The notes under the pieces are model-generated. The model ran no database searches. It was not told the origin of the DNA and saw only the letters and a program-made list of their open reading frames with translations. Below are positions 1 to 64,000 of a DNA stretch of 64,000 nucleotides, one piece after another. The position numbers and the translations under genes were made by a program. Position 1 is the first letter of the stretch. Each line of letters begins with the position of its first letter. Source of the stretch: a virus; IMG/VR virus record IMGVR_UViG_3300028827_000129, positions 32,001-96,000 of that record. One strand, written 5' to 3'.

Positions 1-260
1 TTATCAAAAAATGGTAACATAGAAACATTTACATCCCATAATTCTCCTTTAATTTTAACAGGCTGATAATAATGATAAGCATTATACATAGATTGCTTTA
101 ATAAAAAAGGAATATGGTTTTGTTTTGCAGAAATTAAAACCATAGTATTTTTTGTAATGGCAGGACAAATATATTTTGCTTTTAACATATTTTTTAAAAA
201 ACTATTATTAAAACAACCATTTTTACACGAACCATAAATAAAAAATATCATCTTTACTCC

Positions 261-614
261 TTAAAGTTTTTCTATTACAATTTTTCCATCATTGGTTGAA
301 TAAGCAATTTTTTTTATTCCTGCTTTTTTTATATGTTTAAAACATTTTTTACATGGCCTTGAAAGTTTAAGTTTATTTTCCTTATCAACTCGTATAACTA
401 TCAAAATAATTTTATTACTAATTTTTTCTTTTTTTATCTTACGCAAGCATGCTACTTCTGCATGCATTGTAGGCCAAAAGGGTTTACTATTATTTCGCTT
501 ATTGGTACTAATATAGGTGGGAGTATTGTTGATAATAAGAGCTGCAATATGTTTGGATTTTTTTACATCACTTAATTTTGCTTTCTTTTTTAAAACATTA
601 ATAATTCCATCCAT
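261..614 (-). CDS. Cytidine/deoxycytidylate deaminase-fold protein
   Basis: HAE (MHAEVAC) and PCxxC (RPCKKC) zinc-deaminase motifs. Confidence 0.8.
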   Translation of the reverse strand: MDGIINVLKKKAKLSDVKKSKHIAALIINNTPTYISTNKRNNSKPFWPTMHAEVACLRKIKKEKISNKIILIVIRVDKENKLKLSRPCKKCFKHIKKAGIKKIAYSTNDGKIVIEKL

Positions 615-814
615 TAGTATTCAATATCTTCTTCCATATATTCATTTATATGTATTCTTTTTTCTTCACTTCTTGTTCTTTTATTTTTATGAATTTTAGT
701 AATCATCTTATTTCTAAAAGGTAAGGAATGTTTTCTTTGATATTTTCTAAACAATTTATTTTTTTTATTTTTACTACAACTACAATGATCGCATTTATCT
801 TCACAATCACACAT
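614..814 (-). CDS. Small basic Cys-rich hypothetical protein
   Basis: 66 aa, GGAG RBS, overlaps start of deaminase gene. Confidence 0.5.
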   Translation of the reverse strand: MCDCEDKCDHCSCSKNKKNKLFRKYQRKHSLPFRNKMITKIHKNKRTRSEEKRIHINEYMEEDIEY

Positions 815-824
815 ATTAAACTCC

Positions 825-1946
825 TTAATTCATCAAAGGTGTAATATTTAATGGAGAAAAAATATCTGAAAAGCTTGTAGCAGTTTTATAAATTGATAAA
901 TTAAAAGGCTTTGTCATGTTATAATTTTTAAATAGCATTTCATTATTGCATTTTGTAAATGCTAAGTTCAAAGAACGTTTTACAAAATTATTTTTTGGCG
1001 TGTTTTTATATTCATGTTTCTTTTCTTTTTCTGTATATACACCGAAATTAATTGGCATAGACAAGAGCATATGATCAGTAAATGAAGTTTTGATCATATA
1101 AGCTTCATTTCCATATTCGTATACAGATACCATATTATTCAGACCACTATAAGTTGTACCATTTCTATGTACGATTACCCTTTTCCCAAATAAATCTTCA
1201 ATTGTAATAGATTGATTATAATGAGAAAAACGGTCAATTCTATTAATATAATCTAACTTTCTCATTACAATATCTTCTACAATTCTTTGCAAAGTATTTC
1301 TCAAATAATCTGCTAATTGCTGTAAAAACATATATGTTTTCATAAGTTCTAAACCAAAGGAAGAATTTATGTCAATATATGATGTTATATCATTATTAAG
1401 CTTTTCTTTTATTAAATTATAAAAAACTTTCCCAATATTACCAACATCAGATTCTATAAGGCAACTTATATAACCTTCACTATTGACTATAAAAAACTCT
1501 ATTATGCTACCAGGAGGGAAAATATCTAATTGCTCTGGGAATTCTAAACTATTAAGAAGTTTAAGATTTCTTGCATAATAAACACAATCTAATTCATGAT
1601 AATTAATTTTATGCTTTGTAATTTCTTCATAAATTTCATAGTAAATAGATTCTATATCTTTAGATGGAATATGCTCTAAAAAAGTTGTGGTTTTGAAAAT
1701 AGAAACATTCCGTCCAAAACCAATCCTCGAAGACAACAATAAAGGCATTATCATATTTTCTATAGGAACAACGACGCCATTAAAGCATGATTCTTTGTCG
1801 TAACAAAAATTTTCAAAACCAACAACGTAAGGATAAATATCTACTTGTCTAATTATTTTATCGAAAGCTTTTACTAAATCTTTGTTGACATAAGGAGAGT
1901 AAAGATTAAAAACTGAATGAGTTAAAGGTAATTTATTAGGTTTCAT
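825..1946 (-). CDS. Degenerate RtcB-like protein (catalytic residues lost)
   Basis: Colinear similarity to the RtcB at 7377-8534 (e.g. GKRVIVHRNGTT vs GRKVWIHRKGAT) without DxGC, GNH, HSGSR or HGAGR. Confidence 0.6.
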   Translation of the reverse strand: MKPNKLPLTHSVFNLYSPYVNKDLVKAFDKIIRQVDIYPYVVGFENFCYDKESCFNGVVVPIENMIMPLLLSSRIGFGRNVSIFKTTTFLEHIPSKDIESIYYEIYEEITKHKINYHELDCVYYARNLKLLNSLEFPEQLDIFPPGSIIEFFIVNSEGYISCLIESDVGNIGKVFYNLIKEKLNNDITSYIDINSSFGLELMKTYMFLQQLADYLRNTLQRIVEDIVMRKLDYINRIDRFSHYNQSITIEDLFGKRVIVHRNGTTYSGLNNMVSVYEYGNEAYMIKTSFTDHMLLSMPINFGVYTEKEKKHEYKNTPKNNFVKRSLNLAFTKCNNEMLFKNYNMTKPFNLSIYKTATSFSDIFSPLNITPLMN

Positions 1947-1955
1947 TTAGTACCT

Positions 1956-2318
1956 CTAAATCAAAACTGGGAATCTATCATGGACTTCTTTTTCTCTTTT
2001 ATGCATTGCCTCTCTAGTAACAACTTTTACAATACCATTTTTATATATTCCTTTTATATTTTTACCAAATGTTGAAAATTTTACTCCATTCTCAACAAAT
2101 TTTGAGACATTAATAATTTGACAGTCTTTCCAGTTTTGAGGATACCACACAGTTTGGAGAGATTCTTGTCTGGCGTGCCCGTCCCACTTTGCTTTTATAA
2201 TTGCATTGGGGAAAAATCCACTATTTTTTATAGAAATATTTACTTTATCTCCTATATGTACATTAATTTTACTTCCATCAAAAACATCTTTAGCGTCGTA
2301 TATCATACGACCACACAT
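1956..2318 (-). CDS. Minimal SRAP/YedK (HMCES)-family abasic-site protein
   Basis: Start reassigned to MCGR (AAGGAGG RBS); KFVE resembles the FYE Glu motif; C-terminal HDRFPVLI. Confidence 0.75.
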   Translation of the reverse strand: MCGRMIYDAKDVFDGSKINVHIGDKVNISIKNSGFFPNAIIKAKWDGHARQESLQTVWYPQNWKDCQIINVSKFVENGVKFSTFGKNIKGIYKNGIVKVVTREAMHKREKEVHDRFPVLI

Positions 2319-2530
2319 AAATACCTCCTTAAACATTCTTTATTTATCTAAAGATGTTTTACCATCTTCAAAACCATCCCAATATCCATTTATATATATC
2401 GGATTAAAAATACGTTGACATTTTAAACATTGCCATTTAATTGAACCTGGTTTTGGATATAATTCTCCTCTACAATTTTTGTTTGGACATGGATGTTCGC
2501 ATTTTTTTGTCGCCATATCTTTTTAAAAAA

Positions 2531-2938
2531 TTAAGCTACTAATGTCTTTAAATTAATGTTTTCTTTATGTCTTACAATAATATAAGAGTTACACAATAAA
2601 CATAGAATATGAGCAAGATCCATAGCATAATCTAAATTTGCAGTAATAATTCTAGCTTGTATAACATCTTTTTCTCTGTCTCTCCCAGGTAAATAAAAAT
2701 ATGATGGTCTTCCTGGTTTTGCATTAATCTGAGGAAATGATGAAGAAGCAATAGAAAAATTAGTTTTATCTATACGTATAGTATAAAGTTGTCCTAAGCC
2801 ACGTAGACTCTCATCTATATAATTATATTGAATTTTCAGCTCATATCTAAGAGATGGGGTTAAAATACGGCTTATTTTCATTGTATATTTTACAAAAGAA
2901 AAGTCCATATCATATGATTTACCTAATTTTATTTCCAT
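2531..2938 (-). CDS. Hypothetical protein, paralogue of next ORF
   Basis: YIDESLRG...FPQIN...FYLPG resembles YMDQHLRG...CPQLN...VFVRG in 2948-3325. Confidence 0.6.
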   Translation of the reverse strand: MEIKLGKSYDMDFSFVKYTMKISRILTPSLRYELKIQYNYIDESLRGLGQLYTIRIDKTNFSIASSSFPQINAKPGRPSYFYLPGRDREKDVIQARIITANLDYAMDLAHILCLLCNSYIIVRHKENINLKTLVA

Positions 2939-2947
2939 ATGCTACCC

Positions 2948-3325
2948 TTATGATAATATTTTTTTAAAATTAATTTTTTTATTACTGAAAAAGATTGATG
3001 CGCAAGTAAATAATTTTATGATGTCAGCATAAGCTTGTTTAAAATCCTCTTCATTGTCAAATTGAGTTTTTACAAGTATATTATCCATTTCTGAAGCTGT
3101 TCCTCTGACAAATACATATGGTGGATTTAATTGTGGACATGTAAGACTAGTTAAAGAAGTAAAAATTTTATTAGAATCAAGAGAAAATGATAATTTTCCT
3201 CTTAAGTGTTGATCCATATATAAAACTTGCATGCCTAAATCATGACAAGAACCACCGACGTATTTTTCTAATATGAATCTTATTTTTATATAGCCAAAGT
3301 CATGGGCTTCCATATGTCTTTTCAT
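2948..3325 (-). CDS. Hypothetical protein, paralogue of previous ORF
   Basis: Shared motifs with 2531-2938. Confidence 0.6.
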   Translation of the reverse strand: MKRHMEAHDFGYIKIRFILEKYVGGSCHDLGMQVLYMDQHLRGKLSFSLDSNKIFTSLTSLTCPQLNPPYVFVRGTASEMDNILVKTQFDNEEDFKQAYADIIKLFTCASIFFSNKKINFKKILS

Positions 3326-3378
3326 TACAATATTTTACATACCTCAAAAATTGATTTTATTAGCTTTTGTAAATAATT

Positions 3379-4179
3379 TTAACTTAATGATGAAACATTA
3401 AACTTTTTTATATTTTTATGCACTTCAGACTTATACCAGTCAGCCTTATTTTTATAAGCGGGTTTAAGAAACCTCAAAGTATTTATTCCCATATTATGTA
3501 AAGATGTAATTGTAACCCTTGGCATATAGAAATGATCCCAAGTAATTTTTTCGTTAAAAATATTATGCCAATTGTCAATAAGTGCTTTAGAAAAATTCTT
3601 TTTACCAGAGGTTCTTTCTGCTAAATAATAACAACATTTTTTCCCACTATACTTATCAAGTTTTCCATATGCATGATTTTTAACAAACGTAGGTAAACCT
3701 GCAGAATTATTAATTGTTTTAAAAAAGACATAAAATAATGATGTCGCAAATAAATTTTTATATATTTCTATTGGGATTTGCATAACTAATCTTTTGTCAT
3801 TAGCAGCATACGTAATTTTTTTACCACATAAATAATGTACAATTTTACTTGAAATTACAGCAATAACATCAAGAATATTTTTGTTTGGATAAATTTCTTG
3901 AAGTTTATTCTTAGTAGCTATTGCAGTACTTGTTTGATGCGAAATATAAAAATAATCATCTACAATTTGTTTTAATTTACCGGAAGAAGATAACTTGAGT
4001 AAGTTATCATAAATATATCCTCTACACGAGGAATATGTATGAAGAACATTATATTTTACTTTTCCCGTTTTAGAATCATATGTTTTATATAAAATATCAT
4101 GAGAAAATGTATTACTAAGTGAATAGCAAGGGACTTCAGAAAGAAGCTTTTTGTTCTTTCTATAAGTTCTATCGCTCAT
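3379..4179 (-). CDS. Hypothetical protein
   Basis: 266-aa ORF with AAGGAG RBS. Confidence 0.65.
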   Translation of the reverse strand: MSDRTYRKNKKLLSEVPCYSLSNTFSHDILYKTYDSKTGKVKYNVLHTYSSCRGYIYDNLLKLSSSGKLKQIVDDYFYISHQTSTAIATKNKLQEIYPNKNILDVIAVISSKIVHYLCGKKITYAANDKRLVMQIPIEIYKNLFATSLFYVFFKTINNSAGLPTFVKNHAYGKLDKYSGKKCCYYLAERTSGKKNFSKALIDNWHNIFNEKITWDHFYMPRVTITSLHNMGINTLRFLKPAYKNKADWYKSEVHKNIKKFNVSSLS

Positions 4180-4227
4180 TAATTTTCTCCTTTCAATATT
4201 TAATAGAACATGGTAAATATCTATTTA

Positions 4228-4461
4228 TTATTTAATTGTGCTTCCTTTCATAGAAACAAGAATATCTACAAACTTTTCCCATTTTAAAATAATTATTCGA
4301 TTTTTTTCCATACTATATTGATAAATATTAAAGTAATTAGATAAAAGCATATGTGCATATTTTCTTGCTATATCTAATTGTTTTTTTGTTTTGCATGAAT
4401 TAATTACTGCTAATATTCTTCTATAAACAAAAGAAGCATTATAATTTTTATTGTGCAGCAT
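4228..4461 (-). CDS. Hypothetical protein
   Basis: 77-aa ORF in the minus-strand gene run. Confidence 0.5.
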   Translation of the reverse strand: MLHNKNYNASFVYRRILAVINSCKTKKQLDIARKYAHMLLSNYFNIYQYSMEKNRIIILKWEKFVDILVSMKGSTIK

Positions 4462-4643
4462 TTATGGTCTTCCTTTCTTTTCCCTAACTCCTGTTTTATC
4501 TTTACGTCTAGAATTATTTGACTTACCAATAGAAGTTTTCTTAAATTTATGTTTAGACCTATCAAAAGCAGTTTTCATTGCCATTTGGATTTCCTCCTAT
4601 AATTAAGCTTTTTAAATATCCTTTAGTAAAACTTTTAAGAATT

Positions 4644-5981
4644 TTAAATTTCACAGTTATCCTCTAATTCGGCCATTGCTGTTTTACGGATTTCTTCAAA
4701 AGTATATTCAACGAAAAACTTTCCATTTTTCCATACGAGCGGTAAATTGAGATAATCAAATCTGCCAGCTTTACTTTTCTTCCATTGGCAGTCTTTAGGT
4801 TGTTTATATACACTTCTCCAACCTTCTCCAGGAATATGAATAGCAGATATCTTCATGGCATAACCATATGTGTCACGATTAACTTGTTGTAAAGAACCTC
4901 CACCCATTCCAAAGGCAATATTATCAGCTGACCATTTATTTTTTTCCATCACTGAAAGAATTTCTTCTATGTTATCTGGACTAGAAATACCATCACCTTG
5001 AATAAGTCTTATACAGTCTGGTAAAACCTTATATCCTTTTTTATTAATAGAACTACCAAAAGCTTCTTCAAGTTCATTTAACGAACGAAGAACAACTTCT
5101 GAAGGTTCACCAGAATCTGGCCTTACAACAAGTGTTCCGCCAGATTTGAATATCTGTGATTTGAGCTGTTTTCCCCAAATATTTCTAATAGCATTTGAAA
5201 GATCATAACTATCAGAAACACATGCCGCTATCTTACCTTCGCCAAGAAAATTATCAATAAAATTTTTGTATGCGTTGGCTTCATTGGCTCTGCCCCATGA
5301 AGTAATAGTTGAATGTTCGGCTGCATTAATGGAGAATCCCAGCATTGAATCAGTATTATAATATTTTTGTGCAGCGAAAATGCCTGCTATTGTATCTGTT
5401 CCCATAGAAGTAGTAAGCTCAGCCATACCACCAATAGCAGCTGATTCTTCAGAGCTGGTACCTCTATATCCAAATGAATGTAGTTTAAATGGTGCTAAAG
5501 AAGGATCGCCAGTATAATTCAGATATTTAAGAATAATCTTCTTACATTCAAATTGTCTTGTAGCAACAGTACATGGGTACCATATTTGAAGAAGGCGTGT
5601 TTCTATCCAGCCAGGAAGCCAACCAAAATCTGGATGCGTAGATTCGATAGTTACCTGTACTTCGCCAATATCGACCAAATGCCCTTCTTTAACTGCTCTA
5701 ATTTCTAAAGGATAATAACCTAAATCGGCTAATTGCATCCAGCCTTTTTTGTTAAAAGCTACTCCATGTGCTTCCCAAAACTTAGCTGCCTCTTCAACGT
5801 CAGACTTTGATGGTACATTACTTAAAATTTTTTTAATGATGGCTTGTAGACCGAAGAATAATATCTCATCTCCTCCGCGCCTAGCTTCAATGTAATAGTA
5901 AGTGCCTGTGTTTTGTGGGAATTGTAGAAAATGACTTGCTTTATAAGAGTCAGTAGATGTAATTAAAGTGTTATTCATCAT
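4644..5981 (-). CDS. nadV: Nicotinamide phosphoribosyltransferase (NAMPT)
   Basis: TDSYKASH, LHSFGYRG, AAEHSTITSWG, VSDSYD, VVRPDSG, IQGDG, FGMGG motifs. Confidence 0.95.
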   Translation of the reverse strand: MMNNTLITSTDSYKASHFLQFPQNTGTYYYIEARRGGDEILFFGLQAIIKKILSNVPSKSDVEEAAKFWEAHGVAFNKKGWMQLADLGYYPLEIRAVKEGHLVDIGEVQVTIESTHPDFGWLPGWIETRLLQIWYPCTVATRQFECKKIILKYLNYTGDPSLAPFKLHSFGYRGTSSEESAAIGGMAELTTSMGTDTIAGIFAAQKYYNTDSMLGFSINAAEHSTITSWGRANEANAYKNFIDNFLGEGKIAACVSDSYDLSNAIRNIWGKQLKSQIFKSGGTLVVRPDSGEPSEVVLRSLNELEEAFGSSINKKGYKVLPDCIRLIQGDGISSPDNIEEILSVMEKNKWSADNIAFGMGGGSLQQVNRDTYGYAMKISAIHIPGEGWRSVYKQPKDCQWKKSKAGRFDYLNLPLVWKNGKFFVEYTFEEIRKTAMAELEDNCEI

Positions 5982-6019
5982 TTACCTCCTTTGCATCTAT
6001 GCATCTGAGTTTTTATTAG

Positions 6020-6925
6020 TTATTTTTTTGGTTCGATTTTATTAAGTAGTATACTAAAAAGTTTTTGATGAATATCAATAATCTCATCTTTCAACTTTTC
6101 AATATACTCGAACCACCGTACTTCATATATGTCATCACCCGGGTCTGGAAACCCGGAAATGTCATTTGTACTAAAAAATATTGTAGTAATTTTATCTACT
6201 TCTGATCTATAGCGCCAATCGTCTACAACGATACTACTAATATATTTTAAATTTTCTACATTTAATCCAGCTTCTTCTTTTACTTCTCTTTTACCTGCAT
6301 CTTCAAATGTTTCACCTGGTTTGATAAATCCTCCTATAAATCTATATTTATCTTCATGTTTTTTCTTGCCAAGAAGAAGTTGTGTATATTCTTTATTAAA
6401 GATAGCAACATCAACAGTAGGAATACATTTTGGCCATTGATTCATTGTAGCCCAAATAACACCATGTCTAAAATCTGCTGAAGCTTTTACTTTATTAGAT
6501 AAAACTTTTCTTCTTGCTGTAGCAGATATAAAAGTTTTTTGTGTCAGTTCTTTTGTTTCAAATTTCCCATAATAATGATCGATAAAAGAATCTCTTCCTC
6601 CATATAAAACTACACTTTGTCGAGGTCCGATAATATCATCGATCATATCATCTAATGTTTGGCTCCAAAGTTTATCTGAATGCATATCCTTTATGTAAAG
6701 GATAATTACATCAGGAAATGTTTTTAATATCATCTGCTTTCTGGCTTCAAAGTCCAATGGATTTTTTACTGTACATTTACATGGACTTAACCCAAGAAAT
6801 ATTAAAACTCGTTCATGTCTATCAATTACATATTTTATTAATTCTTTATGTGCTTCAGTAAGCTCGTCTGTCTGAAACCTGCCTACTATAACACCAACAT
6901 CATAATTTTTTTGTATTTCTTTCAT
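6020..6925 (-). CDS. nadM: Bifunctional NMN adenylyltransferase/Nudix hydrolase (NadM-Nudix, NatV-like)
   Basis: GRFQ..TEAH nucleotidyltransferase motif, ISAT.RR, Nudix box GG...GE......REVKEEAG. Confidence 0.92.
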   Translation of the reverse strand: MKEIQKNYDVGVIVGRFQTDELTEAHKELIKYVIDRHERVLIFLGLSPCKCTVKNPLDFEARKQMILKTFPDVIILYIKDMHSDKLWSQTLDDMIDDIIGPRQSVVLYGGRDSFIDHYYGKFETKELTQKTFISATARRKVLSNKVKASADFRHGVIWATMNQWPKCIPTVDVAIFNKEYTQLLLGKKKHEDKYRFIGGFIKPGETFEDAGKREVKEEAGLNVENLKYISSIVVDDWRYRSEVDKITTIFFSTNDISGFPDPGDDIYEVRWFEYIEKLKDEIIDIHQKLFSILLNKIEPKK

Positions 6926-6976
6926 ATTTTTAAACTATTTCCTTTCTACTAAAATAAACACAATTATTTCTTATTT

Positions 6977-7354
6977 TTAAGTTATATAATGTGGGCAGAA
7001 ATTATACCATCCACATATTGGACAATAGAAATCATTTTCGATTTCTGTAATGATCTTGGCACCATAAAGAGTTTTAGAATGTTCGGACCAAAAAGTACTA
7101 ACTGCTTCGCGTACTCCCTCGTCATTTTCTAGCAGAATACTTGTATCAGGGCTATCAGCATTATACCATGGAAATTTCTTGCAATCTTCTTTATTCTGAA
7201 TGTAGTGCTTATTATGCTCTCCTATTTCTTTCAGGGCTTTTTTGGCTTTTTCTTTATTGGTCTATAAAAACTCTATTTTACTCTTTTCTTCATTTGTACC
7301 AAATGAATCGCTTATTTGATAACATACTTCTATAGCATACATTACTTCATTCAT
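6977..7354 (-). pseudogene. Hypothetical phage gene interrupted by an in-frame TAG
   Basis: ATG at 7354, TAG at 7262-7264 (codon 31), frame stays open to TAA at 6977 with no restart codon; C-terminal CPIC...C. Confidence 0.55.
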
Positions 7355-7376
7355 AGTAATCTATACAAGTTATAAT

Positions 7377-8534
7377 TTATCCTTTTACATTAATAATGGG
7401 CTTAAGATATGCAATTATTTCAACCAAATCTTTTTGCATTTCTATAACCTCAAAAATATTTTTATATGCCATAGGGCTTTCATCTATAGTAGAAGAAGCT
7501 ACTTTAGCTTTTATATCTTTCATTGCAGTTCGAAAATCTTCCATATCTATAGATTCTTTTGCCTTTTTTCTACTCATAACTCTTCCAGCTCCATGAGAGC
7601 TGGAAAATAAAGACTCTTCATTCCCAAGGCCACGAACAACAAAGGAGCCATCTCTCATATTACCGGGAATAATACCATACATGTTATACTCTGCTTGTGT
7701 AGCCCCTTTACGATGTATCCAAACCTTACGACCATTTATCTGTTTAGATTCACAATGATTGTGATTTCTGTTTATTACTATGCTGGTATCAAATTTAGGA
7801 ACATAATTTGATAGTATAGCTAATATTTCGTTAGCTATTACTTCCCTATTTTTTAAAGCAAACCGCAAACATACTTCCATATCCATCAAATAATTTTTTC
7901 CTTCTTTAGAATCTACAGAGAGCCCATAATGCTTTTCTCTTACTTTATTATCTGGAGAAGCTAAACGCATATAATGTGTAGCCATGCTATGGCCGACATT
8001 TCTGCTACCTGAATGTATCACTATCCAAACATATGAATCTTCATCATAGGCAATTTCTGCCATATGATTGCCACCACCAAGAGTGCCAAGTTGATATAAG
8101 CCACCTTTTTCTTCAAACATCTGTTCGAATTCTGGAGTTTTAGCTATTTTTTTATATTCATTCCAAGAAATAGGATATTCTCGATGTTTATGTCCTACTG
8201 GAATTCTATCATAAATGTTAGAGAAAATCTTATCTATATATGGTTGGATTTCTTCACGAACAATAGAAGTTTTAATTCCATATACTCCACAGCCTTGATC
8301 GTAACCCACCCAACTTGGGACAACTATATGTTCTGTGGCAACTACTGCTCCAATAGGCAACGAATACCCGGCATGAGCATCTGGCATTAAAGTTCCACGT
8401 ACTACAAAAGGTTGTTCCATAGCAGAAATAAATTGTTCTGCAGCTTCTCTTTCTAGTTGTTTTATAAAAAGAGCAACCTTCTTATCTTTTGGCAATCTAA
8501 ATAAAACTTCTTCTTTTGTGATCATAGCGCACAT
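7377..8534 (-). CDS. rtcB: RNA-splicing ligase RtcB
   Basis: MPDAH.G, DQGCG, GTLGGGNH, HSGSR, HNH, HRKGAT, SHGAGR, DESPMAYK, NVKG. Confidence 0.95.
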   Translation of the reverse strand: MCAMITKEEVLFRLPKDKKVALFIKQLEREAAEQFISAMEQPFVVRGTLMPDAHAGYSLPIGAVVATEHIVVPSWVGYDQGCGVYGIKTSIVREEIQPYIDKIFSNIYDRIPVGHKHREYPISWNEYKKIAKTPEFEQMFEEKGGLYQLGTLGGGNHMAEIAYDEDSYVWIVIHSGSRNVGHSMATHYMRLASPDNKVREKHYGLSVDSKEGKNYLMDMEVCLRFALKNREVIANEILAILSNYVPKFDTSIVINRNHNHCESKQINGRKVWIHRKGATQAEYNMYGIIPGNMRDGSFVVRGLGNEESLFSSSHGAGRVMSRKKAKESIDMEDFRTAMKDIKAKVASSTIDESPMAYKNIFEVIEMQKDLVEIIAYLKPIINVKG

Positions 8535-8682
8535 AGCTATATCCTCCTAAACTTAATATACGTTTGCAATGGAGGGTCCATCTATGGGATGAAACCATAC
8601 TTTCTCTAAACTTATGGTGAAATTTATGATAATAATCGTTGTTTAATATATATTACGATCTTGTTCTTTAGTGCATATTGAT

Positions 8683-8910
8683 CTAGGTTTTATGCTCGTC
8701 TTCAGTTTTTCCCCAGCATAAACAATACCTATCTCCAAATACAGCTTCACAAGTCAATACTTCTCCATTGATAGTGAAAAGTTCCTCAAGTTTTTTGACT
8801 TCCATTTCTGTAAGACCGTTAACGCCTATATCAACACCTAGGTTTTTTCTATTTCTACAGTTTATGGCCTCACAAATTTTATCTATTGCAGCTATCATTC
8901 TTTTATTCAT
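8683..8910 (-). CDS. Hypothetical protein
   Basis: 75-aa ORF with GGAG RBS. Confidence 0.5.
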   Translation of the reverse strand: MNKRMIAAIDKICEAINCRNRKNLGVDIGVNGLTEMEVKKLEELFTINGEVLTCEAVFGDRYCLCWGKTEDEHKT

Positions 8911-9025
8911 AAGATTTCTCCTATCTAAGTATTGGTAATTTAGGTACTTTTCTACAAACTTTGTAAATTAGTGACAGAATGTAGGTTAGTCTTATTTATA
9001 AAGCTATGGTGAATGTAGTGCTATA

Positions 9026-9541
9026 TCAAGTTATTCGTTTGAAGTTATAGCTATCCATGGTAGCTTTTACAGGATTCCTTTTTATTTCTTTCAAGGCTTG
9101 GATAGCTGAGTCTTTATTTGGGAATAAAGCAACATAAGAGCAGTCATCATTGCCAGCCATGTAAAATTTCACTGGTAGTTCTATAGATGGTTCATAGTAG
9201 TTAGTTTGTATTTCAGCAAGACTGCGTAGATGATTCTTCCCAGTAAAGTCTAATATTTTTACAAAAACTCCTATATCCTTCCACGGCCCTCCCCACATAC
9301 AAGCTTCATCTTTATCCCATAGAATAAAGCCACAACAAATTATTTCTTTTGGAGGGCGGTATTTATTCACTTTTGATTTACTATAAGCGTAGGAGCATAG
9401 TTTTTTATCTTCTGAAAGGAACTTATGTATAGGTATTACCAGTCCATTATTTTGGACAGGCATCTCTTCCTTTGTGAAGTAGTGTTGGCATTGAGCAACA
9501 TAATCTTGACATTTATAGCAATAATATTTAAGCATAATCAT
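9026..9541 (-). CDS. Hypothetical protein
   Basis: 171-aa ORF, N-terminal CxxC...CxH. Confidence 0.55.
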   Translation of the reverse strand: MIMLKYYCYKCQDYVAQCQHYFTKEEMPVQNNGLVIPIHKFLSEDKKLCSYAYSKSKVNKYRPPKEIICCGFILWDKDEACMWGGPWKDIGVFVKILDFTGKNHLRSLAEIQTNYYEPSIELPVKFYMAGNDDCSYVALFPNKDSAIQALKEIKRNPVKATMDSYNFKRIT

Positions 9542-9563
9542 ATTTAATCTCTATATAAATAAA

Positions 9564-9672
9564 AGCCTTTTTAAACGCTCTTAGAGCATCATAGAGCAAA
9601 TAAGATACATTTTTAAGAAAAGACATTAGCTTTTTACAAAAAAGAGCTCTATGAGCTTCTTAGGGCCTGTAA
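9564..9672. repeat. Dispersed ~110-bp two-armed element, copy 1
   Basis: AAACGCTCTTAGAGCATCATAGAGC...GCTCTATGAGCTTCTTAGGGCC; related to 35925-36033 and 50983-51095. Confidence 0.5.
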
Positions 9673-9693
9673 TACTTTAAACTCAACATATGA

Positions 9694-9909
9694 CTATTGT
9701 TTCAATATATTTATTATTTTTTTATAGTTTTCAGGATCATGAGGAAAAGTACAATAAGTACATTCTTTTATCCCATTTATAAAGGTGGGGTTTCCTGGGC
9801 AATCTAAATGATACAAAGGGCAGAAACAAAATAGACAATTGAATGTATTTTTAAAATAATTATTGTGGCATGGGAAATACTCGCATTCTTTATATTCAAA
9901 AAACTTCAT
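9694..9909 (-). CDS. Cysteine-rich small domain (zf-like) protein
   Basis: CEYFPCH...FNCLFCFCPLY...C..C..PH. Confidence 0.8.
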   Translation of the reverse strand: MKFFEYKECEYFPCHNNYFKNTFNCLFCFCPLYHLDCPGNPTFINGIKECTYCTFPHDPENYKKIINILKQ

Positions 9910-10532
9910 TTCATATCTTTTAATTTATTAGGTATGATTTCTTTATAGAACCAGTGTTCATCTGTTTGGACATGGTTAGGTCTTACATATTTCGCTATGC
10001 TATTTTCAAAATCTTCATACCTAAAATGATTCTTTAACCTAACCACATAACCTTCATGTTTTTCTTGGTCCATTTCACTCCAAATATATTCTATCAAGAG
10101 TTTATGGTATCTACCAATATACCAAACAGGAACAGGCTCAATACCTATAATATTAAACCAATCTATTGTATCTGGCCAATCAAGACATGTATTGTTTTCA
10201 TCCCATATACTAAATCCATAGAAATATGACCTTAATTGATCATAATGAATGCTATGTGTTGCATATAAGTTTTCTCCACATATTCTCCAGCCTTCTGGGA
10301 TATTATATCTTATTGTATTCCAAAAAGCTTTTACCCAGTTTCTAGATTCATGTTTGGAGTACGTTAAAGAGCGGGCATGTATGGCGTCTCTATACATAGT
10401 AGTATTTTCGCCATCCATCTTTTCTGTTACAACAATAAATTTACCGTAGAAATTTTTGTCTGTTAAAAGTTTTCTGTCGTCTTTGCCTGCATGACTCCAT
10501 GGTAAATGTGGAGTTCTAGGATACTTTATCAT
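9906..10532 (-). CDS. RNA ligase family protein (Rnl2-like nucleotidyltransferase domain)
   Basis: KYPRTPHLPWS, EKMDGEN (motif I), CGENLY, EGYVVR, AKYVR. Confidence 0.85.
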   Translation of the reverse strand: MIKYPRTPHLPWSHAGKDDRKLLTDKNFYGKFIVVTEKMDGENTTMYRDAIHARSLTYSKHESRNWVKAFWNTIRYNIPEGWRICGENLYATHSIHYDQLRSYFYGFSIWDENNTCLDWPDTIDWFNIIGIEPVPVWYIGRYHKLLIEYIWSEMDQEKHEGYVVRLKNHFRYEDFENSIAKYVRPNHVQTDEHWFYKEIIPNKLKDMK

Positions 10533-10924
10533 GACATATTTGATGATTGCTTTAAAAGATGTACGATTTTTAATGTAGCAGCATATTCAGGATTAAGATA
10601 TTTATTTAAATAAATATCAAATCTTGAAGTAGTTGTTATAAAAAATACGAATGTAAGAAATATTGTAAGCATAAAAGTTAACTGTAAAATTGTAGGATTC
10701 CTATTATCACCAAAAAGACGTCGTCTTTTGATAAATAAATATATCCAAGTAAATGCTAATATAGCAAAAGAAATTCCCCATAAAGTAAAAAATGTTATAG
10801 CTTCGATGCGCGAAGCATGAACAAACCAAGGAAAAACTTTATCTACTGCAATTCCTAGTTCATGTGCTAAAGTTTCTACGCCTTTTCCTAAATCTATGGT
10901 AGGCGTCTCCATTATAACCTCCAT
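10529..10924 (-). CDS. Membrane protein
   Basis: Two hydrophobic segments. Confidence 0.6.
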   Translation of the reverse strand: MEVIMETPTIDLGKGVETLAHELGIAVDKVFPWFVHASRIEAITFFTLWGISFAILAFTWIYLFIKRRRLFGDNRNPTILQLTFMLTIFLTFVFFITTTSRFDIYLNKYLNPEYAATLKIVHLLKQSSNMS

Positions 10925-10927
10925 TTA

Positions 10928-11116
10928 TTATTCTAGTTTTATTTTATGAATTTCAGCTGCAGTAGGATTGCCTCCAAATAAAGCAGCAGCTGCTGCCTCT
11001 AAAGAACATAGTTCTTCGTCCATTAATGTTGTTTGTATTTTCTGTGCTTTCTCAAAACTTTTTGTAGCTTTAATTATTCCTAATTGCTCTGAAATAATAA
11101 CATAAACATATTCCAT
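10928..11116 (-). CDS. Hypothetical protein
   Basis: 62-aa ORF in gene run. Confidence 0.45.
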   Translation of the reverse strand: MEYVYVIISEQLGIIKATKSFEKAQKIQTTLMDEELCSLEAAAAALFGGNPTAAEIHKIKLE

Positions 11117-11203
11117 AAGTTATTTTTATCTTACATAAAAATATACAGAATACTTCCTAAAAATAATTTAGTATTAAGATATATCGATCTTTTTGTTTTA
11201 TAT

Positions 11204-11863
11204 TTAAGCATTATCGTTGATAATTTTTGAGAGCTTATCTATAAATTCATAAATATCTTGCATATTTGTTAACGGTGCAACAAAATTAGGCAATGAACGG
11301 TATTCTAAACGATTGCCTTTAATAGCATATTCTCCAGGCTGTCTACGAGCTTCTTTAATTTCTTTTTCAAATGCTTTATCCAAAGCTCGAATTATATTAG
11401 CAAAATCAAAAAGGCCATATTGATCTGAAAGTTCTAATTCAGAACCATCATGTAAAACATAAGAAGATCTGGAAGCAACAATATTACTAATATTAATCTG
11501 AAACGAAGCAATGGTTTTATTGCCGAGCAGCCGTGGGGCTTTACCATAAATGTTTCTAATTTTAACTGCTTCTTTAACATGATACTTTGTTCTGATTACT
11601 GCTTTATCTTCTTTAGAAAACGTATGTGTATGACAAGAAAAATCCACATTTTTGATACTGTCTCTATAGCATGCAATCATATTCATATAGGCTTCGAAAA
11701 TATTTGTTGAAGGTTTTGCGGTCCTGATTTCTACAAGACCAGGAAATCCATCAGTAGAATAATCTGTAGGTGGAACAGTGATGTTTTTGTACTTTCTACC
11801 ATGTTCATCTTCTTTCACTTCGAAATAGAAACCTTCAAGTTCAAATCCAAATTTAAGCAACAT
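11204..11863 (-). CDS. COOH-NH2 ligase / amidoligase-like protein (phiEco32 type)
   Basis: FGFELEG, VEIRT, R..GEY...RLEYRSLPNF. Confidence 0.65.
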   Translation of the reverse strand: MLLKFGFELEGFYFEVKEDEHGRKYKNITVPPTDYSTDGFPGLVEIRTAKPSTNIFEAYMNMIACYRDSIKNVDFSCHTHTFSKEDKAVIRTKYHVKEAVKIRNIYGKAPRLLGNKTIASFQINISNIVASRSSYVLHDGSELELSDQYGLFDFANIIRALDKAFEKEIKEARRQPGEYAIKGNRLEYRSLPNFVAPLTNMQDIYEFIDKLSKIINDNA

Positions 11864-11923
11864 AGTTATTTTTCTCCTTAATTATTCAAGTATTTAATTC
11901 TAATAACATAGTTATGTATTAGC

Positions 11924-12325
11924 TTACATCCGAAGCTTAACTATTTTTGCGATCTCACAATGAGGACCACTACCAACACGTTTCAGAGTAAGACCAATCT
12001 TCTCTAGAGCTTTTTTCAGGTTGTGCATGTTACCTTTTGCGCTACCGTCAGTAAAGGTTACTTCTGGTTGTTCATTGTCTTTTCTAGCCAGTTCAGCAAG
12101 ACATTTTTTACATGTTATTGGCGCGGATGTGAGTTCCCATGGGTAATAGTTTTTATGGCAAGTATCTGTAACGTGTCCACATGTAGGCCTAACAAAACTG
12201 ACTCTATTTTTGGCTGTAATCCTGTAGGCATATTGGACCGCCTCAAGCCTGACTGTCAGGTAATGATAGTCATCTACAGCGTGCACTACTCCTGTAGAGC
12301 TTCTTGCGTTCATTACTTCCTCCAT
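11924..12325 (-). CDS. Hypothetical protein
   Basis: 133 aa with H...CG...TCKKC. Confidence 0.55.
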   Translation of the reverse strand: MEEVMNARSSTGVVHAVDDYHYLTVRLEAVQYAYRITAKNRVSFVRPTCGHVTDTCHKNYYPWELTSAPITCKKCLAELARKDNEQPEVTFTDGSAKGNMHNLKKALEKIGLTLKRVGSGPHCEIAKIVKLRM

Positions 12326-12333
12326 CCATATGT

Positions 12334-12750
12334 TTAAGATCCATGAGTTTTCTCTCGGTCTCTGAAAATGTTGTCAAATTTATCCGCGAGTTTTGGATAA
12401 ACTTTTTTAAGTTCAGAGAGGTATTCATTACTTATGCTTTCCATATTGCCATTAATAATCTTATTGAAATCTTTTAACCACTTTTCTGGAACATTAAAAA
12501 CCCACATAGCGTATGTGGAGTCATATTCATCGTCGTAAGTGGAAACAAATCCATTCATATTACAAATGGTTTTATTTTCTTCTGCATATGTATTACGGTT
12601 ATTGCCGCCTGTTCTTGTATAAATTAATATTTTATTATCCTTAACGAAACAATCTCTAAAACGTGGGTATTCGTCTGGATGTTTTCCTAACATTGGCAAT
12701 ATAAAAAATGTTGCAGGATTAACACCTTTTAACATATGATACAAACTCAC
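12334..12750 (-). CDS. Hypothetical phage protein
   Basis: 138 aa; RFRDC, YTRTGGNNR, DDEYDSTYA. Confidence 0.65.
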   Translation of the reverse strand: MSLYHMLKGVNPATFFILPMLGKHPDEYPRFRDCFVKDNKILIYTRTGGNNRNTYAEENKTICNMNGFVSTYDDEYDSTYAMWVFNVPEKWLKDFNKIINGNMESISNEYLSELKKVYPKLADKFDNIFRDREKTHGS

Positions 12751-12760
12751 ATTTATCTCC

Positions 12761-13102
12761 TCATTTCAAAATTGGTTTAACTTTGTAGCCTTCTTTTTCT
12801 AAAATAGCTAACGTGGACTTAAATTCTTCTATGTGAATTTTACCTGGATGGTATTTTTCATACCTTATAGGCTCTCTTTCACAAAAAATGTCATCATTAG
12901 CATAAATCGGCTCTTCCATTTCTGCAGATACTGATAATACCCAATTAAAATAGACTTGTACCGGATTTTCAGCATTATATATGTCAAAAGTAACATCTGT
13001 AGGAGTCTGCCAAGTTTCTATTTCTTCTATTTGTTTGTCATATTTGTTAATGCTTGGTACAAATACTTCTCTTTCAGCAATAAATTGTATATTCATACTC
13101 AT
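12761..13102 (-). CDS. Hypothetical protein
   Basis: 113-aa ORF. Confidence 0.6.
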   Translation of the reverse strand: MSMNIQFIAEREVFVPSINKYDKQIEEIETWQTPTDVTFDIYNAENPVQVYFNWVLSVSAEMEEPIYANDDIFCEREPIRYEKYHPGKIHIEEFKSTLAILEKEGYKVKPILK

Positions 13103-13126
13103 GGTTTTTCACCTAGACAAAAATAA

Positions 13127-13217
13127 TGGTACCCCCGACAGGATTCGAACCTGTATTTGCCGCTTATCTAGCGTTACGGGGTATAAGCCCGCTGTTTTAC
13201 CATTAAACTACGGGGGC
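13127..13217 (-). tRNA. tRNA-Ile(UAU) with long variable arm
   Basis: GCCCCCG/CGGGGGT acceptor, GCGGG-CT-TAT-AC-CCCGT anticodon arm, ~21-nt variable region, TTCGAAT, ACCA. Confidence 0.85.
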
Positions 13218-13225
13218 ACAAATCA

Positions 13226-14095
13226 TCAGAAAATCAAACTACCCTTATCATCCCATTTCGAGTATAACTTGCAATCCGGACGTAATATAACATATTTATA
13301 AACGCGCTTAGGTATTGTACTCATACAATCATCGTCTATAACAACACCCATATCAAATATTGAGTATTTTGTATGACCATATTCTAATACTTCTAGTGCT
13401 CTTCCGTTATTACTTACATATGAAGATATATCCTTTACAAGTTTATCAGATGCTCTATTTTGCTTTATCCACTTATCTTTTACTGTATGTCCATTGCTAT
13501 ATAGAATTCTAAAAGTAACTTGGTTAGCGCCAATTTGCTTTGATCTTTTAAGAATTGTTTCAGGACTGTAATGATTAAAAGCTTTTGTTAGATTTAATGA
13601 TAACCGTAAATTGAATCGATATTTTTTAATCCTACTACATAAATAAGGAATATCAACCATAAGCTTATCTGGTGTACCATTAAAAATTTTATTTAGTTTA
13701 TTATCGAAGCTAGAAATAGACAAGCTTATAGTTGATACACCGACATGGTGTCTTAAAAAATATAAATATGCATCATTTAACATTACCCCTGTAGTTTGCA
13801 TTTCAATGATTTTGAAAGGATTTGACATTCCTTCTGAAACCATAGTTCCTAACATTCTTAAGAATTCTTTATTTTGTTGAGGCTCAGAATTTCCAGTAAT
13901 CATAACGGTATTACAACCGTTATCTCTGGCAAATTCTAGTCTTTTGATATAATCTTTTCTGTACAAATTCCAATATAAATTGTCTTTGTGTAACATGTCT
14001 TCATACTGCTCTTCGACCATTTGTGATACACAAAATTTACAGTTATTGACACATTTATTGTTAGGAACTACAATACTCAAACTTTGAATACGCAT
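13226..14095 (-). CDS. Radical SAM protein
   Basis: CxxxCxxC (CVNNCKFC), ITG.SEP. Confidence 0.85.
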   Translation of the reverse strand: MRIQSLSIVVPNNKCVNNCKFCVSQMVEEQYEDMLHKDNLYWNLYRKDYIKRLEFARDNGCNTVMITGNSEPQQNKEFLRMLGTMVSEGMSNPFKIIEMQTTGVMLNDAYLYFLRHHVGVSTISLSISSFDNKLNKIFNGTPDKLMVDIPYLCSRIKKYRFNLRLSLNLTKAFNHYSPETILKRSKQIGANQVTFRILYSNGHTVKDKWIKQNRASDKLVKDISSYVSNNGRALEVLEYGHTKYSIFDMGVVIDDDCMSTIPKRVYKYVILRPDCKLYSKWDDKGSLIF

Positions 14096-14113
14096 TTTAC
14101 TCTCCTAATTATT

Positions 14114-14413
14114 TTATTTATGAACATATCCTAAAGCATGCCAAATTTCATGCCCTAATACTTTTTGGGCATAACCGTTATCCCAATATCGTAAAGGAGG
14201 AGTAATAATTACATTAGATTCTCGCCAATAACACCCAGCTGCGTTTCCATTACATAAAAACGCTCTTTTTTCTGCCTTGTTTACAATCCAGATGTCTGCA
14301 TTTAAATGCTTAACTTTAATACCATCATCTATATTGTTATATGTTTGTAAAGTAGAACAAGAAGATGACAAAATAATTAAAAGCATATAGAAAAACAGAA
14401 TAATATGCTTCAT
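14114..14413 (-). CDS. Putative lipoprotein with HExxH metallopeptidase motif
   Basis: Start at MKHIILFF; hydrophobic signal ending SSSC; GHEIWH. Confidence 0.55.
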   Translation of the reverse strand: MKHIILFFYMLLIILSSSCSTLQTYNNIDDGIKVKHLNADIWIVNKAEKRAFLCNGNAAGCYWRESNVIITPPLRYWDNGYAQKVLGHEIWHALGYVHK

Positions 14414-14417
14414 ATAT

Positions 14418-15569
14418 TTATACAATCTCCTTTTTCTTAAATAAATATTTATAGATTTTATCTCCATTAGCTAAAAATTGTTTTCTTAATTCTGCAATAC
14501 CTTTATCTTTGTCTCTAATGTTTTTATTGTAAATATCAAAAAGTATAAATGTAAACAGTGTTTTGCGCTTCTTAGTAATATAAAGTGCAAACTCCTTTCT
14601 ATCTGTAAATCTTACGGCATTAAGCCAAGTATATTCAAGTTCAGCTAAGTGATAATTAACTTCCTTTTCAATTTTTTCATACAGATTTTTAACTTCTGGA
14701 AAATATGTTAATAATTCTTCTTTTTCGCCTTTTAATACAAATTGAAGAATATGTTTAACAGAAAATTGGTTATTTGGACCCTTTAAGGCTGCTAAAGCTA
14801 TATATTGTTTATTTTTTATTTTTATTCGTAATCCATTACAATCTTGTAGGACGAGACCTTCAAAGGTTACATCTTTTTTTGATACTTCATTGATAAATTC
14901 TATTACAGTTTTATAATTCGGAAAATTATAAACAGATGGTAATTTTGCACCTATCTTCTTAGCGATAAAATGGAAAACATTAAGAGGATACTCTTGTAAT
15001 GTATTGTTATCAATAACATTTAATAAATATGAAGTTGGTTTTCTATATTCTCGTACAACTTTATTTGCTAAAGAACAAAATTCAAAACAATAAGTGAGGT
15101 TAGGATTAAAAAACTTTTGACAATGATCAGCTAAAGAATCCCAAAATAATTCAGAGAATGTTTTTGGACTTTCAAAGCATTTATGATCACCAAAAGTTTG
15201 GCGTGTATTAGCAAACCATTGATTAAAAGCGTGATAAACAATTATTAACGTGCCGTCTTCTTTCGAGATAGATGTAAACGGTTTATTCCATACAAAAGCA
15301 TCAGTAATTGCTTTTGCCTCGCCAAAATTAAAAAATCTTGTAAAAGGTTTAGCTGCAACTGAAAAATTGTGTCCTTCTTTCTTTAATACAAGTCCTCTAC
15401 ACTCCATTACAATGGGATGTGTTTTAGGACTATTTAACTGATCATAATTAAGAATAAAAAGAGGATATGCTGGATGAGGAATTACTTTGATGGCAAATTG
15501 ATTAGTAAGATCTTCAAGAGAATGTTCTTCTAAATATTTTAGAACATTCAATTGATAGCTGGAATTCAT
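14418..15569 (-). CDS. T4 Rnl1-like RNA ligase
   Basis: ECRGLVL, PFTRFFN, KEDGT, FEF, EGLVL, KIKN..Y. Confidence 0.9.
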   Translation of the reverse strand: MNSSYQLNVLKYLEEHSLEDLTNQFAIKVIPHPAYPLFILNYDQLNSPKTHPIVMECRGLVLKKEGHNFSVAAKPFTRFFNFGEAKAITDAFVWNKPFTSISKEDGTLIIVYHAFNQWFANTRQTFGDHKCFESPKTFSELFWDSLADHCQKFFNPNLTYCFEFCSLANKVVREYRKPTSYLLNVIDNNTLQEYPLNVFHFIAKKIGAKLPSVYNFPNYKTVIEFINEVSKKDVTFEGLVLQDCNGLRIKIKNKQYIALAALKGPNNQFSVKHILQFVLKGEKEELLTYFPEVKNLYEKIEKEVNYHLAELEYTWLNAVRFTDRKEFALYITKKRKTLFTFILFDIYNKNIRDKDKGIAELRKQFLANGDKIYKYLFKKKEIV

Positions 15570-15590
15570 AAAGTATATCTCCTAAAAAAA

Positions 15591-15666
15591 TGGTGAGCCG
15601 CCTGGGGATCGAACCCAGGACCACCGCATTAAAAGTGCGATGCTCTACCATCTGAGCTAGCGGCTC
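15591..15666 (-). tRNA. tRNA-Lys(UUU)
   Basis: Canonical cloverleaf, CT-TTT-AA loop, CCA encoded. Confidence 0.95.
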
Positions 15667-15754
15667 AAAATCCCGGAGATATACCAGCTCGGGGTAAAAC
15701 TGAAAGGTTATGACATAGTAAACCTATAAAACCTACTACCGAGATTTTATATAT

Positions 15755-15840
15755 CTTTTATCTATGTTCTTTGAAGAGTTAATCTTTATTGCTTTCATCT
15801 TTAATCGTTAGACTTTGCTCTTTAATTTTTGAACGTTAAG
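15755..15840 (-). repeat. Degenerate 7-nt tandem repeat, NNNAA(A/C)G x ~12
   Basis: CTTAACG TTCAAAA ATTAAAG AGCAAAG TCTAACG ATTAAAG ATGAAAG CAATAAAG ATTAACT CTTCAAAG AACATAG ATAAAAG. Confidence 0.75.
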
Positions 15841-15854
15841 ACAGTAGTGGGCAG

Positions 15855-15928
15855 ATGATCGTATAGGAATTGAACCTATGTCTGCGCAATAATAATTGCG
15901 CTGCTCTATCCAGCTGAGCTAACGATCA
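15855..15928 (-). ncRNA. tRNA-like element (no CCA, abnormal 8-nt anticodon loop)
   Basis: TGATCGT/ACGATCA acceptor, D arm TAGCTCAGCTGGATAGAGC identical to tRNA-Arg at 21269, GCGCA-ATTATTAT-TGCGC, ATAGG-TTCAATT-CCTAT. Confidence 0.8.
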
Positions 15929-16022
15929 TGCTAGCTTTATAAGCTAGTCTAACCAATGCTGATAACCCACAGCATTACGGGGCTATGTCATTTATCAGTT
16001 TACGGTATATCCCCGGGGATAT

Positions 16023-16652
16023 TTACACCGTGATTTCAGTCCTTGCGTTTGATTCAGACAAAACGAAGTCTACTTCCCGCTCAAAGTTTTCGATTTCTTC
16101 TTCAATCTTGGCAATCACAGTTTGAATGTTAATAGGATCAACAATGTTAACTTTGTTGTTCTTCAGAAAAGGCTTTGCAATAGCTTCATAATCAGCTGAA
16201 TTCGTTTTAATATCTTTGCCGAGATTTGTTTCGACAAGCTTATCAAGACGTTCTTGGACTCTATTATTTTCCTTTTCTGTAAGCATATTTACAGCGCCAA
16301 ATTGTTCTTTCAGGTGAGCAAGAAGATACTTTTGAAAGTTGATCGAATTTTTCTTTTCAATCGCTTCAGCCACAGTCATTTCGACATTATTGATCTTAAC
16401 TTTCGTAACTGCGTTCGAGTTAATAATTGCTTTCTTAATTCTTCTGTAATTATCGATAAGGCTGTTGATGGATCCGAATTTAGCTTTAGCATTCTCAACG
16501 AAGTTTTTGACATTAGTGCCAAGCGGTGATTTGAACAGTTCCCCATTTCTTTCTGCTGCAATGAAAATAGAAGTTGCAATCTTTTTATTGATTCGTTTCT
16601 CAAGAGTCTTGAGCTCAACAAGAGCTCTTGTAATAGACATAACTTTCCTCAT
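16023..16652 (-). CDS. Helical/coiled-coil protein (reminiscent of DIP1984/DUF6847-like proteins)
   Basis: MSITRALVELKTLEKRI, internal MTVAEAI, C-terminal EVDFVLSESNARTEI; GGAGG RBS; family call from recall only. Confidence 0.6.
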   Translation of the reverse strand: MRKVMSITRALVELKTLEKRINKKIATSIFIAAERNGELFKSPLGTNVKNFVENAKAKFGSINSLIDNYRRIKKAIINSNAVTKVKINNVEMTVAEAIEKKNSINFQKYLLAHLKEQFGAVNMLTEKENNRVQERLDKLVETNLGKDIKTNSADYEAIAKPFLKNNKVNIVDPINIQTVIAKIEEEIENFEREVDFVLSESNARTEITV

Positions 16653-17378
16653 TTACTTCCTCCTTTTTCTTTCTTTTGGGCCATGCTGTTTAAATGACAA
16701 TTTATCCATACCATGTGTTTGTAGCTTCAGTTTGTCAGATAAGACAAAATTTTCTTCTTTATTTTCTGATAAAGTACTATTTAAATATTGTTCTATTGTT
16801 TGATATAATTCAAAAGGAGATTTGATGAGAGGGTATTGAGATAAAGCTATATTTTTAGTAAGATACAATCCATAAATGAAATTTTTACCTTTTTTTTGTA
16901 ATAGAAAGACTGGTGTTTTAAGTGCAACATGTATGTCATCTAATTTCTTTCTATCAATTGTTTTATGCCATATTTGAAGAATATTTCTTTTGCTTTTAGA
17001 TGTTTCTTGTTTTTTAGCTAACGGAATAAAAGATACCTTACAACAGTTGTCATTAATGATTTCTTCTTCGTTCTTTTTGTCATAAAATAAATATAGTCTT
17101 CCACATAAGCTGATAATATCAGCTTTTTTTGGATACGAATATGAAACAAATCTGTAATAAGCAGAAAACTTTTTACGAACTTTTCTTGAATAAAATACAG
17201 TGGGTGCAGTATCATACGTCTCTGTAAGAAAAGCTATCTGTTCTTTTGAAAGATATTTATTATATTTGTAAATGTCAATAAAAATTTCTTCTTGATATCT
17301 GGCATATACTGGAGTTTTTGTCTTATAAGAATGTGCTATACTGTCATAAACATCATGAAAGTTACTTACAAGATGCAT
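16653..17378 (-). CDS. Hypothetical phage protein
   Basis: 241 aa; ends HGMDKLSFK. Confidence 0.65.
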   Translation of the reverse strand: MHLVSNFHDVYDSIAHSYKTKTPVYARYQEEIFIDIYKYNKYLSKEQIAFLTETYDTAPTVFYSRKVRKKFSAYYRFVSYSYPKKADIISLCGRLYLFYDKKNEEEIINDNCCKVSFIPLAKKQETSKSKRNILQIWHKTIDRKKLDDIHVALKTPVFLLQKKGKNFIYGLYLTKNIALSQYPLIKSPFELYQTIEQYLNSTLSENKEENFVLSDKLKLQTHGMDKLSFKQHGPKERKRRK

Positions 17379-17748
17379 TGCAGTTCACTGTGGCATCAGA
17401 GAATTCTTCAGAAAGCTTAACAGGCAAAATAACATTAGGGAAGATAGCCTTTGCATCCTTAAAGTACTTAGCACATCTTCCAGCAAAGGCATGGAAATGA
17501 TTTGCAACAGCAAACGGAAGGTCATTAAAGTTCTTTTGTACCTTCTTCTTTGCTCTCCCAATAGCGCATTTTTTACCAAAGGAGACAGAAAGAGGTTTAC
17601 TTTCTTTAGACTTATTGTACTGAGAATAACCGAAATATACAGCTCCATCGTCTCCTTTGTAAGCTACGACAAAACCACGAAGTCGCCGTCGCTTATTACC
17701 TTTGTCGGTATCATTAAAAACCCGTTCAATCAACAAAGTAGTAGGCAT
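17362..17748 (-). CDS. Hypothetical protein
   Basis: 128 aa, GGAGG RBS. Confidence 0.65.
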   Translation of the reverse strand: MPTTLLIERVFNDTDKGNKRRRLRGFVVAYKGDDGAVYFGYSQYNKSKESKPLSVSFGKKCAIGRAKKKVQKNFNDLPFAVANHFHAFAGRCAKYFKDAKAIFPNVILPVKLSEEFSDATVNCNASCK

Positions 17749-17851
17749 CTTTTACCTCCACATAAGATTTTTTAATTACTACTTGTAAGAAATTTACTAG
17801 ATCAATATAGATTTAGAATTTGAAGATATTTTTGCATTATTTGCGCTTTAA

Positions 17852-18100
17852 TTATTTCTTTGTCTTCTCTGAACAATTGGAAATGGCAATAGACCCGCTA
17901 AAGTCCTTTAAGGAATGTTTTTGCCATTCATTTATTTCTCCGACATAAGTGTCGTCTAGTCCTTTCTTTAATGTGATGCATTTTATCCTAAAATTTTCTT
18001 TTTTGTATTCAAGGGCTAAAAGAATAGAATTTCCTTCAGTTTTCATCAATTTAGGAAATGCAACCTTTTTCTCATTTTCTTTAACATCTATTCTAATCAT
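17852..18100 (-). CDS. Hypothetical protein
   Basis: 82 aa, GGAGG RBS. Confidence 0.6.
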   Translation of the reverse strand: MIRIDVKENEKKVAFPKLMKTEGNSILLALEYKKENFRIKCITLKKGLDDTYVGEINEWQKHSLKDFSGSIAISNCSEKTKK

Positions 18101-18178
18101 TTCTTACCTCCAATTATAAATAAGTATACTTAATTAGCATATGTTTTTGTTTTACAACAACTGTACTATTTTTGATGT

Positions 18179-18553
18179 TTACTTTACAGTATCTACATCT
18201 GGAGCAATCACACTTGGACGAAAAATGACTTTATAGCGATAAACATCAACTCCGGCATTGCCCAATTGCTCCACAAAATAAGAAACGTTATCGGATAATC
18301 CTAAAAAATGTTTCTTATAAACATCCGGCCCGGTTTTACAAGTGACCTCAAGCTGCCTTTTTTGGTCTTCAATCGAGCAACGACCTTCGATTGACAACAG
18401 ATAAGTGTCAGTTATGCCGTTGAAAAAAACCACTCGCCGGTTAATCTGGAACATTTCGGCAGCTTTTGAAAGGTTGTGCGAAGCAATCTGTGCATCTGTG
18501 CTACATCCAACAACGAAAAGTGCGGTAAGGCAAGCAATAAAACGAAAAAACAT
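18179..18553 (-). CDS. Conserved phage lipoprotein
   Basis: Lipobox VVGC; RRVVFFNGITD.YLLSIEG.CS. Confidence 0.75.
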   Translation of the reverse strand: MFFRFIACLTALFVVGCSTDAQIASHNLSKAAEMFQINRRVVFFNGITDTYLLSIEGRCSIEDQKRQLEVTCKTGPDVYKKHFLGLSDNVSYFVEQLGNAGVDVYRYKVIFRPSVIAPDVDTVK

Positions 18554-18844
18554 AATATCCTCCTTTTATTTCTTTATTTTTTTCTCTTTAATAAATTAAA
18601 ACGATTTATAAACATTTAAAATTTCTTGTTTTGCTTTCACTTCTGTTTGTAAATGATTTATTGCGTTTTGGGCTTGTATAAACAGGATAAGAAAACAAAT
18701 GACCAAAACTGTGATTACTAAAGAAACAATTTTCTTATTCCACATCCTAATCTTTACCTCCAATAACAATATATGCATCCATGTACACATCTTTTTCTAG
18801 CTGCATCACCTTTTTCGGTGATTCCGATTTTCATTATTTATCTC

Positions 18845-19081
18845 TTATTTATATTCATGCTCTTTTTTTATTTCATTGCATATTGTTGCTTTTGCTTGCG
18901 CAAAGCAATATGATGAAAAATAACTGGTTTCTAAGCAAATATCCACTTCTTCTCTTACCAGTTTTAACTGTTCTTCTGTACAACTATACTGGCTTGGGTT
19001 TACGCTGTAATCAAATTTTTCATTCTCACAACAGCCTGACAATCCAATCAGAATAACGAGAATAATTATAGAATAACGCAT
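18845..19081 (-). CDS. Putative lipoprotein
   Basis: Signal with LSGC lipobox. Confidence 0.6.
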   Translation of the reverse strand: MRYSIIILVILIGLSGCCENEKFDYSVNPSQYSCTEEQLKLVREEVDICLETSYFSSYCFAQAKATICNEIKKEHEYK

Positions 19082-19098
19082 TTTTACACCTCATTTAT

Positions 19099-19455
19099 TT
19101 AAAGAATTTCTTTGGCAAATTTTTCCCATAGTTTATGTACAGTTCTTCTTGCTGGTGAATACTCAGTTTCGCCTATTTGTACAGTAAAACTTGCATATGG
19201 GTGATTTGCTATCCACAAATTGATATTATCAAGTTTTACAGTATATTTATTTTCTTTAACGAAAGGATAAAACTGCATCTTTCGTAACAACATTTTATCT
19301 ATTTGTGAATTATAAGGATAAAGTCGAATCCAATATTTTGGATTAAATAATACCCATATATAGTCAATAATGCGTTTTTGCAAACGCATACATCCAGCCA
19401 ATATAGCAAGACGAACTTTTAAAAACAAAAATGCTATAATGGCTTTGACTCTCAT
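19099..19455 (-). CDS. Hypothetical protein
   Basis: 118-aa ORF. Confidence 0.55.
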   Translation of the reverse strand: MRVKAIIAFLFLKVRLAILAGCMRLQKRIIDYIWVLFNPKYWIRLYPYNSQIDKMLLRKMQFYPFVKENKYTVKLDNINLWIANHPYASFTVQIGETEYSPARRTVHKLWEKFAKEIL

Positions 19456-19768
19456 TATAATTTCCTTAGCCCTATTCTAATTCCCATTTTTTAGGTAGGT
19501 TCTGTTTTTGCATCAATTCTTTCATTTCTTTTTGTAATCTTTCTACTGTATAATTCTCCCAAGGGAAATTACATAGCGGAGGTATTACTTCATAAGATAA
19601 AGGATTTACTTTTCTTCTAACAACCCTCGATCGTTTGAAATATGCACAACTTACTGTGCATACACCATTATTAGCAGGGATAAAACAAAATTTTCTTATG
19701 AACCTCTTTTCCAATTTCAACATTTTTGTCACTGCTGAAAACTTATCCATTTTCAACCAAAAATTTAC

Positions 19769-19975
19769 TTAAATAATATTCGCCTTACGCCAGAAAGTAT
19801 TAGCGTCTTCAGGTCCATACGCAAAAAGAACACTAAGATATGTTATAATAATACCAAAATAGATTGTTGGTGTAAAAATAGCACGCCATATGATTTGATA
19901 CCATGGAGCAAGTATATTGTTTGAAGTGCTAGGCCAGGATAACCATCTGAAAACACGATTAACCCAAGTGCCCAT
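19769..19975 (-). CDS. Small membrane protein
   Basis: 68 aa, one hydrophobic segment, GAGG RBS. Confidence 0.55.
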   Translation of the reverse strand: MGTWVNRVFRWLSWPSTSNNILAPWYQIIWRAIFTPTIYFGIIITYLSVLFAYGPEDANTFWRKANII

Positions 19976-19990
19976 ACTATTCCTCTTTTT

Positions 19991-20389
19991 CTAAGACGCC
20001 TCAACATCAACATATTCAGTCTTCGGCATATATGGGAAAGTAATAAACACCCGAGAGTTACTGTTTGTATAACATACGCCATTCGGTTTTCTGAATACTC
20101 GACCATTGACGTCATAAGCGCGACCATTGACTTCTTTGAACACTCGTGAACAGCGTTTGTTTTGCCATACGCCTTCAGAGACTTGCTCCCATTCATTATC
20201 TTCTCCGGTCAATGGCCGTACAGGTAGCCGGCGGAACAGGCGATTGAGAATATTAGCCGCATACGAAGCAGAGACCCCGCTGTGCCTTTCATTACTAAAC
20301 TCTTGGCACATGTGGACAAGGTGCTTATACATTGCTTCGTTTATATCATCTCCATCCTTTAAGAACTCTAGTTTTTTTTGCCCATTCAA
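19991..20389 (-). CDS. Hypothetical phage protein
   Basis: HSG.SA, PLTGEDNEW, QNKRCSRVFK, ITFPY.P. Confidence 0.65.
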   Translation of the reverse strand: MNGQKKLEFLKDGDDINEAMYKHLVHMCQEFSNERHSGVSASYAANILNRLFRRLPVRPLTGEDNEWEQVSEGVWQNKRCSRVFKEVNGRAYDVNGRVFRKPNGVCYTNSNSRVFITFPYMPKTEYVDVEAS

Positions 20390-20437
20390 TAAACGTATTC
20401 ATATCCTTACCTCCAACTATTAAGTTTTTCTTATGAG

Positions 20438-20695
20438 TTACTCGGTATTCTTCGCCGTTTCCCGCTCATCGGTGAACTCTTCAAAGAATAAAGTCCGCCG
20501 ACACAAGCTAAGCTGCATCACAGACGGCGTACTTATCTGGACATTAGGAGTCAATTCCCCGAACATTGGGCACCAGTCGCCGCAAGAACAAGGCGGCTCT
20601 GACAGATGAAAGACGACATAAGGACAGAATTGCACCTGCCATCTCCCTGCACGCAGAATGTGTAAACTTCCTTGTTTATCAATCCTTCCTTTCAC
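20438..20695 (-). CDS. Hypothetical Cys-containing protein
   Basis: QFCPY...CGDWCPMF; AAGGAG RBS. Confidence 0.55.
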   Translation of the reverse strand: MKGRIDKQGSLHILRAGRWQVQFCPYVVFHLSEPPCSCGDWCPMFGELTPNVQISTPSVMQLSLCRRTLFFEEFTDERETAKNTE

Positions 20696-21149
20696 GTCTT
20701 TTATCTCCTTAGATCATAGTTCCACAAATTTCGCAGATTTCTTCTCGTTCTGTAGTTCATATGGGCGTAAATTGTGAGATTTCATAGATCTTTCCAGAAA
20801 AAATAAAATGTTAGCATAAACCAGGCATTGCCGATGATAAAAGCGGCATCAATTGATATGTCCTTACCAGTTTCAATTGATCCTATGCAAGTGCCAACAT
20901 TCCAGATGATGCCCATGAAGAGGGATCCTAACTTAGGCCAGTTCATTCAGGTACCTCCTTACTGCCCCGTACCAGTGGGTTTGTCTACCTTCGGTTCACG
21001 ATAGCCACAGAAAGGACACTGCCATCGATAAATTTGTTTGTTATAAGTTTTACCGCAGACTTGACAGCGAACAGCTGCATCATTTGGCATAATTAAGCCT
21101 CCTATTTGTTATAGTAGCGGCAATATGCCATAGAGATATTAGCAAATTA

Positions 21150-21237
21150 TGGTGCCCGGGGCGGGAGTCGAACCCGCACGGCTACTAGAGCCAGGGGATT
21201 TTAAGTCCCCTACGTCTACCAGTTCCATCACCCGGGC
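21150..21237 (-). tRNA. tRNA-Leu(UAA)
   Basis: Type II cloverleaf, CT-TAA-AA loop, CCA. Confidence 0.95.
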
Positions 21238-21268
21238 ATTATTATTTAAAGTCCTACCAGAAGCTCTC

Positions 21269-21345
21269 TGGCGCGCCTGCAGGGATTCGAACCCCGGACC
21301 CGCTGCTTAGAAGGCAGCTGCTCTATCCAGCTGAGCTACAGGCGC
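21269..21345 (-). tRNA. tRNA-Arg(UCU)
   Basis: Cloverleaf, CT-TCT-AA loop, CCA. Confidence 0.95.
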
Positions 21346-21371
21346 GTAAAGTGCTTTATGTCGCTATATCG

Positions 21372-22388
21372 TTAAAAGAGTTTTTTCTTAATTTTATCTG
21401 TCACATCATTATAGTTGGATAGAAAATCTCCAGTAGAATAGATTGTTTTTTTGATGATGTCAATTTCTTCCGGTGCGAATGTTAAGACTTTATCTTTTAT
21501 TAAAAGACTTATGCTTTTAATAAATTCTTGATCTTCTTCTGGAATAGCAACTATTTCATATTTATTGAGGATAATACTTTTTTGATTCTTAGAATTAATA
21601 ACTAACACCTCATGATTACTTAAATTATGAACTTCTGATCCTGGTCCTGCTATAACGATAGTATTCCTTCCGACTTTAATCTTTGATTTTTTACCGCATA
21701 TAATTACAGAACCTTGAATATCTCCTATTATTTTTGATTTATCTCCACAGTTAATAAACATTTTATATATATTTATTCCAGGATTGGTAGCAATTTCCAA
21801 TGAAGAATCACAGATGATAGAAATATCTTTAAGAAAATATTTGAATTGACCATATGATTTTGCATCTACAAAGACTTTACCAGAGCCTTTAATAACGATA
21901 TTTGTACTGCCATTAATCTTAATGTTAGCATTATCAGCAACATTAGCTGTTGAATTTTCTCCAAGTTTAATATAACAATCTTTTTTGCATTTTACATTAC
22001 TATTTTCTGCTACATCAATACGACATCTATTGCCGGCAATTACTGTTGAGAATCTGCTCGCATGAATAAAACAATCATTTTCTACTGAAAAAATGCAATT
22101 TGAAGGAAATGAGTAAAAAGCACAGTTATGCCTTGCTTTTATATTTAGATTTGAATCTTGTAAATTATCTTTATATTTCCATTCAATAAAAATTGGGGTA
22201 TTAATAATGTAGTCTATTATTAATGTCATTGGAGAGTCATGAAATTTTACATGTTTTTTTAGCATATAGCCGGCATCAAGCAGATTTTTGAATAATTCTT
22301 GATCTGTAAATTCTTGATTAAAATTGATATTTTCTTTATTATATGTGTAAACTTTAAAAAAGTTTCTGGGCTTACCCAGATTAAACAT
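21372..22388 (-). CDS. Hypothetical protein with short beta-helix-like repeats
   Basis: Recurring 8-aa units (IAGNRCRI, VAENSNVK, LGENSTAN, CGKKSKIK). Confidence 0.65.
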   Translation of the reverse strand: MFNLGKPRNFFKVYTYNKENINFNQEFTDQELFKNLLDAGYMLKKHVKFHDSPMTLIIDYIINTPIFIEWKYKDNLQDSNLNIKARHNCAFYSFPSNCIFSVENDCFIHASRFSTVIAGNRCRIDVAENSNVKCKKDCYIKLGENSTANVADNANIKINGSTNIVIKGSGKVFVDAKSYGQFKYFLKDISIICDSSLEIATNPGINIYKMFINCGDKSKIIGDIQGSVIICGKKSKIKVGRNTIVIAGPGSEVHNLSNHEVLVINSKNQKSIILNKYEIVAIPEEDQEFIKSISLLIKDKVLTFAPEEIDIIKKTIYSTGDFLSNYNDVTDKIKKKLF

Positions 22389-22402
22389 AGTACCTCCAAT
22401 TT

Positions 22403-22489
22403 TGGTGCCGGAGGAGGGAGTTGAACCCTCACGGAGTTACCTCCACCGGATTTTGAGTCCGGCGCGTCTGCCTATTCCACCACTCCGGC
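22403..22489 (-). tRNA. tRNA-Leu(CAA)
   Basis: Type II cloverleaf, CT-CAA-AA loop, CCA. Confidence 0.95.
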
Positions 22490-22520
22490 TAAATTTGCAA
22501 GTAGAAGATTTGTCTATTTT

Positions 22521-22961
22521 TTATTTCAAAGTAACACATGTGATAAATGGAAAATTCAGAGAGTCTATTATTTGCTCTATAATTTTCCAGTTACCACCTG
22601 CGAGACCAGCTCCTATCCTAGGAATCCCAATTTTTAAATTGCCAAAGCATTCCTTAACTAAAAACATTGAAAATTTAATTGCTTGATAATCTACTTGTTT
22701 GGTTCTACGACCATAAAAATATTGAGTGTACGCATTAATTATGAACTTATCGTTTGCTAATTTTGCAACACTTATTGTTCCAAGTTTTGTACGGTCGCCA
22801 TATGAAGTTTTCAAATCAACTTCATAAGCTTGAGGATACCGCTTTTTAATTTGTAAAGCGATACCAGCGCCCATTTTATGAAAACAATTGCATCCATGAA
22901 CAATAACATTAAAATAACCACTGTCAAAAAGATCAAGCAAATTGCCTTTAAGATAATTCAT
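22521..22961 (-). CDS. Macrodomain ADP-ribosylhydrolase (Appr-1-p processing family)
   Basis: Start at MNYLKGNLL; HGCNC...MGAGIA, NAYTQ, PRIGAGLAGGNW. Confidence 0.9.
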   Translation of the reverse strand: MNYLKGNLLDLFDSGYFNVIVHGCNCFHKMGAGIALQIKKRYPQAYEVDLKTSYGDRTKLGTISVAKLANDKFIINAYTQYFYGRRTKQVDYQAIKFSMFLVKECFGNLKIGIPRIGAGLAGGNWKIIEQIIDSLNFPFITCVTLK

Positions 22962-22997
22962 AATATGACTCTCATGGTTACATAGTGAAAACACGAG

Positions 22998-23071
22998 TGG
23001 CTGGCCCGCAGGGATTCGAACCCCGATCCCGAGAGTCAAAGTCTCGTGTCCTGCCATTGAACGACGGGCCA
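22998..23071 (-). tRNA. tRNA-Gln(UUG)
   Basis: Cloverleaf with U1-A72, CT-TTG-AC loop, CCA. Confidence 0.95.
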
Positions 23072-23099
23072 AAAAATGAAAAGCAAAAGAAGAATAAAT

Positions 23100-23476
23100 T
23101 CATACCAGACAGAGGCCAGATGTCTGGTATATTTTCTAATTACGACTCTGGCTGAAGGCCGACTTTCTTTAAAACACATAAAAAAAGATTATGGTTTAAA
23201 AGGAAGTCCCAAGGTAGGCTGAACTAAAAACCTATTTATCCCTCCTTGGCAAGGATAAAAGGTTAAGTGTCCTGCAACATATCCAGGATATGGGGTCTGC
23301 ACCTTTCGGTAACCCTTTCGCCAAGGTTTTTTTAGAGCTGATTCCACAACTACCTTTCGGTGGCTGTTTCATAATCAACCCTTAACCATGCTCTAATTTG
23401 CATTAGAGGTTAGGTCCTTGACTCCACCCACAGCCTACCTCAACATAGGTGAGTTTCGCAATCTGTGGGAATCAGC
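23100..23476 (-). ncRNA. Candidate structured RNA upstream of tRNA-Gln
   Basis: Several GNRA-capped hairpins and three long-range helices, no long ORF. Confidence 0.55.
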
Positions 23477-23850
23477 AAGCAGTAATAGAAAAATAAATAC
23501 TTGGGTACAGCTTACGGGGAAGCTCGGATGGATAACATAAAGAAGTCATTTACCTCCATCTATTTATTTTCATATAATCTTTTTTATTTCAAAAATGATT
23601 TATTGAGAGATTATATTATTTATTTTGCAGTAAATTTCTGATTATTTTTTTCTAGCTACGTCGGTTACCGCAAACAGTACACACCCATACTTCTGTTCCT
23701 GACTTCGACTTACCCTTATTATGGAGTCTCTTATATTTACCATAAACTTTGTCCTGATAAGAATGTTCGCAAGAACAGATAATAATTTTAGTAAGATTCT
23801 TAGACATAATTTCCTCCAAAGCTTTAAGTTAGTTTTTTAAATAATGTTCT

Positions 23851-24069
23851 TTATTTTATATTGTTATCTTCAATCTTAGCCCAATGTATTGTTATAAAAT
23901 CCATTAAAACATCATAGTCTGACATAAATTCATAATCAGCATGACGTTTTCTCATCATATTAACAATTTCATCAGCCAGCAATTTACGTGTAACACATTT
24001 ACCATTAGGTAATGGTTCTATAAATGTAACCACAGCATGTGGATTATAGTTATATTTATTCATATACAT
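23851..24069 (-). CDS. Hypothetical protein
   Basis: 72-aa ORF. Confidence 0.5.
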   Translation of the reverse strand: MYMNKYNYNPHAVVTFIEPLPNGKCVTRKLLADEIVNMMRKRHADYEFMSDYDVLMDFITIHWAKIEDNNIK

Positions 24070-24905
24070 TTACTCACTTTACGACAAATTTCAACCCAGC
24101 GGTAGTAGTTCTCCTTCGTCATTGGGAGGATAGGAAAGAACTCTTTGAACACAACTGTGCGCTCGCCAATATTATTGACGCGCTTTAGGGTTGAAGTGTT
24201 CCAGAAGTTCAGTGCTTCTTCCACAGATCTGTCCTCGATAAAGTGGGTTATTGGCAGCTGGCGTTTTGCAATAATATACTGCTGTGAGGTAAGGCAAAGG
24301 AATGCTAGTGGTGGGGAATTGTGAGGTGAAACAATAACCTGCGGAGAGTAACCGAAGTAATAGGTACCATTCACAGCCCTATTTGGGGCATAGATGTTGT
24401 AGTGCGGCTGGAGTTTTGCGCCACAAGCAGTTGTTGGCTTGAAAAATTCTTCCAGGCTGCTATAGAGGACAAACTTAACCGTCAGGCGGTGTTGGTAACG
24501 CCTTGCCAACTCAGTCAGGGCCATGTCACGAATGGCCAGAGCAGCCTCCTTTGACCGAGTGGCACACCACTTTAAGTATGGACTTTCATTGCGGCAGCAT
24601 TTCATTAGACTTGGTGACCTCTTTGGCGATTTCCAAATGGGAATGAGACAATACATACATTTTGTGTTTGAACAAGACTGCTCCCCGTGGAGCGCTACCT
24701 GTTTGAGACCATACTCGCATATTGCACAGTTCGCAGCAACATTGTGCCAATAGTTGAAACCAGGCCAGCGTAGCTTAGCTTTCCAAAGAGAACTGTCATG
24801 GCTCGGGTTATCTGCGAGCCAGTCCCACTGTGCGGCTGTAACAGCGAGGGCCACCTCCGGTTGACCTAAATGCATCTTAGGTTTACAACATTTAGGTCTT
24901 TGCAT
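24060..24905 (-). CDS. Cys-rich protein, paralogue A
   Basis: W.WLA...WPG, CAICEY, CMYC, SKEAALAIRDMAL. Confidence 0.75.
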   Translation of the reverse strand: MQRPKCCKPKMHLGQPEVALAVTAAQWDWLADNPSHDSSLWKAKLRWPGFNYWHNVAANCAICEYGLKQVALHGEQSCSNTKCMYCLIPIWKSPKRSPSLMKCCRNESPYLKWCATRSKEAALAIRDMALTELARRYQHRLTVKFVLYSSLEEFFKPTTACGAKLQPHYNIYAPNRAVNGTYYFGYSPQVIVSPHNSPPLAFLCLTSQQYIIAKRQLPITHFIEDRSVEEALNFWNTSTLKRVNNIGERTVVFKEFFPILPMTKENYYRWVEICRKVSKCI

Positions 24906-25710
24906 ATAGCGTCTCCTTGACTTTATTAATAAGCTTAATCAGCGCTGTGCAGTTGTTGTTTGTCAACGGCATGATTGGCAGAAATTCCTTGAAGATGAGC
25001 TCTTGCTCGTTAGCTTTGCGCTTGCGCCACTCGGCAGACTCCCAGAAGCTGAGCGCAGACGCGACATGCGAGTTAATTAAGAAGTGCGTGCAAGACAGCA
25101 CGCTACGTGCGATAGTATACTGCTGCGAGGTAAGGCACAGCCACGTAGAGGGATCGTGTAGCCGCCAACCGTAGATTGCTTGAACGCCATACCCGAAGTA
25201 GTAGGTACCATCGACTGCTCGATTGGGTGCATAGATCTCATAACTAGACTGGAGCATACGCCCCGCGTTTGTTATAGGCCTGTAAAGGCCTTCCTTAGCG
25301 GTGTAGCAAAACGACTTCAAAGCGAGGCGCTTCCAATGGTGCCGTACTAGCTCAGTGAGAGCCATGTCACGGATAGCTAGCGCAGCCTCTTTAGAGCGTG
25401 TAGTACACCACCGCTTATAGATGCTCTGCCCAACGAGGCACTTGTGGGTAGGCCATGCGCGCCAAGCTGGAATTAAACAATAGTAGCATTTTTGTCGACC
25501 TCCTTGGAGCTTGCCGTATTCGCAAAGTATGCAGGCTGAACGTATACCATAGCCCCAATAATTGAAGCCGGGCCAGCGTAACTTGACTTCTCTAGGTTCG
25601 GCGTTGTTTGAGTTGCTTGCGAGCCAGTTCCAGTGAGCAGCCATAGCAGCAAGAGCTACTTCTGGTTGGCTTAAATTCATTTTTGGTTTGCGACATTTAG
25701 GTTTTTTCAT
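24892..25710 (-). CDS. Cys-rich protein, paralogue B
   Basis: Start MKKPKC (GAGG RBS); full-length similarity to paralogue A. Confidence 0.75.
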   Translation of the reverse strand: MKKPKCRKPKMNLSQPEVALAAMAAHWNWLASNSNNAEPREVKLRWPGFNYWGYGIRSACILCEYGKLQGGRQKCYYCLIPAWRAWPTHKCLVGQSIYKRWCTTRSKEAALAIRDMALTELVRHHWKRLALKSFCYTAKEGLYRPITNAGRMLQSSYEIYAPNRAVDGTYYFGYGVQAIYGWRLHDPSTWLCLTSQQYTIARSVLSCTHFLINSHVASALSFWESAEWRKRKANEQELIFKEFLPIMPLTNNNCTALIKLINKVKETLYAKT

Positions 25711-25823
25711 GCGGTACCTCCGTGTAGTAGCTAAGTTAGTGGAACCGCTAGGGCTTAATTTCCTTATATCCAATAAGTCACTTAACAATTCGCTGCATAT
25801 CAACTTTCATTTCACTACAGTTT

Positions 25824-26066
25824 TTAATAGCGTTCTTTTCCTTTATCTTCTTTATTAATCTTGGCTATCTTTCCACCGCCGTCTTGCGCCCAGTAAGCCG
25901 CACACAAGCGATCAACTTGCCAAGTAACAGATGGGTCTACCTTAAGAACAATAACTGCTGTACGTGGTTCTCTGGCTTTCTCATGGGAAATCCCAAGAGA
26001 TACGCCAAAGAGAGCAATCAAACCGCCGACAATACCAGTAAAAATGATTATAAATAATTGTTGCAT
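25824..26066 (-). CDS. Small membrane-anchored protein
   Basis: N-terminal hydrophobic helix. Confidence 0.55.
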   Translation of the reverse strand: MQQLFIIIFTGIVGGLIALFGVSLGISHEKAREPRTAVIVLKVDPSVTWQVDRLCAAYWAQDGGGKIAKINKEDKGKERY

Positions 26067-26081
26067 AGTTTTAATTGGTAG

Positions 26082-26777
26082 TTATTCAAATGCACACGTA
26101 GATGAAGAAATCCTAATCCAATCTATTGCTTGTTTGTTGGGCATCTTGTCAGCGAGTTTGAATCCGGTTTCGGCCATGCGCTCAATACTGATCTGTCCAC
26201 GGCAGATGCCTTGCACAAGTAAGCCGAAGTCGCGGTCATAGTTAGGTAACATATAGTCGGATGGCTTGTAGGTAGCTCGGCTCCTGTCGATGCAGATAGC
26301 GTTTTGTCCGCTCCGGTATTTGATTGTAAGACCAATGCTGTAGTCGATAGCGGCTACATAAGCCTTCTTGGTATCAGTAAACGGAATTTCCAATTTGACG
26401 TTACGGCCATGTAAACTGCTGTACATTTCGTGTAGAACTTGATAAGCCAATCTAGAGATACTGGCTGCTGCCTCCGTGTCGTAAGAATCAAGCCATCTTC
26501 CGTAAGGTGAGTCTGGGTCTGTACATAAGGAGGTTTTACTATTAGCCCAGCGACCTAAAAGTGGGCACTTTAGGCACGTGTCGCCGTGGTGAACATCGTA
26601 CCAGCAACAGGCGCAATCCAATGGTATCTTGAGGTACTGCAGCATCGGCCACTTAGATTTGTCGGCAGCATGGTTCGTAGCGACCCACTCCCAGTGCTCA
26701 GCACAAACAAGTAAGGCAAGGCGCTTTGTAGGCTGCTTCGGCCAGGGTGCTCCAAGGAACTTCTTTGCGTCAAGCAT
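26082..26777 (-). CDS. Cys-rich protein, paralogue C (N-terminal domain shared)
   Basis: Start MLDAKK (GGAGG RBS); HWEWVA...WP, CACCWY, CLKC, SPYGRW...EAA. Confidence 0.7.
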   Translation of the reverse strand: MLDAKKFLGAPWPKQPTKRLALLVCAEHWEWVATNHAADKSKWPMLQYLKIPLDCACCWYDVHHGDTCLKCPLLGRWANSKTSLCTDPDSPYGRWLDSYDTEAAASISRLAYQVLHEMYSSLHGRNVKLEIPFTDTKKAYVAAIDYSIGLTIKYRSGQNAICIDRSRATYKPSDYMLPNYDRDFGLLVQGICRGQISIERMAETGFKLADKMPNKQAIDWIRISSSTCAFE

Positions 26778-26980
26778 CTTGGTCCTCCACATAGCGATTA
26801 TAAAACAAAGTTAACGCTTTTTGGTAATCAGTTTCATAATAAATTTCAGGATCTTTTTTTATGCGGTAACAATTCATTCATGAGGAATTGTCCCATACGA
26901 ACTTTATTTCTTATTTTGTTATCATAAAACCATTTCCGCATAACCGCATAATAGATATTAGCGTTTACCTTGTAAGACAT
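26770..26980 (-). pseudogene. Frameshifted paralogue of 27000-27233
   Basis: Removing one base from the A7 run (26854-26860) restores DPEIYYETDYQKALTLFYNRYVED, matching DSEIYDETDDDIAAMLFFIRYVDD. Confidence 0.7.
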
Positions 26981-26999
26981 ATTTTTCTCCTTGTTAAGT

Positions 27000-27233
27000 T
27001 CACCATATATCTTCACAAGGTATGTTATCGTCAAAATCATCTACGTAACGAATAAAAAACAACATTGCTGCAATATCATCATCAGTTTCGTCATATATTT
27101 CTGAGTCTGTTTTACTTTGTAACAGTTGATCTATAAGATATTGTCCTAAACGAAACTGTTTACGAAGATTCGAACTATCGTACCAAATACGTGCTGTTTC
27201 GTAAAAGTTATGATGTTTTACTTTTTCAGCCAT
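27000..27233 (-). CDS. Hypothetical protein (RxGQ motif)
   Basis: RLGQYL...EIY.ETD; AGGAG RBS. Confidence 0.65.
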   Translation of the reverse strand: MAEKVKHHNFYETARIWYDSSNLRKQFRLGQYLIDQLLQSKTDSEIYDETDDDIAAMLFFIRYVDDFDDNIPCEDIW

Positions 27234-27266
27234 TACAAACTCCTTTCGTAAAGTAGGTTAACCTTA

Positions 27267-27959
27267 TTATGGGCACCACATCCACCAACGACTACGATGC
27301 CCAGGATAATCGAGGCAAAACCATTTTGTATTTTCGAACTTACCGTATTCATAATTGTGCCAGTGACCAAAAAACCAAAGAGACGGTTTATATTTTTCTA
27401 ACACATAGCTTAAAGCTATTCTATTACCATCGTTTAGTTTTTCGGTAGAACCTGTGCCATATACCTCGAATTGCGTTGGGCAAGTATGAGACACAACAAC
27501 ATCGACTCGTTTATGAGAAAGCATTAATTCAAATTCTTTATTGGTTATGTTTTCTTCAAAAAACCAATCATGACCTGGCGTTCGTAGATCTTTGTCTACC
27601 GAACTTGCACCACCAGCAAATAAAACTATTCTGCCGTCTGGTAGTCTTAACGTAGAGCCACGAGAACCATGAAAGACCTGATTATACATTTCATGTATAT
27701 TGCCGTCTTGTATTAAGTGTGGCAATTCTTCATGATTCCCGTCGCACCAGTAAATTTTGCTATTGCCTGGTTTGATACCCTTCAAACGCCATTTACTTGT
27801 ATGCCCATACAAAACAGGAGCTTTTATCTCCATTTTGGGCCACCAGCCAAAATCTCCACACTGCAAAACAATATCAGGTTGTTTTTTGGAGATAAGCTGA
27901 TTTAATTTTCCCCATTCGCCGTGCAAGTCACCAACAACAAGAATGCTGGCTTTAGACAT
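27267..27959 (-). CDS. Calcineurin-like metallophosphoesterase
   Basis: GDLHG, GDFG, GNHE, SHTCP, FGHWH. Confidence 0.9.
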   Translation of the reverse strand: MSKASILVVGDLHGEWGKLNQLISKKQPDIVLQCGDFGWWPKMEIKAPVLYGHTSKWRLKGIKPGNSKIYWCDGNHEELPHLIQDGNIHEMYNQVFHGSRGSTLRLPDGRIVLFAGGASSVDKDLRTPGHDWFFEENITNKEFELMLSHKRVDVVVSHTCPTQFEVYGTGSTEKLNDGNRIALSYVLEKYKPSLWFFGHWHNYEYGKFENTKWFCLDYPGHRSRWWMWCP

Positions 27960-27972
27960 TGTTTAACTCCTT

Positions 27973-28383
27973 TTAGTTTATGGTAGGATTCTCGGGGTTA
28001 AAGCTTTCAAGAAGAGTATTGATATTATCAGAAATATTGAAAGCTTGTTTGATAGCTTCATAGATGGTTGCGTACACTAAGAATGTGTACGTATCGGCAT
28101 AGGCTTGATATGCTGATTCGTCTGGAAGGTTAGACTCTTGGTTATCTTTTATAGCCAAGAGAAGCGTACCCTTAGCCAACATAGTAGTTTCTTTACAGCC
28201 TTTATCAGCAAGGCGTTTTGTCTGCTCTACAGCTTCGTTATAAAATTCTTGTTCTGAGATATGATTAACACCTCGTTTGAGCAATTCGACACTAGCAGCT
28301 CGAAGACTTCGCTTTGCATATGCACGAGCTGTAGCTAGCATAGTCATATGAACCTTATGCTTGTCATTTCCAGACAATATCAT
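27973..28383 (-). CDS. Hypothetical protein
   Basis: 136 aa, AGGAG RBS. Confidence 0.6.
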   Translation of the reverse strand: MILSGNDKHKVHMTMLATARAYAKRSLRAASVELLKRGVNHISEQEFYNEAVEQTKRLADKGCKETTMLAKGTLLLAIKDNQESNLPDESAYQAYADTYTFLVYATIYEAIKQAFNISDNINTLLESFNPENPTIN

Positions 28384-28595
28384 AATTAACTCCTACTTAA
28401 TTAGTTTTTAAATATGCAGTAGAATCTGCTTTGGGAGTAGCTTTTTTACAGCAAATCGGGCAGGGTCTAACTCGCACTTTGAAGTCGGACAAACCGCCGT
28501 CTACAGCTAGCGTAGTGAAGAGTTCGCTCCCACATTTGTAACAAATAGCTTCAATTTCGATGCTAATCATGGATGCCTCCTAGTGAAAGCTGAGT

Positions 28596-28717
28596 TGGTG
28601 GAGCCGGCAGGACTTGAACCTGCATGAAGAGCCTCTGCCATAGAGGCATGGCTCTTCTGCCGAATTGAACGGCCAAGATCGCCAACCAATAGCGTTTGCC
28701 AGTTCCGCCACGGCTCC
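28596..28717 (-). ncRNA. Enlarged 122-nt tRNA-like RNA with CCA end
   Basis: GGAGCCG/CGGCTCC-A-CCA, Leu-type D loop GGAACTGGCAAAC, GCAGG-TTCAAGT-CCTGC; 17-nt anticodon loop and ~40-nt variable arm. Confidence 0.8.
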
Positions 28718-28744
28718 ATATTAAACATATCAGATAAAACTCTT

Positions 28745-29161
28745 TTATATGATTTCAATGGGCGTTATAGCTTTAGCAAGACGAATATTGTCTGCTAATG
28801 GCACAGTCTTCACATAAACACCAGTTAACTGAGGGCCTATTGTTTGATATTCCATTGGCACATCTATCCAGTTACGTGCCCAGAAATCTTTAATAATACT
28901 TTGTGCTTCGGTATAGAATACTGGAATCCGCCGTGGAGTTTGTCTCCTAGGAAGAAGACCCTCTACTTTACAAGCTAATAACGCAGTGCCGTACAATGGT
29001 GAATATTTTAAGGGCGAGTCGTATAAGAAGATATATGAGTCACCAGGGGCTTCAGTACGTTCATTAAGTGCATAATAAAGTTGACAACCTTGAGATGTAA
29101 ATATCGAATGATAACCGATAGAATTCCGACAAACATATTTGTAGTAAAGTCTTTCACTCAT
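28745..29161 (-). CDS. Hypothetical protein
   Basis: 138-aa ORF. Confidence 0.55.
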   Translation of the reverse strand: MSERLYYKYVCRNSIGYHSIFTSQGCQLYYALNERTEAPGDSYIFLYDSPLKYSPLYGTALLACKVEGLLPRRQTPRRIPVFYTEAQSIIKDFWARNWIDVPMEYQTIGPQLTGVYVKTVPLADNIRLAKAITPIEII

Positions 29162-29163
29162 TA

Positions 29164-29385
29164 TTAGCCCCGTAACTTCAAACGTGTATCAATAGAAAAC
29201 TCTTGACCTTTTCCAATACCAATGCCAATGCCGCACAATGCATAACAATCCGGGCACATAATAGCCCATAAATCATGATATGTTTTGGCATTATAAAATT
29301 TTGTAAAATCTTCTAATGATCGTTCACATAGTTCACAATTTCCAAGAGGTCCAAGCCACTTACTAGAAGATTTATGTACTTTCAT
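29164..29385 (-). CDS. Small zinc-binding hypothetical protein
   Basis: CELC...WAIMCPDC...GIGIGKGQ. Confidence 0.6.
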   Translation of the reverse strand: MKVHKSSSKWLGPLGNCELCERSLEDFTKFYNAKTYHDLWAIMCPDCYALCGIGIGIGKGQEFSIDTRLKLRG

Positions 29386-29702
29386 TATTGTTTTTCCTTT
29401 ATTTCTTCAACTGCAAACCACACAGCAAACCAGATATTTTCTATTATGAAACTTATATCTTTTCCTGATTCATTTCCTGTAAACATGCAATAAATATAGT
29501 AAATGGCCCAATAAAGGGCCATTATTCGTATCCAGAGCATATCTCTATTCAGATTCAGACGAAGAAGGGAAGCATTTCAAACATTCTTCTTTCCTTGCGC
29601 CAACGGAAAAAATCGCGCAAGTAAAAAACCCAATAATGTAACCAATGCAAACACCAAAAAAGAAAAATTTCATCATCTTAAATAACCTCTTTTCCTCCAA
29701 CA

Positions 29703-30029
29703 TTAAATCTCATTTACTTTAATACCTAAGTTATTGAATATCCATTCTGCAACTAAATGTCTATGACAAAACTTATCAGATCTTTCCCAACATAGAAGAA
29801 CTCTACCTTTCAAATCATTATAGACTTTTTCTGGATCCAACATATCCAGAACTTCTTTATAGTAACGTTCGGTATATATTTGAACATTACCAATTTTTTT
29901 ATATTGGGAAAGAATGCTCCATGTAGGAGCTAATATTTTATAAGATTTTCCTCTAAATCCATATGGTGCTTTCAAAGCAATACTTACACCGTTAGATCCT
30001 TTATATTTTGCAAAGTATGATGTATTCAT
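29703..30029 (-). CDS. DUF488-like protein
   Basis: TSYFAK, LAP.W.IL, LLCWE...FCHRHLVAEW. Confidence 0.8.
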   Translation of the reverse strand: MNTSYFAKYKGSNGVSIALKAPYGFRGKSYKILAPTWSILSQYKKIGNVQIYTERYYKEVLDMLDPEKVYNDLKGRVLLCWERSDKFCHRHLVAEWIFNNLGIKVNEI

Positions 30030-30034
30030 TTTAT

Positions 30035-30589
30035 TTACCTTTCTGTCAAGAATTCCATAATCCAGTTAAAATGTTGTTTAATGCCAAGATTCCATACATC
30101 AATCCCAAGATATTTTGCTACCTTTATTGCAAATCCAGTTCCTCCGGTTTCATGCCCCCATGGAGTCCAGCATATTACCATACTACTTTTTTTGTTTAAA
30201 TCCTTCCCAAGCAATTGGTTTATGTTTCTACTCATAAGGGCATGATACTTTGGATTTGAAAAAATCGCGGGGGGATTAGGATGAAACCGTGAAATCATTT
30301 CATCTGCAAACTCACTTGGAAACTCTGGTACTATATATCCTTTATATACATTAGCTATTCTTTCATTATAACCATTCCATGGCAGATATATTTCTTTTTT
30401 ATTCTCCCCATCTATACATCCTTTTTCAAATGCTGTATCTGCCCCTATAGCTCCTCCTGATCTTAACATTAAACCTTTTTTTGACAATTTGTATCCCAAT
30501 TGATACATCATTTTTAATATTTCCTTTGGAGTTTGTCTTGAACCTATACCAGTATAAGCATTAACACGATCCACAACATTTACCTCCAT
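30035..30589 (-). CDS. SLOG/DprA-like Rossmannoid protein
   Basis: YTGIGSRQTP, LRSGGAIGAD.AFE, RN..Q..G, VICWTP, GGTG.A. Confidence 0.8.
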   Translation of the reverse strand: MEVNVVDRVNAYTGIGSRQTPKEILKMMYQLGYKLSKKGLMLRSGGAIGADTAFEKGCIDGENKKEIYLPWNGYNERIANVYKGYIVPEFPSEFADEMISRFHPNPPAIFSNPKYHALMSRNINQLLGKDLNKKSSMVICWTPWGHETGGTGFAIKVAKYLGIDVWNLGIKQHFNWIMEFLTER

Positions 30590-30773
30590 TTAATTTTCTT
30601 ACTGCAACAGCTTCCTCTTTTGTGGGAGGCTTTCCAAGATCTACAAGTTCTTCAGCGTTTCTCTTTGCTTCTTCCATATCATTAGCATATACAGTGTATG
30701 TATGATCTTCGATAGCGATTGTATCAGCATCGAGAAAAACTTGTTTTCTTATAACAATGTCAAATGCAGGCAT
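30561..30773 (-). CDS. Hypothetical protein
   Basis: 70 aa, AAGGAG RBS. Confidence 0.5.
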   Translation of the reverse strand: MPAFDIVIRKQVFLDADTIAIEDHTYTVYANDMEEAKRNAEELVDLGKPPTKEEAVAVRKLNGGKCCGSC

Positions 30774-30900
30774 AATTTCTCCTTTTATAGAGAAATGTTG
30801 CTATTATAAAAAATCGGGGGGAAAAATATTGAAAAATCAACGATTTTTGAAAAATCGCGGGAAAAGAAATATTTTAGAAGATTTAAAGAGAAATTTTATT

Positions 30901-32160
30901 TCAAAAACCAAAATCTATAACTTTATCATTATTATTTTCTTTTTCACAATAAAATCTTTTTAATTCTTTTGCATCATTAAAAGCTTTCCATGCAATAAAA
31001 TGCAATCTTTTATTAAAACCTTTAAGATATTTATACATATCTTTTGGCATCAATATTTTCTTTTTATCAATCAATCTTCTGAAAACATTATAAATATCTT
31101 TTGTTTTATCAATTGCTTCAGGCTGAAAATATGCAAACTCATCTTCAAAGTAAAACGGTTCTTCAAGTTTTGCTTTACTTCTCACAATTTCGTTATGATA
31201 ATATATAGCAAAACTCGCAATATTCAGCAGAGAGAAAATCGCCATATCAATATTAGCGTTAAAATCGCGCAGAAAATTAAATCTCTCTTCTGTATTCATT
31301 TCTTCAAGCCTTAACATTTCTTCTTGACTTATTCTTTTAATATTTTTTGGCCAAATAAGAAATAAACTTTTATCTTTATTCTCAACAATCAAATTCAAGA
31401 TAAATTTTCTTTCTCTTTCTGTAACAGTCTTAAGTTTCTTAATGAAAATCTCTTTATAATATTCTTTTCTTTCTTCGCAATATATAATATAGTTTTCTAT
31501 TTCTTCTTTGACGTCTCTTGAATACATATAAAGATTCGGATTTGAAAATCGGAAAGTTGGATCTTCATCTTCGCCATAAACATAATGTCTTTCAACAAAT
31601 TCCGCGCAACACATTTCTGTTTTATTCTTATATTTTCTGATATTGTTTATAACAATGTCTTCATCAACATCATTCGGATCATAAAACTCATCAAATATCG
31701 TTTTTGCCATTTCTTCTTCATTGAAGAAATGATTTATAGCCTTTAAAGAATTCTCTTCACATTCGCCTCTGATGCTCTTCTCTTTGACAAATCCCTCATT
31801 TTCAAGTTCTTCAATAGCTTTTCCGTAAATGACAATTTCGCGGGGCGAAAGAGAAATGTTATTCAAAAAGAAAGAGACAAAACCATTTTTATCTCTTCTT
31901 ATAACACATCCCAATTTTTCAGCATAATCCAAAAGTCTTTTACACTCTTCTTCCGTAAACTCTTCATCTTTATATTGTAGTTCATTCACCATTCTTATAT
32001 ACTGTAATCTTTTCGCTTCTCTTGAGTAATAATTTGGTTTAGCAAACGGATGCTCTTCTCCGGTAATTTCTGATATCGTTGCCTGTGGATAAATTCCTTG
32101 CATATCTTCAATCTCAAGATGAAGCTTCTTAGGAGTAATGTCATTCGGTAAAGTGCTCAT
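30901..32160 (-). CDS. Hypothetical Glu/Lys-rich protein
   Basis: 419 aa, GGAGG RBS. Confidence 0.7.
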   Translation of the reverse strand: MSTLPNDITPKKLHLEIEDMQGIYPQATISEITGEEHPFAKPNYYSREAKRLQYIRMVNELQYKDEEFTEEECKRLLDYAEKLGCVIRRDKNGFVSFFLNNISLSPREIVIYGKAIEELENEGFVKEKSIRGECEENSLKAINHFFNEEEMAKTIFDEFYDPNDVDEDIVINNIRKYKNKTEMCCAEFVERHYVYGEDEDPTFRFSNPNLYMYSRDVKEEIENYIIYCEERKEYYKEIFIKKLKTVTERERKFILNLIVENKDKSLFLIWPKNIKRISQEEMLRLEEMNTEERFNFLRDFNANIDMAIFSLLNIASFAIYYHNEIVRSKAKLEEPFYFEDEFAYFQPEAIDKTKDIYNVFRRLIDKKKILMPKDMYKYLKGFNKRLHFIAWKAFNDAKELKRFYCEKENNNDKVIDFGF

Positions 32161-32186
32161 TTTTGCCTCCTTTTTTATCTTAACAT

Positions 32187-32218
32187 AAAAAAAGCCGGCA
32201 ACGCAAAGCGTTGCCGGC
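32187..32218 (-). terminator. Rho-independent terminator
   Basis: GCCGGCAACGC hairpin followed by U-run on the minus strand. Confidence 0.75.
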
Positions 32219-32257
32219 CAAAGCCGAAGAAGGGAGAATATGTTTTAGTTTGCGTCA

Positions 32258-32821
32258 TTAAGACGCCAGCGGGAGAGAGCGGACCGTCAGTCCCATTGTG
32301 TACCACGTGTTCCGTCCGCCGTTCTTGTGCCTGATGAGGAATGCCTGAGCATCTTCCGGAATGTCAGGAGATGTCTTTGCATTGTTCTTGATGAAGTCTT
32401 TCGTGATATCAACGATTTCGCCATCGTGGTTCCTCTGAACCTTCCAGAGGCTGTATGCCCTGCTGTAGAGATTCTCGCCCGAAGCATCGACGAACGGAAG
32501 TGCCTGCTTGGGAATCCTTGCGCGGCCCTCTGCATCGGAAAGCACACGCAACAGCTTTTCCGTCTCATCCTTCACAGCCTGACTGAAGGACAGCGGGATG
32601 CGCTGCGTCTGAATCTCTCGCACATCGTCGAAGGGAAAGTCCTTCGTGAAGAAATTGCCTTCGTTGTCGATGATCTGCAGCTTTGCGATCTTTTCGTCAT
32701 CGTTTGTGGCGAGCAAAAGCCCGAACTCGCCGTCTTTGGTGACGCAGATCTTCTTCTTGGGAGTCTCTTCTTCTGTGATTTCTTCGACCTGCAGATTGAA
32801 AAGGTTGAGTCCGTGACGCAT
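32258..32821 (-). CDS. Hypothetical protein with GC-biased codons
   Basis: 187 aa, AGGAG RBS. Confidence 0.7.
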   Translation of the reverse strand: MRHGLNLFNLQVEEITEEETPKKKICVTKDGEFGLLLATNDDEKIAKLQIIDNEGNFFTKDFPFDDVREIQTQRIPLSFSQAVKDETEKLLRVLSDAEGRARIPKQALPFVDASGENLYSRAYSLWKVQRNHDGEIVDITKDFIKNNAKTSPDIPEDAQAFLIRHKNGGRNTWYTMGLTVRSLPLAS

Positions 32822-33093
32822 TTTAACGTCTCCTTTCTGAGAAAGAAATTATACTCTCAAAGAGAGCACTCAAAGATTTATAAGGCGCGAAGCGCCTAGC
32901 CTCTTGTTCGCCTTTTAAAGCCTCATTTTCTCCTTTCCCATACCTCATATTGGCCTTTTTTGCCGGGGAAAGAAATCTTGAATCCTGTTTTCATAAAAGG
33001 CTTACCCATCTTCTTTTCTCTCGCAATAAGAGACTTTTTCATCTTATGTAACTCTCTTAATAATTTCTTTTCAAGATTCATTGTTATCTCCTT

Positions 33094-33576
33094 TCAAAAT
33101 AAGTTTATTTGAATATTTTCTTTCTCTTTAAGTTCTTTTCTTACTTTCATAAGAATTTTACCCAAATAATTATACTTTTTCTTATTAATACATTTACTAC
33201 AAAGACAAGCGCCCCAATAATTATCGTGCCAATAATTACCTCCTATCAGAAGGTTTTCGCCTGTCATTAAAAGGTCTCTCTTGAGTGCTTTATGATTTAT
33301 TACTGATTTTGAAGTAAATTTTAACCGTACTAACTCCGTCATAATGCGGAGTTTATTTGCATTAAAGTCTTCTCTCATAATTACATATCGCCCGCGTTTT
33401 TTAGCCATTGCAGGCGTAACACAGCGCCGAATCTCACGCTTTTCTTTTTCATGCTTACACTTCATTGCCTGGTAAGCATGCTCTACAGTCTGCCATACAA
33501 GACCGTCATATATCAATCCTTTGCATTCAGCAAAGTTTGAGAGAAAGAAATATTTGCCTCTGAAAAAGCGTATCAT
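33094..33576 (-). CDS. NADAR (YbiA-like) family protein
   Basis: FLSNF, TVEHAYQAMK, AKKRGR, KF, LLMTG, WHDNYWG, LGKILMKVR. Confidence 0.9.
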   Translation of the reverse strand: MIRFFRGKYFFLSNFAECKGLIYDGLVWQTVEHAYQAMKCKHEKEKREIRRCVTPAMAKKRGRYVIMREDFNANKLRIMTELVRLKFTSKSVINHKALKRDLLMTGENLLIGGNYWHDNYWGACLCSKCINKKKYNYLGKILMKVRKELKEKENIQINLF

Positions 33577-33592
33577 AAAGACCTCCTTCGAA

Positions 33593-33754
33593 TTTTCGGC
33601 TTTTTTTGAAAAAAACTTACACTATCCTGTAAGGAGTGAGTGAATGAAATTTTCTAGCATTGAAGTCAAGAACGTTTTAAGAAACTTCGGTTCTTAAAAC
33701 GCAAAGACGGAAATGCAAAAGAAAATTTCATTCACGGCATTCATTAAATTACAG
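33593..33754 (+). ncRNA. Promoter-like motif plus ~125-nt rod-like hairpin (copy A)
   Basis: TTCGGC-N17-TACACT, then GTGAATGAAATTTTCT/AGAAAATTTCATTCAC stem capped by C(UUCG)G. Confidence 0.55.
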
Positions 33755-33879
33755 TTTCCAGTTTACCATTTTCCAGTGTACCTCCTTCCTTTTTACCTCT
33801 TACCAAGCAAAGATAAAACAAAGAGGCCTTATATTAGCCTGATGTTATGCCGCGGAGTTACTTATTCGAAAGCCTTATG

Positions 33880-34215
33880 TTATGCAGATGAGCCGGGCTT
33901 AGAAAAAGAGTTGCGGAGTAAGAAAAGAAAAACCGTCCAGAAAGCAATCTCGTAAGCAGCAAAATAAACAAGTGCCCACAAGATGCCCGCAAAGCCATGA
34001 AGAACATATACAAGCGTAAACATCGCAAGAATCATCACTGACACAATAATAGTGTCAGGACGATCGTACCTAAAAAAGTTCTTTAACAACATCCACACAC
34101 CCTCCATCACAGCACAGAGCTTATCCTTCAAATACTTAAAGAAGCTCTTGCGCCTAAAAACACCATCCTTCTCCTCAAGCTCAATAACAACCAACTTCTT
34201 TCTTCTCTTACACAT
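33880..34215 (-). CDS. Membrane protein
   Basis: Two hydrophobic segments, GGAGG RBS. Confidence 0.6.
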   Translation of the reverse strand: MCKRRKKLVVIELEEKDGVFRRKSFFKYLKDKLCAVMEGVWMLLKNFFRYDRPDTIIVSVMILAMFTLVYVLHGFAGILWALVYFAAYEIAFWTVFLFLLRNSFSKPGSSA

Positions 34216-34308
34216 GTTAGTTACCTCCTTTAAAGAGATGTACTACCCAATACGAGTAGAAGACAAAGAAGTATATTACACCAATAGCAAGGTACTGAAG
34301 AAAAGCTT

Positions 34309-34542
34309 TCATTGTTTTTTCTCCTTTCTTTTAAGATATTCCTTAGCTACACCACTTAAAGGGTCTTTTTTATCCCGCGCAATTTTTCTAATGCACGGAA
34401 CAAGATCTCGTAAACGATGCATTCTCCCATCATCCGGTACACAACGAATCAAAAGATAATACTTCTCATAGCCGGTCAACTTATAGTCGGCTTCTGCAAC
34501 GCCGACTAACAACAACACAACCAAAAAAGCGCGCCAAAACAT
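34309..34542 (-). CDS. Putative secreted small protein
   Basis: Signal peptide ending AEA. Confidence 0.55.
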   Translation of the reverse strand: MFWRAFLVVLLLVGVAEADYKLTGYEKYYLLIRCVPDDGRMHRLRDLVPCIRKIARDKKDPLSGVAKEYLKRKEKKQ

Positions 34543-34543
34543 A

Positions 34544-34771
34544 CTAAACCTCCTTAATCCTAACGGTCAAACCGTTATAGCAATTATGGTACTTTACATA
34601 AGTACCATTACGACTCCTTTTAAACAAAGAAAGTACAGAAATTAACCCATTCTTAATGGGTATATCAAAACCAAACAACCTCCTACAATAATCATCTAAA
34701 CATCCCTCCAGTGTTGGATAATAAACATCCAACACTTTCTTCTTGCCAAGATAATAAGTAACCTTGAACAT
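34544..34771 (-). CDS. Hypothetical protein
   Basis: 75 aa, tightly packed. Confidence 0.55.
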   Translation of the reverse strand: MFKVTYYLGKKKVLDVYYPTLEGCLDDYCRRLFGFDIPIKNGLISVLSLFKRSRNGTYVKYHNCYNGLTVRIKEV

Positions 34772-34772
34772 A

Positions 34773-35453
34773 CTAAATATCCTTCAAAATATCATAAGAA
34801 ACGCGCAAATGCCAATTACAAAACAAGCACTGCGTGATATAACTACCTCCATATTCTTTCTCATCCAAATTACCAAACACAGACTCACCGCAATTAGGGC
34901 AAAGTCCATCATCCGGCACACGAGGCATCAAATCATTTTCGGCACAAAACCGTTTTTGTGCCAAAACCTTTCTCTTCAAATCACCAAACATCTCCTCAAA
35001 TACCTCCAAAGAAATAACTCTCCTACCCATAATACACAAACAGTTCTTCAATGGCTCAGTGTAAGCATACATACACCTTCCCCAAGCCCAAAAGAACTGC
35101 TTATATCCCTTCAAAGCCGGGGCATAAAACTTCATCATAGTAGCCTCTTCTACATCCTTCGCAGGAATAATCATCTTAGAGGGCCAAAAATAAAGCCCAA
35201 AAGGCAACCTCTTAACAGGATATACTCCCTGCTTTATCCGCGCATACACACTATCTAACTTTGCTCTCATATCAGGTGCCACAAGAGCAAACTGCACAAG
35301 TTCATAATCACTATGCTTTCTCAGAAAATTCGATATGGAACCCCAAGAACCATATCTACCTTTCTGAGTAAAATAAAAAGGGTTACAACCCAAAGGGTAC
35401 TGTAACCCAATCGTCTCATTTTCCTTACTATACAACATAAACCGATAAGCCAT
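34773..35453 (-). CDS. Hypothetical protein with C-terminal zinc ribbon
   Basis: PDDGLCPNCG...ITQCLFCN. Confidence 0.65.
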   Translation of the reverse strand: MAYRFMLYSKENETIGLQYPLGCNPFYFTQKGRYGSWGSISNFLRKHSDYELVQFALVAPDMRAKLDSVYARIKQGVYPVKRLPFGLYFWPSKMIIPAKDVEEATMMKFYAPALKGYKQFFWAWGRCMYAYTEPLKNCLCIMGRRVISLEVFEEMFGDLKRKVLAQKRFCAENDLMPRVPDDGLCPNCGESVFGNLDEKEYGGSYITQCLFCNWHLRVSYDILKDI

Positions 35454-35464
35454 AACAAACCTCC

Positions 35465-35731
35465 TTAACGTCCGTTAAAAGGCGCGCGGTGATAAATTAT
35501 CACAATCTTACGCACAATAGGGCATATCTTCTCATAAACAAAATCATCTACCAAAGAAACAGAAGGCAAAATAACCTCCTCTATATCTTCTCTTTCCATT
35601 ATCTCAGCTATAGAACTAACTCCATAACCAAGACAAAAAGACAAATACATCCTCATAGCACTCTCTTTATCGCGATACACCAACCGCGACTCAACATTAT
35701 AGTCAAAATCACAAACATCAAAGATCCACAT
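35465..35731 (-). CDS. Hypothetical protein
   Basis: 88 aa, GGAGG RBS. Confidence 0.55.
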   Translation of the reverse strand: MWIFDVCDFDYNVESRLVYRDKESAMRMYLSFCLGYGVSSIAEIMEREDIEEVILPSVSLVDDFVYEKICPIVRKIVIIYHRAPFNGR

Positions 35732-35924
35732 AACTCAACCTCCATAAAAAGGTAGTTCCTGCACGGGAGAACTATAAGAATAATAAGGGATACGTAGAGT
35801 TTTAGCAAGGCGCTTGAGATCCCTTTCAGTCTTCCCGTTTTTTATCTGGCGTAAACCGTGCCGATTATGGTGTCTCCTGCGAATATTAGTTTTACTTGAA
35901 CTACGAGCCATCTCAAATTCCTCC

Positions 35925-36033
35925 TTAAACGATTCTTAGAGCCTCTTAGAGGCTATTTAACCTTAAAGCAGTATATTGGTATTACTTATACCCTTAATAC
36001 GCTTATACGGTCTCTAAAGTACCTTAAAAGAGA
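35925..36033. repeat. Dispersed two-armed element, copy 2
   Basis: AAACGATTCTTAGAGCCTCTTAGAGGC...GGTCTCTAAAGTACC, intergenic. Confidence 0.5.
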
Positions 36034-36235
36034 TTTACTTCTTTTCGTACTTTTCCTTCAGACGCTGCCTTGCCTTGGCGTTGTTGACTCCCTCTTTGAA
36101 GCCTTCCACAATATCCCTCTTCAGGGCATTGTAGAAGTCTTTGCCAATAGACATGCCAATGGCAAAAACAATCCCATAAATAACAATGTGTACCATGTTT
36201 TACCTCCTTTTTAACAAAAAGTTATTGATTTTACG

Positions 36236-36592
36236 TTACTTTTTCCAAAAAATAACGTATTTCTTTAACTTTTCTTGCCTTTTTCTCTTCATTGCTTCGA
36301 TATTACGGTTAATGTAACGGCAAAGAAGAGATGAGAACACAAAAGCATAAAACATGTTCTCAACACCTACCGTTTCTGCCAATCCCTTAAAGAGCCCAAA
36401 ATAATGCTCAATAAGATAGGCAAGGAATGTGATTCCTGTAGCCTGGACAATATCCTTAGCATGTAAAATTTGCCTCGGATATGTCACTTTGTGCAGATTG
36501 CCTGCGAGAATCCAACCAAGGACCTTATCCCAATTTGTGATAAAGATCCCGGCACGGATGCCCCATGCTGTACCGTTGAACCACTTTTTCAT
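36236..36592 (-). CDS. Membrane protein
   Basis: Hydrophobic segments, GGAGG RBS. Confidence 0.6.
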   Translation of the reverse strand: MKKWFNGTAWGIRAGIFITNWDKVLGWILAGNLHKVTYPRQILHAKDIVQATGITFLAYLIEHYFGLFKGLAETVGVENMFYAFVFSSLLCRYINRNIEAMKRKRQEKLKKYVIFWKK

Positions 36593-36688
36593 TTCTTACC
36601 TCCTTTACGCGGCCTATCGGAATCGATTATCCCATAGATAATCGCTTTGAGCATCACGAAGAAGACAATGATCGGAACACCACAGATC

Positions 36689-36994
36689 TCAAGCATGCTT
36701 CGACTCCCTCATGAGCTTTTTTGCCTGGTTTTTCATCCAGGTTCGCACGATAATGCCGGCCAACCTCGTCTTATGGACGGCAAGGGAAAGGATTACACTT
36801 CCCATAGCGCCCATAAGCACCAGCTGTCCGGTTGCACCGAACAGCGTGGCAAGGACGAAGTTGATCAGCACCGACGAGACGATGGACGCCCAAGGGTTTC
36901 TGAGCGTCAAGTCCCGATAAAGCGCAAATTTGTACATGAGCTTGAGCTCAATGTACGTCCCGGCAATGGCCAACAATGCAGCAGCGATAAGCAT
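36689..36994 (-). CDS. Membrane protein
   Basis: Three hydrophobic segments. Confidence 0.6.
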   Translation of the reverse strand: MLIAAALLAIAGTYIELKLMYKFALYRDLTLRNPWASIVSSVLINFVLATLFGATGQLVLMGAMGSVILSLAVHKTRLAGIIVRTWMKNQAKKLMRESKHA

Positions 36995-37379
36995 ATCACT
37001 TACCTCCTTTCACACCAATTTTCTCACGAATGTGAGATTCATAGCACTTTACGCAGAATACGTACTGACAGTACACATATCTGCCTTCATCATCCACAAT
37101 TACTTTTCCGCAGTAATTGCACTTTTCTCCGCCACTGCGGATGCCTTCTTCAACGATAAACGAAGACATACATTCCCTCCTTTCAAGCACGTGGAGCCTC
37201 TCCGCGAAGGAGCAAATGACTCTTCTTTTTGAAGCAATCATCACAGATGACAAAGTCACCGTAATGCCACCTCGACTCTTCCGTCAAGATATCCTTGTTA
37301 CAAAAGGGACACTTAACCTTAACCATGCTACCTCCTTTGATTATTAATTACGATATAGCTAGCTGCTACATCACTTTGC

Positions 37380-37855
37380 TTACTCACCAGTAAGCTTGTA
37401 GAGCTTGAGCTTCAAGGCCGCAAGCTTGCTCGCCAAAACGAGATGTTGGGCCTTTTCTGTGCAGCTACAAAGCTCTTCAGAGACCTTTTCGATCTCTTTC
37501 TTTATTCTCTTTATACGCTTCTCCCTAATCTTATCAACGACTTCGTTGATAGGACCAGTAGAACACGTCTTATTGCACACGTCTGAGAGCTTCTCAGAGG
37601 CTTTCTGAGCCACTTTCTTCGTAGACTCGACTGTAACCTCCTTGATTGTCTCAGAAACGTCTCTCACGTCCTCTAAGGGCTTCTGAGAGGATTCCTTTAC
37701 TTTGGACACAATGTCATGTGCCTTCTTCTTGGCTTTCTTGTAGAAATCCGTCATAGCGATTTCTTCGAAAACCGTTTTGCTCTTATCAGTAAAGAGCACA
37801 CACCTCTTGTGCTTTTTCTTGGTAGGTACCATAGCACGTTCCTCCTTTCTGGCCA

Positions 37856-37856
<1 letters not shown>
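37380..37856 (-). CDS. Basic helical hypothetical protein
   Basis: 158 aa, Lys-rich. Confidence 0.6.
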
Positions 37857-38320
<464 letters not shown>

Positions 38321-38484
38321 CCTCCTTTTCTCTCTTAATTCTGCGCACCATCACATACGCAAAGTGTCTCTTCACGTATGAGGTATGCCACGAGCAAAGT
38401 GGCTGACGGTGTTTGCCGACAATAAAGTCGGCTTTTTCTTTGCACCCAAGATAGATGCACTTCATAGTTTTTTATACCTCCTTA

Positions 38485-39051
38485 TTAGTTTTTGAGGCCG
38501 GCAATGACCAACCTCTTAAGCCTTTCGACTTCCTCCGCAACAATCTCAATTTCGTAGGTCGTCATAAAGGCCGTAAGTGTCACACGATACAACATCTCGT
38601 CCAACGGTTTGACTTCAATAGAAGTCAAATGCTGAACAGGAATCATAATCGTTCGACACTTATTGATAATCTCAAGAACGAAGCCGTCAATAAGGCCAAA
38701 TGTCGTTTCTTCCTTGAAAAGAAGAGCAATATTCTTCTTCTCTTCTCTTTCTTTTTTCTTGGCCTTCTTTCGGACTTCTTTTTCCACCTCCCTCAAAAGA
38801 GAGATCCACTTCTGGGAGATGTTGTAATAGCCGAGGAAGTTCCCGTACTTGTCCTTTTTCGGGATAAAAAATCCCTGCTTCCCGCAATAAGGACACTTCG
38901 GGACCTCCACTGCCGTCCCATCCTTTGAGACGATCACTTCTCGGTCTTCCCAATTGGCATTGTGGAGGGAAACCTTTTTGCCGCAACCAACCGCATGCGG
39001 CATGACCTTAGATTTTCTGTAACAATACTTAGTCACAGAGTAAACGTTCAT
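38485..39051 (-). CDS. Hypothetical protein with zinc-binding motif
   Basis: C...GCG...CPYCG. Confidence 0.65.
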   Translation of the reverse strand: MNVYSVTKYCYRKSKVMPHAVGCGKKVSLHNANWEDREVIVSKDGTAVEVPKCPYCGKQGFFIPKKDKYGNFLGYYNISQKWISLLREVEKEVRKKAKKKEREEKKNIALLFKEETTFGLIDGFVLEIINKCRTIMIPVQHLTSIEVKPLDEMLYRVTLTAFMTTYEIEIVAEEVERLKRLVIAGLKN

Positions 39052-39071
39052 CTCTACCTCCTTTATTTAAA

Positions 39072-39098
39072 AGTGCCCCAGGGGATAAACCCCTGGGG
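39072..39098 (-). terminator. GC-rich hairpin (terminator or processing site), twin of 39410-39436
   Basis: GCCCCAGGGG-ATAAA-CCCCTGGGGC followed by ACTTTT. Confidence 0.55.
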
Positions 39099-39110
39099 CT
39101 AAGATTTAGC

Positions 39111-39380
39111 TTACTTACGACTCACGTAATCGTCGTAGAGATTCTTGATCTCTTCGTCGATCCCCATAATATTGACGTCCTTGTACTTGTCACGAAGCTT
39201 GACAAGCTTCTCGAACGTCGCACGGGCCTTTTTGGAGGCGTTTACCATTTTCTTGGCACGACGTCTGCCACAGACGTCGTTCTTCGCCTCCTCCATCTTT
39301 GTCTTGATTTTGACCAGGGTGTTCCTGGTACGAAGTAAAGCGTCCTTTCCTTTGCTGAGGATGTTCTTCAGTCTGCTCAT
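39111..39380 (-). CDS. Basic hypothetical protein
   Basis: 89 aa, GGAGG RBS. Confidence 0.65.
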   Translation of the reverse strand: MSRLKNILSKGKDALLRTRNTLVKIKTKMEEAKNDVCGRRRAKKMVNASKKARATFEKLVKLRDKYKDVNIMGIDEEIKNLYDDYVSRK

Positions 39381-39409
39381 AACAGTACCTCCTTAAGTGG
39401 GTTAAAAGA

Positions 39410-39436
39410 GTGCCCCAGGGATAATTCCCTGGGGCG
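39410..39436 (-). terminator. GC-rich hairpin, twin of 39072-39098
   Basis: GCCCCAGGGA-TAAT-TCCCTGGGGC. Confidence 0.55.
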
Positions 39437-39465
39437 TTAGGACTTTAGGTGAATACCTCTAAGGA

Positions 39466-40416
39466 TTAGTTACCTTCCCCCATGGGGCATTCACCGCTAG
39501 CGATGACCTCCTGGCAGTAAGGCGCATCGTTCCCGTATGTGCAAATGGCGATACGGTGATACTTGCACGTCTTCCCGCCCGCGAAGCCACGCTCCGGGTC
39601 GCCGTAGGAATCACGGAGCGGCCCGACAACGTAGCCATCAAGGAAGGCCTTGATGTGGTCGGGGCTCCCGGCCTGGCAGACCGTGCGGCCGTCCTGGAGG
39701 GTAGAAACGAAACAAACCCCCTCACGAGCCGCAGCCTCCGGCAACTCCGGAACGTGAATGTCCAGGAAGTTGGCGTAGCTAAGTACTTTGCCATCGAGAT
39801 CTTCCCGGTCTTCCGGATCAAAATAATGAACCAGAATCTTCCGAGACATTCTGATGGCGTCACGAGCCGCTTCCACGTCCCGAAGGATCTCCTCCTCCGA
39901 ACGGCCCTGGAACTTCGCCCTGGAACTGATGCGCCAGCGCATCAGTTCGTCGGGGTCCACCCCAGGACACTTCCCGCGATAAGCAGCGGCCAGACAGTGG
40001 TCCGCTGCCGCAACGAGCTTCAGATTCTCATGAAACTCGTTGCACCTCGGGTAGAGGAGCTTCAGAACCTGCCCCAGGGACGAGGCTTCCCAATACTTCT
40101 TGGGATCCTTCCCGTACCCAGGGTCCCCAGGCCGGTGGTGGTCGAGGAGCTTGCTGTCGTTGAGGCTAGCTGCCTCGCCAACAAACTCACACTCCACCCG
40201 AACGATCTGGGTCGTCGGGTCCTTTACGATCTCCGGGATCGTAGCCTCCGCCTTGTAAGCCTCGAAAGGCTTCACTCGGCAGAGGGTTTCGGCATCGCCA
40301 CAATTGCGAACGGCCGCGTAAGCCACCGGGATTCGGTGTGCTCGCAGCAGCTCTTCGATGGCTGCCATTTCGGGGTCAGGCGCCCCCAGAATGAAGAAGA
40401 GGGTGTTAGTACCCAT
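39466..40416 (-). CDS. DHH-like phosphoesterase candidate
   Basis: LGAPDPEM, VEC, LLDHH, SSLGQ, AADH. Confidence 0.55.
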   Translation of the reverse strand: MGTNTLFFILGAPDPEMAAIEELLRAHRIPVAYAAVRNCGDAETLCRVKPFEAYKAEATIPEIVKDPTTQIVRVECEFVGEAASLNDSKLLDHHRPGDPGYGKDPKKYWEASSLGQVLKLLYPRCNEFHENLKLVAAADHCLAAAYRGKCPGVDPDELMRWRISSRAKFQGRSEEEILRDVEAARDAIRMSRKILVHYFDPEDREDLDGKVLSYANFLDIHVPELPEAAAREGVCFVSTLQDGRTVCQAGSPDHIKAFLDGYVVGPLRDSYGDPERGFAGGKTCKYHRIAICTYGNDAPYCQEVIASGECPMGEGN

Positions 40417-40787
40417 ATGTACCTCCTTCTCGTGTGTGTTTTAGCCCCTTAGAGGGCCAGAGACCGAATTTCGGTCTCGGTGACTTTGCCACCCAAAACG
40501 GAGACAATCTCCTGGATGGCGAGGAGCCTTTCGCTCTGAGTAGGCACCAACTCCTTGAGAAGGTACCTGTAGAACTCAGAGTCTTTGCCGCTAAACCAAG
40601 CGGCCTTTATCGCCAATTTGGCGTTCATACTCTCAACACAGTCTGTATCAAGAGTATTGATGGCGTTAAGCAACTTGTCAGCCATGTTTGTATTAACCGT
40701 TACTCTTAAGGGCGTACCTGAGTACGCAAAAAACAACGGCTACGACAAGAATGTCGTAGCCGTTGCAGCCCTTAAGACTTTCGAGAA

Positions 40788-41099
40788 TTATCTGCACTGA
40801 ATCTGGATTTCGACTGCATCCTCGCCAATATGACTGAGGAGGGTTTCGAAATCCTTATCCCCAGGCTTAATGACGAAGCCGGCAATCGTCTGCCAGCTGA
40901 CGTTAACCTTCTTTAGAAGGTCTCTGCTTGCCTGAACACCAATGACTTTACCGTTGTCCTTGCAACGGATTATGACGTTCTGCCCCGTCGTATAAAGCAT
41001 GACTTTGTGGGAACGAACCCACAGGGCAGAACCGATTGCCGCCGTGCCAATGGCAACGATGGCGACTTTTTTGATAACATTCACAATCTTCTTACTCAT
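40788..41099 (-). CDS. Membrane-anchored protein, paralogue of 41190-41462
   Basis: Start at MSKKIV (GGAGG RBS); VIIRC...GKVIGVQ...LLKK...IGEDAVEI...C. Confidence 0.65.
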   Translation of the reverse strand: MSKKIVNVIKKVAIVAIGTAAIGSALWVRSHKVMLYTTGQNVIIRCKDNGKVIGVQASRDLLKKVNVSWQTIAGFVIKPGDKDFETLLSHIGEDAVEIQIQCR

Positions 41100-41189
41100 A
41101 ATGTCCTCCTTAAATCGGCGTACCTTATACGCCATTATTAGCTGAACTTAGATGTTCAGCTCTTTAGGGTTTTTGGAGATGTTTGTGGG

Positions 41190-41462
41190 TTATTTACAAT
41201 TAACCCTGATCTCCATAACGTCGTCTCCGACGTTTTTGACGAGGGTCGTGAACACCTCGTCTTCCGGCCGGATGATCAGTCCAAGGTAGGACTTCACTCC
41301 GGTCTTTTTGAGGAGTTCAGAGTCGGGCTGAATCCCGACAATTTCTCCTCCCTTTTCGCACCGAAAGATAACGGTGCGGTCGCTGGCGTAGAAGTCGAAC
41401 TTCCACGTCACGTACACCGAAATGGCGAGAAAAAGTGTCAGAACAACCAGAAACCTTTTCAT
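41190..41462 (-). CDS. Membrane-anchored protein, paralogue of 40788-41099
   Basis: VIFRC...GEIVGIQ...LLKK...VGDDVMEI...C. Confidence 0.65.
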   Translation of the reverse strand: MKRFLVVLTLFLAISVYVTWKFDFYASDRTVIFRCEKGGEIVGIQPDSELLKKTGVKSYLGLIIRPEDEVFTTLVKNVGDDVMEIRVNCK

Positions 41463-41542
41463 CTGTGTCCTCCTTAGTTTACCCTTTAAAAGGGTTGTTT
41501 GTCCTTTAATAAGGACTTTCTTTAGTCTTTTACGACTCCTCC

Positions 41543-42400
41543 TTAGAGGAGGTAGTCGTAAAAGACGAAGTAGGGCAGCTTGTCAAGTCGCCTCTTTCCC
41601 CCATCGGCGTACCCGACGATGGGGTATTCCGCCTCCTGGGCGTGGCCACCAAAGTATTCCCTGGTGACCAGGTGCCCAGACCAGGTATTATCCCCGTCAT
41701 ACCTGATCCGGAGGCGGAAGAGCTCCTCGTGCTGCGGCTTGTACAGCCGCTTTGCAATGAGCTCGACCTCCTCCCATTTCTTTTCCCCCTCCTCGTCGGA
41801 GAGGTTCCCTCCGAGGATGCCCTCCAGGATCTCTTCGATGAGACCCTTGACCCGGGCCATCGCCTCGGGAGTGTCCCACTCCCCTTCAGCGATGCCCAGC
41901 GAGGGCACCTCATCGAGGGAGATGACGTCACTCCCGCAGTCACGCGGGGTGACGTCCCCGAACCTCTCGACCTCGATGAGGTCGGGTTCCTCCCTCTTGT
42001 AGAGGAACTCTTTTTTGGGGTGGTCCTGGCGGAAGATCCGCTGGACCTCCCTGTCGGAGGAGACGAGGATCTCCCAGTCCTCGTCCCTGGGGTCAATAAT
42101 GACCGCCCTTCCGAGGATGCGGGAGATGGCCCTAACGGCCTTGATCTCCTCCTCCTTTCCAACCCGGAAGTCGAAAACGACCGGGTTGTGAGGGCTATCC
42201 TCGCCGAAGTACTCGGCGAGGTACCCCTCCGCCTCTTGAATGCCGAAGAGCTCATAGAGCTCCTCGGCCTTTGCCCGACTAACATGTCGGGACGCCTCGT
42301 GGATCGCCATTTCAAACTTTTCCATGGCTATCCTCCTTTCCCTTTGTTTTGCCGGTGAAACCGGCGTCTTTAGGCCTTGTAGAGGCCCTTTACCCGCCAA
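41543..42400 (-). CDS. Glu-rich acidic hypothetical protein (high-GC codons)
   Basis: Likely start at MEKFEM after GGAGG; GAG/CTC/GTC codon bias. Confidence 0.7.
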   Translation of the reverse strand: MAGKGPLQGLKTPVSPAKQRERRIAMEKFEMAIHEASRHVSRAKAEELYELFGIQEAEGYLAEYFGEDSPHNPVVFDFRVGKEEEIKAVRAISRILGRAVIIDPRDEDWEILVSSDREVQRIFRQDHPKKEFLYKREEPDLIEVERFGDVTPRDCGSDVISLDEVPSLGIAEGEWDTPEAMARVKGLIEEILEGILGGNLSDEEGEKKWEEVELIAKRLYKPQHEELFRLRIRYDGDNTWSGHLVTREYFGGHAQEAEYPIVGYADGGKRRLDKLPYFVFYDYLL

Positions 42401-42742
42401 ATGCGGGTATTGATCCTCTTAATGAGGATCTTTTCCCCCTTCTGACGGGGGTCATGGGAGGCCGTAGCCTCCCCCTTTTCGCGGGAGATCCACCTCCCGC
42501 CAATACGACAGGACCGGGCCTTCATTAGAAGCCCTCCCGGTCCTTTTCGCCCTGAAGAATCAGGGCGGTGAGGTCGTGGATGTTGGGGCCGCGGTCCCCC
42601 TTCATCCACATCTCGTACTGGGAAATCCAGTACTTCCTTTCGCCGCTCTTGAAGCGGTCCTTTCCGTACTCGCTGAGTACGGTTTTGAGAAATCTCTTTT
42701 TCGTCATCTTCTCTCTCCTTTCCTTCCTTTCCTTTTCCCGCT

Positions 42743-42898
42743 CTAGCGGGTGCTGTTGGTCAGAGTGACCATGTTCTGACCAACCTTTGCCCAGTCACTT
42801 TCAAACTGGGCTTTGGCGGCGTCGAACAGGCGACATCCGCCGTAAATCATGACAACCATCGCCACGGCGATGGCGATGGCCGTCTTCTTCACAGTCAT
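42743..42898 (-). CDS. Small membrane/lipoprotein-like ORF in frame with upstream gene
   Basis: MTVKKTAIAIAVAMVVMIYGGC...; 51 aa, below ORF-track cutoff. Confidence 0.45.
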   Translation of the reverse strand: MTVKKTAIAIAVAMVVMIYGGCRLFDAAKAQFESDWAKVGQNMVTLTNSTR

Positions 42899-42937
42899 CT
42901 TCTTCTTCGTGGTCTTCTTGATCGTCTTCTTTGTGGT

Positions 42938-43882
42938 CTACTTCTTCGCCGTGGTCTTCTTGGCCTTCTTCGCGGCCTTGAAGGCCGCGGCCATCGGGCC
43001 GCGGCCCTTAGCCGCGATGGCCCCGGCCGGTTTGGCCGGGGCCTTTTTGGCCATGACCCAGGCCACGGCCTCGACCACGAGCCGAGGCAACGGCTCGTGG
43101 CCGGAGAGGGCCTTCCTGGCCCCCTCCAAGGCCCTGACGTCGTGCCGCCAGAGGCGGCCGACGCCAAGGCCCTTCATGGCCTGGCGCTGGGCCTCCTTGG
43201 AGGCCCGGCGGGTTTCCTGCAGCCGGGCCTCCTTCTTCTTGAGGGAGGCCTCCTCCTCCAGGAGGCCCTCCATGGCCTCCTGGAGGTCCTCAAGGAGACC
43301 CAGGGCATCCGCCCCGGCCTCCCCGGCCTCCCGGATCTCGGCGATGGCCTTCCAGCCCTCGCCGAGGAGCCGGCGGATGTACCGCCGCCGGCGGCTGACC
43401 TCCTTCAGCCGCTTTCCGGCGACGTAACCGCGCCAGTAGGCGCGGTCCACCGACTCAAACCACGTCGCCGGCCTTTCGGCCAGCGACGTGATGTCAATGA
43501 GGGCCTTCTGGGTCTTCCTGGCCCAGAAGGCCTTCTCCTCGCCCCTCTTGAGGGCGAGGAGAAGGGCCCTCTCCTCCCGGTTAAGGGAGGAGAGGGCCTC
43601 CCTGAAGGCCTTCTCGCCCTTCTTGATGGCCGCCTCAAGGGCGGCCTCCTCCTCAGCGGACCGCTGAGGAGGAACGACCTTCTCCCCCTCCTCCTTCATC
43701 CGCACCTTCTCGGTACGGATAAAAGACTTCGGCCGCGGCTTGTAGGCCTCGGCCTTCTTGGCCTCGGCCTTGGCCTTCCTGGCCGAGGCCTCGGCTTTGC
43801 GGGCCTCGGCCCTCCTGGCCGAGGCCTCTTCCTTTGCCTGCTCCAGGAGCAGGCGCACATCGTAGAGGTCCATGGTCTTCAT
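42938..43882 (-). CDS. Ala/Lys/Glu-rich helical protein with histone-H1-like tail
   Basis: GGAGG RBS; C-terminal AKKAPAKP...AAKKAKKTTAKK. Confidence 0.7.
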   Translation of the reverse strand: MKTMDLYDVRLLLEQAKEEASARRAEARKAEASARKAKAEAKKAEAYKPRPKSFIRTEKVRMKEEGEKVVPPQRSAEEEAALEAAIKKGEKAFREALSSLNREERALLLALKRGEEKAFWARKTQKALIDITSLAERPATWFESVDRAYWRGYVAGKRLKEVSRRRRYIRRLLGEGWKAIAEIREAGEAGADALGLLEDLQEAMEGLLEEEASLKKKEARLQETRRASKEAQRQAMKGLGVGRLWRHDVRALEGARKALSGHEPLPRLVVEAVAWVMAKKAPAKPAGAIAAKGRGPMAAAFKAAKKAKKTTAKK

Positions 43883-44148
43883 GGCTCCTCCTTAAGCCCT
43901 ATCACGTAGCCAGGCAACGTCAAAGACGCCGTCCATGGCTTACGTTTCCCAGCGGTCGGGCTAAGCCGCTGGGCTCTTTCGGGCCTTATCGGCCCTTTTT
44001 CTGGCATCGTCTCAAGGACGTGCCAAAGAATCCCTCCTACAAAAGCAGAAGAGATTCTTTGGCACCCCGAATCACTTCAGGGATGCCGTGTGGGGGCGGG
44101 CCGTACAGCATCGGGGCGGCCCGCCCCCGGAGGTCCTCCGGTACCTGG

Positions 44149-44487
44149 CTATGCAGCCAGATACCGAAGGATCCGATCATCGTCGTCCTGGCAGCCCACC
44201 AGGACAACGAGTCGCCTGAGAGCGCAATAGCGCTCTCCAGACAACTGCAGATGCTCCCGAAGGAGCACCTTGAACCTCCTGATGTCGCCGCCGCAGTATG
44301 CGGCGGCCCGGAGGGCCATCAGTTCCTCCGGGCTCCTGGCCATGTCCGGATCCAGGGTTGCGAGGCCCTGGAGGACCGCCAAAACCATCTCCTCGAAGGA
44401 GACGACCACCTTCTCCTTCTGCGCCTCGGCCTTCTTGGCCGCCCTCCTGGCGGCCTTTTTCAGTTTCTTCTTTTCACGCTTTTTCAT
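44149..44487 (-). CDS. Hypothetical basic protein
   Basis: 112 aa, AGGAG RBS. Confidence 0.6.
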   Translation of the reverse strand: MKKREKKKLKKAARRAAKKAEAQKEKVVVSFEEMVLAVLQGLATLDPDMARSPEELMALRAAAYCGGDIRRFKVLLREHLQLSGERYCALRRLVVLVGCQDDDDRILRYLAA

Positions 44488-45223
44488 GACGGTTCTCTCT
44501 CCTTTCTGGGCCTTTTTATGACCTGCCCAGGTCTGATTATGGGGGTAAAACCCCCTCTATATACCCGATTGCTCGGGCATATAGAGGGGGCCTCTGCCAG
44601 AGCCAGAGGCCACATACGGTGGGTGCCTAGGCATACTAGGATATGCCCACTATGCCCCATCATGGGGCGTGGCATGGTCTCTGGCAGAGGCCCACCAGCC
44701 CAGGGATCGATGGACATCCACTCCCTGGGCATGGGGCGGGATATTTATCGCTACGCGCCTCCTTCTCCAGACACATACTCACCTCTAATCATGGCTCGTT
44801 AGAGCCATTGGGCTTTCGTGCCTATGGAGATTTTTCCGCCACAGGCGCGTGCCACCACCCGGGGATGCAGATGCCTGCAGAGCCCCGGGCTGCCAGGTAG
44901 CAGCTCGGTGGACTTGTACGCGATGCACGTGGCATCACTGGGGCGCTGGCAGTCCCCTCCTCCAGGAGCTGGGGTTACGATGGGTGGGGTAGAGAGGCTG
45001 GAGAACCTCTCTGAGACCCCCCGGGCTCGTAACTGCCCTTTAGCTCCCTTTGGAGCCTCATTACACCAGGCCTTCTCCCCCTACCTCTCACCCCTGTCCT
45101 TCTTTTTGGTTGTTTCCTTATGTTCTTGTTTTGAGGGCTTTGCGAAAAAAATATATATATTTTTTAGGGTGTTATATAGGGTTATTTCCTTTATTTGTGA
45201 GGGATTATATTATACTTGTGGTT

Positions 45224-45412
45224 ATGGATGATATAGAGAAGATATATATAATTGCCAAAGAGAGGGAATGTAGTGAATATGATGTATTTGTAAAGGCTGG
45301 TAAGATATGGGGTATTGATGATATAGATTATTATTTTAAGAATTATTTATTAAGAGATATAGTTCCTTATTTTGTAAGGGATTATATAAGGAAGGTGTTA
45401 TTAGATGGATAA
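45224..45412 (+). CDS. Small hypothetical protein
   Basis: Start MDDIEK; SEYDVF...VPYFVRDYIRK. Confidence 0.55.
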   Translation: MDDIEKIYIIAKERECSEYDVFVKAGKIWGIDDIDYYFKNYLLRDIVPYFVRDYIRKVLLDG

Positions 45413-45578
45413 GGGGTATATATTAAAGAGGGTATTGGGTATAGAGGGGACGTGTAAGAGTTGTAGATATTGGAAGGGTGATTATGTATTTGATGAATGT
45501 GGGGAGTGTAGTATTAGAAATAATGAGATAGTAGATGGGAATGATTATTGTTGGGGGTATGATTGTAGGGATATATAA
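45405..45578 (+). CDS. Small Cys-rich protein encoded with a single C base
   Basis: MDKGY...TCKSCRYW...GEC...DYC..Y; 57 aa. Confidence 0.45.
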   Translation: MDKGYILKRVLGIEGTCKSCRYWKGDYVFDECGECSIRNNEIVDGNDYCWGYDCRDI

Positions 45579-45644
45579 TATAAAGGGAGGGGTTTGTTTT
45601 TTTAAAAAAAATATATATATCTTTGCCCCGCTTTTTTTGTAATT

Positions 45645-45923
45645 ATGGAGATTATACAGATGGCAGATTTATCTTGGGCTGAACATATAGACGTTCTTAA
45701 TATTCTTATCGGGCTTTTATTTTCCGGAGTTACATGGTTTGCTATAAGGGCATTGAGACTTATAGATAGAAATCAAACTGAGCTGTTTAGAAGGTTGAAT
45801 ACATTGGAAAAAGAGTTTTATGCTCTTAAGGGAGAGCATATGGCGCTTGGTACGATATGTAAATACAGAAGAGGGTATTCTGATTCTGTTTGTAAAGAAT
45901 TTAATGAGAATAATGGAGGGTGA
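45645..45923 (+). CDS. Holin-like membrane protein
   Basis: One TM followed by coiled coil. Confidence 0.45.
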   Translation: MEIIQMADLSWAEHIDVLNILIGLLFSGVTWFAIRALRLIDRNQTELFRRLNTLEKEFYALKGEHMALGTICKYRRGYSDSVCKEFNENNGG

Positions 45924-46303
45924 AGATGGCTCTTTTATACGCTCCTAAAGAGTACTGGTTATTATCTGATGAAGAGAGGGATGATATAGTTGGTGGGTGT
46001 GGGCCTGGCAAAGGCTGGAAAGAGTATTTGGTTCCTGACAAGATATGGGGATTGAATATTATTGAATGTTGTAAAATACATGATTATATGTATTTTGCTG
46101 GCAAGACACATTTAGATAAAGAACAAGCAGATAGAGTATTTTTATACAATATGCTCAGACTTATTGATTATGAGACGAATAGTGTGATATTAAAATTTCT
46201 TAGACAAAGAAGGGCCTGGTTATACTACCAGGCTGTAAGTAAATTTGGTGGGCCTGCTTTTTGGGCTAATAAGAATGAAGATGAGGAGATGAAAAGGGTA
46301 TGA
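45920..46303 (+). CDS. Phospholipase A2-like / DUF1353-like protein
   Basis: GGCGPG, CCKIHDYMY, ADRVF, YYQAV..FG. Confidence 0.65.
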   Translation: MKMALLYAPKEYWLLSDEERDDIVGGCGPGKGWKEYLVPDKIWGLNIIECCKIHDYMYFAGKTHLDKEQADRVFLYNMLRLIDYETNSVILKFLRQRRAWLYYQAVSKFGGPAFWANKNEDEEMKRV

Positions 46304-46716
46304 GAAAATTTTTAATATTTCTTGCCGCGATTTTTTTGGTAATGTCTATTGGCTGTGCGACATTGGATAGTTTACAATCTTTGATTGCTGTCGACATCAC
46401 TACGAGGGTGGTTCTTGACAAATACCCACAATGGGCTGATGAAATAAGTTATGTATGCGATAATGCAATAAAAGCAATCGATGCCGGTCTTATTGAAAAT
46501 GTTGACCAATTGGAAGTTTGGATCCGAGATTATGTGAATTGGAATTCATTAGTTCCTTCAGAAAAGGCTATCGTTGATGAATTTATTAAAAATATAATCA
46601 TGGATATCAAAGCCAATGTCCCAGATATGGACGAACAAGATAAAGCATCGATTGAAAAGATGCGAACTGTTCTTGTTCTAATAAAAGAACTTGCAGAGCA
46701 AGAAATAAACAAATAA
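46300..46716 (+). CDS. Lipoprotein
   Basis: Signal with SIGC lipobox. Confidence 0.7.
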   Translation: MRKFLIFLAAIFLVMSIGCATLDSLQSLIAVDITTRVVLDKYPQWADEISYVCDNAIKAIDAGLIENVDQLEVWIRDYVNWNSLVPSEKAIVDEFIKNIIMDIKANVPDMDEQDKASIEKMRTVLVLIKELAEQEINK

Positions 46717-46720
46717 AAAT

Positions 46721-46746
46721 AAAAGGCCCCTTTTATGGGGCCTTTT
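46721..46746. terminator. Bidirectional terminator between convergent genes
   Basis: AAAAGGCCCC-TTTTAT-GGGGCCTTTT. Confidence 0.8.
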
Positions 46747-46752
46747 AAATTG

Positions 46753-47025
46753 CTACTCTGCCATTTTTAATAAAATCAAGTATCCTAAAAGATCTTCTAC
46801 TGTATCTTCGTTCTGATATTCATTGCCCCGCATCAATCTGGATAACTTGTCATCAATTCTTACCTTTAATTGTTCTGTTGTACTTGCTTTAGAAAATATT
46901 CGCACCGGGTTGAGTGCGGAATTACCGTAAGAACGGTTTTTAGATATCAACTTGTCCCTTATACGCCGTAATACTTTGTCTAGCTTATTTTCAAATTCAG
47001 AGTTGACATCTTTTGCTTTAGCCAT
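46753..47025 (-). CDS. DUF1599-like nucleotide-modification-associated protein
   Basis: KNRSYGNS, RIDDKLSRL, EDTVEDLLGY. Confidence 0.75.
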   Translation of the reverse strand: MAKAKDVNSEFENKLDKVLRRIRDKLISKNRSYGNSALNPVRIFSKASTTEQLKVRIDDKLSRLMRGNEYQNEDTVEDLLGYLILLKMAE

Positions 47026-47290
47026 TTATTTTTGAACCTCCTTTATTTGTTTCTTTACTTGTTTCTGCTTCAAGTATGTCTTTTCGCGGTATACATAAGA
47101 AGTCTTTGTTTTCATGTGTCAAATAATTGAACATAATGATTTGCCCGGCCTTTAAGCCGTTTCTATAACCTAAAACAATGCCAGCCCTATATGCATCTGT
47201 GTATACCTTATTATACGTTTTATGACCAATGTAAAATAATGAAGTCATGACGAAAAGTGTTGAAAAAACAATAAGAATACGCTTATACAC
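47018..47290 (-). CDS. Membrane-anchored hypothetical protein
   Basis: N-terminal TM. Confidence 0.55.
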   Translation of the reverse strand: MYKRILIVFSTLFVMTSLFYIGHKTYNKVYTDAYRAGIVLGYRNGLKAGQIIMFNYLTHENKDFLCIPRKDILEAETSKETNKGGSKING

Positions 47291-48002
47291 TTCTGTTGAA
47301 CCTCGCTAAAATTTGATCTAATTGAAAGTCATAAATATGAAGACCTGAAGAATAGCAAAACATCCTCCCGTTCTTTAGTCCAGTCGTATCTGCAACAAAT
47401 TGCTTCAATATTTCAAACCCTCCAAGATTTGTAGGTAATCCAGCATACAAATCCCATGATCTAAAATATAACGAAATCGTTAACTCTTTAGGCGGTACAA
47501 CCTTGAAGTCAATCAAACGACAACAAGGAGGGTCATATTTGCCATCTTTGCCCCAACATTCATTGTAATCGTTCGGGGTTCCAATTTCTATGATTGCCTG
47601 ATTGGTAAACGGCGTTCTTTTTAATAAATCAATAACAAAATCAAATTGCGAACCAGTATATTTTCTATTCTCTAAATCAGACTTTAAATTACCTTGATGA
47701 TGAATTCTATGACCATATCTATACGTCTCATTCTCACTTACAGTAGAAGGATCCATTAAATAATTCGCAAAATAGTCCTCTATATACTCCATCGTTGTGG
47801 GCGGCATTAAACCACTGCCCTCCGGCATTATCGGCACTATATCATCCCAAGGCATCTCAATCTCTGCAGAAAAAGACGAAAGCTGAAGCCTATAATTACC
47901 CTCAAAGCTGCCCTGCTGAATCTCTTGCCTATACCCATGATTCAACATGTAAACAAGACTCCTAAACCATAAATCAGAAATCGTCTTGGCCTCTATGTGC
48001 AT
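47283..48002 (-). CDS. Thymidylate synthase family protein (dUMP-type)
   Basis: Start MHIEAK; YRYG.RI, DPPC, FRSWDLYAGLPTN (Asn at the E. coli N177 position), LHIY. Confidence 0.85.
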   Translation of the reverse strand: MHIEAKTISDLWFRSLVYMLNHGYRQEIQQGSFEGNYRLQLSSFSAEIEMPWDDIVPIMPEGSGLMPPTTMEYIEDYFANYLMDPSTVSENETYRYGHRIHHQGNLKSDLENRKYTGSQFDFVIDLLKRTPFTNQAIIEIGTPNDYNECWGKDGKYDPPCCRLIDFKVVPPKELTISLYFRSWDLYAGLPTNLGGFEILKQFVADTTGLKNGRMFCYSSGLHIYDFQLDQILARFNRSV

Positions 48003-48003
48003 C

Positions 48004-48441
48004 TCATTCCTCCTTGATCCTAAACTTGATAAAGCTAACCTTCTTGTTCTCAATTAAACGCTTTACTAATACCTGCTCCTTCGATAACTTCGGAGAAGTT
48101 CCGGTTTTTACATCTATGAAATCTACACTACCACCGTTACCATCTTTGTCCGGGAATTTGATTCCTATAAAATCAACAACATTTCCTACCGTAAAAAGAC
48201 GATCATATACAACTTTAAGCTTTATATATCCGATCAGTTCTCCTAATTTCCCTTTATACGTATTGGAGACGCTCTGTGCGCTCATAATTACCCTCTGTGG
48301 GATAGAAGATACTAGTTCGAAAAGTTTTTGGCTCTCAGAGGCTCTCAGGGCCTCTGAGCGTCTTATGCTAAAAATTGCTATTAAAACGCTTACTGATGAT
48401 ATGATGGAGATTATGATTGCTGCAAGAAGTAAAGCGTTCAT
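48004..48441 (-). CDS. Holliday-junction-resolvase-like PD-(D/E)XK endonuclease with N-terminal TM
   Basis: GKLGE, VDFI, FIDVKTG...LSKEQ. Confidence 0.7.
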   Translation of the reverse strand: MNALLLAAIIISIISSVSVLIAIFSIRRSEALRASESQKLFELVSSIPQRVIMSAQSVSNTYKGKLGELIGYIKLKVVYDRLFTVGNVVDFIGIKFPDKDGNGGSVDFIDVKTGTSPKLSKEQVLVKRLIENKKVSFIKFRIKEE

Positions 48442-48737
48442 TATTTATTTGCTCCTGCTCCGCGTGTTGAACCTGATAAACTAACTACATTACCTCCTGC
48501 GTTATTCTCTTTTTTACTTTCATTGCCCGGCTCTTTATCGTTCTTTTCGCCGTGGATAATCTTTTGTACATCATCTGTGCTCAATACACTCTTCTCTACA
48601 AGGACCTCTAAAAATCTAGTGATAATCTCTTCGTAAGCCCCAAAAGCACGTTGCATCCCCATGATCGCTTGATAAAGAACGCCTAAGTCTTTAACAATAT
48701 CAGCTTTGCGAATCTTGTTCTCTTTTATCTTGTACAT
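48441..48737 (-). CDS. Hypothetical protein
   Basis: 98 aa, GGAGG RBS. Confidence 0.6.
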   Translation of the reverse strand: MYKIKENKIRKADIVKDLGVLYQAIMGMQRAFGAYEEIITRFLEVLVEKSVLSTDDVQKIIHGEKNDKEPGNESKKENNAGGNVVSLSGSTRGAGANK

Positions 48738-48749
48738 TTCAGTCCTCCT

Positions 48750-49325
48750 TTAGATGATCTCATGAATAATGCCGCGATTTAAAGCTTCCCATGCAGTGAA
48801 CCAAAATTCTTTGCCCGACTTAATATAACTTAATTCCTCGTTAGAAAAATAATCACCGAAAAAATCATGAAGCCGCGCTTCTGTATTTGTTCTCAAAATA
48901 TCTATACATGACGTATGATGACTGATTTGATCTTGCCCCAGCGAAGTAGAAGCCTCATGTAACATGAAAGTAGAATACTTATAAGCCTTACGTGTCTTAC
49001 CAAGCATAAGAATATAAAGCCCGGCAGATAAACAATTGCCGCTTGCAACAGTTGTAAAATTATCAATTTCTCCTACTAGACCCTCTAAGAGGTCTAGTGC
49101 TGCTAAATCACCACCTGATGTCGTAATGTTTAAAATAACTTCATCATCACTATGTGCATCTTGTAAGATCTTCGTAACGTCAAGTATATTCTTTCTGTTT
49201 ACCTCGCCGCTAAAGAAAACTTCGTACCTCGTTTTCAGCGGCGTAACCTTTCCGAAAACTTCCTCGCCCCCCGCTTCCTCGCGGGGGTCTTCATCTTCTT
49301 CCAACCTAATACGGGGTAAAGTCAT
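48750..49325 (-). CDS. ClpP-like serine protease
   Basis: NITTSGGD, CLSAG, FMLHE, WFTAWEAL..GII. Confidence 0.85.
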   Translation of the reverse strand: MTLPRIRLEEDEDPREEAGGEEVFGKVTPLKTRYEVFFSGEVNRKNILDVTKILQDAHSDDEVILNITTSGGDLAALDLLEGLVGEIDNFTTVASGNCLSAGLYILMLGKTRKAYKYSTFMLHEASTSLGQDQISHHTSCIDILRTNTEARLHDFFGDYFSNEELSYIKSGKEFWFTAWEALNRGIIHEII

Positions 49326-49357
49326 ATAAAAACCTCCTGCCTTATGGGATATGTTTT

Positions 49358-49366
49358 ATTATACCA
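49358..49366 (-). promoter_or_regulatory. Extended -10 promoter element
   Basis: TGGTATAAT ~35 nt upstream of the ClpP-like gene. Confidence 0.5.
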
Positions 49367-49480
49367 CAGCGCAGCGCCATAAACAAAGCCGCTGCGCTTT
49401 CTATATTGGCTATTACCACAAAAATTAGCATATCGTCTTTGGACGATATGTTTAGTAAGCAATAACCGTGCTAAAATTTT

Positions 49481-49633
49481 TTTTCGGCTTTTTCCGAAAA
49501 AAAACTTACACTATACGTTGACAAACGTAAAGGCGAGGAAAAGAACGGATAAAGCTTACGGTTAATATAAAACATGGTAATGTTCTTATATTTAAGCTTT
49601 AGACGTTCTTTGACGAGACTTTACGTTTATTAA
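49481..49633 (+). ncRNA. Promoter-like motif plus ~115-nt rod-like hairpin (copy B)
   Basis: TTCGGC-N18-TACACT, then AAACGTAAAG/CTTTACGTTT, AAAGAACG/CGTTCTTT, TAAAGCTTA/TAAGCTTTA. Confidence 0.55.
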
Positions 49634-49650
49634 AAATAATAAAACCATAA

Positions 49651-49931
49651 ATATCTCTCCCTTAAGGGGAGAGATATAAAACATAACCGTAAATATATAT
49701 ATAAAGCATAAATATATATATAAAACACACATAGGGATACGTTACTTAATATACCTTTAAGGTATATTAAGTAACGTATCCCGTATATAAAACATAAAAC
49801 ATAAAGGCCATAAGATATTCTTTAGAATATCTTATGGCCGTACCTAGGATATAAGATACTCTTTAATAGAGTATCTTATATCCGTAAAACATAAAAAACA
49901 TAGTAATAGAAAGTCGTCTTAAAAAGACGAC
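49651..49931. repeat. Array of long palindromes (candidate replication origin)
   Basis: Inverted repeats at 49651-49677, 49734-49782, 49806-49839, 49847-49883, 49913-49931. Confidence 0.8.
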
Positions 49932-49943
49932 GATAAAAAGAGA

Positions 49944-49970
49944 AAAAAATAAGGCCCCCTGCCGGGGGCC
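49944..49970 (-). terminator. Rho-independent terminator
   Basis: GGCCCCC hairpin followed by U-rich tail on the minus strand. Confidence 0.65.
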
Positions 49971-50007
49971 ATGTAATTTTTCGTGGTAAACGGTAATATA
50001 AAGAACT

Positions 50008-50310
50008 TTAGTTCTTAACGGGCTTTTCATCGTCCCGCGCCGCGCTTTCTGATTTTACCTTCTCTACCATCTTGTCGATGACTTCTCTGATCTCACCTTC
50101 ATTAACGATTCCCTTGTTAACCAGTAACTGGGCTAAACCCTCGATCATAATGGCACAAGAGAGGAAGGTATGATTGTTTGTTTCTAGAATTGCTTTGTGT
50201 AGATCCTTGCCAAAGTCAGAGAGAATTGAATAGATCTCTCTTGTGATTCTTTGTAGGTCTTCTTGAGTGGGTGCTGTGTGAGAATTATTATCTTTTACTT
50301 GTTCCGCCAT
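50008..50310 (-). CDS. Hypothetical protein
   Basis: 100 aa, GGAGG RBS. Confidence 0.65.
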   Translation of the reverse strand: MAEQVKDNNSHTAPTQEDLQRITREIYSILSDFGKDLHKAILETNNHTFLSCAIMIEGLAQLLVNKGIVNEGEIREVIDKMVEKVKSESAARDDEKPVKN

Positions 50311-50525
50311 TTGATCCTCCTGCTTGACTTGAAGCTTTTAATGCCTTCTTTGATGTGAGCTACTTTTATGAGCCCCATAAACGATTTGTCATCACACGTC
50401 TTTTCTAGCTGAGCTAGAAAGTTTTCATATTCCATCAAAAGATTTTTAAGTTTACTGTATGAGTTAGCCATAAGTACCTCCTTGAATGTATTTGGTCTAG
50501 CAATATAGTATAGCCATTGATTTTC

Positions 50526-50555
50526 TTGGATTTTAACGTTGTGGTATGGTATAAT
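50526..50555 (+). promoter_or_regulatory. Sigma70-like promoter
   Basis: TTGGAT-N18-TATAAT with extended TG. Confidence 0.5.
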
Positions 50556-50596
50556 ACAAGTAGGAAGTAATATTTTTGCCATGCGGAGGTAGGCAT

Positions 50597-51088
50597 ATGA
50601 AAGACATCGATGCATATTATGACGATATGATCGAAGACGACTCTGTCGACTACAGAGTCGAGCTCAGAAAAGACAAGAACATAAGCGTTAAAACAATCAC
50701 CGGAACAACATTCAATAACTCATGTAAACGCCAAATCGACGGAGTGTGTAAGAATCATAAGCAAATTCCAATGCGCATAAACGATAAAATCGTGCATATA
50801 GACCAAGGAATAGCCAATATCGTATACGCCATGAATAACATCGACGGCATTACTACCAAGTATAGTTGCGAAGGAGATGATGCAGCTGGACAAAAGCCCT
50901 ACATTCTGTTTTCTGCGAAGTCTATAAACGCCATCAAAACCGTATGTAATCTATTTCGAGACAATGCACAAGAGGTAGATATAGTTTTAGAATGCCTTAG
51001 AGCCTCACAGAGCAGTTTTTCTAAAGAACTTGACCTAGCGGTCATATTTCATAAGAAATCGTCTCTACGGGGCTCTAAGATGCCTTAG
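50597..51088 (+). CDS. Hypothetical protein
   Basis: Start MKDID after GGAGG; ID.GI...GITTKYSCEG...PYILF. Confidence 0.65.
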   Translation: MKDIDAYYDDMIEDDSVDYRVELRKDKNISVKTITGTTFNNSCKRQIDGVCKNHKQIPMRINDKIVHIDQGIANIVYAMNNIDGITTKYSCEGDDAAGQKPYILFSAKSINAIKTVCNLFRDNAQEVDIVLECLRASQSSFSKELDLAVIFHKKSSLRGSKMP

Positions 51089-51263
51089 AATCGAAAATGG
51101 AGGTACATGGACATGGTAAATTCTTATAGCTGCCCTAAATGTGGAAAAGAAGACATTGTACATCTATGGTTTCTGGACCAACAAGGAGAAGTTTGGCTAC
51201 AATGTTCTGTCTGCGAGCACGTGTGGTATCTTATTCAGAAAAATTGTTGATATAATATAAAGC

Positions 51264-52091
51264 ATGAGCAACGAAAAACCAAACAAGAAACAAATCGAAG
51301 ATTTGTTGGGCGAAGACATGAAAGATGTAAAGTTTTATAGTCCTGAAGGTTATGGCAGAGCAAAGAAGGCGCTTGTAACGCTTAGTGGGCTAGCTTTGAC
51401 TCAAGATGGAAAGCTAACAAAGCACGATTGGTTTGACTTTCTTGATGTTAAGCTAGACAATTATGACGATATCATTTTGTCAGCTGATGATGCTAGACGA
51501 TTACAACATTATTTCAAGAAGTTGTCTACCGGCACTGTTTCTACGATACCCATGTATTGCGGAGGAGAAAAACATTGCCCACAAGCTGACTTTTGTGAGT
51601 TTGTAAAGTTAGGTAAAATACCTTTGGGTAGAAGATGTTTAGTGGAAGTTGAGTTAGTTGATTTTTGGACCAAACGGTATCTTGAAGAATATGATGTCGA
51701 TGTAAATGACCAGACGGATGTTTATATGATTGGTGAGCTAGCTGAGCTTAATGTCTTAGAAATGCGGATTAATAACATTTTAGCCAAATTTGAAAACTCA
51801 GAATTATCTGAAGTTACAATAGCTGGTCAGGACCAAGATGGCAGACCGATAGAAACGGTAAAAATTAGCCGTTTTTGGGAAATTAAAGAGTCGATTAAAA
51901 ACCGCAGACTTAAAATACTTGAGGCATTAGTAGGAACAAGAAAAGATAAGTATAAGAGGGATGCTGCACTAAAGCGGATGGACAGTAGTGATGGAAAGAC
52001 TTCGCTTGCAGAATTAAAACGTACTATCGATGAATATTTAAAGCAGCAAGAAATTGTAATAGACCAAGCAGAAGATATTACAAGGAAGTAA
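51264..52091 (+). CDS. Putative terminase small subunit
   Basis: Helical protein with Cys cluster heading the packaging module; positional inference. Confidence 0.4.
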   Translation: MSNEKPNKKQIEDLLGEDMKDVKFYSPEGYGRAKKALVTLSGLALTQDGKLTKHDWFDFLDVKLDNYDDIILSADDARRLQHYFKKLSTGTVSTIPMYCGGEKHCPQADFCEFVKLGKIPLGRRCLVEVELVDFWTKRYLEEYDVDVNDQTDVYMIGELAELNVLEMRINNILAKFENSELSEVTIAGQDQDGRPIETVKISRFWEIKESIKNRRLKILEALVGTRKDKYKRDAALKRMDSSDGKTSLAELKRTIDEYLKQQEIVIDQAEDITRK

Positions 52092-52092
52092 A

Positions 52093-55000
52093 ATGTTACA
52101 TAGTAATAATTTTTTTAGGAATGCTTGGTTTCTTGATTTTGAGACGACTGGTCTTAACCCATCCCAGCATTATATCTGGGAAGTTGGTTATGCCAGATTC
52201 AGTGATTTAGTTTCTCCTAAAGGTAAATATAGACATTTCTTCATTAAGCCCCCGGGTGAATACAACACGGGGGCTCAAGAATTTTTAGCACATTATCGAT
52301 CTATCACTTCCCCAAAAGTTCTTGATCTTTTTGGCGTCAGAGGCTCTGAGAAGCCGTTTGTCGAGCATACACGACATCTCTTATCGAAACTATCTCAAGA
52401 CGAAAGAGAACGCCTTGGATTGCATGAGAGACGTCCGTGGCAGGAAGAAATTTCATTTATTAAAGAAAGACAGAAAGGCCGCGTTACTGGGTTTGCTGCT
52501 TTAGAGCATGCTTTAAGAGGACAGAAAGGTGCTAGTCATGTTAGGTCGTTAGAAGAGTTTTGGAATAGATTTTTTATAGAAGTCCCAATGAGAGGGTCAG
52601 ATGTCTGGGTTCAAAACTTATACTTTGAATCTAGCTTTGCTGCACAACATATCCCGAATAATTTATGGACTCAACATAAGCGTTCAATAGAGCGGTTTGA
52701 CCCAATAAGCCGTCGATTTCAACAACCTCTAGAGTTATTACAGGCAAGATCAAAAGCTTTTACTGCAGGCGATCAAATTTCCGCATGGGCTGATTATTAC
52801 AAGACATTAAGAGATGTTGTAGCAGCCGGGCCACAGAAGGGACAAATGCGGTTTTTTGACCTTATGGACCTTAGCCGCAGCATGGTAGCTCTTGCTAAGC
52901 AAAGAGGATATATAAATCCTAATCAGGGTATAGGTCTTTCAGTTGAGAGCTTCTTAAGGGCTGCTACTGCATCTGGAGATAAGCAATTTGAGTCTTTTAG
53001 GGGGAAGCTTGATGAGATTTTATCATTGGGCTATGGTGATTTAGAGAAGCATAGAGCCGTAAGTGACATTAGAGTCGAAGCGTTAATGGCCCAAAGATAT
53101 CAGCGCATAGCTGAAGCTTTATACCAAGGCCATGCTTTATCTGAAGAAGACGCCGCATTGTTAAATGCTTTACAAGATAAAAAGTTACATAGAGACATAC
53201 ACATAGAAAGGTTCAAGAATACAATTAGTGAAGCATATGAAATTGCTAAGAGTCCAGCTGGATATAAGCTGCTTGTTGGTAAGTATCCAGACTTATTCCC
53301 CGAATTTGGTACATTCAGGCCTGTTGTTGAGAAAACAAGGCCAAGTTTACGTGGACAAACATTAGAGTTGGAGCAATTTAATTACAGCTATTTTCATTCA
53401 GAGGTTGCTACAGAAAAAGATTTAAAGTCTATTTTGAAGTATCATATTCATGAGCTTAAACAGTATGTCGATATCGGAAACGAAGAATTACGGGATATTA
53501 TTAAGAAAGCTATTCCAAGAGACGTTGATGTCTCTGGCATTGTAGAAAAGCCTTCATTTGCAGAGAGCGCAGCTGGTGGACTTAAAAGATTTATTCGAGC
53601 ATCGGCAAGAGACTTGAAGGGCATTAGGTATGGTAATTTACTCGGAGTGCCGCTTGGACTTCTTGCTGTTGCATATGGCGTGCGTTCATATATGATGAAA
53701 AATGAAGATGACTTTGAAGCTATTGTATCAGACGCGCAAATTTCTAGCGATGATGAGGATTATATCCAGGTAGAAGCATTAAGTCACAAGGGCCTATCTC
53801 ATATCTCCAGAAGACAGTTGACTGATTTTGGGAGTGGCTGGCAAGGATTGCCAAAGAAGATTTTCCATGGTGCTCATGTTGGGATTTTAGAAAAAGAATT
53901 CAAAGGCTTATTAGCTAGAACAACAAAGCATATTCATGAAGGTGTTGCTGAAAGAATTTATGGCGTTTGGTTTACATCAAGCTTTAAGGAAGCAGAGGAG
54001 ATAGCTCAATTAAGAGCAGCAGCAAGAGGTACAGAGCCAGCAATCTTTGAAATTGATACAGAAGTCTTGCAGAAATATCATGTGCCTTTCCAGTCGTTTA
54101 AGGCTGAAGATGATATTATGCATTATGCTGTACAAAGAGATATCCCTATATCATTTTTGAAGATGCATAAATTAAAGACGCGCAGCCTTGAGAAAGAAGA
54201 GAAGGTTTTTGAGCTTGATATTGATGATGTATTAAAAGATTCAAAAATATCAGCCAAAGATGATGATTACAATACTATCGAATCCCTAAAACATGAAGGC
54301 GTAGCCGGAAAAAAGCGTAAAAAGAATACTGATTTCGGTAGTGGATATAGAGGTTTGCTTAGTGCACATAATTGGGAAGGCAGAAATATAGCAGAAGAGA
54401 TATTGGATTTTAGAAATGAATATATTCTTGACAAGCGCAATAGAGATGATTTGCGAGGTAGATTGCACCAAGAGCAGATTAAGGCATTAGCGAGACTTGG
54501 GCGATTCAAAGGGAAAGAAGTGCATTTAGCGACCGATCTGCCTGAATTTATTCATACAAACAAGAAGTTATATTATGTAAACACTGATGATTTTAAAGTA
54601 ACTATTGAAGACGCAGACACGTTGATTCTTAAAAGACGAGGGCTTTTAAATATATTCGACAAGCCAATCTATATCCGCGTTGCTGGCCTTGACGCCCCTG
54701 AAACTGAAGCCCACGATTTAGATCCACTATCTTTTGTTAGATGGCACCAGTCACAACCTATGGGCGAAGAGACGACAGAATTATCTAGAGATGTATACAA
54801 AAATTTGTCTCGCATCTATTTCAATCCTAGCAGACTGACATATGGTAGATATGTTGGAGTCTTAACGGACGATGAAGGAACTAATTTAAACATAAAGGCC
54901 CTAGAGGCAGGCTTGGGTACAGAGCTTTATTGGAGCAGAGATAGTTTATTTAATAAATCAGATCTTAAAAATGCGGAAGATTTTGCGAAGATAAGAGGCA

Positions 55001-55323
55001 ATGGGTTATGGCAAAGTACATATTGGCTTGCAGAAGATTATATTAATCATAACATTACGCATAACACATTGACTAGGATAGACAAGCTTGCTGAGGATGC
55101 AAACTATGCCGAGCTTGAAACTTTGCTTTATGACATAGAGAATCGTGGTAAAATCACAAAGGAAGATAGGGCTAAATTACGTATTTTGAGTGATAGTATT
55201 GTTGCAGATAAGGCATATAGGAAACGTTCGATGTCTTATTATGCTTATAAAAAATATTATTCTGGGCATGTAGGGACTGTCCAGGGGCTGCACGATAGGA
55301 AAATAAGCCACACAAAGTATTAA
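52093..55323 (+). CDS. Multidomain protein: DEDD exonuclease-like, ART-like and thermonuclease (SNase) domains
   Basis: FLDFETTGL...H.A.SD; IFHG...GVWFTS...A...AIFEID; EDADTL, IRVAGLDAPET, YGRYVG. Confidence 0.7.
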   Translation: MLHSNNFFRNAWFLDFETTGLNPSQHYIWEVGYARFSDLVSPKGKYRHFFIKPPGEYNTGAQEFLAHYRSITSPKVLDLFGVRGSEKPFVEHTRHLLSKLSQDERERLGLHERRPWQEEISFIKERQKGRVTGFAALEHALRGQKGASHVRSLEEFWNRFFIEVPMRGSDVWVQNLYFESSFAAQHIPNNLWTQHKRSIERFDPISRRFQQPLELLQARSKAFTAGDQISAWADYYKTLRDVVAAGPQKGQMRFFDLMDLSRSMVALAKQRGYINPNQGIGLSVESFLRAATASGDKQFESFRGKLDEILSLGYGDLEKHRAVSDIRVEALMAQRYQRIAEALYQGHALSEEDAALLNALQDKKLHRDIHIERFKNTISEAYEIAKSPAGYKLLVGKYPDLFPEFGTFRPVVEKTRPSLRGQTLELEQFNYSYFHSEVATEKDLKSILKYHIHELKQYVDIGNEELRDIIKKAIPRDVDVSGIVEKPSFAESAAGGLKRFIRASARDLKGIRYGNLLGVPLGLLAVAYGVRSYMMKNEDDFEAIVSDAQISSDDEDYIQVEALSHKGLSHISRRQLTDFGSGWQGLPKKIFHGAHVGILEKEFKGLLARTTKHIHEGVAERIYGVWFTSSFKEAEEIAQLRAAARGTEPAIFEIDTEVLQKYHVPFQSFKAEDDIMHYAVQRDIPISFLKMHKLKTRSLEKEEKVFELDIDDVLKDSKISAKDDDYNTIESLKHEGVAGKKRKKNTDFGSGYRGLLSAHNWEGRNIAEEILDFRNEYILDKRNRDDLRGRLHQEQIKALARLGRFKGKEVHLATDLPEFIHTNKKLYYVNTDDFKVTIEDADTLILKRRGLLNIFDKPIYIRVAGLDAPETEAHDLDPLSFVRWHQSQPMGEETTELSRDVYKNLSRIYFNPSRLTYGRYVGVLTDDEGTNLNIKALEAGLGTELYWSRDSLFNKSDLKNAEDFAKIRGNGLWQSTYWLAEDYINHNITHNTLTRIDKLAEDANYAELETLLYDIENRGKITKEDRAKLRILSDSIVADKAYRKRSMSYYAYKKYYSGHVGTVQGLHDRKISHTKY

Positions 55324-55342
55324 ATTTATATTATATTACAGC

Positions 55343-55933
55343 ATGAGACAGAATCAAATATATAAATTCGCTAGACGGGCTCAAAGGTCAGTTCAACGTT
55401 TTGGTTCTAGGGTTGCTAGAGATTCAGAGCGTTTTGTTGTTGGTAACCCGATCAAGAGGGGGCTGACTTGGGGCGCATTTACGTTTGGGATTGAAGCCCC
55501 TTTTATGAAGAGCCCATTTATGAAAGCAGCTATATTGGGCGGAGGGATATTGACAGCTAATCAAGTTCTTAACAGCGAAAGGGGCGTAATTGTAGAATCT
55601 GCAGATATTATGTTTTCAGGCTTTGGTGCAGGTTTTGGATCGTCTGCTTTTGCAATGCTTGGCGGTGCTGTTATGCCTGGATTAGGTCATGTGATTGGGT
55701 GGGCGGCAGGAGCTTTAATTGGTGGCGGTTTAGGATCAGAAGTTGTTGATGAGATCCATAGAGCTGCTATAAAGGGTCATTCGTTAGCAGTGCCTACCTT
55801 TAGAGGTGGTAATAAATTTATAGATTCTGAAATGACGTATACAATGAGACAGAGGGCAGTTGCTGCTATTCAAAAATCACATATGAATGCTAGGTTTATG
55901 TTAGGCAATGAAGCAAGAATTATGCATGTTTAA
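55343..55933 (+). CDS. Gly-rich hydrophobic protein (possible ejected virion protein)
   Basis: Glycine-zipper segments; TMRQRA...GNEA tail. Confidence 0.55.
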   Translation: MRQNQIYKFARRAQRSVQRFGSRVARDSERFVVGNPIKRGLTWGAFTFGIEAPFMKSPFMKAAILGGGILTANQVLNSERGVIVESADIMFSGFGAGFGSSAFAMLGGAVMPGLGHVIGWAAGALIGGGLGSEVVDEIHRAAIKGHSLAVPTFRGGNKFIDSEMTYTMRQRAVAAIQKSHMNARFMLGNEARIMHV

Positions 55934-55945
55934 GGGGAATATAAC

Positions 55946-56530
55946 ATGGCTAATATAAGGTCTAATGAAGGGTTTAATAGCTGGGATGCAATAAGACTTG
56001 GTACCGGGCTTATGTTAGGCGGATGGGGTATCCGCATAGCGTCTAAAGCGATGTCTCGCTTTGTTGGAGATACTCTTTTCGGTACTTTAAAAGGTGCTGG
56101 TAGTTATGCTATGAGAAAGGGGACAAAGCTTGCTGGTAGGTCTTATGAGTTCTCTAAGAATGCAGCGACTTCTGCATATTCTGGGTTTCTTTCTGGCTAT
56201 AGAGGTGAGGCTGGTGTAGGTACAGCTTTTATGGCAGGTAGTCGCGCAAGGGCTTTAAGTGCTGCAGCAAGGAGGAGCGCTTCTGCTTTTTCTTATGGTT
56301 TTTCTGGACGTGGGCCAATGTCTGCTTTTGGCGGCACTAAATATACCCGCGCTGCTGCTAGTCTTGGCAATTATTTTGGCGGTGGTGCGGCTGGCCTGGG
56401 AGCTTCTAAAACTTTATATAGCAGATTGCAGCCTCATCTTGGTGATATTTCTCAAAGGGCTTTTACTAGAGCTATGAGGGTTGGAGGAGCATCTCTAGGC
56501 GCTTATATGCTAAACCCGTTTAGTGATTGA
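55946..56530 (+). CDS. Gly/Ala-rich basic protein (possible virion protein)
   Basis: Composition and position. Confidence 0.55.
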   Translation: MANIRSNEGFNSWDAIRLGTGLMLGGWGIRIASKAMSRFVGDTLFGTLKGAGSYAMRKGTKLAGRSYEFSKNAATSAYSGFLSGYRGEAGVGTAFMAGSRARALSAAARRSASAFSYGFSGRGPMSAFGGTKYTRAAASLGNYFGGGAAGLGASKTLYSRLQPHLGDISQRAFTRAMRVGGASLGAYMLNPFSD

Positions 56531-56538
56531 GGCAATTT

Positions 56539-58425
56539 ATGGCAGACAATGATTCTCAACGCTATGTAAAGAATGGTCCAAACTTCGACAATCCTATCTG
56601 TCAGGAATGTCTTAAAGAAGAGAGGAACCATTATGTAAAATGCAGAGGGATTATAGACCCGGAGAAGTTTATACCTCCGGGTCTTGCTACTTCACTTGAT
56701 GAGGATCAATTGCTTGAGTTAAAGGCAGCTTATGACCCTGTTACTTGGGCCAATTTATATCTTGGCTGGTCTCCAAGGTCTAGTAGGGAGTATCATTTTT
56801 ACGATAGAGATTCAAATATACCAGATATACATATAGAGGCGGGGATTGAGTATCAAAAGACAATGTTAAACTGTTCTGCCTACAGGACTATGTATCGCGT
56901 CGGTAGGCGTGCAGGTAAAACAGATGCTTTATGCGTGTTTACTCTATATAAGCTTGTAACAAATAGTGATTATAAGGTCTTGTTTATTGCCCCGCAAAAA
57001 TCTCATGTAGATAACTTTTTCGAGAGATTTGATAAGTTAATAGAAAGTAGTGATAGAATTTCTGCTGATGTTGTCAGAAATGTATCGTCGCCACATAAGA
57101 GGATAGAGTTTAGTAACGGCAGTCGTATTGTAGGCTTTACGTCTGGGTCTTCTTCTGGCTCGCAAGCCACCAATGTTCGAGGGCAGTCAGCTGATTTAAT
57201 TGTTATAGACGAGTGGGATTATCTTAATCCTGAAGACATGAAAGCTATCCGGGCTATTTTGATGACAACCCCGGATACTATTTTAAAAGGGGCGTCTACC
57301 CCTTCTGGGCGTAGAGATCTTTTCTATGTTGAGTGCAACACGATTGGCCACAAAGAATTTCATTATCCATCACAGGTTTTACCATTCTGGAATGATGACA
57401 TGGAGCGCGAAATGCGCTCTATGTATACGGCAAATGAATATAGACAAGAGATTCTTGCCGAATGGGGCTTTGATAATGTTGGTGTCTTCCAGAAAGAACA
57501 TGTAGATAAATGTCTTTTAGATTATTCATATGAAGATATAAAGCCTGAGTCAAAGTTTTTATATGGAATAGGCGTTGACTGGAATGACGATAAAATAGGG
57601 ACGCAAATTTATGTAATAGGTTATAGTACTGAAGATTGTTTATTTTATGGAGCTGCTAAATATAATGTTGCTAAAGCTGGATGGACCCAAGCTTTAGCCA
57701 TAAAGAAAATTATAGAACTAAACAGAATATGGAATCCAGTTTTTATTTACGTAGACGAAGGATATGGAGCGACGCAGATTCAATTATTACGGCAATATTC
57801 TTATGAAAAGATAGGTAAAGTTTCGCCTAGCGATCCAGATGTCAAGTTAAAGGATATAGTAAAGGGCATCAATTTTTCGTCTAAGGTAGATGTTAGAGAT
57901 CCTATTACAAGGCAGCCTGACAGAAAAGATATGAAGCAATTTTTAGTTCAGAATGCTGTTAGGCGGGTAGAAGATGCTACTGTCAGAATACCATCGACTG
58001 ACAAGGAGTTAATTGGACAATTACTTAATTATATTATTTTAAGGCGTAGCGCTACTGGCAAGCCTATTTATAGCCCGAATAGTACTAAGATAGGCGACCA
58101 TTTATTAGATGCATTTATGCTTGCTTTACTTGGGTTTACTTTAGAATATGGAGACCTTATTAAAACCAAGGCCGTGTCTACTGTCAGCTTTGTGAATACT
58201 GGTGATAGCACTAGAGAAGATTTAATCCAAAAAAGATATCCAGAAGAAAGATCGGTTGATAGAACCAATTATTTTGCTATTGGAAGAACAGGGACTGGCA
58301 AAGTAACAAGGGATAATATTTGGAAATGGCCAGGGTTTTTGAGAGATGAACCATTACCTAGACCTAACAGAATGTTTCTTGGTCGTGGTAGACGCAACCA
58401 TATAAATAGAAGGAGCGTTTGGTAA
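56539..58425 (+). CDS. terL: Terminase large subunit
   Basis: GRRAGKT Walker A, IVIDE Walker B, ASTP, GIGVDWN, DHLLDA; ATG at 56539. Confidence 0.92.
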   Translation: MADNDSQRYVKNGPNFDNPICQECLKEERNHYVKCRGIIDPEKFIPPGLATSLDEDQLLELKAAYDPVTWANLYLGWSPRSSREYHFYDRDSNIPDIHIEAGIEYQKTMLNCSAYRTMYRVGRRAGKTDALCVFTLYKLVTNSDYKVLFIAPQKSHVDNFFERFDKLIESSDRISADVVRNVSSPHKRIEFSNGSRIVGFTSGSSSGSQATNVRGQSADLIVIDEWDYLNPEDMKAIRAILMTTPDTILKGASTPSGRRDLFYVECNTIGHKEFHYPSQVLPFWNDDMEREMRSMYTANEYRQEILAEWGFDNVGVFQKEHVDKCLLDYSYEDIKPESKFLYGIGVDWNDDKIGTQIYVIGYSTEDCLFYGAAKYNVAKAGWTQALAIKKIIELNRIWNPVFIYVDEGYGATQIQLLRQYSYEKIGKVSPSDPDVKLKDIVKGINFSSKVDVRDPITRQPDRKDMKQFLVQNAVRRVEDATVRIPSTDKELIGQLLNYIILRRSATGKPIYSPNSTKIGDHLLDAFMLALLGFTLEYGDLIKTKAVSTVSFVNTGDSTREDLIQKRYPEERSVDRTNYFAIGRTGTGKVTRDNIWKWPGFLRDEPLPRPNRMFLGRGRRNHINRRSVW

Positions 58426-58841
58426 TGCTTGGTTTATATGAAAAATCGACAGCAAGTGGGGATTATATTCCGTTTTCATTTAATGATGACATTTCTAACG
58501 TAATTAAAGAATCTTTTAATAGTTCTACTGGAGCAATAAAAGAGCGCCAGTTTTTTATCAGAAATGACGACGCTAACGTTTCTTACTCGTCAATTACTCT
58601 AACTCCACTTCCGAATGAATTAGTTAATGTAAGTGCTGATATAAATATCAAGTTGAAATTAGGTGATATGCGCCCTAGCCAAGATGAATGGTCTAATGTG
58701 GTAGCTGGTGCCTCATTGTCTATTCCTGATATTTCAGACACGCTTTATCATAGTTTTTGGGTTAGGATCGAAGTGAGGCAAAATGCAGCTATTAGAGTCG
58801 AAGATGATATATATTTTGAATTGAGGGCAATAGAGGCATGA
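58419..58841 (+). CDS. Beta-rich putative virion protein
   Basis: 140 aa, FWVRIEV; in head module. Confidence 0.55.
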   Translation: MVMLGLYEKSTASGDYIPFSFNDDISNVIKESFNSSTGAIKERQFFIRNDDANVSYSSITLTPLPNELVNVSADINIKLKLGDMRPSQDEWSNVVAGASLSIPDISDTLYHSFWVRIEVRQNAAIRVEDDIYFELRAIEA

Positions 58842-59212
58842 ATAAGAGTCTCTTTGGTAAAAAGAATGTTACATGGCAAGATCCATATGTAGCTCCGTCT
58901 TTATATAGAAGCAAAAGTAAGAAAAAAGCTGCTGAACCTGTAACACCTGATGATGTTAAGAGTAAGGTGGAAGAAGCTATTCGTCAAACTCAAGAAAATA
59001 TAAAGATTATAGATTCGAGAGGCTCTGGTATATTTTATGAGTTTTCTTATGATAAAAACCCTGAAGTTGCTGATGCAGTTGATATGCTTTTTGATGGGGC
59101 TAAAAATATTATTTCATACGAAATGTATAAGACTGCACTTGGTTATGCGATAAAAATTTTAAAGAATAAGGTTTCCGATTCTAGTACAGTTGGGGATATT
59201 GTTGATTGGTAG
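58838..59212 (+). CDS. Hypothetical protein
   Basis: 124 aa, ATGA overlap. Confidence 0.6.
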   Translation: MNKSLFGKKNVTWQDPYVAPSLYRSKSKKKAAEPVTPDDVKSKVEEAIRQTQENIKIIDSRGSGIFYEFSYDKNPEVADAVDMLFDGAKNIISYEMYKTALGYAIKILKNKVSDSSTVGDIVDW

Positions 59213-59635
59213 GTGAGAGTTATGGCAGGCGGCGTAGATTTAGTAGATAAAGTCGACTTTGAAGGTGAAAATGTAATACAACAAAATATTAAGGATTTAT
59301 ATGGGAGACTGTATCAATATATTATGAAAGATTTTAGGCATGTTGAAGACTGTAAAAAATGCCATGAAAAATTAAACGATCTATTTAATGGACATACACA
59401 CAATATAGACCATGAGCACCGCTTTGATTGGTATTGGAGTCATCCTGGTGGGTCTGCAACAGGAGTTACAAATATCATACTATCTGAAAGCGCATCCCCG
59501 ACTCAGCGTTCTACAGTTATTGCATTGCCAGCCAACGCCGAAAGTAAGAAGACTTTTGATGTTTTGAGAGGGAATCAGATTGTACATAAAAACTTTATTG
59601 CTAAGGGCATTAAACCATTTAAGGTGGTTTTTTAA
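59213..59635 (+). CDS. Hypothetical protein with HxH motifs (spike-tip-like)
   Basis: LFNGHTHNIDHEH. Confidence 0.5.
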   Translation: MRVMAGGVDLVDKVDFEGENVIQQNIKDLYGRLYQYIMKDFRHVEDCKKCHEKLNDLFNGHTHNIDHEHRFDWYWSHPGGSATGVTNIILSESASPTQRSTVIALPANAESKKTFDVLRGNQIVHKNFIAKGIKPFKVVF

Positions 59636-59637
59636 TT

Positions 59638-59835
59638 ATGTTTGGTGTAGAAGATAAGCATCTTGGAGCATGTTTGGCAATTATTAACTTTTTCGAAGAA
59701 AAACTATCTAAGGATAATCGAGATGTTGCTACTGATGTTTTAATGCTAAAGCCAAGCTTTAGAAGTTTAGAGAATTTATATGCAATGAGAAGTGTTTTAA
59801 ACTCTTACGTAGACCAAAGTGAAGAAGATGAGTAG
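59638..59835 (+). CDS. Hypothetical protein
   Basis: 65 aa in operon. Confidence 0.5.
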   Translation: MFGVEDKHLGACLAIINFFEEKLSKDNRDVATDVLMLKPSFRSLENLYAMRSVLNSYVDQSEEDE

Positions 59836-61072
59836 TAAGTTTATAAAAGAATGCGTTCCATGTTCAGAGCGGCTAAATTTGTCTGAAGAGTTTAATGTAT
59901 CAGATGATTTAGTAAATATTTTTATGCATTGGGCTGATTTTTCTTTAGAAAATGCTAAGGCTATCAATAGACTTCTTAATAGCACTGATGTCTATGACTC
60001 ATATTGTGAGTTGTTAGATTTTTTTGATTCCCAATGCGTCGTAGATCTAAAGGCCATTTTTAGCCTTCTTGCATGGCAACTTGCTAATCTTAATACTGCT
60101 TTATTGTATAATTTACGTTCTGGTATTTTTAGCTTATTATCTCCATTTTTTATGCCGCTAACTGGCAAGTTAACTGATCTTTTAAATAAGTATATAAGTT
60201 TGGTTTTGCCTAAGATTGACTGTTCTATAAATTCCCTTATTGATGTTCTAGATAAGATCCCAGGGGAAACAGAGATAGAAGAGATTGTTTATAGATATAA
60301 ACTTGCAAAAGAGGAACTGTCTACGCATGAGTACAATATAAAAAATCGTATTTTAGAAAGGGACCATGCAATTTTATCTGGTAGTGACTTATCTTCACTT
60401 AAGACGTCTTCTTATGCATCTGCTGATAATTACGGAGATGCTATAGAGATGATAAAGCAGGTAGGGAAGCGGAGTAAGTCACTGCCGAGAGACAAGTATT
60501 TCAATTTTATTGTTAAACCAATGGCTGATGCTAGAAATAAGATTAATAATAAACTACAAGAGCTTAAGAATGACCTAGAAGGATTCATTAGACTTGACGC
60601 ATCATCGTCCAGTGATTTTGCATTTTTAATCCAACAGATTACATCTGTTAAGCGCATATTGTCTTTTTTAGAGCCAGTAATAAATGGGCAATTCTCTCGT
60701 TCTGCAGCTGGATGTGATGGTACTTCCTTTTTTAGAAAGAAGCCTGATGTTGGACAAAGTGTGCCAAAAAATACCACAAATAACAAAGGGGATACATTCG
60801 GAGATAATACTGATAATACTGCAGAAGTTATGTCAAGAAATGTCGCCAAGAATGAAAAAACTATAATATCTGATGAGATAGTTTTACAAAATTTGAATGC
60901 TATTTTGGAAGATTCTGGCTTTGAAGTTGTAACAGAGAATAATAAAATAACGTTAAAAACTAAAGACTTAGATAAAAATGTTGTTTCAAGTGTACAGGCG
61001 AATTTTGGATTTTTTGCACGTTTGAGTAATGGAATTGATGCTAAGACAGATTCTAAGGATTTTTGTACATGA
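59828..61072 (+). CDS. Helical hypothetical structural protein
   Basis: ~414 aa between terL and portal. Confidence 0.65.
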   Translation: MSSKFIKECVPCSERLNLSEEFNVSDDLVNIFMHWADFSLENAKAINRLLNSTDVYDSYCELLDFFDSQCVVDLKAIFSLLAWQLANLNTALLYNLRSGIFSLLSPFFMPLTGKLTDLLNKYISLVLPKIDCSINSLIDVLDKIPGETEIEEIVYRYKLAKEELSTHEYNIKNRILERDHAILSGSDLSSLKTSSYASADNYGDAIEMIKQVGKRSKSLPRDKYFNFIVKPMADARNKINNKLQELKNDLEGFIRLDASSSSDFAFLIQQITSVKRILSFLEPVINGQFSRSAAGCDGTSFFRKKPDVGQSVPKNTTNNKGDTFGDNTDNTAEVMSRNVAKNEKTIISDEIVLQNLNAILEDSGFEVVTENNKITLKTKDLDKNVVSSVQANFGFFARLSNGIDAKTDSKDFCT

Positions 61073-62856
61073 GCAATATTAATAATATTAAAAAACGCAA
61101 CACAAGAAGAAAAAAGCGTGGCGCTGGCACTAATATGAATCCTGATCGTCAGTTGAAAGTTGTCAGGTCATCTCATATTCCTTTATATTACGAGGCCGGT
61201 AGGGACTCTTTTGTAGTTGCAGAATATGACTTGCGAGAAATTTCTACTATTGAAGATGTCGAGTCTTTCGTAAGACAAGCTTTTAGAAAAAAAACATCTT
61301 TAATGTTCAAGGAAGGATATGATCTTGTAGGTGAAAATATCGAAACTATAAATTATATTAAGGAGAGATTCAGGCAAATTTCATATGTTTCCGATAAGCC
61401 GATCGATTTGCTGTTGCGAGAGATTGGTGCTGACTTAATAAAGTTCTCTAATGCGTTTTTGTATAAAGCTAGAAGCGCTAGATCTTCAGGCGGGCGTGTT
61501 AGGGTTTCAAAAACGGGCAAACGTAAGTTAGACCCTGTTGCTGCATACTTTAGAATCCCACCTGAAACTGTTCAAATAAGACTTAGTAAGTCTAATAAGA
61601 TTACACATTACAGACAAATGATGCCGGATGGTAGATATAAAGATTTTGCTGCTGAAGATATTATTCATATCTATCATGATCGCAAGGCTGGGTTTATCAT
61701 GGGAACTCCGGCATTAATCCCAGTTATTGACGACATTAAGGTTTTGCGTAGGATTGAAGAAAATGTAGAGTTAATGGTATATAAAGACCTTTTCCCTCTT
61801 TATCATTATAAGGTTGGGACTGAAGATGCTCCGGCGATGACATATGGGGATGGCACTACGGAAGTTGACATAGTGCGTGATGCCATAGAACAAATGCCAT
61901 TAGAAGGTACTGTAGTAACTTCTGAACGTCATAATATTAATGTGATAGGCGCTGAAGGTCATGCATTAAAGGCTAGTGAATATCTTGATTATTTTAAAAA
62001 GCGTGTCTATGCTGGACTAGGGTGTTCTTCAATTGACTTTGGAGAAAGTGGTACTTCTAACAGATCTACGTCTGAGACTCTATCGAAAGCTCTTATAGAT
62101 GATGTGAAGGGCTATCAGAAAGTATTGTCAATCTTTATTAATCATTATATCATTAAGGAACTTTTATTAGAAAGTCCGTTTGTTGTAGGATGGAATGTTA
62201 ATACGAAGGATGAGGTTTACTTTAAGTTTAAAGAGATAGATGTAGATACAAATATTAAGAAGAGCGCTGATGCTGTTAATCTTTTTAACTCTAATTTGAT
62301 AGAAGAAAATGAGGCGCGTGAAATGATTGGATATGAGCCAATGACTGAAGAGCAGCGCAAACGGACTTTCAGTGAACTTGTTGGCAAACCAATGGCTGAA
62401 CATGAATCTTTACTTAAAAACAAAGTAGAAGGTTCTGTTTCATCTGCAAAGAATAGGGTGCAGCCTGAGAATCAACATGGGAAGAAAACAGGACCTCAGA
62501 AGTCAGTTAAAGATCTCGTATCTTTTGTTTTTGACGGATTAAAGGCAGGTAAAAATAAAGATATTAATGCCATATTAGCTTCAATGTTCAGCGATATGTT
62601 TATTGTTAAATATACTATACTTCTTGAGGAAGAAGTTAAAGATAAATTAAAACTTGAAGAATATTCTACTTTGTTAGTTAATACTGTTAATGAATCTATT
62701 AATGATTTATCTGTTATTGCTTTAGATTCACTTAATAGAGATTTAAGCAGAAATAGAGAAGATTTGCCAAGTTTAGATGTTTTAAAGAAAGTGTTTGTAA
62801 AGCATATACAAGCTACTAAAGATGGGTTCAGTGCTGCTTGTGAGCTTTTGCAATAA
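61069..62856 (+). CDS. Portal protein
   Basis: DLIKFSNAF, IPPETV, EDIIHI, GTPALIPVIDD; downstream of terL. Confidence 0.85.
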   Translation: MSNINNIKKRNTRRKKRGAGTNMNPDRQLKVVRSSHIPLYYEAGRDSFVVAEYDLREISTIEDVESFVRQAFRKKTSLMFKEGYDLVGENIETINYIKERFRQISYVSDKPIDLLLREIGADLIKFSNAFLYKARSARSSGGRVRVSKTGKRKLDPVAAYFRIPPETVQIRLSKSNKITHYRQMMPDGRYKDFAAEDIIHIYHDRKAGFIMGTPALIPVIDDIKVLRRIEENVELMVYKDLFPLYHYKVGTEDAPAMTYGDGTTEVDIVRDAIEQMPLEGTVVTSERHNINVIGAEGHALKASEYLDYFKKRVYAGLGCSSIDFGESGTSNRSTSETLSKALIDDVKGYQKVLSIFINHYIIKELLLESPFVVGWNVNTKDEVYFKFKEIDVDTNIKKSADAVNLFNSNLIEENEAREMIGYEPMTEEQRKRTFSELVGKPMAEHESLLKNKVEGSVSSAKNRVQPENQHGKKTGPQKSVKDLVSFVFDGLKAGKNKDINAILASMFSDMFIVKYTILLEEEVKDKLKLEEYSTLLVNTVNESINDLSVIALDSLNRDLSRNREDLPSLDVLKKVFVKHIQATKDGFSAACELLQ

Positions 62857-62867
62857 GGAGATATGAA

Positions 62868-64000
62868 ATGGCTCATATATCGTTTAAAGATTTTTTCCAT
62901 TTTGATGCTAGCGCAATTAAAGATAATGTAAAGTTTTTTCATGAAACAAAGGATAGTGCTTCTGAAACTGGGCATTCAATAAAATGTCAAATCAGAGCTA
63001 CATTTTCTGCTGTTATAAATAAAAATAATAGATTTGATATGCCTCATGCTGTTAAAAAGGGCGCTGCATCATTACTTGACGAGTACCCAAAACCTATATT
63101 AGTAGGTCATTATGATGAAATTGATCCTATTGGTCGCGTCTCCGATTATGAATATGTAGATATTTCTTCACAGTTCCAAATTCCTAAAATAAAATCATTT
63201 CTTGACCCTAAGACATCTTATATATCTAAGTTAAAAGTTGTTGATTTCATTGTCGAAAACTTGATTCCGCTAAAAGGTTATAAAGGCCTTGGCTATATAG
63301 ATGTCATAGCAGACATAAGCGACCCGAGGGCTATAAGAAAGATATTAGATGGCAGGTATTTAACTGTGTCAATTGGCGGTAGATCCGACAAAATGGTCTG
63401 CTCAGTATGCAAGACGGATTGGGTTAGCGAAGATTATTGTGAACATACTCCTGGCGTCGTTTATGACGGGAAAAGGGCTTTTCTTATAAGTGGCAATATA
63501 TTATATAACGAAATATCATTTGTGAATAAGCCCGCCAATCCACATAGTCAGGTAGTGAAGATTGACGAAGCAAATAATGTGAGGGATGAAGTAAGAATTG
63601 GTTCTAATGATGATTTTAATGATCATTGCTTAGTGAGTTTTGATTTAACAGATTCTTGTCAAGGAGAAGAAGAGATGGCGGTAAAGAAGAAGAGAAAGAA
63701 GAAGGTTGAAGATATTGAAAAAGACATCAAAGATAAAGATGTCAATACTGAAGATAAAGAAGAGGTAAAAGATTCTAAAGCCAATGATGACGTAAAAGAT
63801 AATAATGTTGATGAAGAGCAGAAAGAGCATGAGAATGTAAAAGCTTCTTCTGAAGATAACGAAAATAATGGTAATGTAGTTGACGAAGAAGAAAAAGAGG
63901 ATAGTTCTAAAGAAGAAGAGCTTCCTGCTATTGAAGAAATTATCAAAGACGAAGAGGCTAATTATGAGGCGATTGCTGCTGTTTTAGATGAATTAGAGTT
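62868..64000 (+). CDS. Prohead protease with acidic scaffold extension (runs off the window)
   Basis: Not in ORF track; PILVGH...PIGRV, YLTVSIG, CSVC...CEH.PG..YDG, EISFVNKPA. Confidence 0.85.
   Translation, partial: MAHISFKDFFHFDASAIKDNVKFFHETKDSASETGHSIKCQIRATFSAVINKNNRFDMPHAVKKGAASLLDEYPKPILVGHYDEIDPIGRVSDYEYVDISSQFQIPKIKSFLDPKTSYISKLKVVDFIVENLIPLKGYKGLGYIDVIADISDPRAIRKILDGRYLTVSIGGRSDKMVCSVCKTDWVSEDYCEHTPGVVYDGKRAFLISGNILYNEISFVNKPANPHSQVVKIDEANNVRDEVRIGSNDDFNDHCLVSFDLTDSCQGEEEMAVKKKRKKKVEDIEKDIKDKDVNTEDKEEVKDSKANDDVKDNNVDEEQKEHENVKASSEDNENNGNVVDEEEKEDSSKEEELPAIEEIIKDEEANYEAIAAVLDELE

What the first reader, a model, noticed from the sequence alone, without database searches (positions are those of the whole stretch)
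28596..28717. 122-nt giant tRNA-like RNA with intact CCA end
Seen: perfect acceptor (GGAGCCG/CGGCUCC, A73, CCA), Leu-type D loop and canonical T arm. The stem AUUGG/UCAAU encloses a 17-nt loop (UUGGCGAUCUUGGCCGU, with UUGGC twice) and the variable arm is ~40 nt with its own long helix. Knowledge: bacterial LeuRS relies on A73 and elbow shape, not the anticodon. Inference: a chargeable non-decoding RNA, a decoy, or a precursor whose 10 extra loop nt are excised and religated by the phage ligases. A 37/38 excision would give a GGC anticodon on a body lacking the Ala G3-U70 pair.
Basis: partly seen in the sequence, partly recalled or inferred. Interest (0 to 1): 0.7.

Follow-up and report, generated by a model that had tools for sequence, protein, structure and literature searches.

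The report
Oversized non-decoding leucine-tRNA look-alike
An uncultured 170-kb phage carries a 122-base gene with the intact upper half of a leucine tRNA but two long hairpin rods where the codon-reading half should be. It belongs to a widespread class of phage tRNA look-alikes (type example: phage T5 'RNA1') whose function has never been explained.

Summary
Window 28596-28717 (minus strand) is a 122-nt tRNA-shaped gene: Rfam tRNA 40.8 bits against a cut-off of 29, and missed by default ARAGORN. The acceptor stem, A73-CCA, leucine-type D arm, T arm and elbow nucleotides are all intact.

The lower half is not a decoding half:
- The "17-nt loop" folds on into a 10-step rod capped by a 7-nt loop that lacks U33 and a purine at 37.
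- The 40-nt variable region is a 6-nt linker plus a 12-bp rod.

No close homologue of this copy exists in the collections searched, so its own conservation is untested. The architecture does recur:
- One pattern scan of IMG/VR gave more than 113 oversized leucine-type tRNA look-alikes.
- A metagenome contig holds another 122-nt CCA-ending one with the same plan.
- Phage T5 RNA1 ("tRNA-like stable RNA with unknown functions") has the same plan, and its rod is kept by compensatory changes across T5-like phages.

Excision of a 10-nt intron is not supported. Charging with leucine is possible but doubtful. The most likely reading is a processed, stable, non-decoding tRNA-framed RNA that acts as a mimic or display scaffold; its partner is unknown.

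This scan has already flagged the same kind of gene on other phage DNA.

The parts
28596..28717 (-). Whole 122-nt tRNA-like RNA (nt 1 = 28717, nt 122 = 28596)
   Evidence: Rfam RF00005 at 40.8 bits; sequence; fold z = -4.06
28711..28717 (-). Acceptor stem, 5' strand (nt 1-7). Pairs 7/7 by Watson-Crick with 28600-28606
   Evidence: Read directly from the sequence; constrained fold
28692..28708 (-). D arm (nt 10-26): 3 bp plus a G-A pair and a 9-nt loop with A14, A15, G18, G19 and A21. Leucine type
   Evidence: Alignment with the phage's own tRNA-Leu(UAA) and tRNA-Leu(CAA)
28664..28690 (-). Anticodon-position rod (nt 28-54): 5 bp, a U-U mismatch, 4 bp, then a 7-nt cap at 28674-28680 with A at position 33 and U at position 37
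   Evidence: Constrained and free folds
28658..28663 (-). 6-nt single-stranded linker (nt 55-60). In a rival fold it supplies the 3' strand of a 4-bp stem around a 7-nt loop holding CAA
   Evidence: the rival fold is -52.3 kcal/mol, the main fold -55.1
28626..28657 (-). Variable-arm rod (nt 61-92): 8 bp, a 1x2 internal loop, 4 bp and a 5-nt cap
   Evidence: This helix appears in the MFE, the centroid and every low-energy suboptimal fold
28607..28623 (-). T arm (nt 95-111): 5 bp and a 7-nt T loop. It is preceded by A-U, the U standing at position 48
28596..28606 (-). Acceptor stem 3' strand (28600-28606), discriminator A73 (28599) and encoded CCA (28596-28598)
   Evidence: Six of the seven other tRNA-type genes in the window also encode CCA
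28745..29161 (-). Upstream ORF (138 aa, no family). It ends 27 nt before the RNA, on the same strand
28397..28570 (-). Downstream ORF (57 aa, four cysteines in two CxxC-like pairs). Its start codon lies 25 nt after the CCA, behind a strong ribosome-binding site
   Evidence: No promoter or terminator was found next to the RNA

Best explanation
This is a real gene for a non-decoding, tRNA-framed small RNA of the same kind as phage T5 RNA1.

Shown:
- The upper half (acceptor stem, D arm, T arm, elbow nucleotides, A73-CCA) is a complete leucine-type tRNA frame.
- The lower half consists of two stable rods that cannot present an anticodon.
- The gene sits 27 nt after one ORF and 25 nt before the next, with no promoter or terminator of its own.
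- The same design recurs in many phages. In T5-like phages and in one IMG/VR sub-family it is kept by compensatory base changes.

Inferred:
- The RNA is cut out of a polycistronic transcript by host RNase P at its 5' end and trimmed to its CCA at the 3' end.
- The tRNA frame makes it stable.
- It works as a molecular mimic or display scaffold. Either its tRNA-Leu-like top half and CCA end occupy a host tRNA-binding protein, or its rods are presented to a partner.

My preferred partner is a defence effector aimed at tRNAs, because this phage invests heavily in tRNA repair. That last step is a guess. I put the chance that it is a real, processed, non-decoding RNA at about 0.55, and the decoy role specifically at about 0.25.
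For: tRNA frame:
- Rfam tRNA at 40.8 bits.
- All 36 base pairs of the seven helical segments are standard pairs. Only two are G-U, and the single U-U mismatch lies between two of the segments.

Lower half:
- z = -3.81, and a single structure holds 56% of the ensemble.
- It is 51.5% G+C in a 35.7% G+C genome.
- It is not a repeated element of this genome.

Context:
- Operon-embedded, with no nearby promoter or terminator.
- CCA is encoded, as in the phage's true tRNAs.
- The phage encodes RtcB, two further RNA ligases, a metallophosphoesterase, NAMPT with NUDIX, and NADAR.

The class in IMG/VR:
- It yielded 87 distinct sequences of 103-133 nt. Acceptor pairing is 7/7 in most, U8 and U48 are present in 100%, A73 in 79%, and the T stem is intact in 98%.
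- Metagenome loci L152 and L154 hold a 122-nt, A73-CCA RNA with the same two-rod plan.

T5 RNA1:
- It has the leucine-type D loop, a rod starting at position 27, a variable hairpin, then a U before the T stem.
- It is found in 487 phage records.
- Six pairs of its rod show compensatory changes.

An IMG/VR sub-family keeps a pseudoknotted lower half: 96.5% of cells are paired against about 40% in slid controls, and 14 pairs changed on both sides.
Against: - No homologue of this particular copy was found. Selection on its two rods is therefore untested, and recent origin could also explain the perfect helices.
- The lower halves of class members share no sequence. 'Same kind' therefore means same architecture, not shown common descent.
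- Nothing links the RNA to any defence system or binding partner. The flanking proteins have no informative relatives.
- The phage already has two normal tRNA-Leu genes, so a third decaying copy is conceivable.
Confidence: 0.55

Rival explanations
1. It is a decaying third copy of tRNA-Leu. A paralogue lost its anticodon loop through a slippage-type duplication and picked up an insertion in its variable arm. It is now a functionless remnant that still looks like a tRNA.
For: - The phage has two intact tRNA-Leu genes with very similar D arms.
- The 5-nt word repeated in the anticodon-position loop could be a slippage scar.
- No homologue shows conservation.
- ARAGORN rejects it.
Against: - All 36 helix pairs, every elbow nucleotide and the A73-CCA end are intact, while both insertions happen to extend existing arms as near-perfect helices.
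- G+C is kept at 51-58% in a 36% G+C genome.
- The genome is tightly packed around it.
- The same design recurs independently in many phages and is under structural selection where that can be tested.
Confidence: 0.18
2. It is a cis-acting processing or regulatory element. The tRNA shape serves only as an RNase P and 3'-trimming site that separates or stabilises the flanking mRNAs, or it modulates translation of the next gene. The excised RNA itself has no role.
For: - It sits 27 nt after one ORF and 25 nt before the next, with no promoter or terminator of its own.
- Eight nucleotides of the variable rod (28642-28649) are complementary to the ribosome-binding site of the next gene at 28573-28580 (read).
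Against: - The phage's ordinary tRNAs are embedded in operons in the same way, so an ordinary tRNA would do this job. The rods remain unexplained.
- An 8-nt complement within this distance is expected about once in ten by chance (my estimate).
- T5 RNA1 is recorded as a stable RNA in its GenBank entry.
Confidence: 0.1
3. It is leucylated by the host LeuRS and acts as an off-ribosome leucine carrier, or as a sink that ties up LeuRS, because it keeps the leucine identity set but cannot decode.
For: - A73, U8-A14, G18/G19, A15-U48 and the T loop are all present.
- The anticodon arm is dispensable for leucylation (PMC2377443).
- CCA is encoded.
- A73 occurs in 79% of the class.
Against: - Enlarging the variable arm markedly lowers kcat and affinity of a bacterial LeuRS (PMC2377443).
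- 21% of class members lack A73, and T5 RNA1 has neither A73 nor CCA.
- The phage encodes no L/F-transferase, class Ia synthetase or CCA-adding enzyme that would point to such a pathway.
Confidence: 0.08
4. It is a precursor tRNA. Ten nucleotides of the 17-nt loop are cut out and the ends are joined by the phage's RNA ligases, which gives a decoding tRNA.
For: - The phage encodes RtcB and two other RNA ligases.
- ARAGORN in intron mode forces a tRNA-Ala(GGC) model.
- A few large viral contigs do carry tRNAs with 22-25-nt inserts directly after a correct anticodon (L088, L256).
Against: - There is no bulge-helix-bulge motif; the rod has only a 1x1 mismatch.
- The phage has no splicing endonuclease.
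- No ribozyme or intron family matches at E <= 1.
- The ARAGORN model needs a 34-nt intron and a mismatched stem.
- Every 10-nt excision gives GGC or GCC on a leucine body without G3-U70, and the 40-nt variable region would remain.
Confidence: 0.04

Closest known systems
Phage T5 RNA1 (AY543070, 30501-30644; annotated 'tRNA-like stable RNA with unknown functions')
   Same: - Leucine-type D arm and loop, standard T arm and paired acceptor stem.
- A long rod starts exactly at position 27 in place of the anticodon arm.
- A separate variable hairpin is followed by a U just before the T stem.
- It lies among tRNA genes and small ORFs on the same strand.
- It is conserved by compensatory changes.
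   Different: - The lower halves share no sequence similarity.
- In T5 RNA1 the rod is longer (about 60 nt) and the variable hairpin shorter (6 bp).
- T5 RNA1 has no A73 and no encoded CCA, and its acceptor stem has 6-7 pairs with a mismatch.
- Common descent is not shown.
Phage T4 species 1 and species 2 RNAs (rnaC, rnaD)
   Same: - Oversized (139 and 119 nt) stable RNAs encoded in a phage tRNA cluster.
- rnaC ends in a tRNA-type T arm.
- Their roles are unknown (PMC3014915; PMC9697503).
   Different: - No leucine-type D arm; the D-loop motif is absent from the whole T4 genome.
- The overall folds differ.
Bacterial and phage class II tRNA-Leu
   Same: - Acceptor stem, D arm, T arm, A73 and the A15-U48 pair.
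- Its first 26 nt are shared, through a 26-nt pattern with three degenerate positions, with tRNA-Leu(UAA) of some Myxococcales genomes; in the two read they differ by one D-loop base.
- It is close to the phage's own tRNA-Leu genes.
   Different: - No 7-nt anticodon loop with U33 and a purine at 37 on a 5-bp stem.
- No leucine anticodon in the favoured fold.
- The variable region is 40 nt instead of about 13-16.
tmRNA (tRNA-like domain plus a non-tRNA middle)
   Same: The 5' and 3' ends form a tRNA-like top half ending in CCA, with foreign sequence in between. The Rfam tmRNA model aligns to the ends only (23 bits).
   Different: - The score is below the gathering score of 47.
- Position 3:70 is A-U, not G-U.
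- It has a full D arm, no tag reading frame, and is a third of the size.
Engineered 'tRNA scaffolds' for expressing recombinant RNA (recalled from my own knowledge, not checked here)
   Same: A tRNA frame carries a foreign structured insert in place of the anticodon arm, and the frame gives correct processing and stability.
   Different: Those are laboratory constructs. A natural counterpart is only a hypothesis here, suggested by near-identical frames carrying unrelated middles in IMG/VR.

Membership tests
tRNA (Rfam RF00005) | Covariance-model score above the curated cut-off | tested here: met
   40.8 bits against 29, with model positions 1-71 matched
tRNA (Rfam RF00005) | 5-bp anticodon stem closing a 7-nt loop with U33 and a purine at 37 | tested here: not met
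   The 5-bp stem encloses 17 nt. Folded further, the 7-nt cap sits on a 10-step rod and has A at position 33 and U at position 37. ARAGORN makes no call.
Bacterial class II tRNA-Leu | Discriminator A73 and the tertiary core (U8-A14, G18/G19, A15-U48, T loop) | tested here: met
   Read from the sequence. The list of determinants comes from PMC2377443.
Bacterial class II tRNA-Leu | A leucine anticodon (NAG or NAA) in a standard loop | tested here: not met
   The favoured fold has none. A rival fold, 2.8 kcal/mol weaker, shows CAA in a 7-nt loop but with U at position 37 and a 17-nt unpaired 5' spacer.
Bacterial class II tRNA-Leu | Variable arm of ordinary class II size | tested here: not met
   40 nt, against about 14 in the phage's own tRNA-Leu genes
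Bacterial class II tRNA-Leu | Charged by LeuRS | not testable with these tools
   Needs an aminoacylation assay. PMC2377443 reports that larger variable arms reduce activity.
T5 RNA1-type tRNA-like stable RNA | Leucine-type D arm, T arm and paired acceptor stem framing an oversized middle | tested here: met
T5 RNA1-type tRNA-like stable RNA | A rod from position 27 replaces the anticodon arm, followed by a variable hairpin and a U before the T stem | tested here: met
   Folds of both RNAs
T5 RNA1-type tRNA-like stable RNA | Sequence homology of the lower half | tested here: not met
   No blastn match to any phage record beyond the T arm. Lower halves across the class are no more alike than shuffled sequence.
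T5 RNA1-type tRNA-like stable RNA | Accumulates as a stable RNA during infection | not testable with these tools
Intron-containing pre-tRNA (protein-spliced) | Bulge-helix-bulge motif at the exon-intron junctions | tested here: not met
   The rod has one 1x1 mismatch and no 3-nt bulges.
Intron-containing pre-tRNA (protein-spliced) | A splicing endonuclease is available | tested here: inconclusive
   PF01974 is absent from the complete phage genome. The host is unknown.
tmRNA | G3-U70, a tag reading frame, and a model score above the cut-off | tested here: not met
   A3-U70, no tag reading frame found, and 23 bits against 47. ARAGORN's tmRNA search found nothing.
Bacterial Y RNA (YrlA-like tRNA mimic) | A Ro/TROVE partner gene and a Ro-binding stem formed by the ends | tested here: not met
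   The genome has no TROVE domain. The ends form a tRNA acceptor stem with CCA, and no Rfam Y RNA family matches.

The most novel reading that the evidence does not exclude
Phages use the tRNA top half as a natural chassis that secures processing, stability and perhaps charging for interchangeable RNA 'cargo'. This copy's two rods together with its class II body and CCA end would then form a sponge for a host anti-phage effector that attacks class II tRNAs or tRNA 3' ends, for example a nucleotidyltransferase or nuclease toxin. If so, the function of T5 RNA1 and T4 RNAC/RNAD, unexplained for some fifty years, would be counter-defence by tRNA mimicry.
Probability: 0.12. Interest if true: 0.85.

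Novelty: new member of a known kind. Interest (0 to 1): 0.45.

Why it matters
Oversized tRNA-like stable RNAs have been known in T4 and T5 since the 1970s and 80s, and their roles are still unknown (PMC3014915; T5 GenBank record).

This gene shows that the design is not a curiosity of coliphages. It turns up in an unrelated uncultured phage, and the searches made here show hundreds of unannotated look-alikes in viral metagenomes. Their tRNA frames are near-identical while their middles are unrelated.

That pattern fits a functional module under fast diversification or exchange, and it makes the question testable in T5, which is easy to work with in the laboratory.

On the practical side, default ARAGORN misses this gene, and most T5-like phage records leave RNA1 unannotated or mislabel it.

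Tried and rejected
Searches for close relatives of this copy all came back empty:
- blastn of the locus and of the RNA against 50,697 phage records matched only T-arm fragments.
- Exact and degenerate patterns of its 5' and 3' halves found nothing in IMG/VR.
- The upstream protein has no relatives in IMG/VR or among 5.8 billion proteins.
- Five large contigs related through the portal protein (35-39% identity) contain no tRNA at all.
- A pattern for the variable rod hit only an unrelated coding hairpin in one phage group.

Other lines that led nowhere:
- The insert is not a repeated element in the genome.
- Neighbour genes across 87 class members: no shared neighbour family, at most 10 loci per family.
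- The flanking proteins gave no Pfam or PHROG family and only weak Atlas leads: a PD-(D/E)XK-like fold for the 136-aa protein, and viral hypothetical proteins for the 138-aa protein.
- The T5 ORF next to RNA1 is not related to the 57-aa ORF here.

Readings considered and rejected:
- tmRNA, Y RNA and protein-spliced intron (see the membership test).
- tRNA-Sec or allo-tRNA: the arms are 7/5, the D stem is short and there is no UCA.
- An amber suppressor read from the variable-rod cap: this appears only as an ARAGORN model at a 70% threshold, with a broken acceptor stem.

Full report
THE OBJECT

Read on the minus strand, window 28596-28717 is a 122-nt RNA gene. Rfam's tRNA model matches it end to end at 40.8 bits (cut-off 29; E = 3.4e-5 for the 64-kb window). 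ARAGORN with default settings does not report it.

The window is part of a complete 170,083-bp IMG/VR phage genome with direct terminal repeats. The genome is 35.7% G+C. Its large terminase is only 30-37% identical to those of cultured phages, so it belongs to a new lineage.

ANATOMY

The upper half is a flawless tRNA:
- a 7-bp Watson-Crick acceptor stem;
- U8;
- a D arm with a 3-bp stem plus a G-A pair and a 9-nt loop carrying A14, A15, G18, G19 and A21, very like the phage's own tRNA-Leu(UAA) and tRNA-Leu(CAA);
- a 5-bp T stem with a standard T loop;
- U at position 48, opposite A15;
- A73 and an encoded CCA.

The lower half is not a tRNA. After the usual 5-bp stem at positions 27-31/39-43, the enclosed 17 nt pair further. 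A U-U mismatch is followed by 4 bp and a 7-nt cap without U33 or a purine at 37. This form is worth -55.1 kcal/mol, against -45.7 with the loop left open.

A 6-nt linker then leads into an 8 bp + 4 bp hairpin with a 5-nt cap. Two more nucleotides come before the T stem.

A weaker rival fold (-52.3 kcal/mol) pairs the linker with part of the first rod. It shows CAA in a 7-nt loop, but with U at position 37 and 17 unpaired nucleotides upstream. The phage already has a normal tRNA-Leu(CAA).

The lower 68 nt fold far better than shuffles (z = -3.81, 0 of 200), and one structure holds 56% of the ensemble. For the whole RNA, z = -4.06.

All 36 pairs are standard pairs, and only two of them are G-U. 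The lower half is 51.5% G+C. None of it is repeated elsewhere in the genome.

CONTEXT

The gene lies 27 nt after a 138-aa ORF and 25 nt before a 57-aa ORF rich in cysteines, all on the minus strand. No promoter-like or terminator-like site lies beside it.

It must therefore be cut out of a longer transcript. The same holds for the phage's eight ordinary tRNA-type genes, which are scattered among ORFs on the same strand. Six of the seven in the window also encode CCA.

The same arm of the genome encodes:
- RtcB, an Rnl1-like ligase and a third RNA ligase (PF09414);
- a calcineurin-type phosphoesterase;
- NAMPT with a NUDIX protein;
- NADAR.

This is the equipment of a phage whose hosts attack tRNA and NAD. 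The genome holds no splicing endonuclease, Ro/TROVE protein, CCA-adding enzyme, L/F-transferase or class Ia synthetase.

RELATIVES OF THIS COPY

None were found:
- DNA searches of phage records found no homologue; only T-arm-sized fragments matched.
- Exact and degenerate patterns in IMG/VR returned nothing.
- The upstream protein has no relatives.
- The nearest contigs by portal protein carry no tRNAs.

Selection on this copy's rods therefore cannot be measured. That is the main weakness of any functional claim.

THE KIND IS COMMON

I scanned IMG/VR with a leucine-type D-loop motif, a gap of 55-85 nt (normal tRNA-Leu has about 38) and a T-loop motif.

Among the 80 loci returned there are 87 distinct sequences of 103-133 nt (excluding 3' trailers):
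- most have 7/7 acceptor pairing;
- U8 and U48 are present in all;
- 98% have an intact T stem;
- 79% have A73.

None of these features was forced by the pattern.

About a third keep a 5-bp stem at the anticodon position around a loop of abnormal size, followed by a 30-55-nt variable domain. That is the giant's plan.

A narrower scan of metagenome contigs found L152 and L154. They hold a 122-nt RNA with A73-CCA, a long rod at the anticodon position and a long variable hairpin.

Rfam assigns these RNAs to tRNA or to nothing. They have no common neighbour gene.

The phenomenon is not confined to leucine-type bodies. A few members of both sets look like true tRNAs with an insert directly after a correct anticodon (L088, L256, L166). 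Most do not.

ARE SUCH RNAS FUNCTIONAL?

Two tests say yes for the kind.

First, a seven-member IMG/VR sub-family has a stem at position 27, an inner hairpin and a pseudoknot in place of the lower half:
- 96.5% of pair cells are standard pairs, against 37-42% when partners are slid.
- 14 of 29 pairs changed on both sides.
- No shuffle reached the observed covariation.

Second, phage T5 RNA1, annotated in AY543070 as a 'tRNA-like stable RNA with unknown functions', has the same design:
- It carries the leucine-type D-loop motif, a T arm and an acceptor stem.
- A long rod begins at position 27, followed by a 6-bp variable hairpin and G-U before the T stem.
- It occurs in 487 phage records down to 74% identity and is mostly unannotated.
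- In eight diverged copies, six pairs of the rod show compensatory changes, while the variable hairpin and the rod's cap are invariant.

T4 rnaC and rnaD are looser analogues. Their roles are explicitly unknown (PMC3014915; PMC9697503).

A STRIKING CLASS-LEVEL PATTERN

Eighteen distinct IMG/VR sequences share one acceptor stem and T arm, and their top halves are 94% identical. Their 52-79-nt middles are no more alike than shuffled sequence (0.538 against 0.532).

So a conserved tRNA frame carries unrelated 'cargo'. This suggests either very fast diversification or exchange of the middle. It fits the idea that the frame supplies processing and stability while the middle supplies specificity.

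WHAT THE GIANT PROBABLY DOES

Shown:
- a tRNA frame;
- a non-decoding lower half;
- an operon-embedded position;
- membership by architecture in a recurrent kind that is selectively maintained elsewhere.

Inferred:
- excision by RNase P and 3' trimming to CCA;
- a stable L-shaped RNA with two projecting rods;
- action as a mimic or scaffold.

Five extra stacked steps in the anticodon arm would move the cap well beyond where the decoding site expects an anticodon. With no U33 or purine 37 either, decoding can be set aside.

Charging is open. Bacterial LeuRS needs A73, the U8-A14, G18-U55 and G19-C56 core, and the variable-arm orientation set by U48. It does not need the anticodon arm. But enlarging the variable arm cuts activity (PMC2377443).

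Phage tRNAs are known to counter defence nucleases that read the anticodon stem-loop (PMC11464382; PMC10264068). A non-cleavable mimic that soaks up such an effector is therefore my preferred guess. No datum here ties this RNA to any effector.

The decoy or non-decoding reading survives.

The intron reading does not:
- no bulge-helix-bulge motif;
- no endonuclease;
- no ribozyme match;
- ARAGORN's intron model needs a 34-nt intron and a mismatched stem;
- any 10-nt excision gives a GGC or GCC anticodon on a leucine body that still has a 40-nt variable region.

EARLIER NOTES OF THIS SCAN

The same stretch was noted once more in another window. Follow-ups on other phage genomes reported oversized leucine-type tRNA look-alikes and named T4 rnaC/rnaD and T5 RNA1 as the closest known. 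I took T5 RNA1 as a lead from those notes and tested it myself.

VERDICT

This is a real and well-described feature. It is a new member of a known but unexplained kind. Its individual function is unproven. Interest is moderate for this copy and higher for the class.

Noticed in passing
window 13127-13217 (-): tRNA-Ile(UAU) of 91 nt: a class I D arm and a normal anticodon loop, but a 21-nt variable region with a 4-bp hairpin. That is unusual for an isoleucine tRNA (Rfam 67.9 bits).
   Followed up: partly
window 15854-15928 (-): A tRNA-like gene without CCA whose anticodon loop has 8 (or 6) nt. ARAGORN labels it 'tRNA-???'; Rfam gives 53.5 bits.
   Followed up: no
window 4644-15569 (-) and 27267-33576 (-): Three RNA ligase genes (RtcB 7377-8534, PF09414 9906-10532, Rnl1-like 14418-15569), NAMPT 4644-5981 with NUDIX 6020-6925, a metallophosphoesterase 27267-27959, and NADAR 33094-33576. 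Together these form a large RNA-repair and NAD-rescue set.
   Followed up: partly
IMG/VR loci among L034-L146 whose acceptor stem begins AGTCAGG: Eighteen distinct oversized leucine-type tRNA look-alikes have top halves that are 94% identical, while their 52-79-nt middles are as dissimilar as shuffled sequence. A conserved frame carries hypervariable cargo.
   Followed up: partly
IMG/VR loci L055, L058, L063, L079, L141, L046, L060 (alignment A2): A sub-family in which the lower half of a leucine-type tRNA frame is replaced by a stem, a hairpin and a pseudoknot. Compensatory changes support all three helices.
   Followed up: yes
IMG/VR loci L155-L261 (class I D-arm scan): Many oversized tRNA look-alikes with a class I frame carry a hairpin followed by a shared 7-nt motif (ACAGCAA) in the middle. 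This looks like a separate conserved family.
   Followed up: no
L088:2396-2504 (+), L256 and L166: tRNA-Leu(UAA) and tRNA-Lys(UUU) genes with a correct anticodon followed directly by a 21-25-nt insert. They look intron-like. L166 comes from a giant-virus contig and L088 from a 225-kb contig.
   Followed up: no
window 28642-28649 and 28573-28580 (-): Eight nucleotides of the variable rod are complementary (one pair is G-U) to the ribosome-binding site of the next gene, about 60 nt downstream. By my estimate this would arise by chance about one time in ten.
   Followed up: no
L149:6996-7080 and L151: The giant's first 26 nt (acceptor strand plus D arm) recur in tRNA-Leu(UAA) genes of three Myxococcales-type genomes through a pattern with three degenerate positions; the two read differ by one D-loop base. 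This is probably coincidence, given the phage's 36% G+C.
   Followed up: partly
window 40000-44000: G+C rises to 53-62% in a phage that averages 36%, with overlapping long ORFs on both strands. This may be a foreign insert.
   Followed up: no
phage records H72-H95 (T5-like phages): T5 RNA1 is present in 487 records but almost never annotated. It is sometimes overlaid by a 'hypothetical protein' and once labelled tRNA-Phe.
   Followed up: partly
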